Shown here piece by piece: positions 1 to 52,569 of a stretch of DNA of 52,569 nt. The position numbers and the translations under genes are program-made. Source of the DNA: Candidatus Omnitrophota bacterium (GTDB taxonomy: Bacteria; Omnitrophota; Gorgyraeia; Gygaellales; Profunditerraquicolaceae); the NCBI GenBank assembly GCA_049517335.1, contig JBEKSD010000013.1, positions 1 to 52,569 on the forward strand. Direction: 5' to 3'. The stretch's first letter is position 1. Each line of letters starts with the position of its first letter. Under the pieces are notes generated by a model that did not search any database, had not been told where the DNA came from, and saw only the letters and a list, made by a program, of their open reading frames with translations.

Positions 1-249
1 AAATTTCTAAAACTTCATTATGGCGTTTAATACGTAGCTATTTATCTAAGAAATAGTAAATAGATGTACGTAGTAACCCGGGACACTAATGTCAATACGA
101 AAAAGCCTTAATCAAGGCATCAGGTAGCCATTTTATCCAAAGTGCACTAGATAAAAATGTGCAAGTTTACTGTGGACTATTTCGTCAAGGAAATCCTGGA
201 TCTTTTTGAGCAGGAATTTAAAAAAATTAACGAGGGAAGTTAAGCATCC

Positions 250-1035
250 ATGAATATCCTTAGAAGCAGGCTCTATATACGTGATTTCATTCCGCCCATC
301 TTTAAGAAAGTAAAGAATAAATTACGCTATTACTTTGGTGATGACAAGAGAATTCCCCCCTTCACTAATTGCCCTCAGAATATTGACGTAAGGTGGGTTA
401 TCGATATTGGGGCTAATGAGGGGTGGGTTGCAAAAGCAGCTTTAGATAGTTATCCTAAAAGTAGCGTAATTTGTTTTGAGCCAGTAAAAAGAACCTTTGA
501 AAAGTTACAAGGTAATCTTAGTGCATATGGTAGTAGGGTTTACTATTACAATATGGCACTATCTGATCGCAATGGTAAAAATGGATTTGAGACGATCAAT
601 ATAACCTCTTTTAATGGCGCCAACTCTTTGGAACACCAATCTGATTTTCATAAAAAATTAAACCCTGCTGTCTATGAGATCAAAACAGAGACTGTTCAAA
701 CAGCTAGGCTTGACGAAATTGCACAATTACTCCCTGCAAAGAAGGTAGAAATTGTAAAAATTGATGTTGAAGGACATGAGCTAAATGTTCTAAAAGGCGG
801 CGCAAACTTCCTCAGCAACTGTGCAGAAACCATCATCATCGAAATTTCATTAATGCGCGATTCCTCCCTTGAACATCAAGCTCTGTTCGATATATTTTCA
901 TTATTGAATGCTTTAGGATTTCGGCTTGTGAATATATTTGACTTATATCATGCGAAAGATACTTCACTCATGCTTACTCAAATGGATTGTGTTTTTAGAA
1001 ACATTGCATTTTTGACTAAATATGTGCGAGATTAA
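250..1035 (+). CDS. FkbM-family SAM-dependent methyltransferase
   Basis: VIDIGANEG motif I, FEP motif, VKIDVEGHELNVLKG motif typical of FkbM family. Confidence 0.9.
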   Translation: MNILRSRLYIRDFIPPIFKKVKNKLRYYFGDDKRIPPFTNCPQNIDVRWVIDIGANEGWVAKAALDSYPKSSVICFEPVKRTFEKLQGNLSAYGSRVYYYNMALSDRNGKNGFETINITSFNGANSLEHQSDFHKKLNPAVYEIKTETVQTARLDEIAQLLPAKKVEIVKIDVEGHELNVLKGGANFLSNCAETIIIEISLMRDSSLEHQALFDIFSLLNALGFRLVNIFDLYHAKDTSLMLTQMDCVFRNIAFLTKYVRD

Positions 1036-1071
1036 AACAATCATGCAGCCTATTTGGATTAGGTTGTTAGT

Positions 1072-2598
1072 ATGAATCGCCTGCAACGTTCATCGGTTAA
1101 TATGTTATCTAGCGTTGCGGGTTATTCCGTGCCGATGTTGGTTAGTTTTATCACCACGCCTTTGTTACTGCGCGCGCTTGGAGAAGCCGCTTTCGGTTTG
1201 CAAAGCCTGGTCGCTGTCATTGTCGGTTACCTGATGTTTATGGATATGGGCCTTGATCTACCCATCATTAAATTCCTTGCCGAGGATCGCGCTCGCCAGG
1301 ACGCAAAGTCTGAAAATCGTCTGTTGAGCACCACTTTGCAGTTGTATGCCGGCATTGGACTGGCCGGTATGGTTGTCATTATGCTCTTGGCGGACTGGTT
1401 TGCGCGGTCAGTGTTCAAAGTGCCTGATGATCTGGTCGGTCAGGCTGTGATAGTATTTCGTCTGGCGGGTATCGGGTTTTTGGGCAGCGTGGGGATGTCC
1501 TGGGGGCGCGCGGCTGCGATGGGGGTGCAACGGTTTGATTTAAGTTATTCAGTTTCAGTTGTGCTCAGCACAGCCGGCACGCTAATTGGTTTGGGAGTTG
1601 TGTATGCGGGCTATGGTGTGGTCGGTTATGTTTTAATTCGCGTCATCTTTACCGCACTGGCTGGCCCAATCTATTTTATCCTTACCCGTCATCTTCTGCC
1701 GAGTTTTCGTTTTGTCCTTGGGGTGGATTGTGCGACGCTTCGGCGGGTGCGTGGTTATGTCGGCTATGGAACATTCAATCGAATTACAAGCAGTCTTGTA
1801 AGCCGCCTTGATCAAACACTGCTTGGCGTTTGGGTGGGTGTGGCAGCGGCAGGTATCTACTCCGTACCCTTTATGCTTATGACTTCGTTGGGCTATATAC
1901 TTGCCTATATGCTTGGTTTTATCTTTCCAATGGCGAGTGAGTTACAAAGTTTAGGACAAATAGACAGGTTGCGTGATATTTTCATTCGTTCGTCGCAATT
2001 TATTGTGGCACTGGCAGGATTAGTTTTCATACCCCTGTTTGTTCTCGGAGATCTATTTTTAACACTCTGGACGCCGACAATCTCGGCAAAAGCAGCAGGA
2101 GTTTTGCAATTGTTGGCGTTGGCAGGCTATATTGGGACTCTGACAACAACCTTACCCAATAATATGATGGTGGGGCTTGGTAAAATGCGGCAATTTACGA
2201 TTTACGCAACAATCCGTGCGGTGGCCTTAGCGGCATTCTGCTTCATCTTTATTCGTCCACTGGGAATTGAAGGTGCTGGCTGGGCGCTTTTGTTCACGTG
2301 CAGTGTAGATGTGATCTATTTTGTTATCTTTTTACGTCGCTATATTCAAATCTCACCGTCCTTGCTTCTGCAGAAAGCCTATCTTAAACCTGTCTTGCTT
2401 GGAGTGGCCTTTGCAGCCCTGACTTTCCTTTGTCGCCCATTTGCTATATCTTGGATCGGCTTTGGCGCAGTTGGTATAGGATTGTTAGTGATTTACATTA
2501 AAGTGGGTTTCATCGTTGGAGTATTTGGTGAATCAGAAAAAAGAGCGACGATGATTTTGTATAACTTAGTAATGAATAAGATAACATCTCAAGCATGA
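1072..2598 (+). CDS. wzx: Wzx-type oligosaccharide flippase
   Basis: 508 aa polytopic membrane protein; ITTPLLLRALGEAAFG start, RLDQTLLG and AAGIYS motifs of the MOP/Wzx family. Confidence 0.85.
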   Translation: MNRLQRSSVNMLSSVAGYSVPMLVSFITTPLLLRALGEAAFGLQSLVAVIVGYLMFMDMGLDLPIIKFLAEDRARQDAKSENRLLSTTLQLYAGIGLAGMVVIMLLADWFARSVFKVPDDLVGQAVIVFRLAGIGFLGSVGMSWGRAAAMGVQRFDLSYSVSVVLSTAGTLIGLGVVYAGYGVVGYVLIRVIFTALAGPIYFILTRHLLPSFRFVLGVDCATLRRVRGYVGYGTFNRITSSLVSRLDQTLLGVWVGVAAAGIYSVPFMLMTSLGYILAYMLGFIFPMASELQSLGQIDRLRDIFIRSSQFIVALAGLVFIPLFVLGDLFLTLWTPTISAKAAGVLQLLALAGYIGTLTTTLPNNMMVGLGKMRQFTIYATIRAVALAAFCFIFIRPLGIEGAGWALLFTCSVDVIYFVIFLRRYIQISPSLLLQKAYLKPVLLGVAFAALTFLCRPFAISWIGFGAVGIGLLVIYIKVGFIVGVFGESEKRATMILYNLVMNKITSQA

Positions 2599-2689
2599 GA
2601 CACTGCCCTGTGGCAAATTATTAGTGGTTCTGCAAATGTATATCTGATGTACCGTGAGGTTGTATTTGGTGTATTTTAACAATCAAAAA

Positions 2690-2947
2690 ATGTCGCTAGT
2701 CAGCATATGCATTCCGGCATATAATACGGAAAGTATGGTAGCTGAAACATTGTCAATTGCTCGAGAATATGTAAATCACGGTGTCCGTTGTGTTTATCAT
2801 TCAGAGGGTAGTCAAGGTTGGGTAGCAAGGATGCCCAAATACATCGGCGGATTTGCCAATTGGAATTATATTCTTTCACAGGGACATGGAGACTATTTGC
2901 GTTTGTTCCGCTCCGATGATCTTTATGAACCATCAATTGCTTGGTAA
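2690..2947 (+). pseudogene. Truncated GT2 glycosyltransferase fragment
   Basis: ATG 2690 gives MSLVSICIPAYN... then GGFANWN...LFRSDDLYEP; the segment carrying the usual VVDD motif is missing and the frame stops after ~85 aa. Confidence 0.7.
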
Positions 2948-3031
2948 TGCAGGAAAACCGGGCTTAGGGCTTAAGGGATGAAGAATATCTTCGACTGAAA
3001 ATCCTTACCTATATGCTCACGGAGATATAAA

Positions 3032-4312
3032 TTGACCAACGCTAAGACACGGAGACCAATTTTATGGTGGTTACTATTTTTGTCCTATATTGCAGCTGCA
3101 CCTATAGCACCAAAAAATGAATTCGATACACCCTCAGGACTTTATCTTATATTTAATTACCTATCCTACGTTTTCTTTTTCTTAATATTATTGGATATTC
3201 TCATTAAGTTTAAATATCTAAAGAAAAAATGGGATAACTACTCAGGAAGATTAAATATTCTTTTATGGCTGCTTTTTATCGTAATATTCTGTTTTGTAAC
3301 AGGGTTTGTAATGAATGATGAACTAGATTGTCGAAGAATATTCATTGACTTTCTACCATTTCTTGGGTGCGCCATAGCGTTATTAGGTGTAGAAAAGAAA
3401 GATGTTTTTCAGAGTTACCTTGATACTTTCGCCGACCAGGTTTTTATTGCCGCAATTCTTGGGATATATTTGTTAAATACGCATCCGGTTATTAATCGAA
3501 TTGGCTTTTTTACCTCGTATTTCCTGGATTCAAGTCTCCTTTTACCAGTCGTACTTCTATTGCCAAGCCTTGTATATCTGAATTCTATTAGGAAAATATT
3601 TGTTATTTTCGCCTATGTTGTGTTATGTATCTTGAATATATGCTATCAATCAAAGACGGATACTTTTTTACTTTTTGTTTTTGTTCCCTTTTTCACCCTA
3701 CTTGCGTTTTATAAAAAGAAAGGTGTTCTTTTTTGCCAAAAAAGGTTGAAAGGTTTAGTGATAGGATTTCTTATTGTAGTAATTACTTTTCCTATTATTT
3801 ATAGTTATTTAAATAGAGATTCGCAATTAGAAATAGCATTTAAACAAACCCTACATAGGTTTTCTGGTTATCCTGAAAAGGGTATACAATATTCTAATGT
3901 TATTGGGACAGTAAAGACTGAAATAGATTTTATACGAGGTAGAGAAGCGACAGAGTTTATAGATAATAGCACGTTATCTGATTGGATTTTTGGGAGAGGT
4001 TTTGGGGGGACATGGGACTCAAATATGTATGGAACTAATTGGCATATGGTTCATTTTGGTCCGTTACATTTAATATTGAAGGGTGGTCTTTTGTTATTAG
4101 TATCTTTTTTATTTGTTTATTTTTTTGCAATGTTTTTGGCGTGGAAAAATTTCAAACGATATAATTACGCAAGTGGATGTTTTATTTATTTATGTGTTCG
4201 ATTTGCTCAATTTCTTTCGCATGGTCCACTCTTTCATATGTATGATACCTATATCATGTGGCTGATTATAGGAGTTTGTTTTTCCATGGAAAATAAATAT
4301 AGTTTGAAGTGA
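3032..4312 (+). CDS. Putative O-antigen polymerase (Wzy-like) membrane protein
   Basis: 426 aa, many TM segments, WIFGRGFG...H..LKGGLL C-terminal loop motif, very low GC, lies after wzx. Confidence 0.7.
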   Translation: MTNAKTRRPILWWLLFLSYIAAAPIAPKNEFDTPSGLYLIFNYLSYVFFFLILLDILIKFKYLKKKWDNYSGRLNILLWLLFIVIFCFVTGFVMNDELDCRRIFIDFLPFLGCAIALLGVEKKDVFQSYLDTFADQVFIAAILGIYLLNTHPVINRIGFFTSYFLDSSLLLPVVLLLPSLVYLNSIRKIFVIFAYVVLCILNICYQSKTDTFLLFVFVPFFTLLAFYKKKGVLFCQKRLKGLVIGFLIVVITFPIIYSYLNRDSQLEIAFKQTLHRFSGYPEKGIQYSNVIGTVKTEIDFIRGREATEFIDNSTLSDWIFGRGFGGTWDSNMYGTNWHMVHFGPLHLILKGGLLLLVSFLFVYFFAMFLAWKNFKRYNYASGCFIYLCVRFAQFLSHGPLFHMYDTYIMWLIIGVCFSMENKYSLK

Positions 4313-4530
4313 TATAGGTATAGCGGAAACCTCGAAGAGCGAGAAGACCAAAATCATATAATGATGAGTAATGAGGTCATGTAAGAGTCTCTACAACAGA
4401 CTTTTAGAATCATCTTTGATTAGTGATGAATTACCTATCTAAACTACAAGATATAATTTTAGGTTCTTAAATGGGCCCGTTTTTTTGACATCAACAGGAC
4501 ACTATATTTTTTCAAAAAAAAGGGAGGCGC

Positions 4531-5415
4531 ATGACGCCGTTAGATAACGCAATCGGTGGCATATCCTTGATTGTTGCTACGTTAGGTGAACATGACATAC
4601 GTCCGCTCCTAGATTCTCTGGAAAAACAGTCATGTGATAAATATGAGTGCATAGTGATTGATCAAAGTGATGACAAAAAGGCCGCATCTGTTGTCTCTAG
4701 TTATAAGAACTTAAAATATTTGCATTCAAGGCGTAAGGGCAATTCCTTTAATAGGAACATTGGGATTAAGCATGCGCAAATGCCAATATTAGGATTCCCA
4801 GATGATGATTGTTTTTACAATACTGATGTAATTGAGAAAGTCTTGGAAGTATTAAATCTTCATCCGGATATCGCAGGTATTTCTGGTAGTTGGATGGATA
4901 GTTTAACCGGCAACTTGGTTATGGGCGGCAACAAGAACAAATATGCTAATAATTTCAATTCGTGGACTTCGATTACCAACCTGACAATTTTCTTGCGTGC
5001 GGATGTGGTTAAGAACGTTAACGGTTACGATGAAAATTTCGGACTTGGAAGTGGTATTTTTGAAGGAGGTGAAGAAACAGATTTTATATTGAAAATAATT
5101 GAAAAAAAAGGTGCAATCTTATATTATCCCGATATTAAAATTTGGCATCGCCAAGATAACTATATATTAAGTAATCTTAAGAAACAGTTGGGTTATGAGG
5201 AATCTTGGGGTGCGCTGTTCAAGAAATGGTCTTTTTCGGATAAAAAGCGAATAATTGTTTTTTTAGTGTTTTTATATTTATTATTAAGATCTTTCATGAG
5301 AGCATTGTTCTGGGCGCTCCGTGGAAACTTCAAAATTGCGCAGTTTTACTTAATGAAAAATAAAGCACGTTTACAAGGATGGATTAAATATGGTTCTTTC
5401 AAAAAAGTTTGCTGA
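4531..5415 (+). CDS. GT2 glycosyltransferase
   Basis: IVIDQS, RNIGI, FPDDD, GGEETD motifs; RBS GGAGG upstream. Confidence 0.9.
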   Translation: MTPLDNAIGGISLIVATLGEHDIRPLLDSLEKQSCDKYECIVIDQSDDKKAASVVSSYKNLKYLHSRRKGNSFNRNIGIKHAQMPILGFPDDDCFYNTDVIEKVLEVLNLHPDIAGISGSWMDSLTGNLVMGGNKNKYANNFNSWTSITNLTIFLRADVVKNVNGYDENFGLGSGIFEGGEETDFILKIIEKKGAILYYPDIKIWHRQDNYILSNLKKQLGYEESWGALFKKWSFSDKKRIIVFLVFLYLLLRSFMRALFWALRGNFKIAQFYLMKNKARLQGWIKYGSFKKVC

Positions 5416-5511
5416 GAAATATATGAGTGGCAACTTAAAATTCTATAAAGTTGTGTTGCGCAACTTCAAATGATAAAATAATATCGCTGTGCAAAAATCT
5501 AAGGAGAGAAA

Positions 5512-6753
5512 GTGTATCAGGAAATTAAACAATGCAGAATTTGTGGGAATAAAGAGCTTGTGCCGGTATTGAATTTAGGCACTCAAGTTTTAACCGGGGT
5601 TTTCCCTAGAAATAAGAATCAACAAATAAGCTCTGGCCCTTTGGAACTTGTCCGATGTGTAGGAGATAAAAATAGAACATGTGGCCTAGTCCAATTGAAG
5701 CACTCTTTTGATTTGGCAGAAATGTATAGTGATAATTATGGCTATAGGTCAGGTTTAAATAATTCCATGGTGAAGCATTTGGATGGAATAGCAAATAATA
5801 TATTAAATATTGCAAGTTTAAAAAAAGGCGATTTGATAATTGATATCGGGAGTAACGATAGCACTTTACTGCAGGCATACGGCGATAAAGGTTATAATTT
5901 AGTTGGAATTGATCCAACTGGTAATAAATTCAAAAAATATTATCCGCCGCATATAAATTTAGTCCCTGATTTTTTTTCCAATGACATAGTAGTTAGATAT
6001 TTCGGCAATCAAAAAGCTAAGATTGTAACGTCTATTGCAATGTTCTATGATTTAGATTCTCCCGTAGATTTTGCTCGACAAGTTTCCGATATTTTGTCAG
6101 ACGATGGTATATGGGTCTTAGAACAAAGCTACTTGCCTGCCATGATAGAAAAAAATGCATATGACACCGTTTGTCATGAGCATCTGGAATACTATTCTTT
6201 AAGACAGATAAAATGGATCTGCGATAAAGTCAGCTTAAAAATCATCGACGCAGAAGAGAATAATGTAAATGGCGGGAGTTTTTTGATAATACTAGCCAAA
6301 TCTAATTCATCTTATACTCCGAAGGAAAGAAATATATTGAAAGTCATGAACCGGGAAAAGCATTTAGAGGATGAAAAGATATATCAAGATTTTGAATATA
6401 ACGTATTTGATCATAGAGAAAAGTTAATTGAATTTATCCACAAAAGGAACAAAAAGAAACAACTTATTTTAGGTTATGGTGCATCTACAAAAGGGAATGT
6501 AATTCTGCAATTTTGTAATTTCACTGTTGAGAATATCCCATATATTGCTGAAATAAATGAGGACAAGTTCGGGTCTTTTACACCGGGAACTTGTATCCCA
6601 ATTGTTTCTGAAAAAGAAGCAAAAGCAATGAACCCAGCTTTTTTACTGGTTCTTCCCTGGCATTTTCGAGACAGTATTATTTATAGAGAAAAAGGATATT
6701 TAAACTCCGGCGGAAAACTTCTTTTCCCTTTACCTTTAATAGAAGTCATTTAA
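5512..6753 (+). CDS. NDP-hexose 3-C-methyltransferase family (Zn-binding N-terminus)
   Basis: CRICG...C Zn site, DIGSNDSTLL, CHEHLEYY, YGASTKGN, FTPGT, LPWHF; GTG start after AAGGAG. Confidence 0.88.
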   Translation: MYQEIKQCRICGNKELVPVLNLGTQVLTGVFPRNKNQQISSGPLELVRCVGDKNRTCGLVQLKHSFDLAEMYSDNYGYRSGLNNSMVKHLDGIANNILNIASLKKGDLIIDIGSNDSTLLQAYGDKGYNLVGIDPTGNKFKKYYPPHINLVPDFFSNDIVVRYFGNQKAKIVTSIAMFYDLDSPVDFARQVSDILSDDGIWVLEQSYLPAMIEKNAYDTVCHEHLEYYSLRQIKWICDKVSLKIIDAEENNVNGGSFLIILAKSNSSYTPKERNILKVMNREKHLEDEKIYQDFEYNVFDHREKLIEFIHKRNKKKQLILGYGASTKGNVILQFCNFTVENIPYIAEINEDKFGSFTPGTCIPIVSEKEAKAMNPAFLLVLPWHFRDSIIYREKGYLNSGGKLLFPLPLIEVI

Positions 6754-6759
6754 CACATT

Positions 6760-7722
6760 ATGAAAAGAGCCATTATAGTTGGGTGCCAAGGACAAGATGG
6801 AAGATTGCTATATGATTATTTGATAAAAAAACAATATCAGGTAATTGGTATTGACATAAATTACTTGAAGGCTTCTTTTGGATATCAAAAAGAACCAATA
6901 GACGTTACAAATAGAAATGATGTAAGTAAAATTATCCGTTCTTTAAAACCAAATCAGGTCTATTATTTGGCGGCTGTTCATCATTCGGCTGAGGATAAAA
7001 TCCAACAAAATAATGTGGATTTGTTCCAAAAGAGTTTCGAAATAAATACCTTTTCATTAATTTATTTTCTTGAAGCAATCTTAAAATATTCTCTTAAAAC
7101 ACGACTATTCTATGCAGCATCTTCTCATATATTCGGAGAGGCCAATTCCGTTATCGATAATGAAGAGTCGAATATTGATCCCTCATCCGTTTATGGAATA
7201 ACGAAAGCTGCTGGTTTATTCGCCTGTCGGTATTATAGAAAAGAATATTCAATATTCGCCTCATGCGGTATTCTCTATAATCACGAGTCTTCCTTCAGAA
7301 GCGACAATTTTATCTCGAAAAAGATTATTAAGGCCGCAATAAACATTAAGAATAAGAAGCAAGAGAAATTAGTGTTGGGGGATTTAAATGCTGAAGTTGA
7401 CTGGGGATTTGCTCCAGATTATATAGCCGCAATGTATAAAATATTAAAATTAAAATATTCAGATGATTTTATCATAGCAACGGGAAAAAAACATAAGGTT
7501 TCTGAATTTGTAGAGAGTGCATTCAAATACCTTGGCTTAGAATGGAAACATTATGTTGAAGAAAATGGAAATATATTGACAAAAAAACCCATTTGTCGAG
7601 TTGGAGATTATAGAAAATTGATGTCAATCTCCGGATGGAAGCCAGCCACAGACTTTAAGCATATGATTAAAATACTTTTAGATGAACAAGGTGCGTTTGA
7701 AAAAAAAATAGCTACAAATTAA
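6760..7722 (+). CDS. GDP-mannose 4,6-dehydratase-like SDR (divergent active site)
   Basis: GCQGQDG Rossmann motif, YGITK, ILYNHES, DWGFAPDY; ASSH where Gmd has STSE. Confidence 0.8.
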   Translation: MKRAIIVGCQGQDGRLLYDYLIKKQYQVIGIDINYLKASFGYQKEPIDVTNRNDVSKIIRSLKPNQVYYLAAVHHSAEDKIQQNNVDLFQKSFEINTFSLIYFLEAILKYSLKTRLFYAASSHIFGEANSVIDNEESNIDPSSVYGITKAAGLFACRYYRKEYSIFASCGILYNHESSFRSDNFISKKIIKAAINIKNKKQEKLVLGDLNAEVDWGFAPDYIAAMYKILKLKYSDDFIIATGKKHKVSEFVESAFKYLGLEWKHYVEENGNILTKKPICRVGDYRKLMSISGWKPATDFKHMIKILLDEQGAFEKKIATN

Positions 7723-7743
7723 GCTTGTTCAATAGATTAAATC

Positions 7744-7844
7744 TTTAACGGAGTAGAGTTTACCGGTGTATTCTCCACGCCGTAAGCTTACTAAAGTCTT
7801 CGCTTGAAGGCGAGGGTTTTACTCATAGGCCCCCAGGACAATAA
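7744..7844 (-). mobile_element. Orphan IS200/IS605-type element end (hairpin remnant, no transposase)
   Basis: Hairpin aaagtcttcgct-tgaa-ggcgagggtttt (7793-7820), a second imperfect inverted repeat at 7746-7785, and a minus-strand start ttattgtc; resembles IS605-family ends from memory. Confidence 0.5.
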
Positions 7845-7846
7845 TT

Positions 7847-8857
7847 ATGGAAAAATATTTACTGACAATATGCATTCCAACTTACAATAGGTTCTTTTTC
7901 CTGAAGGGATTAATCGAAAACATTTTTTCGGAAATAGATAAATATGGGAATGATGAGGATATACAGATATTAGTTGTAGATGGTAAGTCAGAAGATAATA
8001 CCTTCGAAATCATTGAGGAACTGCGGGCTAAGAGGAGGCTGAAGTATTTTAGACGAGATAAAAAGGAAGGGATTGATAGGGATATTTTAAAATGTGTCGA
8101 ATTAGCTGACGGAAAGTATTGTTGGTTGTTCAGTGATGATGATAGACTGACAACGGGAGCGATCAGTCACTTAGTAGATACATTGAAGAAAGAGGAGAAT
8201 TTGACAGGTTGTTTTTGTAACAGAATTCCCTATGACTTTCGGCTGGAAAAGAAAGTGGCAGAGGTAAAGGGATGGCCCGGTAAAATAATGAAAAAAAACC
8301 GCGTATTTACAGATAAGTCCGAGTGCTTCCAATTTATCGGCATGGACTTCGGATTTATATCATCGCAGGTTGTCAAGAGATCCGAATGGCAAAAAGTCGT
8401 AGAGGACGGAGATTTTGGAGATTTATATAATTCTTACTATTTAATGGTACATATAATTGGCAGAATAATGGACAACAAGTTTAAGTGGTTATATATAGAT
8501 AGACCATTAGTAAAACAAAGGACTGGAAACGACTCTTTGTTGAATGTAAAAGGGATAATAGAGCGTCAAAAAATTGAGCATAATAGTTTTGAAAAAATAT
8601 TGGGTCGGCATTATGACACTAAAAGTGAAGAATATCTAATATTCTTTAAGAAAATGGCAGATAGATTACCTCGTGCGTTAGCAAATTTGAAATCCCAGGA
8701 TATAAGTTATAAAATCCAATTTAGCCTGTTTAGGCTATATTATAGTAAATATAATAACTATAATTCGTTTTGGTTTAAAATAGTACCGATCTTTCTTGTA
8801 CCTAATAAAATATTTATTCTTGTTAGAAAAATATACTTCAGATATTGGATAAAATAA
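7847..8857 (+). CDS. GT2 glycosyltransferase, abequosyltransferase RfbV-like
   Basis: LTICIPTYNR, VVDGKSED, WLFSDDD, FISS motifs; length and pattern match dideoxyhexose transferases. Confidence 0.8.
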   Translation: MEKYLLTICIPTYNRFFFLKGLIENIFSEIDKYGNDEDIQILVVDGKSEDNTFEIIEELRAKRRLKYFRRDKKEGIDRDILKCVELADGKYCWLFSDDDRLTTGAISHLVDTLKKEENLTGCFCNRIPYDFRLEKKVAEVKGWPGKIMKKNRVFTDKSECFQFIGMDFGFISSQVVKRSEWQKVVEDGDFGDLYNSYYLMVHIIGRIMDNKFKWLYIDRPLVKQRTGNDSLLNVKGIIERQKIEHNSFEKILGRHYDTKSEEYLIFFKKMADRLPRALANLKSQDISYKIQFSLFRLYYSKYNNYNSFWFKIVPIFLVPNKIFILVRKIYFRYWIK

Positions 8858-10296
8858 TGAAAATATTAATGCTTAATCCGCCTTTTTTACCAAAGTACTC
8901 GAGATTTTCCCGGAGTCCTGCCGTGACGAAGAGTGGGACTATTTATTATCCTTTATGGCATGCTTATGCAACTGGGATGCTGGAGAAGAATGGTCATAAA
9001 GTCAATCTTGTAGATGCCCCTGCTGACGGGCTTGACCGCGATGAATGCTATCGCATTGCTAAGGAATTTAATCCTGGTATGGTTGTTTTATACACTTCAA
9101 CACCGAGCATTTATAACGATGTCGAGATCGGTGGTAATATAAAAGAATTGCTTCCCGATTGTTTTATTGTTCTGACTGGTCCGCATGTTTCTGCATTGCC
9201 AAAGGAATCTTTAGAGATTGATAAGAGAATTGATGCAATAGCCCGCCGTGAGTACGACATGACTCTTGTTGAGATTGCCCAAAAACTGGATAATAAGGAA
9301 GATATAAGCAATGTGGCGGGGCTTACTCTGAGGGTCGGGAATGATATAAAGTCGAACCCCGACAGGGAACTGATAAATGACTTAGATTCTATCCCTTTTG
9401 TCTCAAACGTTTATAAGAGACACCTGAAAATAGAAAATTATTTTTATGCCCATTGCAGGTATCCGGTGATATCGATATTTACAAGTCGCGGATGCAATGC
9501 ACAATGTAATTATTGTATCTATCCCGAACAAATGTTTGGTAGAAGGCAGAGGCAAAGAAGCCCTGAAAATATTGTTGCTGAATTTGAATATATTGAGAGG
9601 GAATTGCCGCAGGTTAAAGAGGTTCTTATTGATGATGATACATTTTCTTTTAATCCAGAGCATACTATGAAATTTTGTGAACTTATGATACAAAAAAATA
9701 TTAAACTTCCATGGACTGTTGAATGTCGTGCAAACCTGAAATATGAGACGATGGTAATGATGAAAAAGGCGGGTTGCAGACTTATAGTTGTAGGATTTGA
9801 GAGTGCTGACAATCAGATATTGAAAAACATTAAAAAAGGTCTATCAGTTGAGAGATTGAGACAGTTTGTTTCTGATGCAAAAAAGGCAGGTATTATGATA
9901 CATGCCTGTTTTATGGCCGGGAATAAAGGAGAAACAAAGGAGACATTAATGAAATCTCTAAAATTTGCTAAAGAGATGAATGCTGATACCTGCCAGTTTT
10001 TTCCCTTGATGGTTTATCCAGGTACGGAGGCTTATGAATGGGCAAAGGTTAATAATTATCTAACGACGACAGATTTTAGAAACTGGCTTACTGAGGATGG
10101 TCTCCACAATTGTGTAGTCAGCACACTGGAACTGAGCGCAAAAGATTTGGTGGATTTTTGTGACTATGCAAGAAGAAGCTATTATTTAAGCCCAAAATAT
10201 CTAACATATAAATTCAGGCAAGTATTATTTAATCCAAAGGAAATGATAAAGACACTTAAGTCAGCTAAAACATTTACAAAGTATCTATTCCGCTGA
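8857..10296 (+). CDS. B12-binding radical SAM protein (HpnJ-like class)
   Basis: N-terminal cobalamin-binding domain (TSTPS, GPHVS), SRGCNAQCNYC CxxxCxxC, DDDTF, GFES, YPGT; ATG 8857 overlaps the upstream TAA. Confidence 0.9.
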   Translation: MKILMLNPPFLPKYSRFSRSPAVTKSGTIYYPLWHAYATGMLEKNGHKVNLVDAPADGLDRDECYRIAKEFNPGMVVLYTSTPSIYNDVEIGGNIKELLPDCFIVLTGPHVSALPKESLEIDKRIDAIARREYDMTLVEIAQKLDNKEDISNVAGLTLRVGNDIKSNPDRELINDLDSIPFVSNVYKRHLKIENYFYAHCRYPVISIFTSRGCNAQCNYCIYPEQMFGRRQRQRSPENIVAEFEYIERELPQVKEVLIDDDTFSFNPEHTMKFCELMIQKNIKLPWTVECRANLKYETMVMMKKAGCRLIVVGFESADNQILKNIKKGLSVERLRQFVSDAKKAGIMIHACFMAGNKGETKETLMKSLKFAKEMNADTCQFFPLMVYPGTEAYEWAKVNNYLTTTDFRNWLTEDGLHNCVVSTLELSAKDLVDFCDYARRSYYLSPKYLTYKFRQVLFNPKEMIKTLKSAKTFTKYLFR

Positions 10297-10312
10297 TGAA
10301 AGAAGATATAAT

Positions 10313-11485
10313 ATGATTCTATTGGAAGTAATATTCTGGAGTGGGTTATTTTTACTATTTTATACCTATCTGGGTTATCCTTTACTTCTTATAGTTGCAA
10401 ATAAAATGCTGCCTCCTAAGTCTTTGAGTGAGAAAGAATCTGAGAGGCGGCCAGTCGTCAGTATTCTTATTGCTGCATATAATGAGGAAAAAGTAATAGG
10501 AGATAAGTTAAAGAATTGTCTGGCTCTTGATTATCCTGCTGAACTTTTACAAATCTACATTGCATCTGATGGTTCTTCTGATAATACCAACGATATTGTC
10601 AAGGGATACGCTGAAAAGGAAAAAAGGATCCATTTATTGGAATTTCCTCGAACCGGTAAGTCAGGTGTTTTAAATAAGGCGATGGCTTGCCTGAAAAGCG
10701 AGATAGTGGTTTTTTCAGATGCAAATACGGAATATATGCGTGACGCATTAAAAAATTTAATAAAGCATTTCTCGGATGAAAAGGTGGGATGTGTATGTGG
10801 AAGGCTTATTTACAGGAATCCGGGAGAGGTCGTCAGCGGCAAAGGAGAAAGTTTTTATTGGCGATATGAGACTGCATTGAAGAAGATGGAGAGTAGGCTT
10901 GGATATGTGGCTGGCGCAAATGGCGCTATTTATGCGATAAGAAGAGAGCTATTTGAGCTTTTACCAGCAGGAACGATTAATGATGATTTTACGATTTCGA
11001 TGAGAATAGTGCAAAAGGGTTTTAAAAGTATGTATGATGAAAATGCTATTGCATATGAATATGTTGCACCAAACATGAAAAGTGAATTCCGGCGGCATAT
11101 GAGAGATGGTGCAGGTCATTATATTGCTGTATATCATCTACTTGGCCTACTGAACCCGTTTTTGGGATTAAGATCATTTATTTACTGGTCACACAGGTTA
11201 TTACGATGGGCAGCACCGTTTGTCCTGATAGTGTTATTTTTTTTGAACATGCTTTTATCGAATAACTTATTTTACTTATTTTTATTCATTATACATATGG
11301 GATTTTATCTATTGGCAGTTGTTGGATTGATTTATGTAAAAACCAAAAAACTGCCAATCTTTATGTATGTACCTTTCTACTTTTGTAATCTTAATCTTGC
11401 CCTCCTTTTAGGTTTTTTAAAAGCAGTAACGGGAAGTCAAAAGATGACATGGGAAAGTACAGAAAGGTTGCCTAAAAATGTTTAA
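10313..11485 (+). CDS. Membrane-associated GT2 glycosyltransferase (PgaC/CESA-like subfamily)
   Basis: AAYNEE, SDGSSD, FSDAN, GANGAIYAIRR, INDD, SHRLLRW; N- and C-terminal TM helices. Confidence 0.9.
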   Translation: MILLEVIFWSGLFLLFYTYLGYPLLLIVANKMLPPKSLSEKESERRPVVSILIAAYNEEKVIGDKLKNCLALDYPAELLQIYIASDGSSDNTNDIVKGYAEKEKRIHLLEFPRTGKSGVLNKAMACLKSEIVVFSDANTEYMRDALKNLIKHFSDEKVGCVCGRLIYRNPGEVVSGKGESFYWRYETALKKMESRLGYVAGANGAIYAIRRELFELLPAGTINDDFTISMRIVQKGFKSMYDENAIAYEYVAPNMKSEFRRHMRDGAGHYIAVYHLLGLLNPFLGLRSFIYWSHRLLRWAAPFVLIVLFFLNMLLSNNLFYLFLFIIHMGFYLLAVVGLIYVKTKKLPIFMYVPFYFCNLNLALLLGFLKAVTGSQKMTWESTERLPKNV

Positions 11486-11487
11486 AG

Positions 11488-11655
11488 CTGTGTAAAAATA
11501 TAGATTTTGTGGTTCATTTATCCGGTTGGGCACATGTGATGAATGAACAAGAGAGTGATCCAGTTTCCGTATATCACTGGGTCAATGTCTTAGAGACTAA
11601 ACGACTGGCTCTTAAGAACTGGTACGGTTTATGGAGGCAGGTCATCTTGTCCTAA
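11488..11655 (+). pseudogene. N-terminal remnant of a WbpV-like NAD-dependent epimerase/4-reductase
   Basis: Manual translation LCKNIDFVVHLSGWAHVMNEQESDPVSVYHWVNVLETKRLA matches the VVHLAARVHVM..DPL..F..VNV.GT..LA pattern; no start codon or GxxGxxG motif. Confidence 0.75.
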
Positions 11656-11663
11656 TAAATATC

Positions 11664-11692
11664 TTGACAAAGATACTTTTGCATGATACAAT
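11664..11692 (+). promoter_or_regulatory. Sigma70-type promoter of the terminase cassette
   Basis: TTGACA (11664-69), 17-bp spacer, extended -10 TGaTACAAT (TACAAT 11687-92). Confidence 0.75.
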
Positions 11693-11700
11693 TTGTAATT

Positions 11701-11976
11701 GTGGAGAATAAAGAGGAAGTTCATAAGAAGATTGTTGAGTTGATCGAAACATACGAAAGACTGAACCAGAAAAAGCAAGATATTAAGTTAAAATATCTAA
11801 TCAGTGCTCGCGTGAAACTGCATCGAGCGCAGAAGCAAATAACACAGGAGCAGTTAGCTAAGGAGCTGGGAGTAAAAAGGCTCCAAGTATTGCGCTGGGA
11901 AAATGGTCAGAGCCAGCCGAGTCCAGTTATGATTAAGTTGTTACAGGAAAAAGGTATTCTTCCAGATTTAAGTTAA
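11701..11976 (+). CDS. XRE/Cro-C1 family HTH transcriptional regulator
   Basis: QITQEQLAKELGVKRLQVLRWENGQSQP HTH_3 signature; GTG 11701 preferred because ATG 11683 lies inside the promoter. Confidence 0.85.
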   Translation: MENKEEVHKKIVELIETYERLNQKKQDIKLKYLISARVKLHRAQKQITQEQLAKELGVKRLQVLRWENGQSQPSPVMIKLLQEKGILPDLS

Positions 11977-11995
11977 GACGATTTTTTTTGTCCAT

Positions 11996-12017
11996 TAATG
12001 TATCTAGTAATGTATCT
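11996..12017. repeat. 10-bp direct repeat TAATGTATCT x2 (possible operator)
   Basis: Copies at 11996-12005 and 12008-12017; core GTATC is the reverse complement of the GATAC pair inside the upstream promoter. Confidence 0.5.
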
Positions 12018-12073
12018 TCAGTCGGTGAGGATCGGATTAAGCTTGATAATAAACATTTGTAAAAGGAGAATAT

Positions 12074-13723
12074 ATGAAAAGATATGAATTAGAGAGGGAT
12101 CGTATTTGGCTTATAGAACATCCAGAATATGAACGTAGAGTAGTTAAAATTGATGAATTCATCGTAAGCCTCAACTATTTGAATTTAGCGTCTTACTGTT
12201 GGCCATCTGTTTTGGAGGATACGGGGAAGTATTATTCCGGAAATTATTGTGAAGCGGTCTTTGTTCATGGTATTGGATCGGGTAAAGGGTTTAAGTCATC
12301 AATAATGTTAAGTTACGAATTGTATAAATTGCTATGCTTGAAGAATCCACAGGAGTATTTTGGCCTCTCTAAGGACAGTCCAGTTTTTATCGTTAATGTA
12401 TCCGTTAACGCGGAGCAGAGCCGAAAGGTGGTCTTTGGAGAGACTAAGGCCATGATCATGAATAGTCCATGGTTTATGAAGTATAATCCTCCGGACCCCA
12501 GGGTACAGACGCAACTTCTTTTCCCAAAAAACATTTCAATTTTCCCTGGGAGCTCAAGCGAGACTGGAGTTCTTGGTTATAACATTTTCGCTGCCATCAT
12601 GGATGAGGCGTCATTCTTCATTTCAACGCCATTCCATGATGCTGCCGAAGAGATTTATAATGTTTTAAAGTCGCGCATGGTCAGTCGTTTTGGCGATCAG
12701 GCCGGTCCGCTGGTGATTATAAGTTCTCCTAAGCATGAAAATGATTTTGTTGAAATGAAAATGAAGGAGGCGGCGTATAACAAAAGAATTTTTGCTGTCC
12801 GGCGAACTCTCTGGGAGGCTAAGCCTCCGGAAACATACACCAAGGGATGGGTTGATTTCCGTGGCTACAAGATACCTAAGGAGTTGGAAGAAATCGCTCA
12901 GCGTAATCCAGGGAAGTTTAAACGTGATTACATGGCGATTCCATCAGGAGTAATCGACCCATATTTTACCCAATATGATTTAATTGATGCAGCCATTGAT
13001 CCGAAAATGGAATCTCCTATTGATGAAAATGGTAATTTCAAATCTTGGTTTATGGGGCAGGGTCATGGATATCGTATCCATGTGGATCTTTCGTTGCGAA
13101 AAGATGCGACAGGGCTTGTAATGGCTCATAGTGAGGAGGGCGTTATCTACATAGATCTTATGATGCAAATCAAAGCCCCGCCGAATGGCGAGATTAATTT
13201 CTCTACAATACGGGATATAATTTTTGATTTAAGCAAGAGGCATTTCGATATTCATGGCGTGACCTTTGATGGATGGCAATCCCAGGATAGTATTCAGATA
13301 TTGAGGGACCAGGGAATAAGTGCAGATGTGTTGAGCGTTGACCGTGATATGAAAGCGTACGATACGCTAAAAGATCTCCTTTACTCTAAAAAAATCAAAA
13401 CGTATTACTTCGAGCCTTTTATTAAAGAGGTAAAACAGCTCGAATTTATTGAGGGGAAAAAAATTGACCATCCTCCTCATGGATCAAAAGATGTCTCTGA
13501 CGCTGTAGCAGGGGCTGTGTTTATGTGCGTAAGTAATCCTAATAATTTCTCATTTACAGGAATGGAGGAAATTGCGGCCCAACGCAAGGCCCTTCGAGCG
13601 CAGGGGATCGATCCTGATTCCGTGATGGGCAGAAGTGCGCAGCGAGTAAATAAAGATAAACTCGTTCGGTATGGAGAATGCGATGGGAGATATTTTTCAT
13701 CTTCGCCGATTGGTTGGAGGTAA
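12074..13723 (+). CDS. Phage terminase large subunit-like protein
   Basis: Walker A GIGSGKG, Walker B AAIMDEA, coupling motif IISSP, RNase H-type nuclease residues HVDLS, TFDGWQS, KIDHPPHGSKDVSDAVAG; RBS AAGGAG. Confidence 0.88.
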   Translation: MKRYELERDRIWLIEHPEYERRVVKIDEFIVSLNYLNLASYCWPSVLEDTGKYYSGNYCEAVFVHGIGSGKGFKSSIMLSYELYKLLCLKNPQEYFGLSKDSPVFIVNVSVNAEQSRKVVFGETKAMIMNSPWFMKYNPPDPRVQTQLLFPKNISIFPGSSSETGVLGYNIFAAIMDEASFFISTPFHDAAEEIYNVLKSRMVSRFGDQAGPLVIISSPKHENDFVEMKMKEAAYNKRIFAVRRTLWEAKPPETYTKGWVDFRGYKIPKELEEIAQRNPGKFKRDYMAIPSGVIDPYFTQYDLIDAAIDPKMESPIDENGNFKSWFMGQGHGYRIHVDLSLRKDATGLVMAHSEEGVIYIDLMMQIKAPPNGEINFSTIRDIIFDLSKRHFDIHGVTFDGWQSQDSIQILRDQGISADVLSVDRDMKAYDTLKDLLYSKKIKTYYFEPFIKEVKQLEFIEGKKIDHPPHGSKDVSDAVAGAVFMCVSNPNNFSFTGMEEIAAQRKALRAQGIDPDSVMGRSAQRVNKDKLVRYGECDGRYFSSSPIGWR

Positions 13724-13741
13724 TCAATATTGGAGGTGACT

Positions 13742-14473
13742 ATGAGATCAGCTATTTCTGAAAGAAAACCTTTGCTTGAGGTGATTACTGGATTAGAAGA
13801 GGGGACGATTAACCCGAGAGAATTAAGCAAAGGAACTAAGAAGGAGTGTATCCGTTTCTTAAGATTGAAAGGATACTCAGTTATGGAAATTTCAAGTATC
13901 CTGTACATGTCTTCCAGGAGTGTGTTTCGATATTTGGAGAAAGTACGTAAGGAGAATGCGCTTACTACAAGTACTGAATTTCAACGGGAGCTTGTCGGGG
14001 AGGTGCTCAATAATTTTAGGGCAGAATATGCGAGATTGATTCGGCTGTCCCATTCCGCGAACCTCGATGATAGTGGAAAAGTCAGGGCTATTTATGCCGC
14101 GTCTAAGGTTCAGAAAGAAATGGTGAACATCCTTGACCGGCTTGGATATTTGGGTAAGGAGTTTTTAGAAGAAAAAAGCAACGGCCCAGATAATGAATCG
14201 GAACTGTTTGCTCCAGATGACCCAGTACTCTCGAGGGTGGACAAATTGCTCCCGTCACAAAGAGGAGAGATTATAGATTTATTAAAAGCGGATCCACAAT
14301 GCGATATGCGCAAGATTGCGGTGATGATCCAATGCTACATTGCGGATAATAGGAAAAAAGGACTTTACGACCCGGACGGCACATTGAGGGGAAGCCTTGG
14401 ATTGTCGAATGTCATACCTCCTCAGTCCAATAATCTTCAACCATTTGTGGATGAAGGAGTTACGATAAATTGA
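13742..14473 (+). CDS. HTH-domain protein, possible terminase small-subunit-like partner
   Basis: LRLKGYSVMEISSILYMSSRSVFRYL HTH followed by long helical segments; strong RBS GGAGGTG before ATG 13742. Confidence 0.55.
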   Translation: MRSAISERKPLLEVITGLEEGTINPRELSKGTKKECIRFLRLKGYSVMEISSILYMSSRSVFRYLEKVRKENALTTSTEFQRELVGEVLNNFRAEYARLIRLSHSANLDDSGKVRAIYAASKVQKEMVNILDRLGYLGKEFLEEKSNGPDNESELFAPDDPVLSRVDKLLPSQRGEIIDLLKADPQCDMRKIAVMIQCYIADNRKKGLYDPDGTLRGSLGLSNVIPPQSNNLQPFVDEGVTIN

Positions 14474-14508
14474 AGAGTTAAATATATGACAAAAATGACA
14501 GCTTGCTA

Positions 14509-14688
14509 CTACCAATTATTCAGATATTTAAGTGCCTTAAAGACAGTTCTTTTACTTATCTTAAACGCTTTAGCGCTTTCCCCTAGAGACATTTTAAGTG
14601 AATGTAATTCTTGTATTCTTTTTGCTGATCTTTGCTATAATAGGATTTATTAGAGTGGTTGAATTATAATCTTTATTTGGACTTCGGA
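14509..14688 (-). pseudogene. Decayed small HTH gene
   Basis: Minus-strand frame SEVQIKIIIQPL**ILL*QRSAKRIQELHSLKMSLGESAKAFKISKRTVFKALKYLNNW*: HTH pattern with three in-frame stops. Confidence 0.55.
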
Positions 14689-14727
14689 TTAGGAGATTTT
14701 CTAACGAGCTTTTAAAAAGGATAACGA

Positions 14728-14877
14728 ATGGATAAAATTACAGGAAAGAGAGAAGAGCTGGAAAAATTAACCGGATCCTTCCTTGTTGACAATAGTAAAA
14801 TCAGGCACCTGTTTGGTTGGAAGCCACCGTTCACTATTAAAGAAGGGATTATAGAGACGCTTAAAGGGATATGCTAA
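14728..14877 (+). pseudogene. C-terminal remnant of the WbpV-like epimerase/4-reductase
   Basis: MDKITGKREELEKLTGSFLVDNSKIRHLFGWKPPFTIKEGIIETLKGIC matches the GK....RL.GSL.VD.SK....LGW.PP....EG C-terminus; stop overlaps the next ATG. Confidence 0.8.
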
Positions 14878-15434
14878 AACGAGTTTTTGATTTAATTTTA
14901 GCTGCAATTTTGGTAGTTTTATTTAGCCTACCAATGCTGGTTATTGCCGTATTGATTAAATTAATGTCCAAGGAGCCGGTTATTTTCTGGACGAACCGCG
15001 TGGGTAAAAATAACCGCATTTTTAAGATGGCTAAATTCAGGACAATGAAATTAAATACGCCCCAGCTAGCCACTCACTTAATGGAAAATCCTGAAGATTA
15101 TTTGATTCCCGTAGGAGGGTTTTTGCGCAAATACAGTTTAGATGAATTGCCGCAACTATTTAACATTTTAAGAGGGGAAATGAGTTTTGTCGGGCCGCGC
15201 CCGGCACTCTTTAACCAGCATGATTTAATTGAATTAAGGACCTCCAAGAATATTCATAAGTTAATCCCCGGAGTAACCGGTTGGGCTCAGGTTAACGGAA
15301 GGGATGAGCTTCCTATTCCAGTAAAGGTTGAGTTTGATGAATATTACCTGAAAAATAAAAGTTTATTACTGGATGCGCGGATTATATTAATCACACTGTT
15401 AAAAGTTATAAAAAAAGAAGGGGTTAGCCATTAA
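14871..15434 (+). CDS. Monotopic phosphoglycosyl transferase (Bac_transf; WbfU/PglC-like initiating transferase)
   Basis: KRVFD, KFRTM, SLDELPQLFNILRGEMSFVGPRP, PGVTGWAQVNGR. Confidence 0.93.
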   Translation: MLKRVFDLILAAILVVLFSLPMLVIAVLIKLMSKEPVIFWTNRVGKNNRIFKMAKFRTMKLNTPQLATHLMENPEDYLIPVGGFLRKYSLDELPQLFNILRGEMSFVGPRPALFNQHDLIELRTSKNIHKLIPGVTGWAQVNGRDELPIPVKVEFDEYYLKNKSLLLDARIILITLLKVIKKEGVSH

Positions 15435-15440
15435 AAAATT

Positions 15441-17273
15441 ATGAAAGAAGCCTACAAGCTATTCATATTGAAATACCGTAAGGTGCTTATTTTAGCCACT
15501 AATCTTTTTTTAGTGTCTTTGTCTTATTACCTAGCTTTTATATTGCGTTTTGATTATAACCTTTCTAAAGATTATTCTGCACTCTTTTTTAAAACTTTAC
15601 CGTTTTTAATTATTGTCAAACTTTTGGTTTTTTATTATTTTAGTTTATTCCGCGGGCTGTGGAGATATGTAAGCATATACGACTTATGGCAGATAATAAA
15701 AGCTAACCTGGTCGCTACAGCTTTATTTATCCTTGCAAACATTTTTATACGCGGCGCGCATATTATCCCTAGGTCTATTCTTTTGAATGATTTTATCATT
15801 TGTACATCTTTTATCGGAGGAATCAGATTTTTGACACGCATCATCAGGGAAAGATACCGTGGCCCGCTTCTCATAAATAAGCAGGTAAATGTGCTTATTG
15901 TGGGAGCCGGAGAGGCGGGGATATTGCTTTTAAAAGAATACAGGCATAACCCTACGTTGGGAGAGGTGGTTGGTTTTATCGATGATGATAAAGCTAAGCA
16001 TAATGAAACCATTCAGGGGTTTAAAATCTTAGGAAATAGGCATGCTATTCCTAAGGTTGTCCAAACTTACGATGTGAAAGAGATTATTTTAGCCATTCCT
16101 TCAGCTAAAGGAGAGGTGATAAGGGATTTAGTTGCCTGTTGCCAAGTACCTGATGTTAAACTAAAGATTGTTCCGGGCTTAAGCAAAATCATAAGCGGCG
16201 AGGTAAAGATAGATTTAAGGGAAGTAAGACCTGAAGATCTCTTGGGCAGGGAGACGGTAACTATTGATGCATGTGAAATTACGAAATACCTGAAAGATAA
16301 AAAGGTTCTCATTACCGGTGCTGCGGGTTCTATTGGTTCGGAATTATGCAGACAGTTGGCAAATTTTTCTCCGGCAGAAGTTATTCTCATAGACCACAAT
16401 GAGAACAATCTTTATTTTTTAACCCTGGAACTTAAGGATAAGTTTAAGCATCTAAATATAAAAACAGTGATTGGGGATATTAATGATATCGGTTTATTAA
16501 AGGCAGTTTTCTCCAAATGTAAACCGCAGGTGGTCTTTCATGCTGCAGCTTATAAGCATGTGCCTTTGATGGAGGATAATCCGCTAGCGGCAGTGAAGAA
16601 TAATGTTTTTGGCAGCAGGAATATTATTTATGCAGCACATCATTATAAAGTAGACCGCCTTGTCTTGATTTCAACCGATAAGGCTGTTAATCCTATAAAT
16701 ACTATGGGGCTAAGCAAGAGGCTGGCAGAGATTATGCTTCAGGCTAAAGCAAAACGCAGCAAGACGAAATTTATGGCAGTCCGTTTTGGCAATGTTTTAG
16801 GTTCCGACGGCAGCGTCGTGCCTTTATTTAAAAAACAGATAGAGTCAGGTGGGCCTATAACCATAACGCATCCGGATACAACCCGGTACTTTATGAGCAT
16901 TAAAGAGGCGGTATTATTAGTACTTCAAGCAGGGGCAATAGGGGTTGGAGGAGAAATATTTATTTTAGATATGGGAGAGCAGATAAAGATTGTGGATTTA
17001 GCCCGGGATTTAGTGGCGTTATCAGGATTAGAATTGGGTAAAGATATTATGCTTGAATATGTAGGATTACGGCCGGGTGAAAAAATCAGGGAAGAACTCC
17101 TGCTGGATAAGGATAAAGATAAGACCACAAAGCATGATAAGATATATATAAGCCAAGCTGATAATTTTGACCTTGTTTCTTTAAGAAAGCAAATGAAGGA
17201 ACTTGAAGGGTATGTTAATTCTACGGATGAAGAAAAAGTCGTCAGGCAAATGAAGGAAATAATTGGAAAATAA
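15441..17273 (+). CDS. Membrane-bound UDP-GlcNAc 4,6-dehydratase (WbpM/CapD/PglF family)
   Basis: 4 N-terminal TMs, GAGEAG, TGAAGSIGSELCRQ, HAAAYKHVP, STDKAV, RFGNVLGS, GLRPGEK. Confidence 0.93.
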   Translation: MKEAYKLFILKYRKVLILATNLFLVSLSYYLAFILRFDYNLSKDYSALFFKTLPFLIIVKLLVFYYFSLFRGLWRYVSIYDLWQIIKANLVATALFILANIFIRGAHIIPRSILLNDFIICTSFIGGIRFLTRIIRERYRGPLLINKQVNVLIVGAGEAGILLLKEYRHNPTLGEVVGFIDDDKAKHNETIQGFKILGNRHAIPKVVQTYDVKEIILAIPSAKGEVIRDLVACCQVPDVKLKIVPGLSKIISGEVKIDLREVRPEDLLGRETVTIDACEITKYLKDKKVLITGAAGSIGSELCRQLANFSPAEVILIDHNENNLYFLTLELKDKFKHLNIKTVIGDINDIGLLKAVFSKCKPQVVFHAAAYKHVPLMEDNPLAAVKNNVFGSRNIIYAAHHYKVDRLVLISTDKAVNPINTMGLSKRLAEIMLQAKAKRSKTKFMAVRFGNVLGSDGSVVPLFKKQIESGGPITITHPDTTRYFMSIKEAVLLVLQAGAIGVGGEIFILDMGEQIKIVDLARDLVALSGLELGKDIMLEYVGLRPGEKIREELLLDKDKDKTTKHDKIYISQADNFDLVSLRKQMKELEGYVNSTDEEKVVRQMKEIIGK

Positions 17274-18541
17274 TGATGTTGAATAAAGAGAAGATGTTTT
17301 TATATTTTGACCGAATAATATTGGCTTGCTTGTGCCTCTTAATTTTTTGCCTGCCTTTCGCGAAAGCCGGAAGCGAAACTTTTACATGGGTGGCTATTTT
17401 CTTCTGGTTGTTAAAAAGAATATTGGGATATAGGGCTCAAGCGATAGGGAGAATGCTGCCAGAAACTAAATTAAATAATGTTTTAGGAATATTTGTTTTG
17501 GCTAATTTAATATCAGTAATTTTTAGCACTCATTTTGGCCTATCCTTAAGGGGGTTCCTTGGCAAAGAGCTGAAATTCATTATTATATTTTTTATGCTTG
17601 TTGAATGTGTTAATAGTAGAAGACGGTTAAAAGCTCTTTTAAGCACAATAGTTGCTTCCATAATTTTGTTAATAGTTGATTCTGCGGTGCAGTATTACAG
17701 CGGGAAAGATTTCTTAAGGGGCCACGCCTGGGCAAGGCTCACCGCGTCTTTTACTACCGCCAATGGTTTTGCCGCCTGGTTAATTGTAATAATACCCTTA
17801 TTTTTAGGATTATTGTTTGCGCCTAAGATTATAAGCAAAAGAGTAAAATTCATTCTTTATCCATTGCTTGGGGCGTTGTTAATTTGTTTACTGATGACTT
17901 ATGCGCGTGGAGGATGGTTAGGGTTTATAATAGGTTTTTCTTTAATGGCTGGGTATGTTTTTAAGAATTTTAAATTAAAGATAAAAATATTATGTTTATT
18001 TCTCAGTGCAGGCTTATTAGCTATATTTTTAATTTTGCCTCAGCCTATACAGGATAAGGTTAAGGCTATCGGTAGGGTTAAATTCAGGTCTAGTGAAACA
18101 GTAAACGTACGTATAAAATCAACATTAAAGACAGAGGAAGGTTCAACACCGATTAGATTTAATCTTTGGAAAGAATCCTTAAGGATAATCCGGGAGTATC
18201 CTTTGACTGGGTGCGGATTGAATACTTATTCAAAAGTTGCTAGGAATTACCAAAGTTTCTGGTTTGGTGGAGGATACCCGCATAATTCTTACCTTCATAT
18301 GGCAGCGGAAACAGGCTTATTGGGATTGTTTGCCTTTTTCTGGTTTTTATTCAGTTTCTTTAGGGCGGGGTTTAGATATTTCAAGAAGACTAAGGATTAT
18401 CTGATATTAGGCCTTTTGTCCGGCATTTTAGCATTCCTGGTGCACGCCTTTTTTGATACCCATCTTTATTCCCTGCAGCTCGTAGTTTTATTCTGGTTCA
18501 TGCTTGGACTTACGGTTGCCGTGATTAAATTAGATAGCTAA
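17273..18541 (+). CDS. O-antigen ligase family protein (WaaL-like) 1
   Basis: Polytopic; RL.ASF...N, TYARGGW, R..LW, PLTGCGLNTY, PHNSYLHMAAETGLLG. Confidence 0.87.
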   Translation: MMLNKEKMFLYFDRIILACLCLLIFCLPFAKAGSETFTWVAIFFWLLKRILGYRAQAIGRMLPETKLNNVLGIFVLANLISVIFSTHFGLSLRGFLGKELKFIIIFFMLVECVNSRRRLKALLSTIVASIILLIVDSAVQYYSGKDFLRGHAWARLTASFTTANGFAAWLIVIIPLFLGLLFAPKIISKRVKFILYPLLGALLICLLMTYARGGWLGFIIGFSLMAGYVFKNFKLKIKILCLFLSAGLLAIFLILPQPIQDKVKAIGRVKFRSSETVNVRIKSTLKTEEGSTPIRFNLWKESLRIIREYPLTGCGLNTYSKVARNYQSFWFGGGYPHNSYLHMAAETGLLGLFAFFWFLFSFFRAGFRYFKKTKDYLILGLLSGILAFLVHAFFDTHLYSLQLVVLFWFMLGLTVAVIKLDS

Positions 18542-18610
18542 AAAATACCGCCGCATTCGGATATCCTAGCGTAAACGGCCCTGGATAACTAAAAAGCGGA
18601 AAATAAATAA

Positions 18611-18639
18611 TTGAAGTTGTGCTTAAAAAGAAGTATACT
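18611..18639 (+). promoter_or_regulatory. Putative internal sigma70 promoter
   Basis: TTGAAG, 17 bp, TATACT in a 155-bp intergenic gap. Confidence 0.45.
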
Positions 18640-18696
18640 ATTTATTCGGTTAATTTATCGTTAGAAAGCACTAAAGTCTATGATTTTGATTAAGTT

Positions 18697-19977
18697 ATGA
18701 GAAATTTGACACAAGCAAACTTAGGCATAAAAGGGTATTTCTATAAGTTGATTTTTCGCTATCTGTCGGTTTATATCCGGCTTGAGAATTCCTTAGACGA
18801 GATAAACCCGCAGTCATTCCCGATTAGTAATTTATTTGAGAATTCCAAATTATCAAAAGACAACCCGGATTATTTAATCTTGAACGGCACCGTCCATTAC
18901 GAAAAGAATGTTTTAGCCTTTTTTAAGCAGTTACATAATTCCTGCAGCCGCAAAACAAGAATCGTTATTTTATATTACAGCAGTTTATGGAAGCCTTTAG
19001 TACGGCTTGCTACTTTTTTAGGCATGCGTAATAAAACAGCTGAGCAGAATTGGATTGAGCATAAAGATATGGAAAATATCCTCTTTTTAGCTGATTTTGA
19101 GGCTGTGCTTTGCGAGAGGAAGATTCTTATGCCTTTTTATTTTCCTGTCTTGAGTAATTTCATTAACCGTTATTTAGCTCCGCTTCCGTTAATCCGTCAT
19201 TTCTGCCTGCTGAATATTTTAGTGGCAAGGCCGCTCATAGAACCTGAAAAGAAGGATTTATCCGTATCCGTTATTGTACCTGCAAGGAACGAAGCGGGAA
19301 ATATTGAGAATTTAGTTAAGAGGCTGCCTAAAATGGGGCCTGATGACGAAATAATTTTTGTTGAAGGGCATTCTAAGGACGCCACCTGGCAGGAAATCCA
19401 AAAGGTAAATGATAAGTATAGAAAAGTCCTAAAAATAAAATGCGTTAAGCAGGAGGGAATAGGAAAAGCAGATGCCGTAAGAAAGGGTTTTAGCTATGCC
19501 TCAAAAGAGGTATTTATGGTCTTGGATGCCGATTTATCCGTTTCCCCGGAAGCCCTGCCTGATTTTTATAAAGCTATTCTTGAAGATAAAGCTGAGTTTT
19601 TAAACGGAAGCAGGCTAATCTATCCCCACGAAAGTAAGGCTATGCGGTTTTGCAATATGGTAGGAAATAAGTTTTTCGCGTCAGTCTTTTCTTTTCTTGT
19701 GGGGCAAAGATTTAAGGATACTTTGTGCGGGACCAAGGCTATTTCCCAGGAAAATTACGAAAAAATTGTTTTAAATAGGAATTTTTTCGGGGATTTTGAT
19801 CCTTTTGGCGATTTTGATTTGATTTTGGGCGCTTCCCGCCTTTGCCTTAAAATCCGAGAGATACCCGTAAGATACTGCGAAAGAACCTACGGAACCACTA
19901 ATATAAATCGCTGGAAGCACGGCTTTATCCTTTTAAGAATGGTGTTGTTTTCAGCAAGGAAATTAAAGTTTATATAG
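18697..19977 (+). CDS. GT2 (polyprenol-phosphate glycosyltransferase-like) with a degenerate N-terminal methyltransferase-like domain
   Basis: C-terminal VPARNEAGNI, LDADL, DTLCGTK, FDPFGDFDL; the N-terminal ~185 aa lack a clear SAM motif I. Confidence 0.8.
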   Translation: MRNLTQANLGIKGYFYKLIFRYLSVYIRLENSLDEINPQSFPISNLFENSKLSKDNPDYLILNGTVHYEKNVLAFFKQLHNSCSRKTRIVILYYSSLWKPLVRLATFLGMRNKTAEQNWIEHKDMENILFLADFEAVLCERKILMPFYFPVLSNFINRYLAPLPLIRHFCLLNILVARPLIEPEKKDLSVSVIVPARNEAGNIENLVKRLPKMGPDDEIIFVEGHSKDATWQEIQKVNDKYRKVLKIKCVKQEGIGKADAVRKGFSYASKEVFMVLDADLSVSPEALPDFYKAILEDKAEFLNGSRLIYPHESKAMRFCNMVGNKFFASVFSFLVGQRFKDTLCGTKAISQENYEKIVLNRNFFGDFDPFGDFDLILGASRLCLKIREIPVRYCERTYGTTNINRWKHGFILLRMVLFSARKLKFI

Positions 19978-20077
19978 GAAATTAACTATAAAATAGCAAA
20001 AAATTTAATAAATTCAGAAATGATCTCGCTCGAAGAGTCGGTAATGCGAATAGTAGACTAGTGGCTGAGCAATAAAT

Positions 20078-20956
20078 ATGAGTGAAAAGCCGTTAGTAAG
20101 CGTAATAATTCCAACTTATAATAGGGCAAAGACTATTTATAGGGCAATAGAGAGCTGTCTTTGCCAGACCTATAGCGAAATAGAAATATTGATTATAGAT
20201 GATAATTCTTCGGATGAGACAGTCCATATAGTTAAAAACTTCAAAGATTCAAGAGTTAAATATCTCCTGCACAGTAATAACATGGGTCCGGGTGCAGCTA
20301 GAAATACCGGCTTGCGTAATGCTACTGGTGAATTTATATCTTTTCTTGATTCAGATGATGAGTGGTTAAAAGATAAGGTTTCAAAGCAGGTAGAAATATT
20401 TGAGGCTTTAAGCAACCAGAGCTTAAATATTGGTCTTGTTTTTGTTAACGGATATAATGAAGCTGAAAAATGTATTTTTATCCGAGATATCTCTTCAGGA
20501 ATAGTTTATAGTCCAAGAAGAGACAATTTTTATCCTTTAAACGTGTTAGTGCCTCCTCCTACAGCATGGATGATTACCCGAAAAATTGCTGATGATATAG
20601 GTCTCTTTGATGAACGAATGTATAATTGGGATGATGGTGATTATTGGGCTAGGATAGCCTATCAGTATGATATTTATTTCTTAAACGAGAATTTAGTAAT
20701 TTGGCATGCAAGCAGAGAACATGTTAATAGGATGAGTAGTAATTTAATTGCAGGAAAGGAATTATTCCTTAAGAAGAATTATGATTTCATGAAAAAAGAT
20801 AAAGAATATCTCTTTAGGTTTTATAAAGCGCTAGGCAAGGATGCACTATCTATTAATAAGGCTAAATCACGAAAATATCTTCTGAAAGCTTTATCAATGA
20901 AGCCCTATGATTTATCAATACTAAGTAAGTTGTTCAGGTCTTTTAGGAAGAAATGA
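20078..20956 (+). CDS. GT2 glycosyltransferase
   Basis: VSVIIPTYNR, IDDNSSD, ARNTG, FLDSDD. Confidence 0.92.
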   Translation: MSEKPLVSVIIPTYNRAKTIYRAIESCLCQTYSEIEILIIDDNSSDETVHIVKNFKDSRVKYLLHSNNMGPGAARNTGLRNATGEFISFLDSDDEWLKDKVSKQVEIFEALSNQSLNIGLVFVNGYNEAEKCIFIRDISSGIVYSPRRDNFYPLNVLVPPPTAWMITRKIADDIGLFDERMYNWDDGDYWARIAYQYDIYFLNENLVIWHASREHVNRMSSNLIAGKELFLKKNYDFMKKDKEYLFRFYKALGKDALSINKAKSRKYLLKALSMKPYDLSILSKLFRSFRKK

Positions 20957-21004
20957 TGATTTTTATAATATTTTACATTAGTTAAGGAACAGAGGCCATA
21001 AAAA

Positions 21005-21796
21005 ATGGTTAAGTTAAGCGTAGTAATACCAGTAAAGAATGAAAAGGGTAAAATAGAAAAATGCTTGGATTCTTTGCGTGGTTTTGTTGATGAAATAGTA
21101 GTTGTTGATAGCCTAGGCATTGATGGAACCGTAGAAGTTTGCAAAAAATATGGAGCAAAAGTTATTACTCATGAACTAGAAGGATTCAATATGGATAAAC
21201 AGCGTAATATCGGCATAGAGAATGCGACAGGAGATTGGATCCTGCAGACAGAATCTGATGAAGTATTTCCGCCTGATGCGGTAGATAAAATCCGTAAGGC
21301 TATAGAAAATCCGCAAGGTTACGTAGCATTTAGAGTTTTTAGAATAAATTACTTCTTGGGTTATCCTTTACGATATGCTGGTTCTCGTGACCACTTGGTG
21401 AGAATATCAAGAAAAGAGAAAGCATCTTACGTTGGTAATAATTTGCATGAAACATTAAAGGTGGATGGCCCTGTAGGAGATATTGATATTGATATCTGCC
21501 ACTATTCTGTTAATTCCATAGCGCAATATATAGCAAAATGTAATTTTTTTTCTGAGGCAGAATCGGATATTTTCTTGAAAGAGAATGATAAGGTGGATAT
21601 AAAAGAAATTAAATACCGGCTTACTTGGAAATCTTTGAAATTATTCTGGAAGTTTTATATTAGGAAGAAAGGTTACAGAGATGGGATATATGGATTGGCG
21701 TGGTGTATATTAAGTGTTATCGGCCCTCAGGTAAAATGGCTTAAGATTTGGGAGAAAGCCAAGAATTCCGGTAAGTTAAGAGGGGAAAGTATTTAA
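21005..21796 (+). CDS. GT2, LPS beta-1,4-glucosyltransferase (LgtF/WaaE)-like
   Basis: LSVVIPVKNE, QRNIG, ESDE, LHE, GYRDG..G motifs. Confidence 0.85.
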   Translation: MVKLSVVIPVKNEKGKIEKCLDSLRGFVDEIVVVDSLGIDGTVEVCKKYGAKVITHELEGFNMDKQRNIGIENATGDWILQTESDEVFPPDAVDKIRKAIENPQGYVAFRVFRINYFLGYPLRYAGSRDHLVRISRKEKASYVGNNLHETLKVDGPVGDIDIDICHYSVNSIAQYIAKCNFFSEAESDIFLKENDKVDIKEIKYRLTWKSLKLFWKFYIRKKGYRDGIYGLAWCILSVIGPQVKWLKIWEKAKNSGKLRGESI

Positions 21797-21822
21797 AATT
21801 TGAAGGAAAGGATTTCTAAGCT

Positions 21823-23070
21823 ATGAATATACGCGCAAAAGTCGTAACGTGGAACGAGAGGGTTATTTACTGGGGTATAATTTTCATACCTTTTGTAGTG
21901 AGTTTCTCAGCAGCCGCAGTGAATGTCTTTATAGGGCTCGTGGTTGCAGGGTTCCTGGTTAAGAAAATCGCCTTACGCGATTGCTCATTAGCCAAGACGC
22001 CCCTAAATTTCCCATTTTTCTGTCTCCTTACGGTTGCCTTAATTTCGTTTATAAATTCAATAAGCATAAAAGCCAGCATACAGGGTATTGAAAAGCTACT
22101 GAAATACGGTTTTCTATTCCTGATTATGGCTTCTGAAATTAGGGATCGGAAACACGTGAAGTGGATAATCACAGCTATTATTTCCGGTTTATTTTTGTCC
22201 TGTTCAGACGGGTTCTACTCGCTTATTTTCGGTAAGGACTTATTTAACGCAGATCCCCCTCAATTTATGCTTGGGCTATCGCGGATTAGGGCTGCTTTTC
22301 CTTCCACAAATATTTTAGGCGGGTATTTAACGCTTCTTTCGGCCCTTCCAATATCATTGGCCCTGTATTATTTAAAAGGCCGCAAGAAAATGTTATTAAT
22401 TATAGTTTCGGCGTATGTTATTTATGCGTTGATTAATACTCTTTCGCGAAGCGCCATTTTCGGAACTTGGGCAGCCATAATTTTTATGGCAGCCGTAAAG
22501 AAAGATAAGATTACCCTTTTCCTGAATCTTTTTTTAATTATCCTCTTGTCAATATTCTCTGCGCGGATTGTAACAAATTTGGTAGGCAATCAAACGACGG
22601 TGCGGGAGATTATTTTGGATGATACAAGAGTCAATATTTACCGCGCGTCTTTAAATATGATTAAACATCATCCGATAATTGGGGTAGGCGTGAATACGTT
22701 TAGCATTAATTTCCAAAAATATAAGCTGAAAGAAACAAAAGGTTTTACAGGTGATACCCAGTATTATGCGCATAATATTTATCTGCATATGGCAGGAGAG
22801 ACAGGTTTAATCGCGTTATTAGTGTTTATTTGGTTATTGTTCAGGGTTTTTAAACACTGGGCCTATTTTTACTGCAGGGCTGCTGAGGACGAATTCCTTA
22901 AAACCTGTAGCCTAGGTATTGTTGCCGGGCTTATCGCATTCCTTATTAACGGCATGGCTGAAACAAACCTCTATTATTCTAAAATTGCGTCATTCTTTTG
23001 GTTTCAAATCGGTCTATTGTTAGCGATTATTAAACTACAGATAGGTGATCATGAAAAACAAAAAGATTAA
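21823..23070 (+). CDS. O-antigen ligase family protein (WaaL-like) 2
   Basis: RIRAAF...N, TLSRSA, HPIIGVGVNTF, AHNIYLHMAGETG. Confidence 0.87.
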   Translation: MNIRAKVVTWNERVIYWGIIFIPFVVSFSAAAVNVFIGLVVAGFLVKKIALRDCSLAKTPLNFPFFCLLTVALISFINSISIKASIQGIEKLLKYGFLFLIMASEIRDRKHVKWIITAIISGLFLSCSDGFYSLIFGKDLFNADPPQFMLGLSRIRAAFPSTNILGGYLTLLSALPISLALYYLKGRKKMLLIIVSAYVIYALINTLSRSAIFGTWAAIIFMAAVKKDKITLFLNLFLIILLSIFSARIVTNLVGNQTTVREIILDDTRVNIYRASLNMIKHHPIIGVGVNTFSINFQKYKLKETKGFTGDTQYYAHNIYLHMAGETGLIALLVFIWLLFRVFKHWAYFYCRAAEDEFLKTCSLGIVAGLIAFLINGMAETNLYYSKIASFFWFQIGLLLAIIKLQIGDHEKQKD

Positions 23071-23842
23071 AGTTGTAATTCTGTGTGGCGGTAGGGGGAC
23101 ACGCTTAACCGAAGAAACTACCAATATCCCTAAGCCTATGGTGGAAATAGGAGGTAGGCCCATCCTTTGGCATGTTATGAAGACATATTCCCATTATGGT
23201 TTTAATGATTTTATAGTTTGTTTAGGCTACAAAGGATATATTATTAAAGAGTATTTTGCGAACTATTTCCTTCATTCAGCGGATATAGCGCTTGATTTAG
23301 CTAAAAATAAAATGGAAGTGCTGGGTTCAAAAGCAGAGCCTTGGAAGGTCACTCTTATTGATACCGGGCTTGATACAATGACCGGCGGCAGGATAAAAAG
23401 AATTAAAGAGTATGTAGGCAATCATACTTTTATGCTTACCTATGGGGATGGCATAGGCGACGTCAATATTAAAGAATCTTTAATATTTCATAAAAAGCAC
23501 GGTAAATTAGCAACAATTACCGCAGTGCAACAGGCAGGCAGGTTTGGCGCTTTAGATATAGCGAGTTCCGGCAATGTCAGGTTATTTTTTGAAAAACCAA
23601 AAGGTGATGGAGCTTGGATTAACGGCGGATTCTTTATCTTAGAGCCGGGAATATTCACTTTTATAAAAGATGACTCGGTAATCTGGGAAGATAAGCCTCT
23701 GGAAAAGCTCGCTAAAAATAACCAGTTAAACGCCTATAAACACAGGGGATTCTGGAAATGTATGGATACTTTACGGGATAAAATAGAATTGGACCAGTTA
23801 TGGAATCTGGGTAAGGCTCCCTGGAAAACTTGGAAAGCATAA
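23051..23842 (+). CDS. rfbF: Glucose-1-phosphate cytidylyltransferase
   Basis: ILCGGRGTRL, PKPMVEIGG, TMTGGR, LTYGDG, FWKCMDTLRD. Confidence 0.95.
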   Translation: MKNKKIKVVILCGGRGTRLTEETTNIPKPMVEIGGRPILWHVMKTYSHYGFNDFIVCLGYKGYIIKEYFANYFLHSADIALDLAKNKMEVLGSKAEPWKVTLIDTGLDTMTGGRIKRIKEYVGNHTFMLTYGDGIGDVNIKESLIFHKKHGKLATITAVQQAGRFGALDIASSGNVRLFFEKPKGDGAWINGGFFILEPGIFTFIKDDSVIWEDKPLEKLAKNNQLNAYKHRGFWKCMDTLRDKIELDQLWNLGKAPWKTWKA

Positions 23843-23851
23843 GAAAATATT

Positions 23852-24829
23852 ATGAATAAGCGATTCTGGAAAAACAAGTCAGTATTAATTACGGGCTTTG
23901 AGGGCTTTTTGGGTTCTAATCTCAGCAAAGTAATGATCTCCTCCGGAGCCAAGATTTTCGGGTTGGATATCAGGGTTAACCGGAAAGATACTATTCTGAC
24001 TGTACCTGATTATAAAAAGTTAACAGTGATTAAAGGTAGCGTAACTAACTTTAAGTTACTCAAAGATATTATAGTTAGAAACAAAATTAATGTCCTGTTC
24101 CATCTTGCTGCAGAAGCCATCGTAGGGAAATGCCACAATAATCCCTTAGGTACTTTCTCTGCGAACATTGAAGGCACTTGGAATATCTTGGAAACATGCA
24201 GAAATTCAGAAAGTATTCAGGCGATCATTATAGCCTCAAGCGATAAAGCTTACGGTAGCCATAAAAAATTGCCTTATAGAGAAGATACGCCATTAATCGG
24301 CAGGCATCCTTATGATGTGTCTAAAAGTTGCGCTGATTTGATAGCCAATACTTATGCCCATACTTATAATTTACCGGTAGCAGTCACTAGATGCGGCAAT
24401 ATCTATGGGCCGGGAGATTTTAATTTTTCCCGAATAGTCCCGGATGCTATTAGGTGCGCGCTTACCGGAAAAACGCTCTTGATACGTAGTGATGGTAAAT
24501 TTATACGCGATTATGTTTATGTGGACGATATTGTAAACGCTTATATTATGCTGGCAGAAAAGCTGCAAGCACTAAAGCTTAAGGGAGAGGCGTTTAATTT
24601 TAGCGATGAGAATCCGATTAGCGTGGTAAGTCTAGTTAAAAAAATATATAAAGCCGCAGGGGTAAAAGAAAATTATAAAATACTTAATCAAGTTAAATAT
24701 GAAATATTACACCAGTATTTAACTTCGCGTAAGGCACGAAAGATTCTATGCTGGAAGCCGCGGACTAGCTTTGGAGAAGGACTAAGTAAGACAATCCTTT
24801 GGTATAAAGAACTACTGCTAGATAAATGA
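23852..24829 (+). CDS. rfbG: CDP-glucose 4,6-dehydratase
   Basis: FWKNKSVLITG..GFLG, SSDKAY, YDVSK, GNIYGPGD; follows rfbF. Confidence 0.85.
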   Translation: MNKRFWKNKSVLITGFEGFLGSNLSKVMISSGAKIFGLDIRVNRKDTILTVPDYKKLTVIKGSVTNFKLLKDIIVRNKINVLFHLAAEAIVGKCHNNPLGTFSANIEGTWNILETCRNSESIQAIIIASSDKAYGSHKKLPYREDTPLIGRHPYDVSKSCADLIANTYAHTYNLPVAVTRCGNIYGPGDFNFSRIVPDAIRCALTGKTLLIRSDGKFIRDYVYVDDIVNAYIMLAEKLQALKLKGEAFNFSDENPISVVSLVKKIYKAAGVKENYKILNQVKYEILHQYLTSRKARKILCWKPRTSFGEGLSKTILWYKELLLDK

Positions 24830-25566
24830 AAATATTATTTTTAGGTACAAACGGTTGGTATGACAGCGAAACAGGCAATACTGTTTGTGTGCTTGTAGAG
24901 ACAAAGAAAGAATATATAATTTTTGATGCCGGTAATGGTTTTTATAAACTAGATAGGTACATTATATGCAATAAACCGGTGTATTTATTTTTAAGCCATT
25001 ATCATCTGGATCATGTAATTGGCCTGCATATGTTGAATAAATTCCATTTTAAGCAAGGGATTGATATATATGGTCCTCTTGGCTTAAGGATGCTTTTTAA
25101 GAAAGTCATTAATAAGCCATACACAATTCCTTTATCCGATTTGCCTATGAGGCTACGGTTACACGAGATTTCTAAGGGCACCATTCTTCCTTCAGGTATA
25201 AGCTATGCTCTTCTTAAGCATTCTGCGCTTTGTTATGGATACAGGTTTTGTTCAGAAGATAAAACAATTGCCTATTGTACTGACACTGGAATTTGCGATA
25301 ATCTATTTTATTTGGCAAGGAACGCGGACCTTTTAATTACCGAATGTTCTTATAAAAGAGGGCAAAAAAGTGACACTTGGCCTCATCTTAATCCTGAGAG
25401 TAGTGCTAGAATTGCGAAAAAGGCTAAGGTAAGGAAGCTTATGCTCTTACATTTTGACGCATCGATCTATCCGACATTCAAAGAAAGGGCATTGGCTGAA
25501 GCATACGCAAAAAAGATTTTTAAGAATTCAAAAGCAGCTAGAGACGGTGCGGTTGAAATTGTATAG
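24826..25566 (+). CDS. MBL-fold metallohydrolase, RNase Z-like
   Basis: FLGTNG, FDAG, SHYHLDH, YCTDT, ITEC, HL, LHF metal-binding motifs. Confidence 0.85.
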   Translation: MKILFLGTNGWYDSETGNTVCVLVETKKEYIIFDAGNGFYKLDRYIICNKPVYLFLSHYHLDHVIGLHMLNKFHFKQGIDIYGPLGLRMLFKKVINKPYTIPLSDLPMRLRLHEISKGTILPSGISYALLKHSALCYGYRFCSEDKTIAYCTDTGICDNLFYLARNADLLITECSYKRGQKSDTWPHLNPESSARIAKKAKVRKLMLLHFDASIYPTFKERALAEAYAKKIFKNSKAARDGAVEIV

Positions 25567-25587
25567 AAATCTAATTGTTGATGAAAA

Positions 25588-26520
25588 ATGAATAAAAAAA
25601 TAGCAATATTAGGGGCAACTAGTCATATCGCTAAAGGCTTGATCTATAATTTCGTTATATCGGGTAGCAATAAAATGTTCTTATTCGCCCGTTCTTCCAA
25701 GCGTGTAGGGAACTTTTTAAGAAAGAATAGCTTAAAAGGGGGTATTTTTGTTGAGGGTTTTAAGGATTTCCATTCCCATGAATATGACGTAATAATTAAT
25801 TGTGTCGGTCTTGGGGTTCCGAATAAAATTAAAGATAGTCTGGGTTTAGTCTTCCAATTAAATGAAGAGTTCGATAGTATGCTACTTTCTTATCTCGATA
25901 AGCATCCCCTGAGCCGTTGTATTAATTTTAGTAGTGGCGCGGTATATGGAAATAGCTTTAACAGTAAAATAAGGGAAGATAGATTATCTAAAATCGATAT
26001 AAACAATATAAAAGCGCAGGATTATTATTGTATTGCTAAAATTAATTCAGAAGCCAAGCACCGCGCCCGGCAGGATTTGAATATAATTGATATAAGGGTT
26101 TTTTCGTATTTCAGTCGTTTTATAGACCTTGATTCAGGTTATTTTCTATCAGAAATAGTAAAAAGCGTAAAGGAAAATAAAGAATTAGTGACAGATTCAT
26201 CTGATTTTGTCAGGGATTACCTGGGTCCGGCAGATTTATTTAATCTCGTAAAATTAATCATCAAACATGAGCCTTTTAACGGCCCTTTGGATGCTTATAG
26301 CAGGAGACCGGTTAGCAAATTTGAGCTTCTCGAATTCTTTGTCAAAAAATACGCGCTTCGTTACATTATCGATAATAAAATTAAATTTAGCTACCCTATA
26401 GGGAGGAAAAACGTTTATAGTCCTAATTCGCGCGCCGCGGCTAAAATTGGATACAAGCCAAGATTCTCATCAATTGAAGCCGTGAAATTAGAATCCGAAC
26501 TTTTGTTATCCCGGGAATAA
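25588..26520 (+). CDS. NAD-dependent epimerase/reductase (extended SDR)
   Basis: ILGATSHIA divergent Rossmann motif, FSSGAVYG, YCIAK (YxxxK), RDY. Confidence 0.8.
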   Translation: MNKKIAILGATSHIAKGLIYNFVISGSNKMFLFARSSKRVGNFLRKNSLKGGIFVEGFKDFHSHEYDVIINCVGLGVPNKIKDSLGLVFQLNEEFDSMLLSYLDKHPLSRCINFSSGAVYGNSFNSKIREDRLSKIDINNIKAQDYYCIAKINSEAKHRARQDLNIIDIRVFSYFSRFIDLDSGYFLSEIVKSVKENKELVTDSSDFVRDYLGPADLFNLVKLIIKHEPFNGPLDAYSRRPVSKFELLEFFVKKYALRYIIDNKIKFSYPIGRKNVYSPNSRAAAKIGYKPRFSSIEAVKLESELLLSRE

Positions 26521-26527
26521 GTTTTAT

Positions 26528-27835
26528 ATGAAAAAAGATATAAGAAAAGAGATATTTAATAAAGTAGCTGATTTCTATAGATCTAAAAGTAAGGATAAGT
26601 TTATTCCCGGGAAGACTAATGTTCCGTATGCCGGGCGTGTATATGATGAAAAAGAATTGATCAATGCGGTGGATGCATGTCTTGATTTTTGGCTGACAGA
26701 AGGCAGGTTCGTAAAAGAGTTTAATTCTAAATTGGCTTCTTTTGTCTGAGTAGAATATTGCATTCCTGTAAATTCAGGCTCATCAGCGAATCTTCTGGCG
26801 GTATCAGCGTTGACTTCGCCGTTATTAAAAGAAAGGCAGTTAAAGCCCAAAGATGAAATAATTACTACAGCGTGCGGATTTCCTACGACCCTCAACCCGA
26901 TTATTCAGAATAATTTACTGCCCGTATTTATAGATGTTGAGCTTGGCACATACAATATACAGGCAAAAAATATAGAAAAAGCTATCACTAAGAAGACAAA
27001 AGCCATATTTACCACGCATACTTTAGGTAACCCGGTGGATATAGATAGCGTTAAGAAAATCGCAAAAAAATATAACCTTTGGTGGATTGAAGATAACTGT
27101 GACGCGCTTGGCTCAAAATATAGAGGAAAGTTCTCGGGGTCTTTTGGTGACATATCAACTTGTAGTTTTTATCCACCACATCACATCACAATGGGGGAGG
27201 GAGGGGCCGTATTAACAAATAGCCCCCTATTGCGTAAAATTCTACTTTCCTTCCGTGATTGGGGGAAGGATTGTTGTTGTGAGACAGGCCATGACAATGC
27301 CTGTGGCAGAAGATTTACGCAGAAGTTTGGGAGGTTGCCTTTTGGTTATGACCATAAATATGTGTATTCACATATCGGTTATAACCTTAAAATAACCGAT
27401 ATACAGGCAGCAATAGGTTGTGCCCAATTAAAAAAGTTACCCAGTTTCATAGAAGCGAGAAAAAAGAACTTTAATTATTTCTATAACCGGCTTAAATGTT
27501 ATGGTAAATATTTATTTTTGCCTGAATGGAATAAGAATTCTGTTCCGAGCTGGTTTGGATTCCCGCTGTTAGTAAGAGAGGGTGCTTCGTTTACTCGGGC
27601 TGATATCGTAAGTCATCTTGAAAAGAATAAAATCGCCACAAGAATGCTTTTCGGAGGTAATCTTATTAAACAATCAGCTTATAAAAGCGTAAAATATCGT
27701 ATAGCCGCAAGTTTAAAAAATACTGATTTGGTGATGAATAATCTTTTTTGGATAGGAGTTTATCCGGGGCTTAAAAAAGAGCAACTTTCATATGTTGCAA
27801 AAGTTCTTCGGGGATTCTTTAAGACTCTATATTAA
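26528..27835 (+). pseudogene. rfbH: CDP-4-keto-6-deoxyglucose 3-dehydrase (E1), interrupted by an in-frame TGA at 26747-26749
   Basis: The two track ORFs share one frame; read-through gives FV*VEYCIPVNSGSSANLLA; EDNCD, SFYPPHHITMGEGG (His form), RDWGKDCCC, YDHKY. Confidence 0.9.
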
Positions 27836-27973
27836 TAGGCGCGATTATGGGTATTGTTGCATTTTTTATCTATGGGTTCACTGAACCAATCTTTATTATC
27901 CTAAAATAGTCGTGCTTTTTTTGGTTTGAAGTAGGTTTAGTAATGACAATATTATCTTTGAATAAAGGGGAAT
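27836..27973 (+). pseudogene. C-terminal remnant of a third O-antigen ligase paralog
   Basis: With two frameshifts it reads GAIMGIVAFFIYGFTE-NLYYPKIVVLF-WFEVGLVMTIL, similar to the ligase 2 end GLIAFLINGMAETNLYYSKIASFFWFQIGLLLAII. Confidence 0.7.
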
Positions 27974-29779
27974 ATGTCTAAGTTAACAGTTGCTGATTAT
28001 ATAGCTAAACGGCTCTCTGAATACGGTATTAAACATGTGTTTATGGTTACCGGAGGCGGAGCCATGCATTTAAACAATTCTTTCGGCCGCACAAAAGGGA
28101 TTAAGTGTGTTTTTAACCACCATGAGCAGGCTTGCGCCATCGCTGCGGAGGGATATGCTCGGATAACAGGAAAACTTGCTGTTGTCAATGTTACTTCTGG
28201 TCCGGGAGGGTTGAATACTTTGACCGGAGTAATGGGGCAGTGGACTGATTCTGTACCCGTCCTTTATATCTCCGGCCAGGTTAAATTAGAAACTACGATA
28301 AATTCCTGTCCTGATATAGCTCTCAGGCAATTAGGCGATCAGGAAGTAGATATAGTCAGCATTGTTAAACCCATTACTAAATTTGCCATATCAATAAGAG
28401 ACCCTAAAGATGTAAAACTGCTTTTAGCTAAAGCGATTCATATTGCCGTAAATGGCCGTCCTGGACCGGTATGGTTAGATATTCCTTTAAATGTCCAGGG
28501 AGCGCGAGTAGAAGAAGCTGATATGCCTGAATATGATGAAAGACAGGATAAAGTTACTTTTGATATAGAAGAAGTCGATTTAAAAATATCTCAAGCTCTG
28601 GCTCTTCTGAAAAACTCCCAAAGGCCGGTTTTAATTGCGGGACATGGTATTCGTATTGCCCGCGCACAAGAATTACTGTTATCCCTGATCCAGAAGCTGA
28701 GGCTGCCTGTTTTAACTACTTTTAATGGTTTTGATTTAGTTCCTTCTAACAATCAATTTTTTATTGGGAGAATTGGTACTTTGGGAAGTAGGGCAGGAAA
28801 TTTCGCATTGCAAAATTCTGACCTTATTTTATCTATTGGCACAAGAAATAATATAAGACAGATAAGTTATAATTGGAAATCGTTTGCCCGGGCGGCTAAA
28901 AAAATTGTTGTGGATATTGACTTAGCGGAATTAAAAAAACCAACTTTGAAACCGGATACCGCAATAAACTGTGATGCGAAATATTTTTTAAAACAGTTGT
29001 TAGAAAGGACCAAAGCTTTACCTGATTGGAGCTCGTGGTTAGAGTGGTGCAAAGAAAGGAAGAATAAGTATCCAATTGTTTTGCCGGAATACAGGAAATC
29101 TCACATGGTTAATCCTTATTATTTTATGCAGAAATTCACCGAGTTGGTTGATGCACATAATGTTATTGTTGCCGGGAATGCGTCAGCTTCCGTTATTTTG
29201 TTTCAAGCTGGTGCCGTCAAGAAAAACCAGAGGGTTCTTTGGAATTCTGGGTGTGCTTCTATGGGCTATGATTTACCGGCAGCCATAGGTGCTTGTTTGG
29301 CAAATAACAAAAAAAATACTATTTGCATTACGGGTGACGGCAGTATCCAGATGAATCTGCAGGAATTACAGACCATGGTTCATCATCAACTACCTATTAA
29401 AATATTCGTATTAAATAATAAAGGTTATATTTCTATTAAACAAACACAGGAGAATTTCTTTGCTTTGCCTTATGTAGGTTGTGATAAGGCTTCGGGAGTC
29501 AGTTTTCCTAATTTTACCAAGATCGCCAAAGCTTATGGTTTAAAAAGAGAAAGGATTATTGGGCATAAGGGTTTAAGGGGCAAGATTAATAACGTCTTTA
29601 GATATAAAGGGCCGGTTTTGTGTGATGTTTTGCTTGAATCTAACTATAAATTTATCCCTCGTTCATCTTCCGAGAAGCTTGATGATGGTAGAATAATTTC
29701 AAAGCCACTTGAAGATATGTTTCCCTTTTTGGATAGAGATGAGTTCAGGGAAAATATGCTGATAGGTGAAGAAGACTAA
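27974..29779 (+). CDS. Thiamine-diphosphate-dependent enzyme (acetolactate synthase fold, YerE-like)
   Basis: HHEQACAIAAEGY, TSGPG, RPGPVWLDIP, ITGDGSIQMNLQEL...LNN ThDP motif, SKPLEDMFP. Confidence 0.88.
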   Translation: MSKLTVADYIAKRLSEYGIKHVFMVTGGGAMHLNNSFGRTKGIKCVFNHHEQACAIAAEGYARITGKLAVVNVTSGPGGLNTLTGVMGQWTDSVPVLYISGQVKLETTINSCPDIALRQLGDQEVDIVSIVKPITKFAISIRDPKDVKLLLAKAIHIAVNGRPGPVWLDIPLNVQGARVEEADMPEYDERQDKVTFDIEEVDLKISQALALLKNSQRPVLIAGHGIRIARAQELLLSLIQKLRLPVLTTFNGFDLVPSNNQFFIGRIGTLGSRAGNFALQNSDLILSIGTRNNIRQISYNWKSFARAAKKIVVDIDLAELKKPTLKPDTAINCDAKYFLKQLLERTKALPDWSSWLEWCKERKNKYPIVLPEYRKSHMVNPYYFMQKFTELVDAHNVIVAGNASASVILFQAGAVKKNQRVLWNSGCASMGYDLPAAIGACLANNKKNTICITGDGSIQMNLQELQTMVHHQLPIKIFVLNNKGYISIKQTQENFFALPYVGCDKASGVSFPNFTKIAKAYGLKRERIIGHKGLRGKINNVFRYKGPVLCDVLLESNYKFIPRSSSEKLDDGRIISKPLEDMFPFLDRDEFRENMLIGEED

Positions 29780-29833
29780 AAGGAGTAATCATGGATAGAT
29801 TATTTCTATTTGTGACTAGAGAGGAGTTATACA

Positions 29834-30913
29834 ATGAATCGTGACATTTTTGAAGAGTTATTTGTTTTGGAATTAGCCAATAACCACTGGGGAAATGTAA
29901 AGAGAGGCTTGAAGATTGTTGAAGACTTTTCGAAGATCGCTCGGTTTAATAATGTCAGGTGTGCAATAAAACTTCAACTCCGAGATGTAAATAATTTTAT
30001 ACACAAAGATTTTCTGCAGAAAACCGATATGAGGTATATTAAAAAAACTTTAGATACCCAGATGCCAAAGAAAGATTTTATTATGCTTGTTGATGTGATC
30101 AAAAAGAATAATTGTATTCCTATGGCTACGCCGTTTGACGAGACATCGGTGGATTTCTGTGAAGAATTGCGCCTGCCGCTTATAAAAATAGCCAGTTCAG
30201 ATATTAATGACTGGCCTTTGATTGAAAGGATTTCAAAAACCAAAAAACCCGTTATAGCTTCTACAGGAGGCTCGTCCTTAAAGGATTTGGATGATTTAGT
30301 AACTTTTTTTGAAAATCGTAATTTACAACTTGCTCTTAATCATTGCGTTTCTACGTATCCTAATGATTATGCAGAACTTGAACTAAATCAGATTGATTTT
30401 CTTAAAAAAAGATACCCAGGACATACCATCGGTTTTTCTTCTCATGAGCATGGCGATTGGACAACTTCAATTATGATTGCTTATGCAAAAGGGGCGAGGA
30501 CTTTTGAAAGGCATATTGATATTGAATTAGATTCCGTACCAGTATCGCCTTATTGCTCCTTACCTGAAGAAATTGATGCTTGGTTTAAGGCATTTCATAA
30601 AGCCAAGACGATGTGCGGCCTTTCCGCAGATACAAAAAGAATCCCTTCAGAAAAAGAGATTAAATATCTCGATTTATTAGTCCGGGGTGTCTATGCTAAA
30701 AAGGATTTGCCAAAAGAACATAAGCTGACGATTGATGATGTATACCTTGCAATTCCGCTGCAGAAAGGACAGATTTCCTGTAGAGAATTAATGACTGGGG
30801 AAGTCCTCTTGTGTTCCTGTAAGAAAGATTCGCCAATTATGATTGATGTGATAGATTCTCCATACGCAAATAATGAAACATTAAAAAAACTAATTTATGA
30901 GAGAGGACTCTAA
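29834..30913 (+). CDS. NeuB/SpsE-family PEP-dependent synthase with C-terminal SAF-like domain
   Basis: ELANNHWG, TPFD, KIASSD, STGG, HCVSTYP, GFSSHE, FERH. Confidence 0.85.
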   Translation: MNRDIFEELFVLELANNHWGNVKRGLKIVEDFSKIARFNNVRCAIKLQLRDVNNFIHKDFLQKTDMRYIKKTLDTQMPKKDFIMLVDVIKKNNCIPMATPFDETSVDFCEELRLPLIKIASSDINDWPLIERISKTKKPVIASTGGSSLKDLDDLVTFFENRNLQLALNHCVSTYPNDYAELELNQIDFLKKRYPGHTIGFSSHEHGDWTTSIMIAYAKGARTFERHIDIELDSVPVSPYCSLPEEIDAWFKAFHKAKTMCGLSADTKRIPSEKEIKYLDLLVRGVYAKKDLPKEHKLTIDDVYLAIPLQKGQISCRELMTGEVLLCSCKKDSPIMIDVIDSPYANNETLKKLIYERGL

Positions 30914-30964
30914 TTTAACGCTAGCTAGCGACCCGTACACGTGAACAGCCTATTTAATAAATAT

Positions 30965-31633
30965 ATGATTAAGAATATAATATTTGACTTTGATGGGACT
31001 TTAGTTGATTCAGCAGAAGATATAATTGATTGTTTAAAATCAGCTTATAGCCTTACCGGGATTAAATATAACGTTCAAATCGATAGAAAAGTTATAGGGC
31101 CCCCATTAAAGAAAGTACTACGTTTAATCTCTCCTTCTGTCAGCCGCGAGGAAGAAGAGCTATTGATTAATTGTTTTAGAAAATGTTATGACAATTGCGG
31201 ATTTCCGCGGACTTTCCTTTATGATGGATTAAGCGAATTGTTAATTCAACTTAAAAATAGTAATAAGAATCTGTTTATTGTGACTAATAAGACTGATAAG
31301 CCGACGCGCGGAATTATTAATAATCTGGGGATTTGTTGTTTTGATGAAATCGTCTGTATCGATAGTTTTACGGAAATTGCCAATAATAAAAGTAAGGGCG
31401 CAATGATCTCATATTTAATGAATAAGAAGGATTTAGATAGAAGTTCAACTGTCATGGTAGGCGATTCGATTGAAGATATTCACGCTGCTCAAGATAATGG
31501 ATTGATAAGCATTGCCATTTTAAGCGGCTACGGGCAGGAAAATGCTATAAAAGAAAATAGGCCAGATTATATTTTAGATAAAACTAAAGATTTATTAAAG
31601 TTGATAAGTATAATTGATAAAAAAGATTATTGA
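30965..31633 (+). CDS. HAD-superfamily phosphatase (Gph-like)
   Basis: IFDFDGTLVDS, VTNK, MVGDS..D, GYG. Confidence 0.88.
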   Translation: MIKNIIFDFDGTLVDSAEDIIDCLKSAYSLTGIKYNVQIDRKVIGPPLKKVLRLISPSVSREEEELLINCFRKCYDNCGFPRTFLYDGLSELLIQLKNSNKNLFIVTNKTDKPTRGIINNLGICCFDEIVCIDSFTEIANNKSKGAMISYLMNKKDLDRSSTVMVGDSIEDIHAAQDNGLISIAILSGYGQENAIKENRPDYILDKTKDLLKLISIIDKKDY

Positions 31634-31688
31634 GTAAATTAAATCACTTTCCAGATAATGCAGCGATAGACTATAACCGAAGAGCTAA

Positions 31689-32384
31689 ATGAAATTAACT
31701 ATTCTTATAGGCTGCTTTAACGAAAAACCAACTATTCTTAAGGCTATTGAAGAGGCTAAAGCGTTAAATATTGATAAAGAAATTATAGTTATAGATAATT
31801 GCTCAACTGATGACACAAAAGAAATATTAGATGATTTAAGCAACGATAAGGAGCTGAAGATAATTTTTCATCCTAAGAATATGGGGGCCGGATATTCTGC
31901 CTGTGAGGGGATAAGCCTTGCTCAGGGCGATTATTTTTATGGCCCGGGGGCTGATTTAGAATATAAAATGGAAGATGTCTATAAAATGATAGATAAAATG
32001 GAAAGTGAAAATCTTGACGTTGTTTTTGGTTCGAGACTTTTGGATAAAAAAAGGGTCTCAAAGATAGAGTTAATTAAAGAAAGGCCGTATTGGCTGGGTA
32101 GTATTATTGCCACATCATTAATAAATCTGTTATATGGCAGAAATTTTACAGATATTATAGCTACGAAATTAATAAAGACAGATATCTTAAAACGATTGGG
32201 TTGCAAAGCGAATAATCAGGCTTTTGAATTTGAATTAGTCAGCAGGCTTTGTAAGGCTGGGTTCAAAATAGGCGAAATACCAGTATGGTATAAACCAAGA
32301 ACGCATAAAGAAGGCAAGACGATAAGAGCCTTTGATATAATCCCCGCAGTATTAGCAATCTTAAAGGTGAAGTTTTTTGGCTAA
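31689..32384 (+). CDS. GT2, polyprenol-phosphate glycosyltransferase-like
   Basis: FNE, IDNCSTD, ADLEY, FGSR, FEFE, Y.PR...EGK. Confidence 0.85.
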   Translation: MKLTILIGCFNEKPTILKAIEEAKALNIDKEIIVIDNCSTDDTKEILDDLSNDKELKIIFHPKNMGAGYSACEGISLAQGDYFYGPGADLEYKMEDVYKMIDKMESENLDVVFGSRLLDKKRVSKIELIKERPYWLGSIIATSLINLLYGRNFTDIIATKLIKTDILKRLGCKANNQAFEFELVSRLCKAGFKIGEIPVWYKPRTHKEGKTIRAFDIIPAVLAILKVKFFG

Positions 32385-32395
32385 AAAATAATACA

Positions 32396-33541
32396 ATGAA
32401 AAATAATAAATATTTAATTGCTCTCATAGCTTTCGCGATCTTAATAAAATTCGGTTTATTCGCCGTGGGCACAATGCGGGTGCCTGATAGTAAATTTGAC
32501 CCGGATTCAGTTGACTATTTGAATACGGCATCGATGCTGTATTCAAATCTTACCTTTGCTTCGCAAGACAGCAATGGTTTATTAAAGCCGCATGTACTCA
32601 GGACGCCAGGTTATCCTGTTTTTATCGCTATCGTGCACAACCTGATGAAGCTGCCGCTTAGCGGAGTGATTTTCTTGCAGGTATTACTGACAATCTTAGC
32701 CGCATTTATTTTGTATAAAACAGCAATTCAGATAGACAAGCGCCTTGCCGTTTTAAGCGCAGTGATTATGCTCTATGACCTTCCGGTTTCGGTCTATTCC
32801 TTAAAAATCATGACAGAGGCGTTGTTCCTGTTACTCATTACGATTTTTATTTACATATTCGTTAGGTACTTAAAAACGGGAAGGTTTAAATTTATATTTT
32901 TATCATCTTTGTTATTAGTTACAGCCACCTATGTCCGGCCGATAAGTTATTATCTGGGAGCGGTCCTTGCGGCCTTTATCCTTTATGCAAATATCCCTAA
33001 GAATTTTAAAGCCGCATTCGCTCAGGCATTTATTTTCCTGATTATAATTTACAGTCTCTTGGGGGTTTGGCAGGTTAGGAACTATAAGTGCTGCGGGGAA
33101 AAAGCATTTACTTCCATTACCAGTTCTAACTTTAGGATATACGGATTAGTTAAGGAACCTCTGAAAGATAGCGGAAATGCCGTCATGGTTAAGATTAGGC
33201 AGGGACTTAATTATACCTATGAATTATGGCGTTCATCTTTATCTCTTATGACCCGGCCGGGGACATTGAAATATTTTCACTTAAAGCCTTTGGCGATTGC
33301 CGGAAAAGTGTTCGGGTACCTTCTGGTAATTTTTTGGATGCTTGGATTTTTAGCCGGCATCTTCAGGATAAAGAAGGATATCTATTTTCAGTTTCTGGTG
33401 TTGGTTATTTTGTATTTCCTTGGGGTTGCAATTTTAAACCTTGGCGTAGATGCCGGGGAGAGATTTAGGGTGCCGATAGTACCGTGCCTAGCAATTATTT
33501 CATCCTATGGCTGGTTAATTTTAACAAGGCGGAGAGGGTAA
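32396..33541 (+). CDS. GT-C fold membrane glycosyltransferase (ArnT/PMT-like)
   Basis: DPDSVDY acidic loop after TM1, RTPGYP, MTEALF, VRP, RFRVP; polytopic. Confidence 0.75.
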   Translation: MKNNKYLIALIAFAILIKFGLFAVGTMRVPDSKFDPDSVDYLNTASMLYSNLTFASQDSNGLLKPHVLRTPGYPVFIAIVHNLMKLPLSGVIFLQVLLTILAAFILYKTAIQIDKRLAVLSAVIMLYDLPVSVYSLKIMTEALFLLLITIFIYIFVRYLKTGRFKFIFLSSLLLVTATYVRPISYYLGAVLAAFILYANIPKNFKAAFAQAFIFLIIIYSLLGVWQVRNYKCCGEKAFTSITSSNFRIYGLVKEPLKDSGNAVMVKIRQGLNYTYELWRSSLSLMTRPGTLKYFHLKPLAIAGKVFGYLLVIFWMLGFLAGIFRIKKDIYFQFLVLVILYFLGVAILNLGVDAGERFRVPIVPCLAIISSYGWLILTRRRG

Positions 33542-33548
33542 GATTTCA

Positions 33549-34333
33549 GTGCTTTCAATAGTTGTCCTGGCATTTAATGAAGAAGAAAATATCGCAAACG
33601 TCATCGAGAAAATCGAGGACTCAATTGGTATTGGTCATGAATTAATCGTAGTCAATGACCATTCTTTTGACCGCACTCCTTTAATATTAAAAGAATTATC
33701 CCCTAGATATTCTAACCTTAGGCCGCTGGATAATACAAGCGACAAAGGGTTTGCCAGTGCCGTTAAATTCGGCTTTCTCCATGCCCAGGGCGAATTGGTT
33801 GTACCGATTATGGCCGACCTTTGTGATGATTTAAATACCCTTAAAGAAATGGTTAAAAAAATTAATGAAGGCTACGATGTAGTTTGCGCTAGCCGTTACA
33901 TAAAAGGAGGTGCTAGGATTGGCGGCTCTAAGCTAAAGGGATTCTTATCGTCATTTGCCGGATGGTCCTTATATTATTTATCAGGTATACCTACGCATGA
34001 CATTGCTAATGCTTTTAAAATGTATAGAAAAAAAGTCATAGATAGTATTGATATTGAAGCGAGTAGTTTTGAGATTTCAATGGAGCTTACCCTAAAGGCT
34101 TATTATGCGGGTTTCAAAATAACAGAAGTCCTACTGTGTGGAGGGAAAGGCAGAAAGGTAGATCAAGTTTTAAGATATTTAAATTGATCCCTAGTTATCT
34201 TAAATTATATTTAGGGACTGTAATAGATAGATTTAGTCTTAAATTGAAGCAGGATAAAAAAAGTGAAGATTTTAGTTACCGGAGGTTGTGGCTTTGCGTT
34301 ATTTTAATGTTTATGGTCCGAGGCAATCTTTAA
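33549..34333 (+). pseudogene. GT2 polyprenol-phosphate glycosyltransferase-like, frameshifted near 34130
   Basis: FNEEENI, VNDHSFD, MADLCD, ASRY; the expected ITEVPTVWRERQKGRSSF is split across two frames (one base missing in gtccta). Confidence 0.75.
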
Positions 34334-34788
34334 ATAATCCCTATACAGGAGTTTGCGCAATATTTCTTTCTAGGGTAAAAAATAACCACCAGCCGTTAAT
34401 ATTTGAAGACGATCTGCAATCAAGGGATTTCATTTATGTCGGCGATATTGTGGAAACGAATATATTAGCTATGAAAAAGAGGCAAGCAGATTATGATTTT
34501 TTTAATGTCGGCACGGGAAAGCCGCATTCAATACTGGAGATTGCGCAGAAGGTCGTTAAATTATATAACAAGAATATTTGCCCCAGTGTGTTAAATAAAT
34601 ACAGGGCGGGTGATATAAGGCATTGTTACGCCGATATCAAAAAGATAAATTTAAGATTAGGGTTTATGCCTAAGATAGGATTTGAAAAAGGGATGAAGAT
34701 GCTTTTTGAATGGTCGTAAAACCAGAAGGCAGTAGACTCAACTTAGAGAGCACAAGGTGAACTTAAGAGGATGGGATTAGCCCAATAA
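34263..34788 (+). pseudogene. NAD-dependent epimerase/dehydratase with a large internal deletion and premature stops
   Basis: GTG 34263 gives VKILVTGGCGF, joined out of frame to ALRYFNVYGPRQSLNNPYTGV; the tail EWS*NQKAVDST*RAQGELKRMGLAQ* has two premature stops. Confidence 0.85.
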
Positions 34789-34790
34789 AG

Positions 34791-35720
34791 ATGAAAAATA
34801 CGAATAAAATTTTAGTGGTGCGTAATGACCGGTTTGGAGAATTTTTACTTAATATCCCGGCTTTGCGGGCACTGAAAGATGCTTATCCGAAAGCCAATTT
34901 AGTTTTAGCTGTAAATGCTGCCGTAAAAGAACTGGCTGAAGCTGTTGAATACGCAGATCAAGTGGTAGTTTGGGATAAGCAATTCCGCAAAGCAATAAAA
35001 AAACATAAATTTGACCTTTGCGTAGTTTTGAACCCTACCAAAGAAGCACATTGGTATTGTTTTCTATCCGGAATCCCTATACGGGTGGGGTATGACAGAA
35101 AATGGGGTTTTCTGCTTACGCATAAATTGAAAGATACAAAATACCTTGGTAACAGGCATGAGGTGGAATGTAATTTGGAATTAGTGGGCCTTGTTGGAGC
35201 AAAAACAGAGGATAAGTCGCTTTCAATTAAGACCAAAGATAAAGCTTTTCCTGAATTTACAGGACAGAAAATTGTGGCAATTCATCCCTTTACCAGTGAC
35301 CCACTGAAGCAGTGGCCGATAGAGAGGTTCCAGCAATTAGCCCAACGGTTAGCCGCTGAGCTCGTAACCGGAGTGTTGATTATCGGTAAAGAAGAGGATA
35401 AAGATATAGGTAGAGGTAAGGAATATTTTGATAATTTAAGCCGCAATATTACCAATCTTATTAATAAGACCTCATTGATAGAATTGGCGCAAATTCTTAA
35501 AAACTGCCGACTGTTTGTTTCCTGCGATAGCGGCCCGGTGCATCTGGCTGTTTCAGTGGGAACACCGGTAATAGCGTTATTCAGGAATGACCTGCAGGGC
35601 AAGACTTCTAAGCGCTGGGGGCCGTGGGGAGAGGGGCACATTGTGATTGAGAAAAAAAATTTAAATGATATAACTGTAGATGAAGTTTTGACTAAGATTA
35701 AAGAGATTAAGCATAGTTAA
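34791..35720 (+). CDS. GT9 LPS heptosyltransferase-family protein
   Basis: RNDRFGE, IPIRVGY, KQWP, CDSGPVHLA, WGPWG. Confidence 0.88.
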   Translation: MKNTNKILVVRNDRFGEFLLNIPALRALKDAYPKANLVLAVNAAVKELAEAVEYADQVVVWDKQFRKAIKKHKFDLCVVLNPTKEAHWYCFLSGIPIRVGYDRKWGFLLTHKLKDTKYLGNRHEVECNLELVGLVGAKTEDKSLSIKTKDKAFPEFTGQKIVAIHPFTSDPLKQWPIERFQQLAQRLAAELVTGVLIIGKEEDKDIGRGKEYFDNLSRNITNLINKTSLIELAQILKNCRLFVSCDSGPVHLAVSVGTPVIALFRNDLQGKTSKRWGPWGEGHIVIEKKNLNDITVDEVLTKIKEIKHS

Positions 35721-35790
35721 TAAAATTGTTAGCTAACTGTATTTATTGCGATTACCCGGTAATATTTTAGTTGGGTATGTGAGGTGCAAA

Positions 35791-37188
35791 ATGACTTATG
35801 CGGTAATTTTGGCAGGCGGAGTAGGAAGTAGGTTTTGGCCGTTTTCGCGGGAATTGGAGCCAAAACAATTCATGAAGATTATCGGCGAAGAGAGCCTGTT
35901 GCAGGCAACGATTCGGCGTTTAAAAGGGGTAGTGGAACCGGCACGTATTTACATTATTACGAATAATATTTATTTCTACGAAGTAAAAGCACAGGTTGTC
36001 AAATTTGGGATCCCTGATAAAAACATCATCCTTGAACCGGAAGGAAAAAATACCGCACCTGCAGCCGGGCTGTGCGCAAGATTAATCAGTCGGGTTGATA
36101 AAGATGCCGTACTCCTGATTTTGCCTTCGGATCATTACATTAAAAATGTGGAGAATTTTAAGCGGACGCTCAAAAAAGCAATTACTTGTGCTAAAAATGA
36201 TTTTCTGATTACGATAGGGATTAAACCGGTTACGCCGTCTACAGGGTACGGCTATATAAAGGCAAAAAAAGGGGCAATGTATTTTCAGGTTGAAAAGTTT
36301 CTTGAGAAACCAAATCTTGAGAAGGCGAAAAATTATTTTAAAAAGAAAAATTATTATTGGAATAGCGGCATGTTCGTTTGGAAGGCTTCGGTTTTTTTAG
36401 GAGAAGTCAAGAAATATTTACCTAAATTGTATGCCAATCTGCGGCAGATTAATTCTGTTAAAGATATTCCTAAATACTGGCCGGGAATTAAGGCCATATC
36501 TATTGACTATGGGATCATGGAGCGCTCAAAGCGTATCGCGCTCATTCCGTCTGATTTTTACTGGACAGACCTAGGCAGCTGGGAGGCACTTGCGGAAATC
36601 TTCCCAAAAGATAAATTGGGCAATGTCGTTAACAACGATACTTTAAATTTAGCTAGCCAAGGCGTATGTGTATTCACAAAAGGCAATAGGTTGATTTCAA
36701 CTATCGGGGTTAAGGATACGATTATTGTTGATACTCCGGATGCTTTGCTGGTTTGCGACAGGAATAAGACACAGGATGTTAAGCAACTGGTTGAGAAGCT
36801 AAAGTCGCTTAAACGTAAAGAACATCAGGTGCATTTAACTGAGCGCAGACCCTGGGGTTCGTTTACAGTCCTGCAGCAAGGTTTTGGTTTTAAGATTAAA
36901 TTAATTGAGATAGCCGCGCACAAAAGATTAAGTTTGCAGAGGCATAAAAAGCGCGCTGAGCATTGGGTGGTAGTTTCAGGCCTCGCTAAGGTTACCAGCG
37001 GTTCAAAAGTTATTTTGGTACATAGTAACGAGAGTATTTATATAGCCAAAGCAACAAGACACCGTTTGGAAAATTGCACAGGACAGCCGGTGAGGATAGT
37101 AGAAGTGCAGACCGGTGGGTATCTGGAAGAAGATGATATTGAAAGATTTGAAGATGATTATAAAAAAGAATGTCGCCCGGCAGGCTAA
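35791..37188 (+). CDS. manC: Mannose-1-phosphate guanylyltransferase / mannose-6-phosphate isomerase
   Basis: LAGGVGSRFWPFSR, PKQF, NTAPA, PSDH, WNSGMF, WTDLGSW, C-terminal cupin RPWG...SLQRH..RAEHW. Confidence 0.95.
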   Translation: MTYAVILAGGVGSRFWPFSRELEPKQFMKIIGEESLLQATIRRLKGVVEPARIYIITNNIYFYEVKAQVVKFGIPDKNIILEPEGKNTAPAAGLCARLISRVDKDAVLLILPSDHYIKNVENFKRTLKKAITCAKNDFLITIGIKPVTPSTGYGYIKAKKGAMYFQVEKFLEKPNLEKAKNYFKKKNYYWNSGMFVWKASVFLGEVKKYLPKLYANLRQINSVKDIPKYWPGIKAISIDYGIMERSKRIALIPSDFYWTDLGSWEALAEIFPKDKLGNVVNNDTLNLASQGVCVFTKGNRLISTIGVKDTIIVDTPDALLVCDRNKTQDVKQLVEKLKSLKRKEHQVHLTERRPWGSFTVLQQGFGFKIKLIEIAAHKRLSLQRHKKRAEHWVVVSGLAKVTSGSKVILVHSNESIYIAKATRHRLENCTGQPVRIVEVQTGGYLEEDDIERFEDDYKKECRPAG

Positions 37189-38269
37189 AAGAATCCTGAT
37201 TATTAATCCTTTTGGTATAGGTGATGTACTTTTTAGCACGCCTATTCTTCGGGCCCTAAAAGATAAATATCCGGATTGTTTTATAGGATACTGGTGCAAT
37301 GAACGGGTACAGAGCATCTTGGAAAACAATAAGAATATTGATATAATCTTTGCTTTATCAAAAGGAGATATTAAAAAGCTATATAAAAAATCCTGGTTTT
37401 TAGGCTTTAGTCATTTATTAAAGCTATTTTTTGAAATCAGCAAATGGAAATTTGATATTTCATTTGATTTTTCGTTCGATTGCTACTACGGTTTTATTTC
37501 AAAGTTTGCCGGGATAAAAGAGCGAATAGGGTATGATTATAAAAATCGCGGAAGGTTCCTGACAAAGAAAACGCCTTTAAGCGGTTACCTTGGGAAGCAT
37601 GTAATTGAATACCATTCTGACCTTTTAAAGGCAATCGGGGTCCCGGTAACTGACAAGAGTATGGAATTAACGGTTTCCGCACAAGCTGAAGGCGAAGCAG
37701 AAGAATTGCTCTGGTTATCAGGTGTTAAAGATACTGATTTATTAGTTGGTATTGCGCCCGGCGCAGGAGGAAGCTGGGGTAAGGATGCCATATACAAACA
37801 TTGGCCTGTTTTAAGATTCTCCGAAGTCGCGGATAAGTTGGCCTTGGATTTTAAGGCAAAGGTTTTGCTCTTCGGGGATAATAGCGAGACGCAGCTGACT
37901 GAGGCAATAATTAATGTTTGTAAAAATAAACCCATAAATTTAGCGGGCAAGACGAGCTTAAGTAGTTTAGCGGCGGTCATTAGAAAACTGAATTTACTAA
38001 TTTCTAATGACGGAGGGCCGATGCATATGGCCGTGGCTCAAGGAGTTAAAACTGTGGCAATTTTCGGCCCCGTTGATGATTTAGTTTACGGTCCTTATCC
38101 TCCGAGTGAGGATCATCTGGTAATAAAAAGTAAGATAGAATGCCGGCCATGTTATAATAATTTTCGTTTACCATCCTGCGATAAAGATAAGGAATGCCTA
38201 AATTCAATAAGCGCGGATGAGGTATTCGCGGTAGCCGAGAAACTTTTAAATCAAGGAATGACTAAATGA
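37154..38269 (+). CDS. GT9 LPS heptosyltransferase II-like
   Basis: FGIGDVL, APGAG, KHWP, NLAGKTSL, NDGGPMHMA, CRPC; start codon uncertain (37133 or 37154). Confidence 0.88.
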   Translation: MIIKKNVARQAKRILIINPFGIGDVLFSTPILRALKDKYPDCFIGYWCNERVQSILENNKNIDIIFALSKGDIKKLYKKSWFLGFSHLLKLFFEISKWKFDISFDFSFDCYYGFISKFAGIKERIGYDYKNRGRFLTKKTPLSGYLGKHVIEYHSDLLKAIGVPVTDKSMELTVSAQAEGEAEELLWLSGVKDTDLLVGIAPGAGGSWGKDAIYKHWPVLRFSEVADKLALDFKAKVLLFGDNSETQLTEAIINVCKNKPINLAGKTSLSSLAAVIRKLNLLISNDGGPMHMAVAQGVKTVAIFGPVDDLVYGPYPPSEDHLVIKSKIECRPCYNNFRLPSCDKDKECLNSISADEVFAVAEKLLNQGMTK

Positions 38270-39384
38270 GGATAAACGCATTGGACCTTAAGAAACAAAT
38301 TGCTCCTATCCGCAGGGAACTGGATGCAAGGATAAAAGAGGCGATTGACAATAGCGCCTTTATATTGGGAGCCAGAGTCGCTAAGTTTGAAGAAAATGCG
38401 GCTAAATATTGTAAGGTAAAATATTCCGTAGGTGTTTCAAACGGGACGGATGCGCTATCCTTGGCCTTGCTTGCTTTGGGGATTAAAAACGGCGAGGGCG
38501 TGGTTTGTCCCGCTTTTACCTATTATGCCACTGCCGGCGCGGTGGCGAATATCGGGGCTGTGCCTGTTTTTGCCGATATTGATAAAGATACTTACAACAT
38601 TTCTCCTGAAAGCCTTGAAAAGGTTTTAAGCGCTAAGAATAAACTTAAAATTAAAGCGGTTATTCCGGTGCACCTTTACGGCCAGTGCGCGGATATGGAT
38701 GTAATCCTTAAATTAGCCAAGAAATATAAAATCAGAGTAGTTGAAGATACTGCTCAGGCATTTGGCGCAGAATATAAAGGTAGGAAAGCCGGGACACTCG
38801 GAGACTGCGGGGCGGTAAGTTTTTATCCGGGTAAGAATCTTGGAGCTTTTGGGGATGCCGGCATGATTTTGACCAGTAATAAAGCTCTTGCGAGGAGATT
38901 ACGCATTTTGCGTAATCAGGGAAATAAGAATAAGTATTACCATTCAGTTTTAGGGCGTAATAACCGCTTGGATACGATTCAGGCAGTAGTGTTGGATGTT
39001 AAGTTAAAATATCTGGATGAGTGGAACAGGAAAAGGCAGGAGCTAGCAGAATATTATAACCGTAGCTTATCCGGGTTTAATATTAAGACTCCGTTTGTGC
39101 CCGGTTATACCACGCATATTTATCATCAGTATGTTTTAAGGGCGCCTGTTTCAAATAAGCGATTCATAAGCCGCTTGCAGGTAAAAGGAATTGATTCGCG
39201 CGTATTTTATCCGATTCCGCTACATTTACAAAAATGTTTTAAATATTTGGGATATAAGGCAGGAGATTTCCCAGCGGCAGAGAAGGCGGCTAAACAGATA
39301 TTTACTTTGCCAATCTACCCGGAACTAAACAGTAAGGAAAGAGAATATATTATTCAAACTCTAAAGGGGATGATAAGTGGATAA
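38266..39384 (+). CDS. DegT/DnrJ/EryC1/StrS-family PLP aminotransferase
   Basis: NGTDAL, PVHLYGQ, EDTAQA, SFYPGKNLGAFGDAG. Confidence 0.93.
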   Translation: MRINALDLKKQIAPIRRELDARIKEAIDNSAFILGARVAKFEENAAKYCKVKYSVGVSNGTDALSLALLALGIKNGEGVVCPAFTYYATAGAVANIGAVPVFADIDKDTYNISPESLEKVLSAKNKLKIKAVIPVHLYGQCADMDVILKLAKKYKIRVVEDTAQAFGAEYKGRKAGTLGDCGAVSFYPGKNLGAFGDAGMILTSNKALARRLRILRNQGNKNKYYHSVLGRNNRLDTIQAVVLDVKLKYLDEWNRKRQELAEYYNRSLSGFNIKTPFVPGYTTHIYHQYVLRAPVSNKRFISRLQVKGIDSRVFYPIPLHLQKCFKYLGYKAGDFPAAEKAAKQIFTLPIYPELNSKEREYIIQTLKGMISG

Positions 39385-40144
39385 AATAAACTTGAGCGTA
39401 GTAACGTTGACCAAGAACAGCGAAGGGATCATTGAAGACTGCTTGAAGAGCGTATGTGACTGGGCAGGCGAGATCGTGATTGTTGATGATATGAGCACGG
39501 ATAAGACGCTGGATATCGTAAGGAAATATACGGACAGAGTTTATAGTAAGAAATGGGAAAGAGAAGGCGCACACAGGAATTTCGCCTATTCGCTGGCTAA
39601 ATTTGATTACATATTGAGCCTTGATTCCGACGAACGGGTGACTCCTGAACTAAGGGATGAAATCGTAAAAATATTTAAAGAGGGACCGAAGTATGTCGGC
39701 TACAACATAGCGCACAGGAATTTTATCGGCGATTATTGGATTAAATACGGTGGCTGGTACCCTAATGCCAAATTAAAGATGTATGCAAAGAAAAGTTTTA
39801 AGTATGAGGAGGAAGCAGAGTACCACCCGCGCGCATTTTTAGATGGCCCAAGTTATACCTTAAAGTTAGATATAATTCATTATGCTTACAGGGATTTCAG
39901 GAATCTTTTCTCAAAGCTTAATCACCAGACCGATTTTGAGGCCAAGAAGTGGCTCAGGGATAAACGCAAGATGAGTTTCTCTCTATGCATGGTTAAGGCC
40001 ATTTCAAGGTTCATCAAGTTTTATTTTGTTAAAAAAGGCAGGAAGGACGGGTTTATCGGGTTTATGATGGCCTTGGCTTCCGGAGCGTACCAGTTAATGA
40101 CCTATGCGAAATATTGGGAGATAAAGAATAAGGTAGAGAAGTAA
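39377..40144 (+). CDS. GT2, LPS beta-1,4-glucosyltransferase-like
   Basis: TKN, VDDMSTDKT, RNFA, LDSDER, GGWYP, DGFIG. Confidence 0.88.
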   Translation: MDKINLSVVTLTKNSEGIIEDCLKSVCDWAGEIVIVDDMSTDKTLDIVRKYTDRVYSKKWEREGAHRNFAYSLAKFDYILSLDSDERVTPELRDEIVKIFKEGPKYVGYNIAHRNFIGDYWIKYGGWYPNAKLKMYAKKSFKYEEEAEYHPRAFLDGPSYTLKLDIIHYAYRDFRNLFSKLNHQTDFEAKKWLRDKRKMSFSLCMVKAISRFIKFYFVKKGRKDGFIGFMMALASGAYQLMTYAKYWEIKNKVEK

Positions 40145-40150
40145 AATATA

Positions 40151-40705
40151 ATGACGATAGTATTTCTTGACCGTGACGGGGTAATTAATGCCTACCCGGG
40201 AGACAAAAATTATGTCACCTCGTGGGAGGAGTTTAGTTTCCTACCGAAAGCAAAAGAAGCAATCGCAAGCCTCCATAAGGGGGGAGTTAAAATTTATCTG
40301 GTTTCCAATCAGGCCGGGGTAGGCAAGGGGCTCTATACTCAAGAAGCATTGGACGTAATAACAGGGAATATGTTAAAGGAAATCAAGGCAGCCGGCGGGC
40401 ATATTGACGGAGTTTATTATTGCACTCACCCGCCTGAACAAGACTGTCCTTGCCGCAAGCCCAAGACCGGACTTGTTGATTTGGCAAGACAGGAGCACTC
40501 GCTGGAAGTTAAAGGCGCATTCTTTATAGGTGATAGTATACTTGATATAAAAACAGCTAAATCCGCAGGATGCCGGGCTGTCCTTATACTTTCAGGCAAA
40601 GAAAGCCTGGTTAACCGCAGCAACTGGGAAACGGAGCCTGATTTTATATTCGCCGACCTTTTTGAAGCTGCACACTTTATACTAAAACAAAAAAACTTTA
40701 GATGA
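40151..40705 (+). CDS. gmhB: D-glycero-D-manno-heptose 1,7-bisphosphate phosphatase
   Basis: FLDRDGVIN, SNQAG, CTHPPEQDCPCRKP, IGDS..D. Confidence 0.88.
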   Translation: MTIVFLDRDGVINAYPGDKNYVTSWEEFSFLPKAKEAIASLHKGGVKIYLVSNQAGVGKGLYTQEALDVITGNMLKEIKAAGGHIDGVYYCTHPPEQDCPCRKPKTGLVDLARQEHSLEVKGAFFIGDSILDIKTAKSAGCRAVLILSGKESLVNRSNWETEPDFIFADLFEAAHFILKQKNFR

Positions 40706-41757
40706 AAGTATTCATAACTTACGCTTCGGCAGGTGCAGGGCACAAAAAAGCCGCCGAAGCAATATACGATTACCTTAAAACTAACTGTCTGGATGCAGAA
40801 TGCAGATTAATCGATGTTTTGGACAAGGCTGATTTCATTTATAAATTCGCCTATAAGGCAGGATACACTTATTTAATCAGGCATTTAGTTTGGTTGTGGT
40901 GGGCAGCATTCCGGGTTACTTATTTTAAGCCGTTACGTTTTTTGACCCGCCGCTGGGTAAAGATTTCAAATTTACTACATACAAACTTATTCAGCCAGTT
41001 TCTGATTCAGGAGAACCCGGATTACATTATCTCAACCCATTTCCTTCCCTCGGAAATCGCCACTGTCCTTAAAAACCGTAAAATAATCACCTCAAAACTG
41101 GTTACGGTAATTACTGATTTTGGCGTGCATCCTTTCTGGATTAATAACGGGACAGACCTTTATGTAGTTGCGTCGGGAGTCACAAAGCAGGACCTAGTAT
41201 CGGAAGGCGTGTCTGAGGAGAGGATAAAAGAATCCGGTATCCCGGTAAAGGTAGGTTTTCTTAAAAAACATGATAGGTCCTCTCTTTGCGCTAAGTTAGG
41301 TATTGACGCGGATAAATTCACCGTGCTTATTATGACCGGCTCATTTGGAATAGGGCCAATAAAAGAAATCGTTGAACTTTTGTATCAGGATGCGCAATTG
41401 TTGGTTGTCTGCGCCTTAAATAAAAAGCTTTATGAGGATTTAAGCAGAAAAAGCTTTCCTAATGTTAAAGTGTACGCGTTTGTTGACAATTCCGATGAAT
41501 TAATGGCAGTTTCGGATTTAGTCATCACAAAACCCGGAGGTTTAAGCATATCTGAAATTTTGAATATAGGGCTTGCTCCAGTTTTTATTTCATCCATACC
41601 GGGGCAGGAGAAGAAAAATATTTCCGTGCTTTCCAAATTCGGGATAGGGTACCTGCCCAAAAATACTAAAGAAATACGGGATATTGTTTTAGATTTAAAA
41701 GCCAATCGGGCCTGCCGCTTGAAGGTCCGTTTGATTATATCATCCCGCAGCCCTTGA
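40702..41757 (+). CDS. MGDG synthase/UgtP-like diacylglycerol glycosyltransferase (GT28), C-terminus apparently replaced
   Basis: GAGHKKAA, STHF, ITDF..H..W, GIPV, TKPGGLS, IPGQE; the last ~15 codons read priA sequence out of frame. Confidence 0.85.
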   Translation: MKVFITYASAGAGHKKAAEAIYDYLKTNCLDAECRLIDVLDKADFIYKFAYKAGYTYLIRHLVWLWWAAFRVTYFKPLRFLTRRWVKISNLLHTNLFSQFLIQENPDYIISTHFLPSEIATVLKNRKIITSKLVTVITDFGVHPFWINNGTDLYVVASGVTKQDLVSEGVSEERIKESGIPVKVGFLKKHDRSSLCAKLGIDADKFTVLIMTGSFGIGPIKEIVELLYQDAQLLVVCALNKKLYEDLSRKSFPNVKVYAFVDNSDELMAVSDLVITKPGGLSISEILNIGLAPVFISSIPGQEKKNISVLSKFGIGYLPKNTKEIRDIVLDLKANRACRLKVRLIISSRSP

Positions 41758-43490
41758 AAGACAAAGTTAAAACTGGAGTAAGGGTGCGCGTAAGTTTCGG
41801 TTTTAAGAAAATAACCGGCTACGTTGTAGGTGTATCCGCAAGAACAAAGATAAAAAAACTTAAGCCTATATTAGAGGTTATTGATTATGTTCCTATCCTG
41901 AATGAGAATATGTTTTCGCTTACTAAAGAAGTTTCGGATTATTACTGTTGTTCATGGGGTGAAGCAATAGATGCTGCCTTGCCCTTTGCAATCAGGAAAG
42001 GCAGAAAATTACCTCAAATTAATGCCGGAGCCCGCATCCGTAATGAGTTTGCTTCGGAGCCGCTTTTCCTGCAAGCTCCCCAGCCGCAATACAGGTATGA
42101 CAGGTATATCTCTGAGATTCGCAAGGAGCTTGAGGCAGGTAAAAGTACGATTGTAGTCTTGCCTGACACAAATTCAGTTATGGAACTCAAGGAATTGGCG
42201 GAAAATGAGCTAAAAGCCCCTGTATCCGTATTACACAGGAATGAACCGGAAGAGATAGATGAATGGCTGAAGCTTAAATCAGGGGCAAGTAAGCTGGCAG
42301 TAGGCACGCGGGCAGTGATTTTTGCCCCATTTTCCGACCTGGGCCTGATTATAATGGATGAAGAAAATAATCCTAATCTTAAACAGGAGCAGTCCCCTCA
42401 TTACCACGCAAGGGAAGTTGCTTTTATGCGCGCGAAAATTGATAATGCAAGATTGGTTCTGGGAGGAGTTACCCCGTCCTTCGAATGCCGTCTTAAGATG
42501 GATAGAAAGGAACTTATATTCAAAGATATTTCCTCAGGATTGCCTGAGCCTGAGGTAAGGACGATTAATATGAAATTTGAATTCCGCAGAGCTGGTAATA
42601 AAAGCTTAGGTTTATCAAAATACCTGATTGATTCAATAAACAGTAGCTTAAGCGCAAAAGAGAAGGTGCTTTTGTTTTTAAACCGTAAAGGTTTTGCCAC
42701 TTATTCATTCTGTCATAACTGCAAGGCCCCTGTAGTTTGCCCGCGCTGTAATGTGAGTTTGGTATATTATTTTGAGGAGAACATTTTATCCTGTAACCAT
42801 TGCAATTTTAAAATACCCGTGCCGGAGATTTGCCCGAAGTGCAACGCCGGATACATTAAGTTTAAGGGCGCAGGAACGGAAAAATTAGAGAGTGAAATAG
42901 CAAGGTTATTTCCCCAAGCTGTGATAGGACAGGATATTTTTATTTCCACCAGCGTAATTTTTAAACAGAAAGGTGTAAAATTTTCACTTGTGTGTGTTTT
43001 GAATATTGACAATTCGCTCTCCCGGCTTGATTTCCGCTCAACCGAGAAAGCATTTGATTTATTATTAAAACTAAAAGCCATAACAGAAAAGAAATTGATT
43101 ATTCAGACCGGCTTTTCGGTAAACCCGGTATTTACCTCACTGCAGAAAAATGAACCGGATATTTTTTATAAGGATGAGTTAAAACAGAGGAGGCAGCTTA
43201 AGCTGCCTCCGTATAAGCATTTGGCATTAATCAGTGTACGCTCGAAGAAAGAGGATAAAGCAAGAGTCTGTGCTGGGTCTTTATTTGAAAAATTAAAAAG
43301 CGCGCAGGTAAAGGGAATAGAGGTAATTTCGGTTAGTGCGGGAGTTGTGCCGAAATTAAGAGGCAATTTTTATTGGCAGGTTCTGTTAAGGTCATCTGAG
43401 GCAAAAAAATCAGCCAGATTTATTAAAAATAAATTAAAAGATTTTCGCCATTCGGGTATAATAGTAGCTGTTGATATTGATCCGGTGTAA
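41709..43490 (+). CDS. priA: Primosomal protein N' (5'-truncated, helicase motifs degenerate)
   Basis: GLPLEGPFDY from 41709, GTRAVIFAP, IIMDEE, KQEQSPHYHAREVA, LFLNRKG, four CxxC, GTEK, LPPY, DIDP; first usable start is TTG 41754. Confidence 0.88.
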   Translation, partial: GLPLEGPFDYIIPQPLKDKVKTGVRVRVSFGFKKITGYVVGVSARTKIKKLKPILEVIDYVPILNENMFSLTKEVSDYYCCSWGEAIDAALPFAIRKGRKLPQINAGARIRNEFASEPLFLQAPQPQYRYDRYISEIRKELEAGKSTIVVLPDTNSVMELKELAENELKAPVSVLHRNEPEEIDEWLKLKSGASKLAVGTRAVIFAPFSDLGLIIMDEENNPNLKQEQSPHYHAREVAFMRAKIDNARLVLGGVTPSFECRLKMDRKELIFKDISSGLPEPEVRTINMKFEFRRAGNKSLGLSKYLIDSINSSLSAKEKVLLFLNRKGFATYSFCHNCKAPVVCPRCNVSLVYYFEENILSCNHCNFKIPVPEICPKCNAGYIKFKGAGTEKLESEIARLFPQAVIGQDIFISTSVIFKQKGVKFSLVCVLNIDNSLSRLDFRSTEKAFDLLLKLKAITEKKLIIQTGFSVNPVFTSLQKNEPDIFYKDELKQRRQLKLPPYKHLALISVRSKKEDKARVCAGSLFEKLKSAQVKGIEVISVSAGVVPKLRGNFYWQVLLRSSEAKKSARFIKNKLKDFRHSGIIVAVDIDPV

Positions 43491-43505
43491 AGCAAGGTAA
43501 AGTAT

Positions 43506-44453
43506 ATGAAAATAGTATTTTTTGGTAGTTCAGAATTTGCCGTCCCATCGTTAAGAGCTTTAATTGAGGCTCATCATGAAATCCCCTACGTTATAACTCA
43601 GGCGGATAAGAAAAGCGGCCGGGGGTTGCATTTATCGGTTACTCCGGTTAAGGATACCGCAAGACAGCTTGGGTTAGAAGTTTATCAACCCGGAGATATC
43701 AGAGCGGCTGAGGTTGAGAGTTACCTTAGAAACTTAAGCGCAGATTTATTCGTGGTGATTGCTTATGGTCGGATCCTGCCTCAGGATATCCTTGATATAC
43801 CAAAATTTTTTAGCATAAATGTACACGCATCTTTATTACCTAAATACCGCGGAGCAGCACCTATTAATTGGGCTATTATCAGGGGCGAGAAAACAACAGG
43901 TGTTACGGTAATTAAAATGGATAGTTCCATGGATACGGGGGCGGTTATTTCGCAAAAGAAAGCCTTAATCAGCGATGCTGATACAGCTCAGTCTTTAGGG
44001 GAAAAACTTTCTAAGATAGGCTCCGAGTTATTAATAGATACAATTAAACTAATTGAAAATAATAAATTTAAATTAACCCCGCAAATTGAACCAGATGCCA
44101 CCTTTGCCTCCAAGATGAAAAAAGAAGACGGGTTAATTGACTGGGGCGTAAGCGCTAAAGAAATTTTTAACCTGATTAGAGGATGCTTCGGCTGGCCGGG
44201 TGCATTTACCTATTATAAGGGAAAACTACTGAAAATATACAAAGCACGGATTGGTTCGCGGGTTCGTGAATGGTTGAGTCCGCGAGTTCCGGGTGAAGTT
44301 ATTGATGTTTCAAAAGAAGGCATAGTTGTAGCTGCGGGAACCGGAAATCTAGTAATTCAAGAGCTGCAAATAGAAGGTAAAAGGCTCATGAAGATAGAAG
44401 AGTTTGCATTAGGCCATAAAATCAAAGCTGGCGACATTTTAATCCGGGGCTGA
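43506..44453 (+). CDS. fmt: Methionyl-tRNA formyltransferase
   Basis: FFGSSEFA, AYGRILP, NVHASLLPKYRGAAPINWA, MDTG. Confidence 0.95.
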   Translation: MKIVFFGSSEFAVPSLRALIEAHHEIPYVITQADKKSGRGLHLSVTPVKDTARQLGLEVYQPGDIRAAEVESYLRNLSADLFVVIAYGRILPQDILDIPKFFSINVHASLLPKYRGAAPINWAIIRGEKTTGVTVIKMDSSMDTGAVISQKKALISDADTAQSLGEKLSKIGSELLIDTIKLIENNKFKLTPQIEPDATFASKMKKEDGLIDWGVSAKEIFNLIRGCFGWPGAFTYYKGKLLKIYKARIGSRVREWLSPRVPGEVIDVSKEGIVVAAGTGNLVIQELQIEGKRLMKIEEFALGHKIKAGDILIRG

Positions 44454-44503
44454 AATTTCTATCTGCCGACAGGCAGAAATTCCGGGAGCGGATCCAGGAA
44501 TTT
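44454..44503. repeat. Tandem intergenic hairpins (REP-like palindrome or terminator)
   Basis: aatttctatctgccgacaggcagaaatt (44454-81), overlapping aaattccggga...tccaggaattt (44477-503). Confidence 0.5.
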
Positions 44504-44523
44504 AAACAAAGAGTAGAATAACG

Positions 44524-45378
44524 ATGTTTAACAAAAAGAATAAGGTTTTTAAAATAATGGCCAAGGCAATCATAGGGCTGCTGATATTTCTAACCGTATC
44601 AACAGCCGCTTTTTATTTCTTCTGGCTTTCTCCCCGGTATGAGCTTCCTATCCTTACCTATCACTATTTTGGTTATGATAGCGTAATTGACGGGAGGGAC
44701 TTGCCTTTACTTTTTGTTAGGCCTGATAATTTTGAAAAACAGATGCGTTATCTTAAAGATAAAGGTTATAGGGTTATTTCCTTAGAAGCGCTGGTAGGGG
44801 GCATAAAAAAAGGAAAGGGATTTCCTCACAATACAGTTGTGATTACCATAGATGACGGACATAAAAGTATTTTTACTTACGCTTATCCTGTTTTGAAGAA
44901 ATACGGCTTCCCCGCAACTGTATTTTTAGTTTCCGATAGAGTAGGAGTTAGAAAAGATTATTTAAATTGGAATGAGGTAAAAGAGATGTCCAAGGATAAT
45001 ATCTCTTTTGGTGCTCACACAAGGAATCACGTTTATCTACCTTTGATAGAAAAAAAGGATATTTTATGGAATGAAATATACGGTTGTAAAGAGATTATTG
45101 AAAAGCAGGTGGGTATACGCGTTGATTATTTTTGTTATCCCACAGGAGGATTTACGGAAGAAGTTAAAATGCTCGTGGAAAAAGCAGGCTACAAAGGAGC
45201 CTGCACAACCAACCGCGGCATTGACGGAACTAACGCGGATGTTTATGCGTTAAACAGGGTCTCGATTAGAGAATCTGACCCCTATTTTTCATTCTTTAAT
45301 TTAAACCAGCCAATGGGTTTTAAGGTCAAGTTATCAGGCTATTACAATTCTTTCAGAAAAAAGAAGAGTGGATATTGA
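44524..45378 (+). CDS. Polysaccharide deacetylase (CE4/NodB, PgaB/IcaB-like), N-terminal membrane anchor
   Basis: ILTYH, ITIDDG, HTRNH, FCYPTG. Confidence 0.9.
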   Translation: MFNKKNKVFKIMAKAIIGLLIFLTVSTAAFYFFWLSPRYELPILTYHYFGYDSVIDGRDLPLLFVRPDNFEKQMRYLKDKGYRVISLEALVGGIKKGKGFPHNTVVITIDDGHKSIFTYAYPVLKKYGFPATVFLVSDRVGVRKDYLNWNEVKEMSKDNISFGAHTRNHVYLPLIEKKDILWNEIYGCKEIIEKQVGIRVDYFCYPTGGFTEEVKMLVEKAGYKGACTTNRGIDGTNADVYALNRVSIRESDPYFSFFNLNQPMGFKVKLSGYYNSFRKKKSGY

Positions 45379-45399
45379 CGAACCTTGGGTAAAAAGTAA

Positions 45400-45427
45400 T
45401 TGCATAATAATATTAATTTGTTATAAT
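45400..45427 (+). promoter_or_regulatory. Sigma70 promoter for the galT-galT-gap region
   Basis: TTGCAT, 16 bp, TGtTATAAT extended -10; ATG lies 8 nt downstream of the -10. Confidence 0.65.
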
Positions 45428-45435
45428 TTTAGTCT

Positions 45436-46458
45436 ATGCCAGAGCTAAGAAAAGATCCAGTCATAGGAAGGTGGGTTATAATTGCCACTGAGCGTGCCCG
45501 CAGGCCGGACCAGTTCAGCGTACAACCGCAAGAGCCGAAGGAAAAGGCATGCCCTTTTTGCGAAGGGAATGAATCGCAGACCCCTCCGGAGATATACGCT
45601 ATTCGCAACAGGAATACCCCTAAAAACGCTCCCGGTTGGGATTTAAGGGTCGTTCCTAGTATCTCCCCGTTTTTAAGGATTGAAGGCGAACTTGACCGTC
45701 GGGGAAAGGGAGTTTATGACCTTATGAACGGCGTGGGAGCGCATGAGATCATAATTGAGACAAATCAGCATATTGCCAACATGAGCGATTTAAGCGAAGA
45801 GCAAATCTCTAAAGTTTTTGCCTGCTACAGCGACAGGATAACCGACCTTGAAAAAGACAAAAGGTTCAAATACGCATTGTTATTCAAGAATTACAGCTGG
45901 GCTGCCGGCGCAGGGACGATTAAGCATTCCCGTTCCCAGCTTATTGCCACTCCAGTCAACCCCAAGAGGGTTAAAGAAGAGCTTGTTGGCGCAAAGCACT
46001 ATTATGATTACCATGAAAGGTGCGTTTTTTGCGATATAATCCTGCAGGAGCTGGAAACCAAGTCACGGGTTGTCCTTGATATTGACGGTTATGTGGCGAT
46101 AACGCCGTTTGCCTCAAGGTTTCCTTTTGAGATTTGGGTGCTTCCTAAAAAACACTCCTGTGATTTTACCGCTTTAGACTCGGTAAGCCGCTTAAGTTTA
46201 GCCGCGGTGATGAAGCGGGTATTGGCGAAATTAAAGAAGGGCCTGAATGACCCGGCTTATAATTATGTTCTACACACAGCTCCTTTCAGGAGGCAAAAAG
46301 CAGGGTATTGGAGAAGCATAGATTACGATTATCACTGGCATATAGAAATTATGCCGCGCTTAACGCGGGTGGCAGGTTTTGAATGGGGTACGGGATTTTA
46401 TATTTGCCCCCTGTCTCCGGAAGACGCAGCTAAATTTTTAAGAGAGGTGGAAGCTTAG
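45436..46458 (+). CDS. galT: GalT-family nucleotidyltransferase, copy 1 (catalytic His replaced)
   Basis: ELRKDP, CPFCEGNE, GAHEIIIE, FKN, HSRSQ in place of HPHxQ, HWHIE, AGFEWG. Confidence 0.85.
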   Translation: MPELRKDPVIGRWVIIATERARRPDQFSVQPQEPKEKACPFCEGNESQTPPEIYAIRNRNTPKNAPGWDLRVVPSISPFLRIEGELDRRGKGVYDLMNGVGAHEIIIETNQHIANMSDLSEEQISKVFACYSDRITDLEKDKRFKYALLFKNYSWAAGAGTIKHSRSQLIATPVNPKRVKEELVGAKHYYDYHERCVFCDIILQELETKSRVVLDIDGYVAITPFASRFPFEIWVLPKKHSCDFTALDSVSRLSLAAVMKRVLAKLKKGLNDPAYNYVLHTAPFRRQKAGYWRSIDYDYHWHIEIMPRLTRVAGFEWGTGFYICPLSPEDAAKFLREVEA

Positions 46459-46459
46459 C

Positions 46460-47455
46460 ATGTCTGAATTAAGAAGGGATCCTATCGGCGGAAGGTGGGT
46501 AATAGTTGAGACTGACCATCCGAGCGCGCCGGAAGATTACGACTTCGAGCCCCATATATATAAGAATGAGGTCTGTCCTTTCTGTTACGGAAATGAGGCT
46601 ATGACGCCGCCGGAAATTGACGTAATCCGCGAAAACGGAACATATCCCAATACTCCCGGATGGCAGGTGCGCGTTGTTGCCAATAAGTTCCCGGCATTAC
46701 AGATAGAAGGGGACTTGGACAGGCGCGGGATAGGCATGTATGATATATCGGGAGGCGTGGGCGCCCATGAAGTTATTGTTGAGACGCCGTACCATAATAA
46801 AGATATATATGAATTGACGGATCAGGAAATCGTAGATTTCATAAGTATATATTGCCGGAGATCGCTTGATTTAGCAAAAGATAAACGTTTTAAATATATA
46901 ATGATTTTTAAAAACTTTGGGGCGCCAGCCGGAGCTTCGCTTGAACATCCGCATACGCAGCTTATAGCGCTTCCTATGGTGCCGAAGAACGTCACGGAAG
47001 AAATTAAGGGCGCGCATAGTTATTTTGAATACCGCGAACGCTGCCTCTTTTGTGACATTATCCGGCAGGAGAGCCAGGAGAAAGAACGGTTGGTCCTTGA
47101 GAATCAGGATTTTTTATCGTTTTGCCCGTTTGTCTCGCGTTTTCCTTTTGAAATCTGGATTATGCCCAAGAAGCACAACGGCCATTTTTGCTCTATTTCG
47201 CCAGATGAAATAAAATCTCTCGGTTCGATTCTAAAAGAAACCATTACCCGGTTAAAAAATATCTTTCCAAACCTTTCTTATAATTATATAATACATAGTT
47301 TACCGATTAACAGTGACGGCGGTTTAGAAGGTTATCATTGGCACATTGAATTTATGCCCAAATTAACCCGGGTTGCAGGGTTTGAATGGGGTTCGGGTTT
47401 CTACGTTGTAGCCACTCCACCTGAATTAGCCGCAGAACGTTTAAGAAAAACATAA
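46460..47455 (+). CDS. galT: GalT-family nucleotidyltransferase, copy 2
   Basis: ELRRDP, CPFC, NKFPAL, AGASLEHPHTQ intact, HWHIE, AGFEWG. Confidence 0.9.
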   Translation: MSELRRDPIGGRWVIVETDHPSAPEDYDFEPHIYKNEVCPFCYGNEAMTPPEIDVIRENGTYPNTPGWQVRVVANKFPALQIEGDLDRRGIGMYDISGGVGAHEVIVETPYHNKDIYELTDQEIVDFISIYCRRSLDLAKDKRFKYIMIFKNFGAPAGASLEHPHTQLIALPMVPKNVTEEIKGAHSYFEYRERCLFCDIIRQESQEKERLVLENQDFLSFCPFVSRFPFEIWIMPKKHNGHFCSISPDEIKSLGSILKETITRLKNIFPNLSYNYIIHSLPINSDGGLEGYHWHIEFMPKLTRVAGFEWGSGFYVVATPPELAAERLRKT

Positions 47456-47473
47456 TTTATTAAAATACAATAA

Positions 47474-48544
<1,071 letters not shown>

Positions 48545-48553
48545 GAAAGAAGA

Positions 48554-49735
48554 ATGGCGAAGCTAACCTTAAAAGATATTGATCTGAAAAATAAGACCGT
48601 ATTGGTACGCGCGGATTTTAACGTCCCGCAGGACGCAAACCTCAATATTACCGATGATACGAGGATTCGTGCAACATTACCTACCATAAAATATATTCTG
48701 GAACACGGCTCCAAGAGAATAATTTTGATGAGTCATTTAGGAAGGCCTGAGGGCAAGCGTGTAGATAAATACAGTTTAAAGCCCATAGCAGAGCATTTAT
48801 CTAAGTTACTGGGAGAGCCGGTAAAGTTCCTTGATGATTGCGTAGGCGAAGCCATTAAGAAAGAAATTAATTCGGCGAAAGAACGCGTTGTTTTGTTAGA
48901 AAACTTAAGGTTCCATGCGGAAGAAGAGGCGAATGATGCTAATTTTTCCAAGCAGCTTGCTTCGCTTGCCGATATTTTTGTCAATGATGCATTCGGGACC
49001 GCGCACCGCGCGCACGCATCAACCGAAGGGGTAACCCATTACCTTAAGTCGGCAGCAGGTTTTCTTCTGGAGAAAGAAATTAAATACTTAGGGGATGTGG
49101 TCAGTAACCCGCAGAAGCCGTTTATGGTTATTTTGGGCGGCGCTAAGGTATCGGATAAGATCGGCGTGATTGACAACCTGCTTCCGAAATGCGATTGCAT
49201 TATTATCGGCGGCGGAATGAGTTATACTTTTCTTAAAGCTCAAGGAAAACAAATTGGAAATTCAAAGTTAGAAAAAGATAAGATAGCCCTGGCAGAATCC
49301 ATACTTACGAAAGCTGTAGCCTTAAAGAAGGAGATACTCCTTCCGGTTGACCACATAGTGGTTGATAATATTGACGCGAAGGCTAAGACGGAGGTTACTG
49401 GCGTTGATATCCCCGAGGGTAAGATTGCCGTTGATATCGGGCCAAAGACGATTAAATTATTTGAAGACAGATTGGCAAAAGCTAAAACCGTTGTCTGGAA
49501 CGGGCCTTTGGGTATTTTTGAGATGGATGCATTCAGCCGCGGAACTCAAGAGATAGCAAAATTTCTATCTAATCTGAAAGCTGTAACAATTTTAGGCGGC
49601 GGGGATACTGCTGCGGCAGCGGCTAAATTCAACTTAGAAGACAAGATGACGCATATTTCTACCGGTGGCGGCGCCAGCCTTGAATATCTGGAGGGAAAAA
49701 CGCTTCCCGGTGTAGCTGCTTTGACGGAGAAATAG
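48554..49735 (+). CDS. pgk: Phosphoglycerate kinase
   Basis: [42 protein letters not shown]. Confidence 0.97.
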
Positions 49736-49736
49736 A

Positions 49737-50504
49737 ATGAGGAAAATCATCATTACCGGAAACTGGAAGATGTATAAAACTATTCCCGAAGCTATTGAAC
49801 TTGCTAATGGCCTAAAACGCGAGTTGCTAGATAATTTAAAGGTTGATGTTGTACTTTGTCCGCCGGCTACAGCTTTAAGTGAAGTATCGGAAATTATCTC
49901 AGATACGGATATCGGTTTGGGAGGACAGGATCTTTATTGGCAGGATGAAGGTGCATTTACCGGAGAGGTATCGGGTAAGATGCTTAAGGATGCAGGATGT
50001 AAGTACGTAATCATAGGTCACTCTGAACGCAGGCAGTTTTTTAATGAGACCAATGAAACGGTAAATAAAAAAATAAAAGCCGCGCTTAAATATGAATTAA
50101 CTCCCATTGTCTGCGTCGGAGAAATGCTGGCGGAAAGGGAAACGGGGAAGACTTTCGTAGTTTTAGAGGACCATATGAAAGGCGCGTTCAGGGATTTAAG
50201 CGAAGAAGAAGCTGAAAAGGTCATTGTCGCTTATGAGCCGGTCTGGGCAATTGGCACAGGAAAGACCGCGACCCCGGAACAGGCGCAGGAAGCGCATAAA
50301 TACATCCGGGCCCTCATTAAAAAATTATATAGTGAAGATTTGGCTAACATTATCCGCATTCAATACGGCGGAAGCGTTAAACCGGAGAATACTTTAGAGT
50401 TAATGAAACAGCCTGATGTTGACGGCGCCCTTGTGGGAGGAGCAAGTCTTAAGGTTGAGTCATTTACGGAAATCGTAAAGAAAGCAAGCGAGGTATCAAA
50501 ATGA
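49737..50504 (+). CDS. tpiA: Triosephosphate isomerase
   Basis: [34 protein letters not shown]. Confidence 0.97.
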
Positions 50505-50848
50505 TGATGTTCATAATTGTTATTCATGTGATTGTTTGTATAGCTTTAATTGCCCTTGTGTTAATTCAAAGAGGAAGAGGCGGTGGGCTGGTAGAGAGTT
50601 TTCAGGGGGTTGAGTCTATGTTTGGTACCAAGACCAATACCTTTTTAACCCGCTCAACGACAGTCCTTTCAATAGTGTTCTTTTTTACCTGTTTAAGCCT
50701 TGCTTTTTTATCGGTTAAGCAAAGCAAGTCTTTGCTAAGCACAGTTAAAGTAAATACCACTACGGTCCCAGTCCAGCCTGCGGAACCGCAAAAGCAGGCA
50801 GCCAGTGAAACGCCTAAAGCCCAAGAGCAGCAGCTTCCGCAAAAATAA
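50501..50848 (+). CDS. secG: Preprotein translocase subunit SecG
   Basis: TM-VLIQRGRGGGL...FG....FLTRST-TM; conserved position after tpiA. Confidence 0.93.
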   Translation: MMMFIIVIHVIVCIALIALVLIQRGRGGGLVESFQGVESMFGTKTNTFLTRSTTVLSIVFFFTCLSLAFLSVKQSKSLLSTVKVNTTTVPVQPAEPQKQAASETPKAQEQQLPQK

Positions 50849-52004
50849 TTGGCAAAAAAATTTAACATATTCTGGGTTTTTGCTTTAAGCAGCGCCGTTT
50901 ATTTTACCCAAGGCATAGAAGCTCTCCCTTCCCAGGGCTTATTCTATTACCTAAAAGATACCCTTCATTTTTCCCCTGAAAAAATAATGGTGATTTCCAG
51001 CATCACCACTTTTGCTTGGCTAGTTAAACCGCTAATCGGCTACTTAATTGATAATTTCCTGAATAAAAAGGTCTGGATTTATATTTCCCTCTTTCTTGAC
51101 ATTGTTCTGGTTTTGGCATTAGGATTACTCTCGCTTCCGCTTGCACTGTTGATAATGTTCTTAATTATGAATTCCACCGATGCTGCGTTCCGGGATGTTG
51201 CGGTTGACGGGATTATATGTGTTGAGGGCAAGAATTATAATGCCACCGGCCGTATTCAAAGCGTGCAATGGATATCTATATCTATAGCCGGATTGCTTAC
51301 CGGTATATTAGGGGGCTATATCGCCCAGTTTTTCGGCTATAAGGCGGCATTTCTTTGTTTAATGCCAGTTTATATTCTCGTGGCAATCCCAGCTATTTTT
51401 TATAAAGAAGCAGATGCTCCCGTAATCGGGCCGCGTTCCAGTCTAGCTTCGGACTTAAAGAAATTATTCTCCCATAAGAAACTCCTCGTTGTAGGCTTGT
51501 TTATTTTTCTCTATAAATACTCGCCGTCATTCGGCACTCCGTTATTTTTTATCCAAAGAGACGTCTTCGGCTGGAGTAAAATCTGGATAGGTGCCTTGGC
51601 TACTATAAGCACCGTCTTTGCGATTATCGGCTCTTTACTATATTATAAGTTTAGTACGAGAATCAATATAAAAAAATGGTTATTTTTTTTCCGTTTTCCT
51701 CGGCGCCGCCACTACATTATTTTATCTCTATTACACTCCCTTCACTGCGGTAATTTACGAAATTGTTTTTAGCCTGGTAGGTATGTTTATTTTTCTGATG
51801 CTTATGGATTTTATGGCGCGTAGTTCTATAAACGGGCTAGAAGCAACTTCTTTTGCCTTGTTATGCTCTATCAGCAATTTAGCCTTAGTAACGAGTAACT
51901 TATCCGGCGCGTTCCTGCTTCCTGTTGTGGGACTAAAGTGGTTAATAATTCTCTCTTCCTTAACTAGCTTCCTCTGCTTACCGTTAATCAATAAAATAGG
52001 TTAA
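50849..52004 (+). pseudogene. BT1/folate-biopterin-type MFS transporter, +1 frameshift in a T8 run (51683-51690)
   Basis: W.VKPLIG...D, DVAVDG, GRIQS..W; removing one T joins the two ORFs (WLFFSVFLGAATTLF...GMFIFL...GLEATSFALL). Confidence 0.8.
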
Positions 52005-52025
52005 TGGGTAATCTGTTTAGAAAAC

Positions 52026-52054
52026 TTGACAAAAGCAGTTATTTAAGTTACAAT
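52026..52054 (+). promoter_or_regulatory. Sigma70 promoter of fur-feoB
   Basis: TTGACA (52026-31), 17 bp, TACAAT (52049-54). Confidence 0.75.
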
Positions 52055-52070
52055 TGAAAATGATTTTCAA
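52054..52070. promoter_or_regulatory. Fur-box-like operator
   Basis: Perfect 8-1-8 inverted repeat TTGAAAAT-G-ATTTTCAA over the predicted transcription start. Confidence 0.75.
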
Positions 52071-52080
52071 CAAGAATGCG

Positions 52081-52548
52081 ATGAAAAAAGAATTAGAGGT
52101 TTTAGACAGTTATATCAGGGAAAAGGGCTTAAGGCGCACCTCGCAGAGGGAGAAGGTGCTGGCTATATTTTTGGCTACGGAAAAACATATCTCCGTTGAA
52201 GAGCTTTACAGGCTGGTCAGGAAGAAGCATCCGGATATAGGTTATACTACGGTTTACCGGACTATGAAACTGTGTTCCGAAACCGGGCTCTGCGACAGGG
52301 CCGATTTCGGGGACGGGGTGTCAAGGTTTGAGCATAAGTTCGGGCACAATCACCATGATCATTTAATTTGCATAAAGTGTGGAGGATTAATAGAAGCTTT
52401 GGATCCTGAAATTGAGAAGCTTCAGGAGCGGATGGTCAAAAAGTATAATTTTATTTCTCTAAGGCACACCCTTGAAATATTCGGAATATGTAAGAAATGC
52501 AGGATGAGATTAAGGAGCGATGCGGATAAATGCGTAAAATTGCGATAG
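52081..52548 (+). CDS. fur: Fur-family transcriptional repressor
   Basis: GLRRTSQR, HISVEELY, TTVYRT, HHDHLICIKC, C-terminal CKKC; the earlier starts lie inside the promoter/operator. Confidence 0.92.
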   Translation: MKKELEVLDSYIREKGLRRTSQREKVLAIFLATEKHISVEELYRLVRKKHPDIGYTTVYRTMKLCSETGLCDRADFGDGVSRFEHKFGHNHHDHLICIKCGGLIEALDPEIEKLQERMVKKYNFISLRHTLEIFGICKKCRMRLRSDADKCVKLR

Positions 52549-52569
52549 TAGGTTCTCCGAATGTAGGAA
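52530..52569 (+). CDS. feoB: FeoB-type GTPase N-terminus (partial, runs off the window)
   Basis: MRKIAIVGSPNVG(K) G1 motif directly after fur and a Fur box. Confidence 0.65.
   Translation, partial: MRKIAIVGSPNVG

Follow-up and report, generated by a model that had tools for sequence, protein, structure and literature searches.

A predicted branched-dideoxysugar operon of an Omnitrophota bacterium pairs a YerE-like carboligase gene with a NeuB-family synthase gene

The operon described here, in a 52,569-nucleotide stretch of Omnitrophota DNA that we analysed as a whole (the window), may well direct synthesis of a CDP-activated 3,6-dideoxyhexose whose C4 bears a long, hydroxylated, acyl-derived branch, with a NeuB-like synthase and a HAD phosphatase making the donor for a YerE-like enzyme. 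From the sequence, we put this reading at slightly better than even (roughly 0.55). In the proposed pathway, RfbF, an RfbG-like dehydratase and RfbH would produce CDP-4-keto-3,6-dideoxyglucose, with a housekeeping reductase substituting for an absent E3 component. In a parallel arm, the NeuB-like enzyme would condense PEP with an aldose, which is probably phosphorylated, and the HAD enzyme would strip the phosphate to give a free 3-deoxy-2-ulosonic acid. The YerE-like thiamine diphosphate (ThDP) enzyme would then decarboxylate this alpha-keto acid and attach the acyl anion equivalent at the C4 ketone, an SDR would reduce the new side-chain ketone, and GT2 and GT-C genes would pass the sugar to a lipid carrier and on to an envelope glycan. 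Here we infer the donor-arm chemistry, the order of steps and the branch length. The product would most likely be a rare cell-surface sugar, for whose side chain a relative of sialic acid synthase replaces the published aldolase. Ligation of a 2-keto-3-deoxy acid donor by a YerE-like enzyme has already been published (PMC9306805); the novelty lies solely in the proposed use of a NeuB-type enzyme to supply the donor.

Dideoxysugar genes and an interrupted rfbH

Searches with Pfam and NCBIfam profiles confirmed eight closely spaced, co-directional genes on the plus strand at 23045-31633. All eight had been placed there by the first-pass annotation, which nevertheless overlooked an in-frame TGA in rfbH. 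The first gene, rfbF (23045-23842), encodes the glucose-1-phosphate cytidylyltransferase that yields CDP-glucose and scored 406.6 bits against the RfbF equivalog TIGR02623 (cut-off 300.25). Next comes a short, 325-aa form of an RfbG-like CDP-glucose 4,6-dehydratase (23852-24829), whose best NCBIfam family, TIGR02622, was matched at 215.6 bits, under the cut-off of 278.45. This protein contains GxxGxxG, SSDKAYG and YDVSK motifs, and thus YxxxK together with an Asp-Lys pair that we take to be typical of CDP-glucose 4,6-dehydratases. It is 69% identical to the copy in a relative of the same family (G237) and 44% identical to that of locus L039, and in both a metallo-beta-lactamase (MBL) hydrolase gene follows it.

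The E1 gene, rfbH (26528-27835), for CDP-6-deoxy-4-keto-hexose 3-dehydrase, was identified by a match of 570.6 bits to the RfbH equivalog NF011936 (cut-off 423) on the 341-aa open reading frame that lies past the TGA. Its read-through translation shows the HH signature where an aminotransferase has Lys, plus a Cys cluster. Codon 74 is an in-frame TGA (26747-26749), an ordinary stop codon in the source genome; the 437-codon gene is thus not open in the assembly, and in the assembled sequence this stop codon blocks the pathway. An intact allele exists, because one contig each of runs X2 and X3 (depth 3.9 and 3.1) reads G at 26747, giving GGA (Gly); the strain as it occurs in those two samples carries the open form. 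Nine of 14 aligned relatives likewise have glycine at this position, and the cassette of G237 includes an intact 437-aa RfbH. In run X1, the probable source run, contigs end at 26691 and 26748 and site 26747 is uncovered.

These observations bear on the possibility that the locus is a decaying remnant, with rfbH a pseudogene and no branched sugar made by the organism. We doubt this, though it deserves some weight: rfbH has its TGA in a genome where that codon is an ordinary stop, an epimerase fragment lies at 34288-34719, and, of 400 other genomes from the phylum that were sampled, 398 gave no close homologue of the cassette NeuB-like gene. On the other side, codon 74 is the single disabling difference in 8.6 kb, the seven other genes are open, runs X2 and X3 have the same sequence with G at 26747, and the X1 contig break exactly at the site fits a mixed site or an error.

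For the branched-sugar pathway, the front end would also involve an E3 reductase. A search across the genome for an AscD/RfbI-type protein (Fer2 + FAD_binding_6 + NAD_binding_1) found none; it returned four NAD_binding_1 reading frames of 247-285 aa, and the sole Fer2 match was in a 636-aa reading frame elsewhere.

A YerE-like carboligase beside a divergent NeuB-family synthase

The ThDP enzyme gene (27974-29779) stands in an operon with rfbF, the rfbG-like gene and rfbH, that is, genes for a nucleotide-activated 4-keto deoxysugar. Its product matched all three TPP_enzyme domains (PF02776, PF00205 and PF02775) and has the GDGS...NN ThDP-binding motif at residues 454-482. Among solved structures, its best match was JanthE (8rph; 419.9 bits over residues 3-598), and the best acetolactate synthase reached 250.8 bits. 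A plain acetolactate synthase was named in the first-pass annotation as a finding that would speak against its reading; the acetolactate synthase family TIGR00118 was matched at 374.7 bits, which misses the cut-off of 538.35. By sequence, and as judged via JanthE rather than YerE, ErwE or MMAR_2332, the protein is a predicted carboligase of the YerE-like class and not an acetolactate synthase. JanthE from Janthinobacterium sp. HH01 (PDB 8rph, 8rpi and 8rpj) is a characterised YerE-like aldehyde-ketone carboligase that takes long alpha-keto acids; its ThDP motif reads CDG, against the canonical GDG of the enzyme in the window. Because JanthE and MyGE also accept pyruvate (for MyGE, PMC9306805), membership in the YerE-like class leaves room for a simple C2 branch.

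The adjacent gene (29834-30913) encodes a predicted NeuB-like, PEP-dependent 3-deoxy-2-ulosonate synthase (PF03102, 140.9 bits). It fell far under both nonulosonate equivalogs, with 127 bits against NeuB (TIGR03569; cut-off 399.65, missed by ~270) and 124.1 bits against PseI (TIGR03586; cut-off 340.25, missed by ~215). Alignment to Neisseria meningitidis NeuB (1xuu) gave a fold-family match over residues 7-335 that includes the C-terminal domain. In common with NeuB, PseI and LegI, the protein keeps the metal-site histidines (NeuB His215 and His236 correspond to H204 and H227) and the PEP-binding residues (Lys129, Ser132, Ser154 and Ser213 correspond to K118, S121, S143 and S202). Unlike those enzymes, it has Ile307 at the place of Arg314 in the C-terminal domain and Ser at that of Asn184, and no nonulosonate genes accompany it. 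Arg314 makes contact with ManNAc at its N-acetyl group, and the literature describes the conservation of this residue in bacterial NeuS enzymes; 4ipi departs from 1xuu at precisely this residue, with Ala for Arg. Among solved structures, the nearest is 3g8r (219.5 bits), which is uncharacterised. Relatives that are 57-70% identical are spread over phyla, and we consider the protein, on these comparisons, to represent a distinct, highly conserved subfamily; a search of the literature found no characterised member.

The surrounding genes also argue against sialic acid. As the first-pass annotation had noted, NeuA and NeuC are absent from the window: its 47 plus-strand reading frames of at least 120 aa gave no CTP_transf_3 or Epimerase_2 match. 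Nor did the 92%-complete genome reveal a cognate NeuA, which that annotation had named as part of another finding that would speak against it. A PF02348 search returned only KdsB, IspD and GlmU, PF02350 (NeuC) had no match, and neither family occurred among 81 annotated neighbour reading frames of related loci. A second 'NeuB' match in the genome was a DAHP synthase. With the equivalog cut-offs missed, the Arg314 counterpart lost and no NeuA or NeuC in the genome, the predicted route is not one to sialic acid. The same data make it hardly credible that the two proteins are a conventional acetolactate synthase and a conventional sialic-acid synthase brought together by chance in an O-antigen locus. 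Public automatic names of relatives ('N-acetylneuraminate synthase' or 'SpsE') agree with such a view, as do the top NCBIfam names of the ThDP enzyme, which are acetolactate synthases; yet every curated cut-off was missed, JanthE scored far above any acetolactate synthase, Arg314 is replaced, NeuA and NeuC are missing from the genome, and the pairing of the two genes is conserved.

The HAD-IA phosphatase gene (30941-31633; PF13419, 103.8 bits) follows. Its phosphoglycolate-phosphatase-like families all scored under their cut-offs. In other proteins, HAD is fused to the NeuB-like synthase (P0010, P0123 and P0124), and P0125 is a fusion of the NeuB-like protein with an SDR. The pairing of synthase and phosphatase recalls phosphosugar-dependent sialic acid synthesis, as with the animal Neu5Ac-9-P synthase and its HAD phosphatase.

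That logic, which also serves KDN synthesis, would suit two separate products: a yersiniose-type C2 branch made by the ThDP enzyme from pyruvate, which YerE, JanthE and MyGE all accept, and a KDN- or KDO-like ulosonic acid made by the NeuB-like and HAD enzymes for use elsewhere in the glycan. We regard this as quite unlikely. An ulosonic acid requires CMP activation, and the CTP_transf_3 proteins of the genome are KdsB, IspD and GlmU only; none of this family is among the annotated neighbours of the 26 related loci described below, and separate products would not account for the almost invariable proximity of the two genes, seen in 24 of 26 loci from different phyla.

Conserved linkage and published branched-sugar systems

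Linkage was assessed in 26 loci that encode the NeuB-like subfamily (57-70% identity); their titles name Bacteroidota, Verrucomicrobia, Pseudomonas, Rhizobium, Actinomycetota, Myxococcota and others. Of these loci, 24 also carry a homologue of the ThDP enzyme (41-59% identity). Its distance from the NeuB-like gene is at most 2.5 kb in 22 of the 24 and no more than 300 bp in 10; of the two loci that lack the homologue, one is a contig of 8 kb and the other is truncated at the NeuB-like gene. Homologues of rfbF (46-64% identity) occurred in 15 of the 26 loci and an RfbH-type dehydrase in 16, with rfbF, rfbG-like, rfbH-like and ThDP genes all together in 12. The co-occurrence proposed by the first-pass annotation as a check is thus borne out: YerE-like ThDP genes accompany 24 of 26 NeuB-like genes and RfbH-type genes 16, with neither NeuA nor NeuC among annotated neighbours.

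Nine loci have the NeuB-like and ThDP genes without rfbF or rfbH within the DNA fetched, so a CDP-3,6-dideoxy sugar would not be the acceptor in every case. Since HAD is present in only 9-10 of the 26, a phosphorylated substrate is likewise not universal. Both counts could favour the same genes working by another chemistry or in another order, with the NeuB-like enzyme adding PEP to the C4 ketone or to a first-branch aldehyde before the ThDP enzyme decarboxylates or extends the product, or with another 4-keto sugar (dTDP- or GDP-linked) as acceptor. The nine loci, locus L030 with rmlC/rmlD-type genes instead, the NeuB-like/ThDP pair without rfbH in L039 and the dispensability of HAD in 16-17 of 26 loci all fit such schemes. 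We nonetheless hold them to be unlikely: the characterised ThDP enzymes that match best are carboligases with ketone acceptors rather than simple decarboxylases, the HAD fusions indicate a small phosphorylated substrate, and we know of no NeuB-family enzyme that uses a ketone electrophile.

A dedicated keto-acid donor for C4 branching, as we propose for the window, has close published counterparts. Steitz et al. (2022) reported that ErwE, MMAR_2332 and MyGE use C4-C8 gamma-hydroxy alpha-keto acid donors, that ErwE rejects pyruvate, and that aldolase genes are co-clustered in these systems (PMC9306805). Their 'unifying scheme' covers erwiniose (ErwE/F/I/J, Pectobacterium atrosepticum), caryophyllose (MMAR_2331/2332, Mycobacterium marinum) and gastriose (MygE/F/I, M. 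gastri) (PMC9306805). Shared with that scheme are genes for CDP-4-keto-3,6-dideoxyglucose beside a YerE-like carboligase, a candidate NAD(P)H-type reductase, a gene whose product could form a 2-keto-3-deoxy acid, and a predicted 4-C-branched 3,6-dideoxyhexose for an envelope glycan. The donor enzyme differs: the scheme has a pyruvate aldolase of BphI, HpaI or citrate-lyase type, whereas the window has a PEP-dependent NeuB-family synthase with HAD. No aldolase-type Pfam family was found among the 47 reading frames of the window, and the NeuB-family synthase stands in that place. The window further differs from these clusters in its MBL hydrolase and in that no E3 reductase was found. With the yersiniose A pathway of Yersinia pseudotuberculosis (DdhA-D, YerE and YerF) it shares CDP-glucose formation, 4,6-dehydration, E1 3-deoxygenation and, as predicted here, ThDP-dependent C4 branching followed by reduction. 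There, however, YerE adds a C2 branch from pyruvate, whereas the window has a dedicated keto-acid synthase and is missing DdhD (E3).

SDR, metallohydrolase and transfer genes

The first-pass reading, a branched sugar built by the NeuB-like and ThDP enzymes, agrees with the linkage, the ThDP class and the absence of NeuA and NeuC, but its assignment of the SDR is uncertain. This divergent extended SDR of 310 aa (25588-26520; PF01370, 37.4 bits) is a candidate ketoreductase with no NCBIfam match and the motifs GATSHIAKG, SSGAVYG and YYCIAK (S...YxxxK). Its family comprises 490 representatives at E<=1e-30, and SDRs of this type are fused to HAD in P0146 and to a 4,6-dehydratase-like SDR in P0258. 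Across the 26 NeuB-like loci, it had three weak matches, and the SDR that recurs there is of another type; a role as side-chain ketoreductase is thus uncertain.

The MBL-fold metallohydrolase (24826-25566; PF12706, 66.7 bits), a short RNase Z/PhnP-like protein, has an intact HYHLDH metal motif, and its start overlaps the stop of the rfbG-like gene. Its best solved structure is 6kns, a 'putative metal-dependent hydrolase' (60 bits). It occurred in none of the 26 NeuB-like loci and adjoins cassette genes in L037, L039 and G237. It has no place in the proposed pathway.

Downstream, a GT2 gene (31689-32384; PF00535), a gene for a GT-C-like membrane protein (32396-33541; PF13231) and a second GT2 gene (33549-34187; PF00535), all on the plus strand, probably form a transfer module. 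A shortened epimerase fragment (34288-34719) lies just 3' of the cassette region. In related loci, genes for DPMS-like GT2 enzymes, in many cases accompanied by GtrA and GT-C-type proteins, also lie 3' of the cassette, and the last gene of the G237 cassette is a GT2 with 76% identity.

The NeuB-like gene and its setting

ORF and profile annotation of the window, an entire 52.6-kb contig (C13) from a 1.45-Mb, 92%-complete genome, revealed genes lying nearly all on the + strand that together form an envelope-glycan locus, with a flippase, many GT2 glycosyltransferases, two Wzy_C proteins, a PglF-like dehydratase, a Bac_transf protein, heptosyltransferases, manC and a DegT aminotransferase. These genes are followed by priA, fmt and glycolysis genes. 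The stretch is present in sequencing runs labelled peat metagenome. All eight cassette genes claimed by the first-pass annotation (rfbF, rfbG-like, MBL hydrolase, SDR, rfbH, ThDP enzyme, NeuB-like and HAD) were found at 23045-31633 (+) in the order it gave, with short or overlapping intergenic gaps.

The NeuB-like protein of this cassette carries a NeuB domain (140.9 bits) and scored 127 against the NeuB equivalog (cut-off 399.65) and 124 against that of PseI (cut-off 340.25). Alignment to Neisseria meningitidis NeuB showed that the two metal histidines, Glu25, Lys129, Ser132, Ser154, Ser213 and Tyr186 are retained and that Arg314 is changed to Ile307, Asn184 to Ser and Glu134 to Asp. Asp247 is probably replaced by Ser, in a region where the alignment is of low confidence, and KLQ (residues 46-48), misplaced by the pairwise alignment, probably corresponds to Lys53/Gln55. 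According to PMC11339185, an Arg of the Arg314 type touches the N-acetyl carbonyl and is completely conserved in bacterial NeuS enzymes. Across the whole genome, the only CTP_transf_3 proteins are KdsB, IspD and GlmU, the latter two accounting for weak PF02348 matches that we had considered as a hidden NeuA, and Epimerase_2 (NeuC) had zero matches in the 92%-complete assembly. The absence of NeuA and NeuC noted for the window thus extends to the genome. A second weak NeuB-family match, on contig C2, turned out to be DAHP synthase. Because the equivalog scores are low, the Arg conserved in NeuS enzymes is lost and the genome has neither NeuA nor NeuC, the NeuB-like gene is judged not to be a sialic-acid gene.

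The ThDP enzyme and the proposed origin of the branch

The ThDP enzyme has all three TPP domains and the canonical GDGS...NN motif. Its score against the acetolactate synthase family (374.7) lies under the cut-off of 538.35, and among solved structures the top match was 8rph at 419.9 bits, compared with 250.8 bits for the best acetolactate synthase. 8rph is JanthE, a YerE-like enzyme described in PMC12188165 and the review PMC12247030 as joining alpha-keto acids, 4-hydroxy-2-oxovalerate among them, to ketones. Erwiniose, caryophyllose and gastriose are rare long-branched envelope sugars whose biosynthesis was first rationalised in 2022; in their clusters a YerE-like enzyme is accompanied by an aldolase gene, ErwE, MMAR_2332 and MyGE take gamma-hydroxy alpha-keto acids of C4-C8, and ErwE refuses pyruvate (Steitz et al. 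2022; PMC9306805). The window cassette has the same layout as these clusters; unlike them, it has a PEP-dependent NeuB-family synthase, often found with a phosphatase, as its sole candidate for forming the keto acid.

Since the layout is shared and the NeuB-family synthase is the sole keto-acid-forming candidate, the most economical reading is the one proposed in the first-pass annotation, in which the NeuB-like and HAD proteins would make a 3-deoxy-2-ulosonic acid that the YerE-like ThDP enzyme grafts onto C4 of CDP-4-keto-3,6-dideoxyglucose. We give this reading a probability of roughly 55%. The branch would then be about C5 to C8, set by the aldose used, and the window SDR is a candidate for reduction of the branch ketone or, alternatively, for a step on the donor arm. 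That the cassette makes a polyhydroxyalkyl-branched sugar never chemically described, and spread over many phyla, we put at somewhat short of even odds. In a different order of events, the NeuB-like enzyme would not use a free aldose and would instead add PEP to one of the nucleotide sugar's carbonyls (the C4 ketone, or a first-branch aldehyde or ketone), and the ThDP enzyme would decarboxylate or extend the resulting keto-acid branch. We regard this as quite improbable; if true, the NeuB family would gain a reaction of a new type, and higher-carbon branched sugars a new route of synthesis.

Should this NeuB-like family be the source of the side chain, a protein family publicly named 'sialic acid synthase' or 'SpsE' would be misnamed, and branched-sugar synthesis would have a second, PEP-driven entry. 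Undescribed branched sugars would become predictable in Pseudomonas, Microcystis, Bacteroidota and many uncultured lineages, and the NeuB-like/ThDP pair could help convert sugar-derived keto acids into chiral tertiary alcohols. An in silico survey by Krug et al. in 2024 reportedly covers more than 200 YerE-like clusters and may already list NeuB-type genes. Our literature search, to whose scope this survey and the Steitz supplement did not belong, found no link between a NeuB-type enzyme and branched-sugar synthesis.

Co-occurrence and fusions in related loci

The NeuB-like subfamily is highly conserved, forming more than 100 clusters at at least 69% identity, with source names that include Microcystis and a CPR3 bacterium. 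Scanning one genome per species gave 26 loci with 57-70% identity, in records titled as many phyla, and these were searched by tblastn with the window proteins (E ≤ 1e-10, at least half of the query covered). A ThDP homologue (41-59% identity) was detected in 24 of the 26; of the two loci lacking it, one is a contig of 8 kb and the other a contig truncated at the NeuB-like gene. The distance between the two genes was at most 2.5 kb in 22/24 loci and at most 300 bp in 10/24. rfbH-like genes were present in 17/26 loci, in 13 of these at 45% identity or more, and the HH signature appeared in all nine alignable genes among the 13. The other rfbH-like genes comprise three at 36-37% identity with a single His and that of L013, which has Lys and is an aminotransferase. 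rfbF and rfbG-like genes were each found in 15/26 loci, and rfbF, rfbG-like, rfbH-like and ThDP genes occurred jointly in 12/26. HAD was detected in nine loci (10/26 at E ≤ 1e-3). Nine loci, two of them 5-kb contigs, hold the NeuB-like/ThDP pair with neither rfbF nor rfbH in the DNA fetched.

Annotation of the neighbours covered 15 cluster representatives and 66 further ORFs; 39 of 105 candidate ORFs, mostly short or probable antisense ORFs of GC-rich loci, were left out beforehand. Neither CTP_transf_3 nor Epimerase_2 occurred among the annotated ORFs. The expectation that the NeuB-like subfamily would travel with ThDP enzymes is borne out in these loci, and no neuA turned up among the annotated ORFs; an RfbH-type dehydrase, also expected, was seen in 16/26, the 17 rfbH-like genes less that of L013. 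Recurrent neighbours are a DPMS-like GT2 (12 loci) with GtrA, an FkbM methyltransferase (11), a 294-aa extended SDR (10) and a Methyltransf_23 protein (10).

Protein relatives of the NeuB-like enzyme are also fused to other domains: to HAD in three cases (P0010, P0123, P0124), and to an SDR (P0125), PhyH (P0126), a dehydroquinate-synthase-like (DHQS-like) domain (P0127) or a GFO-type oxidoreductase plus cupin (P0133). The window SDR type, a family of 490 representatives at E ≤ 1e-30, is joined to HAD in P0146 and to a 4,6-dehydratase-like SDR in P0258. An apparent NeuB-like::ThDP fusion, P0128 (1154 aa), is probably a read-through artefact, as its NeuB part ends at residue 272/359 and is followed by ~120 unaligned residues, and was scored as adjacency only. 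In three of the loci (L008, L010, L023) a DHQS-like gene joins the NeuB-like/ThDP pair, in L008 and L023 along with an FGGY kinase and an adh_short SDR. Together with the DHQS fusion, this association points to a putative second route of donor preparation.

Deoxysugar genes and distribution of the cassette

At the front of the cassette, rfbF is securely assigned to its equivalog family (406.6 bits, cut-off 300.25). The rfbG-like gene encodes a short, 325-aa SDR of the 4,6-dehydratase type, whose best family is CDP-glucose 4,6-dehydratase at 215.6, below the cut-off of 278.45, and in which the nucleotide-binding glycines, the SSDKAYG motif and YDVSK were all found. It is followed by the MBL-fold hydrolase, with an intact HYHLDH motif, and then by the very divergent extended SDR. 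No MBL homologue was found in the 26 related loci; when the MBL protein was used to scan metagenomes, three relatives turned up, two of them among cassette genes. One contig (L037) reads rfbH tail, MBL, start of HAD; another (L039) has an rfbG-like gene (44% identity) followed by MBL (55%), and farther along it encodes a NeuB-like::cupin fusion as well as a ThDP enzyme; the third, a 2-kb contig (L038), matched none of the window's proteins besides MBL. A genome of the same family (G237) has the order PglF-like, Wzy, rfbF, rfbG-like (69%), GT2, MBL (54%), 292-aa SDR, NeuB-like (72%), ThDP (66%), methyltransferase, RfbH and GT2. Because the pair recurs outside the window (L039, G237), the short rfbG-like/MBL arrangement is a recurring sub-variant.

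For rfbH, the ORF finder reported 26810-27835 alone. Translated from the ATG at 26528, the gene yields a complete RfbH of 435 residues, interrupted by a single in-frame TGA at codon 74; the read-through product has the E1 dehydrase His-His signature at the aminotransferase Lys site, as well as a Cys-rich stretch. Reassignment of TGA to Gly or Trp was ruled out as the cause: TGA closes 223 of ~980 long ORFs in the genome, so the genetic code is standard. When contigs of four public runs (X1-X4) were aligned to the 8.6-kb stretch, the sole difference listed was base 26747, which is G in X2 and X3 (one contig each, depths 3.9 and 3.1), turning TGA into GGA (Gly). The site is uncovered in X4. In X1, the probable assembly source, contigs stop at 26691 and resume at 26748 and therefore leave it uncovered too, a gap of the kind that errors or mixed positions tend to leave. 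As depths are low and each observation comes from a single contig, the G allele is suggestive rather than final; all four runs being contig sets, the depths do not bear on expression. Gly occupies this column in 9/14 aligned relatives, and the RfbH of G237 is intact (437 aa, 75% identical). No AscD/RfbI-type reductase was found in the 92%-complete genome, where the four NAD_binding_1 ORFs span 247-285 aa and the single Fer2 domain sits in a 636-aa ORF at another place.

The NeuB-like gene was not found (E ≤ 1e-40) in 40/40 near relatives sampled and was detected at E ≤ 1e-60 in 10 of the 400 further genomes sampled from the phylum, two of them close (70% and 73% identity) and eight encoding a longer form (508-545 aa, 36-43%). 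G+C is 33-40% in the cassette region compared with 38-44% in most contigs. The cassette is bordered downstream by a 143-aa ORF at 34288-34719 (+) whose match to an NAD-dependent epimerase/dehydratase is confined to the C-terminal half (profile positions ~166-331), without the N-terminal Rossmann part; it is a gene remnant, possibly a recombination scar. Sporadic distribution, low G+C and this truncated fragment, combined, fit a surface-antigen module that has spread horizontally. In this small-genome peat bacterium, the operon is such a sporadically distributed module.

The long NeuB-like form of the eight phylum genomes is also that of L039, which encodes a 504-aa NeuB-like::cupin fusion (12597-14111) with a lyxose-isomerase-like cupin part. 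At 3488-5170, the same contig encodes a 560-aa fusion of a canonical NeuB domain to an RfbF-like nucleotidyltransferase; it also carries three radical SAM/SPASM genes, a NUDIX gene and the YerE-like ThDP gene, without rfbH. In the window itself, a TylC3-type C-methyltransferase (Methyltransf_13/14), a GDP-mannose-dehydratase-like SDR, a GT2 and a B12-binding radical SAM enzyme lie upstream of the cassette at 5512-10296 (+). This second deoxysugar-tailoring set suggests a C-methylated sugar within the same glycan. Downstream, the manC-like ORF (35746-37188) and the next GT9 ORF (37115-38269; both +) overlap by 74 bases as listed, and the true GT9 start probably lies downstream of the first GTG. 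Two tandem GalT/HIT-like paralogues (DUF4921/DUF4931 with GalP_UDP_tr_C) at 45436-47455 (+) are flanked by a polysaccharide deacetylase and gap-pgk-tpi.
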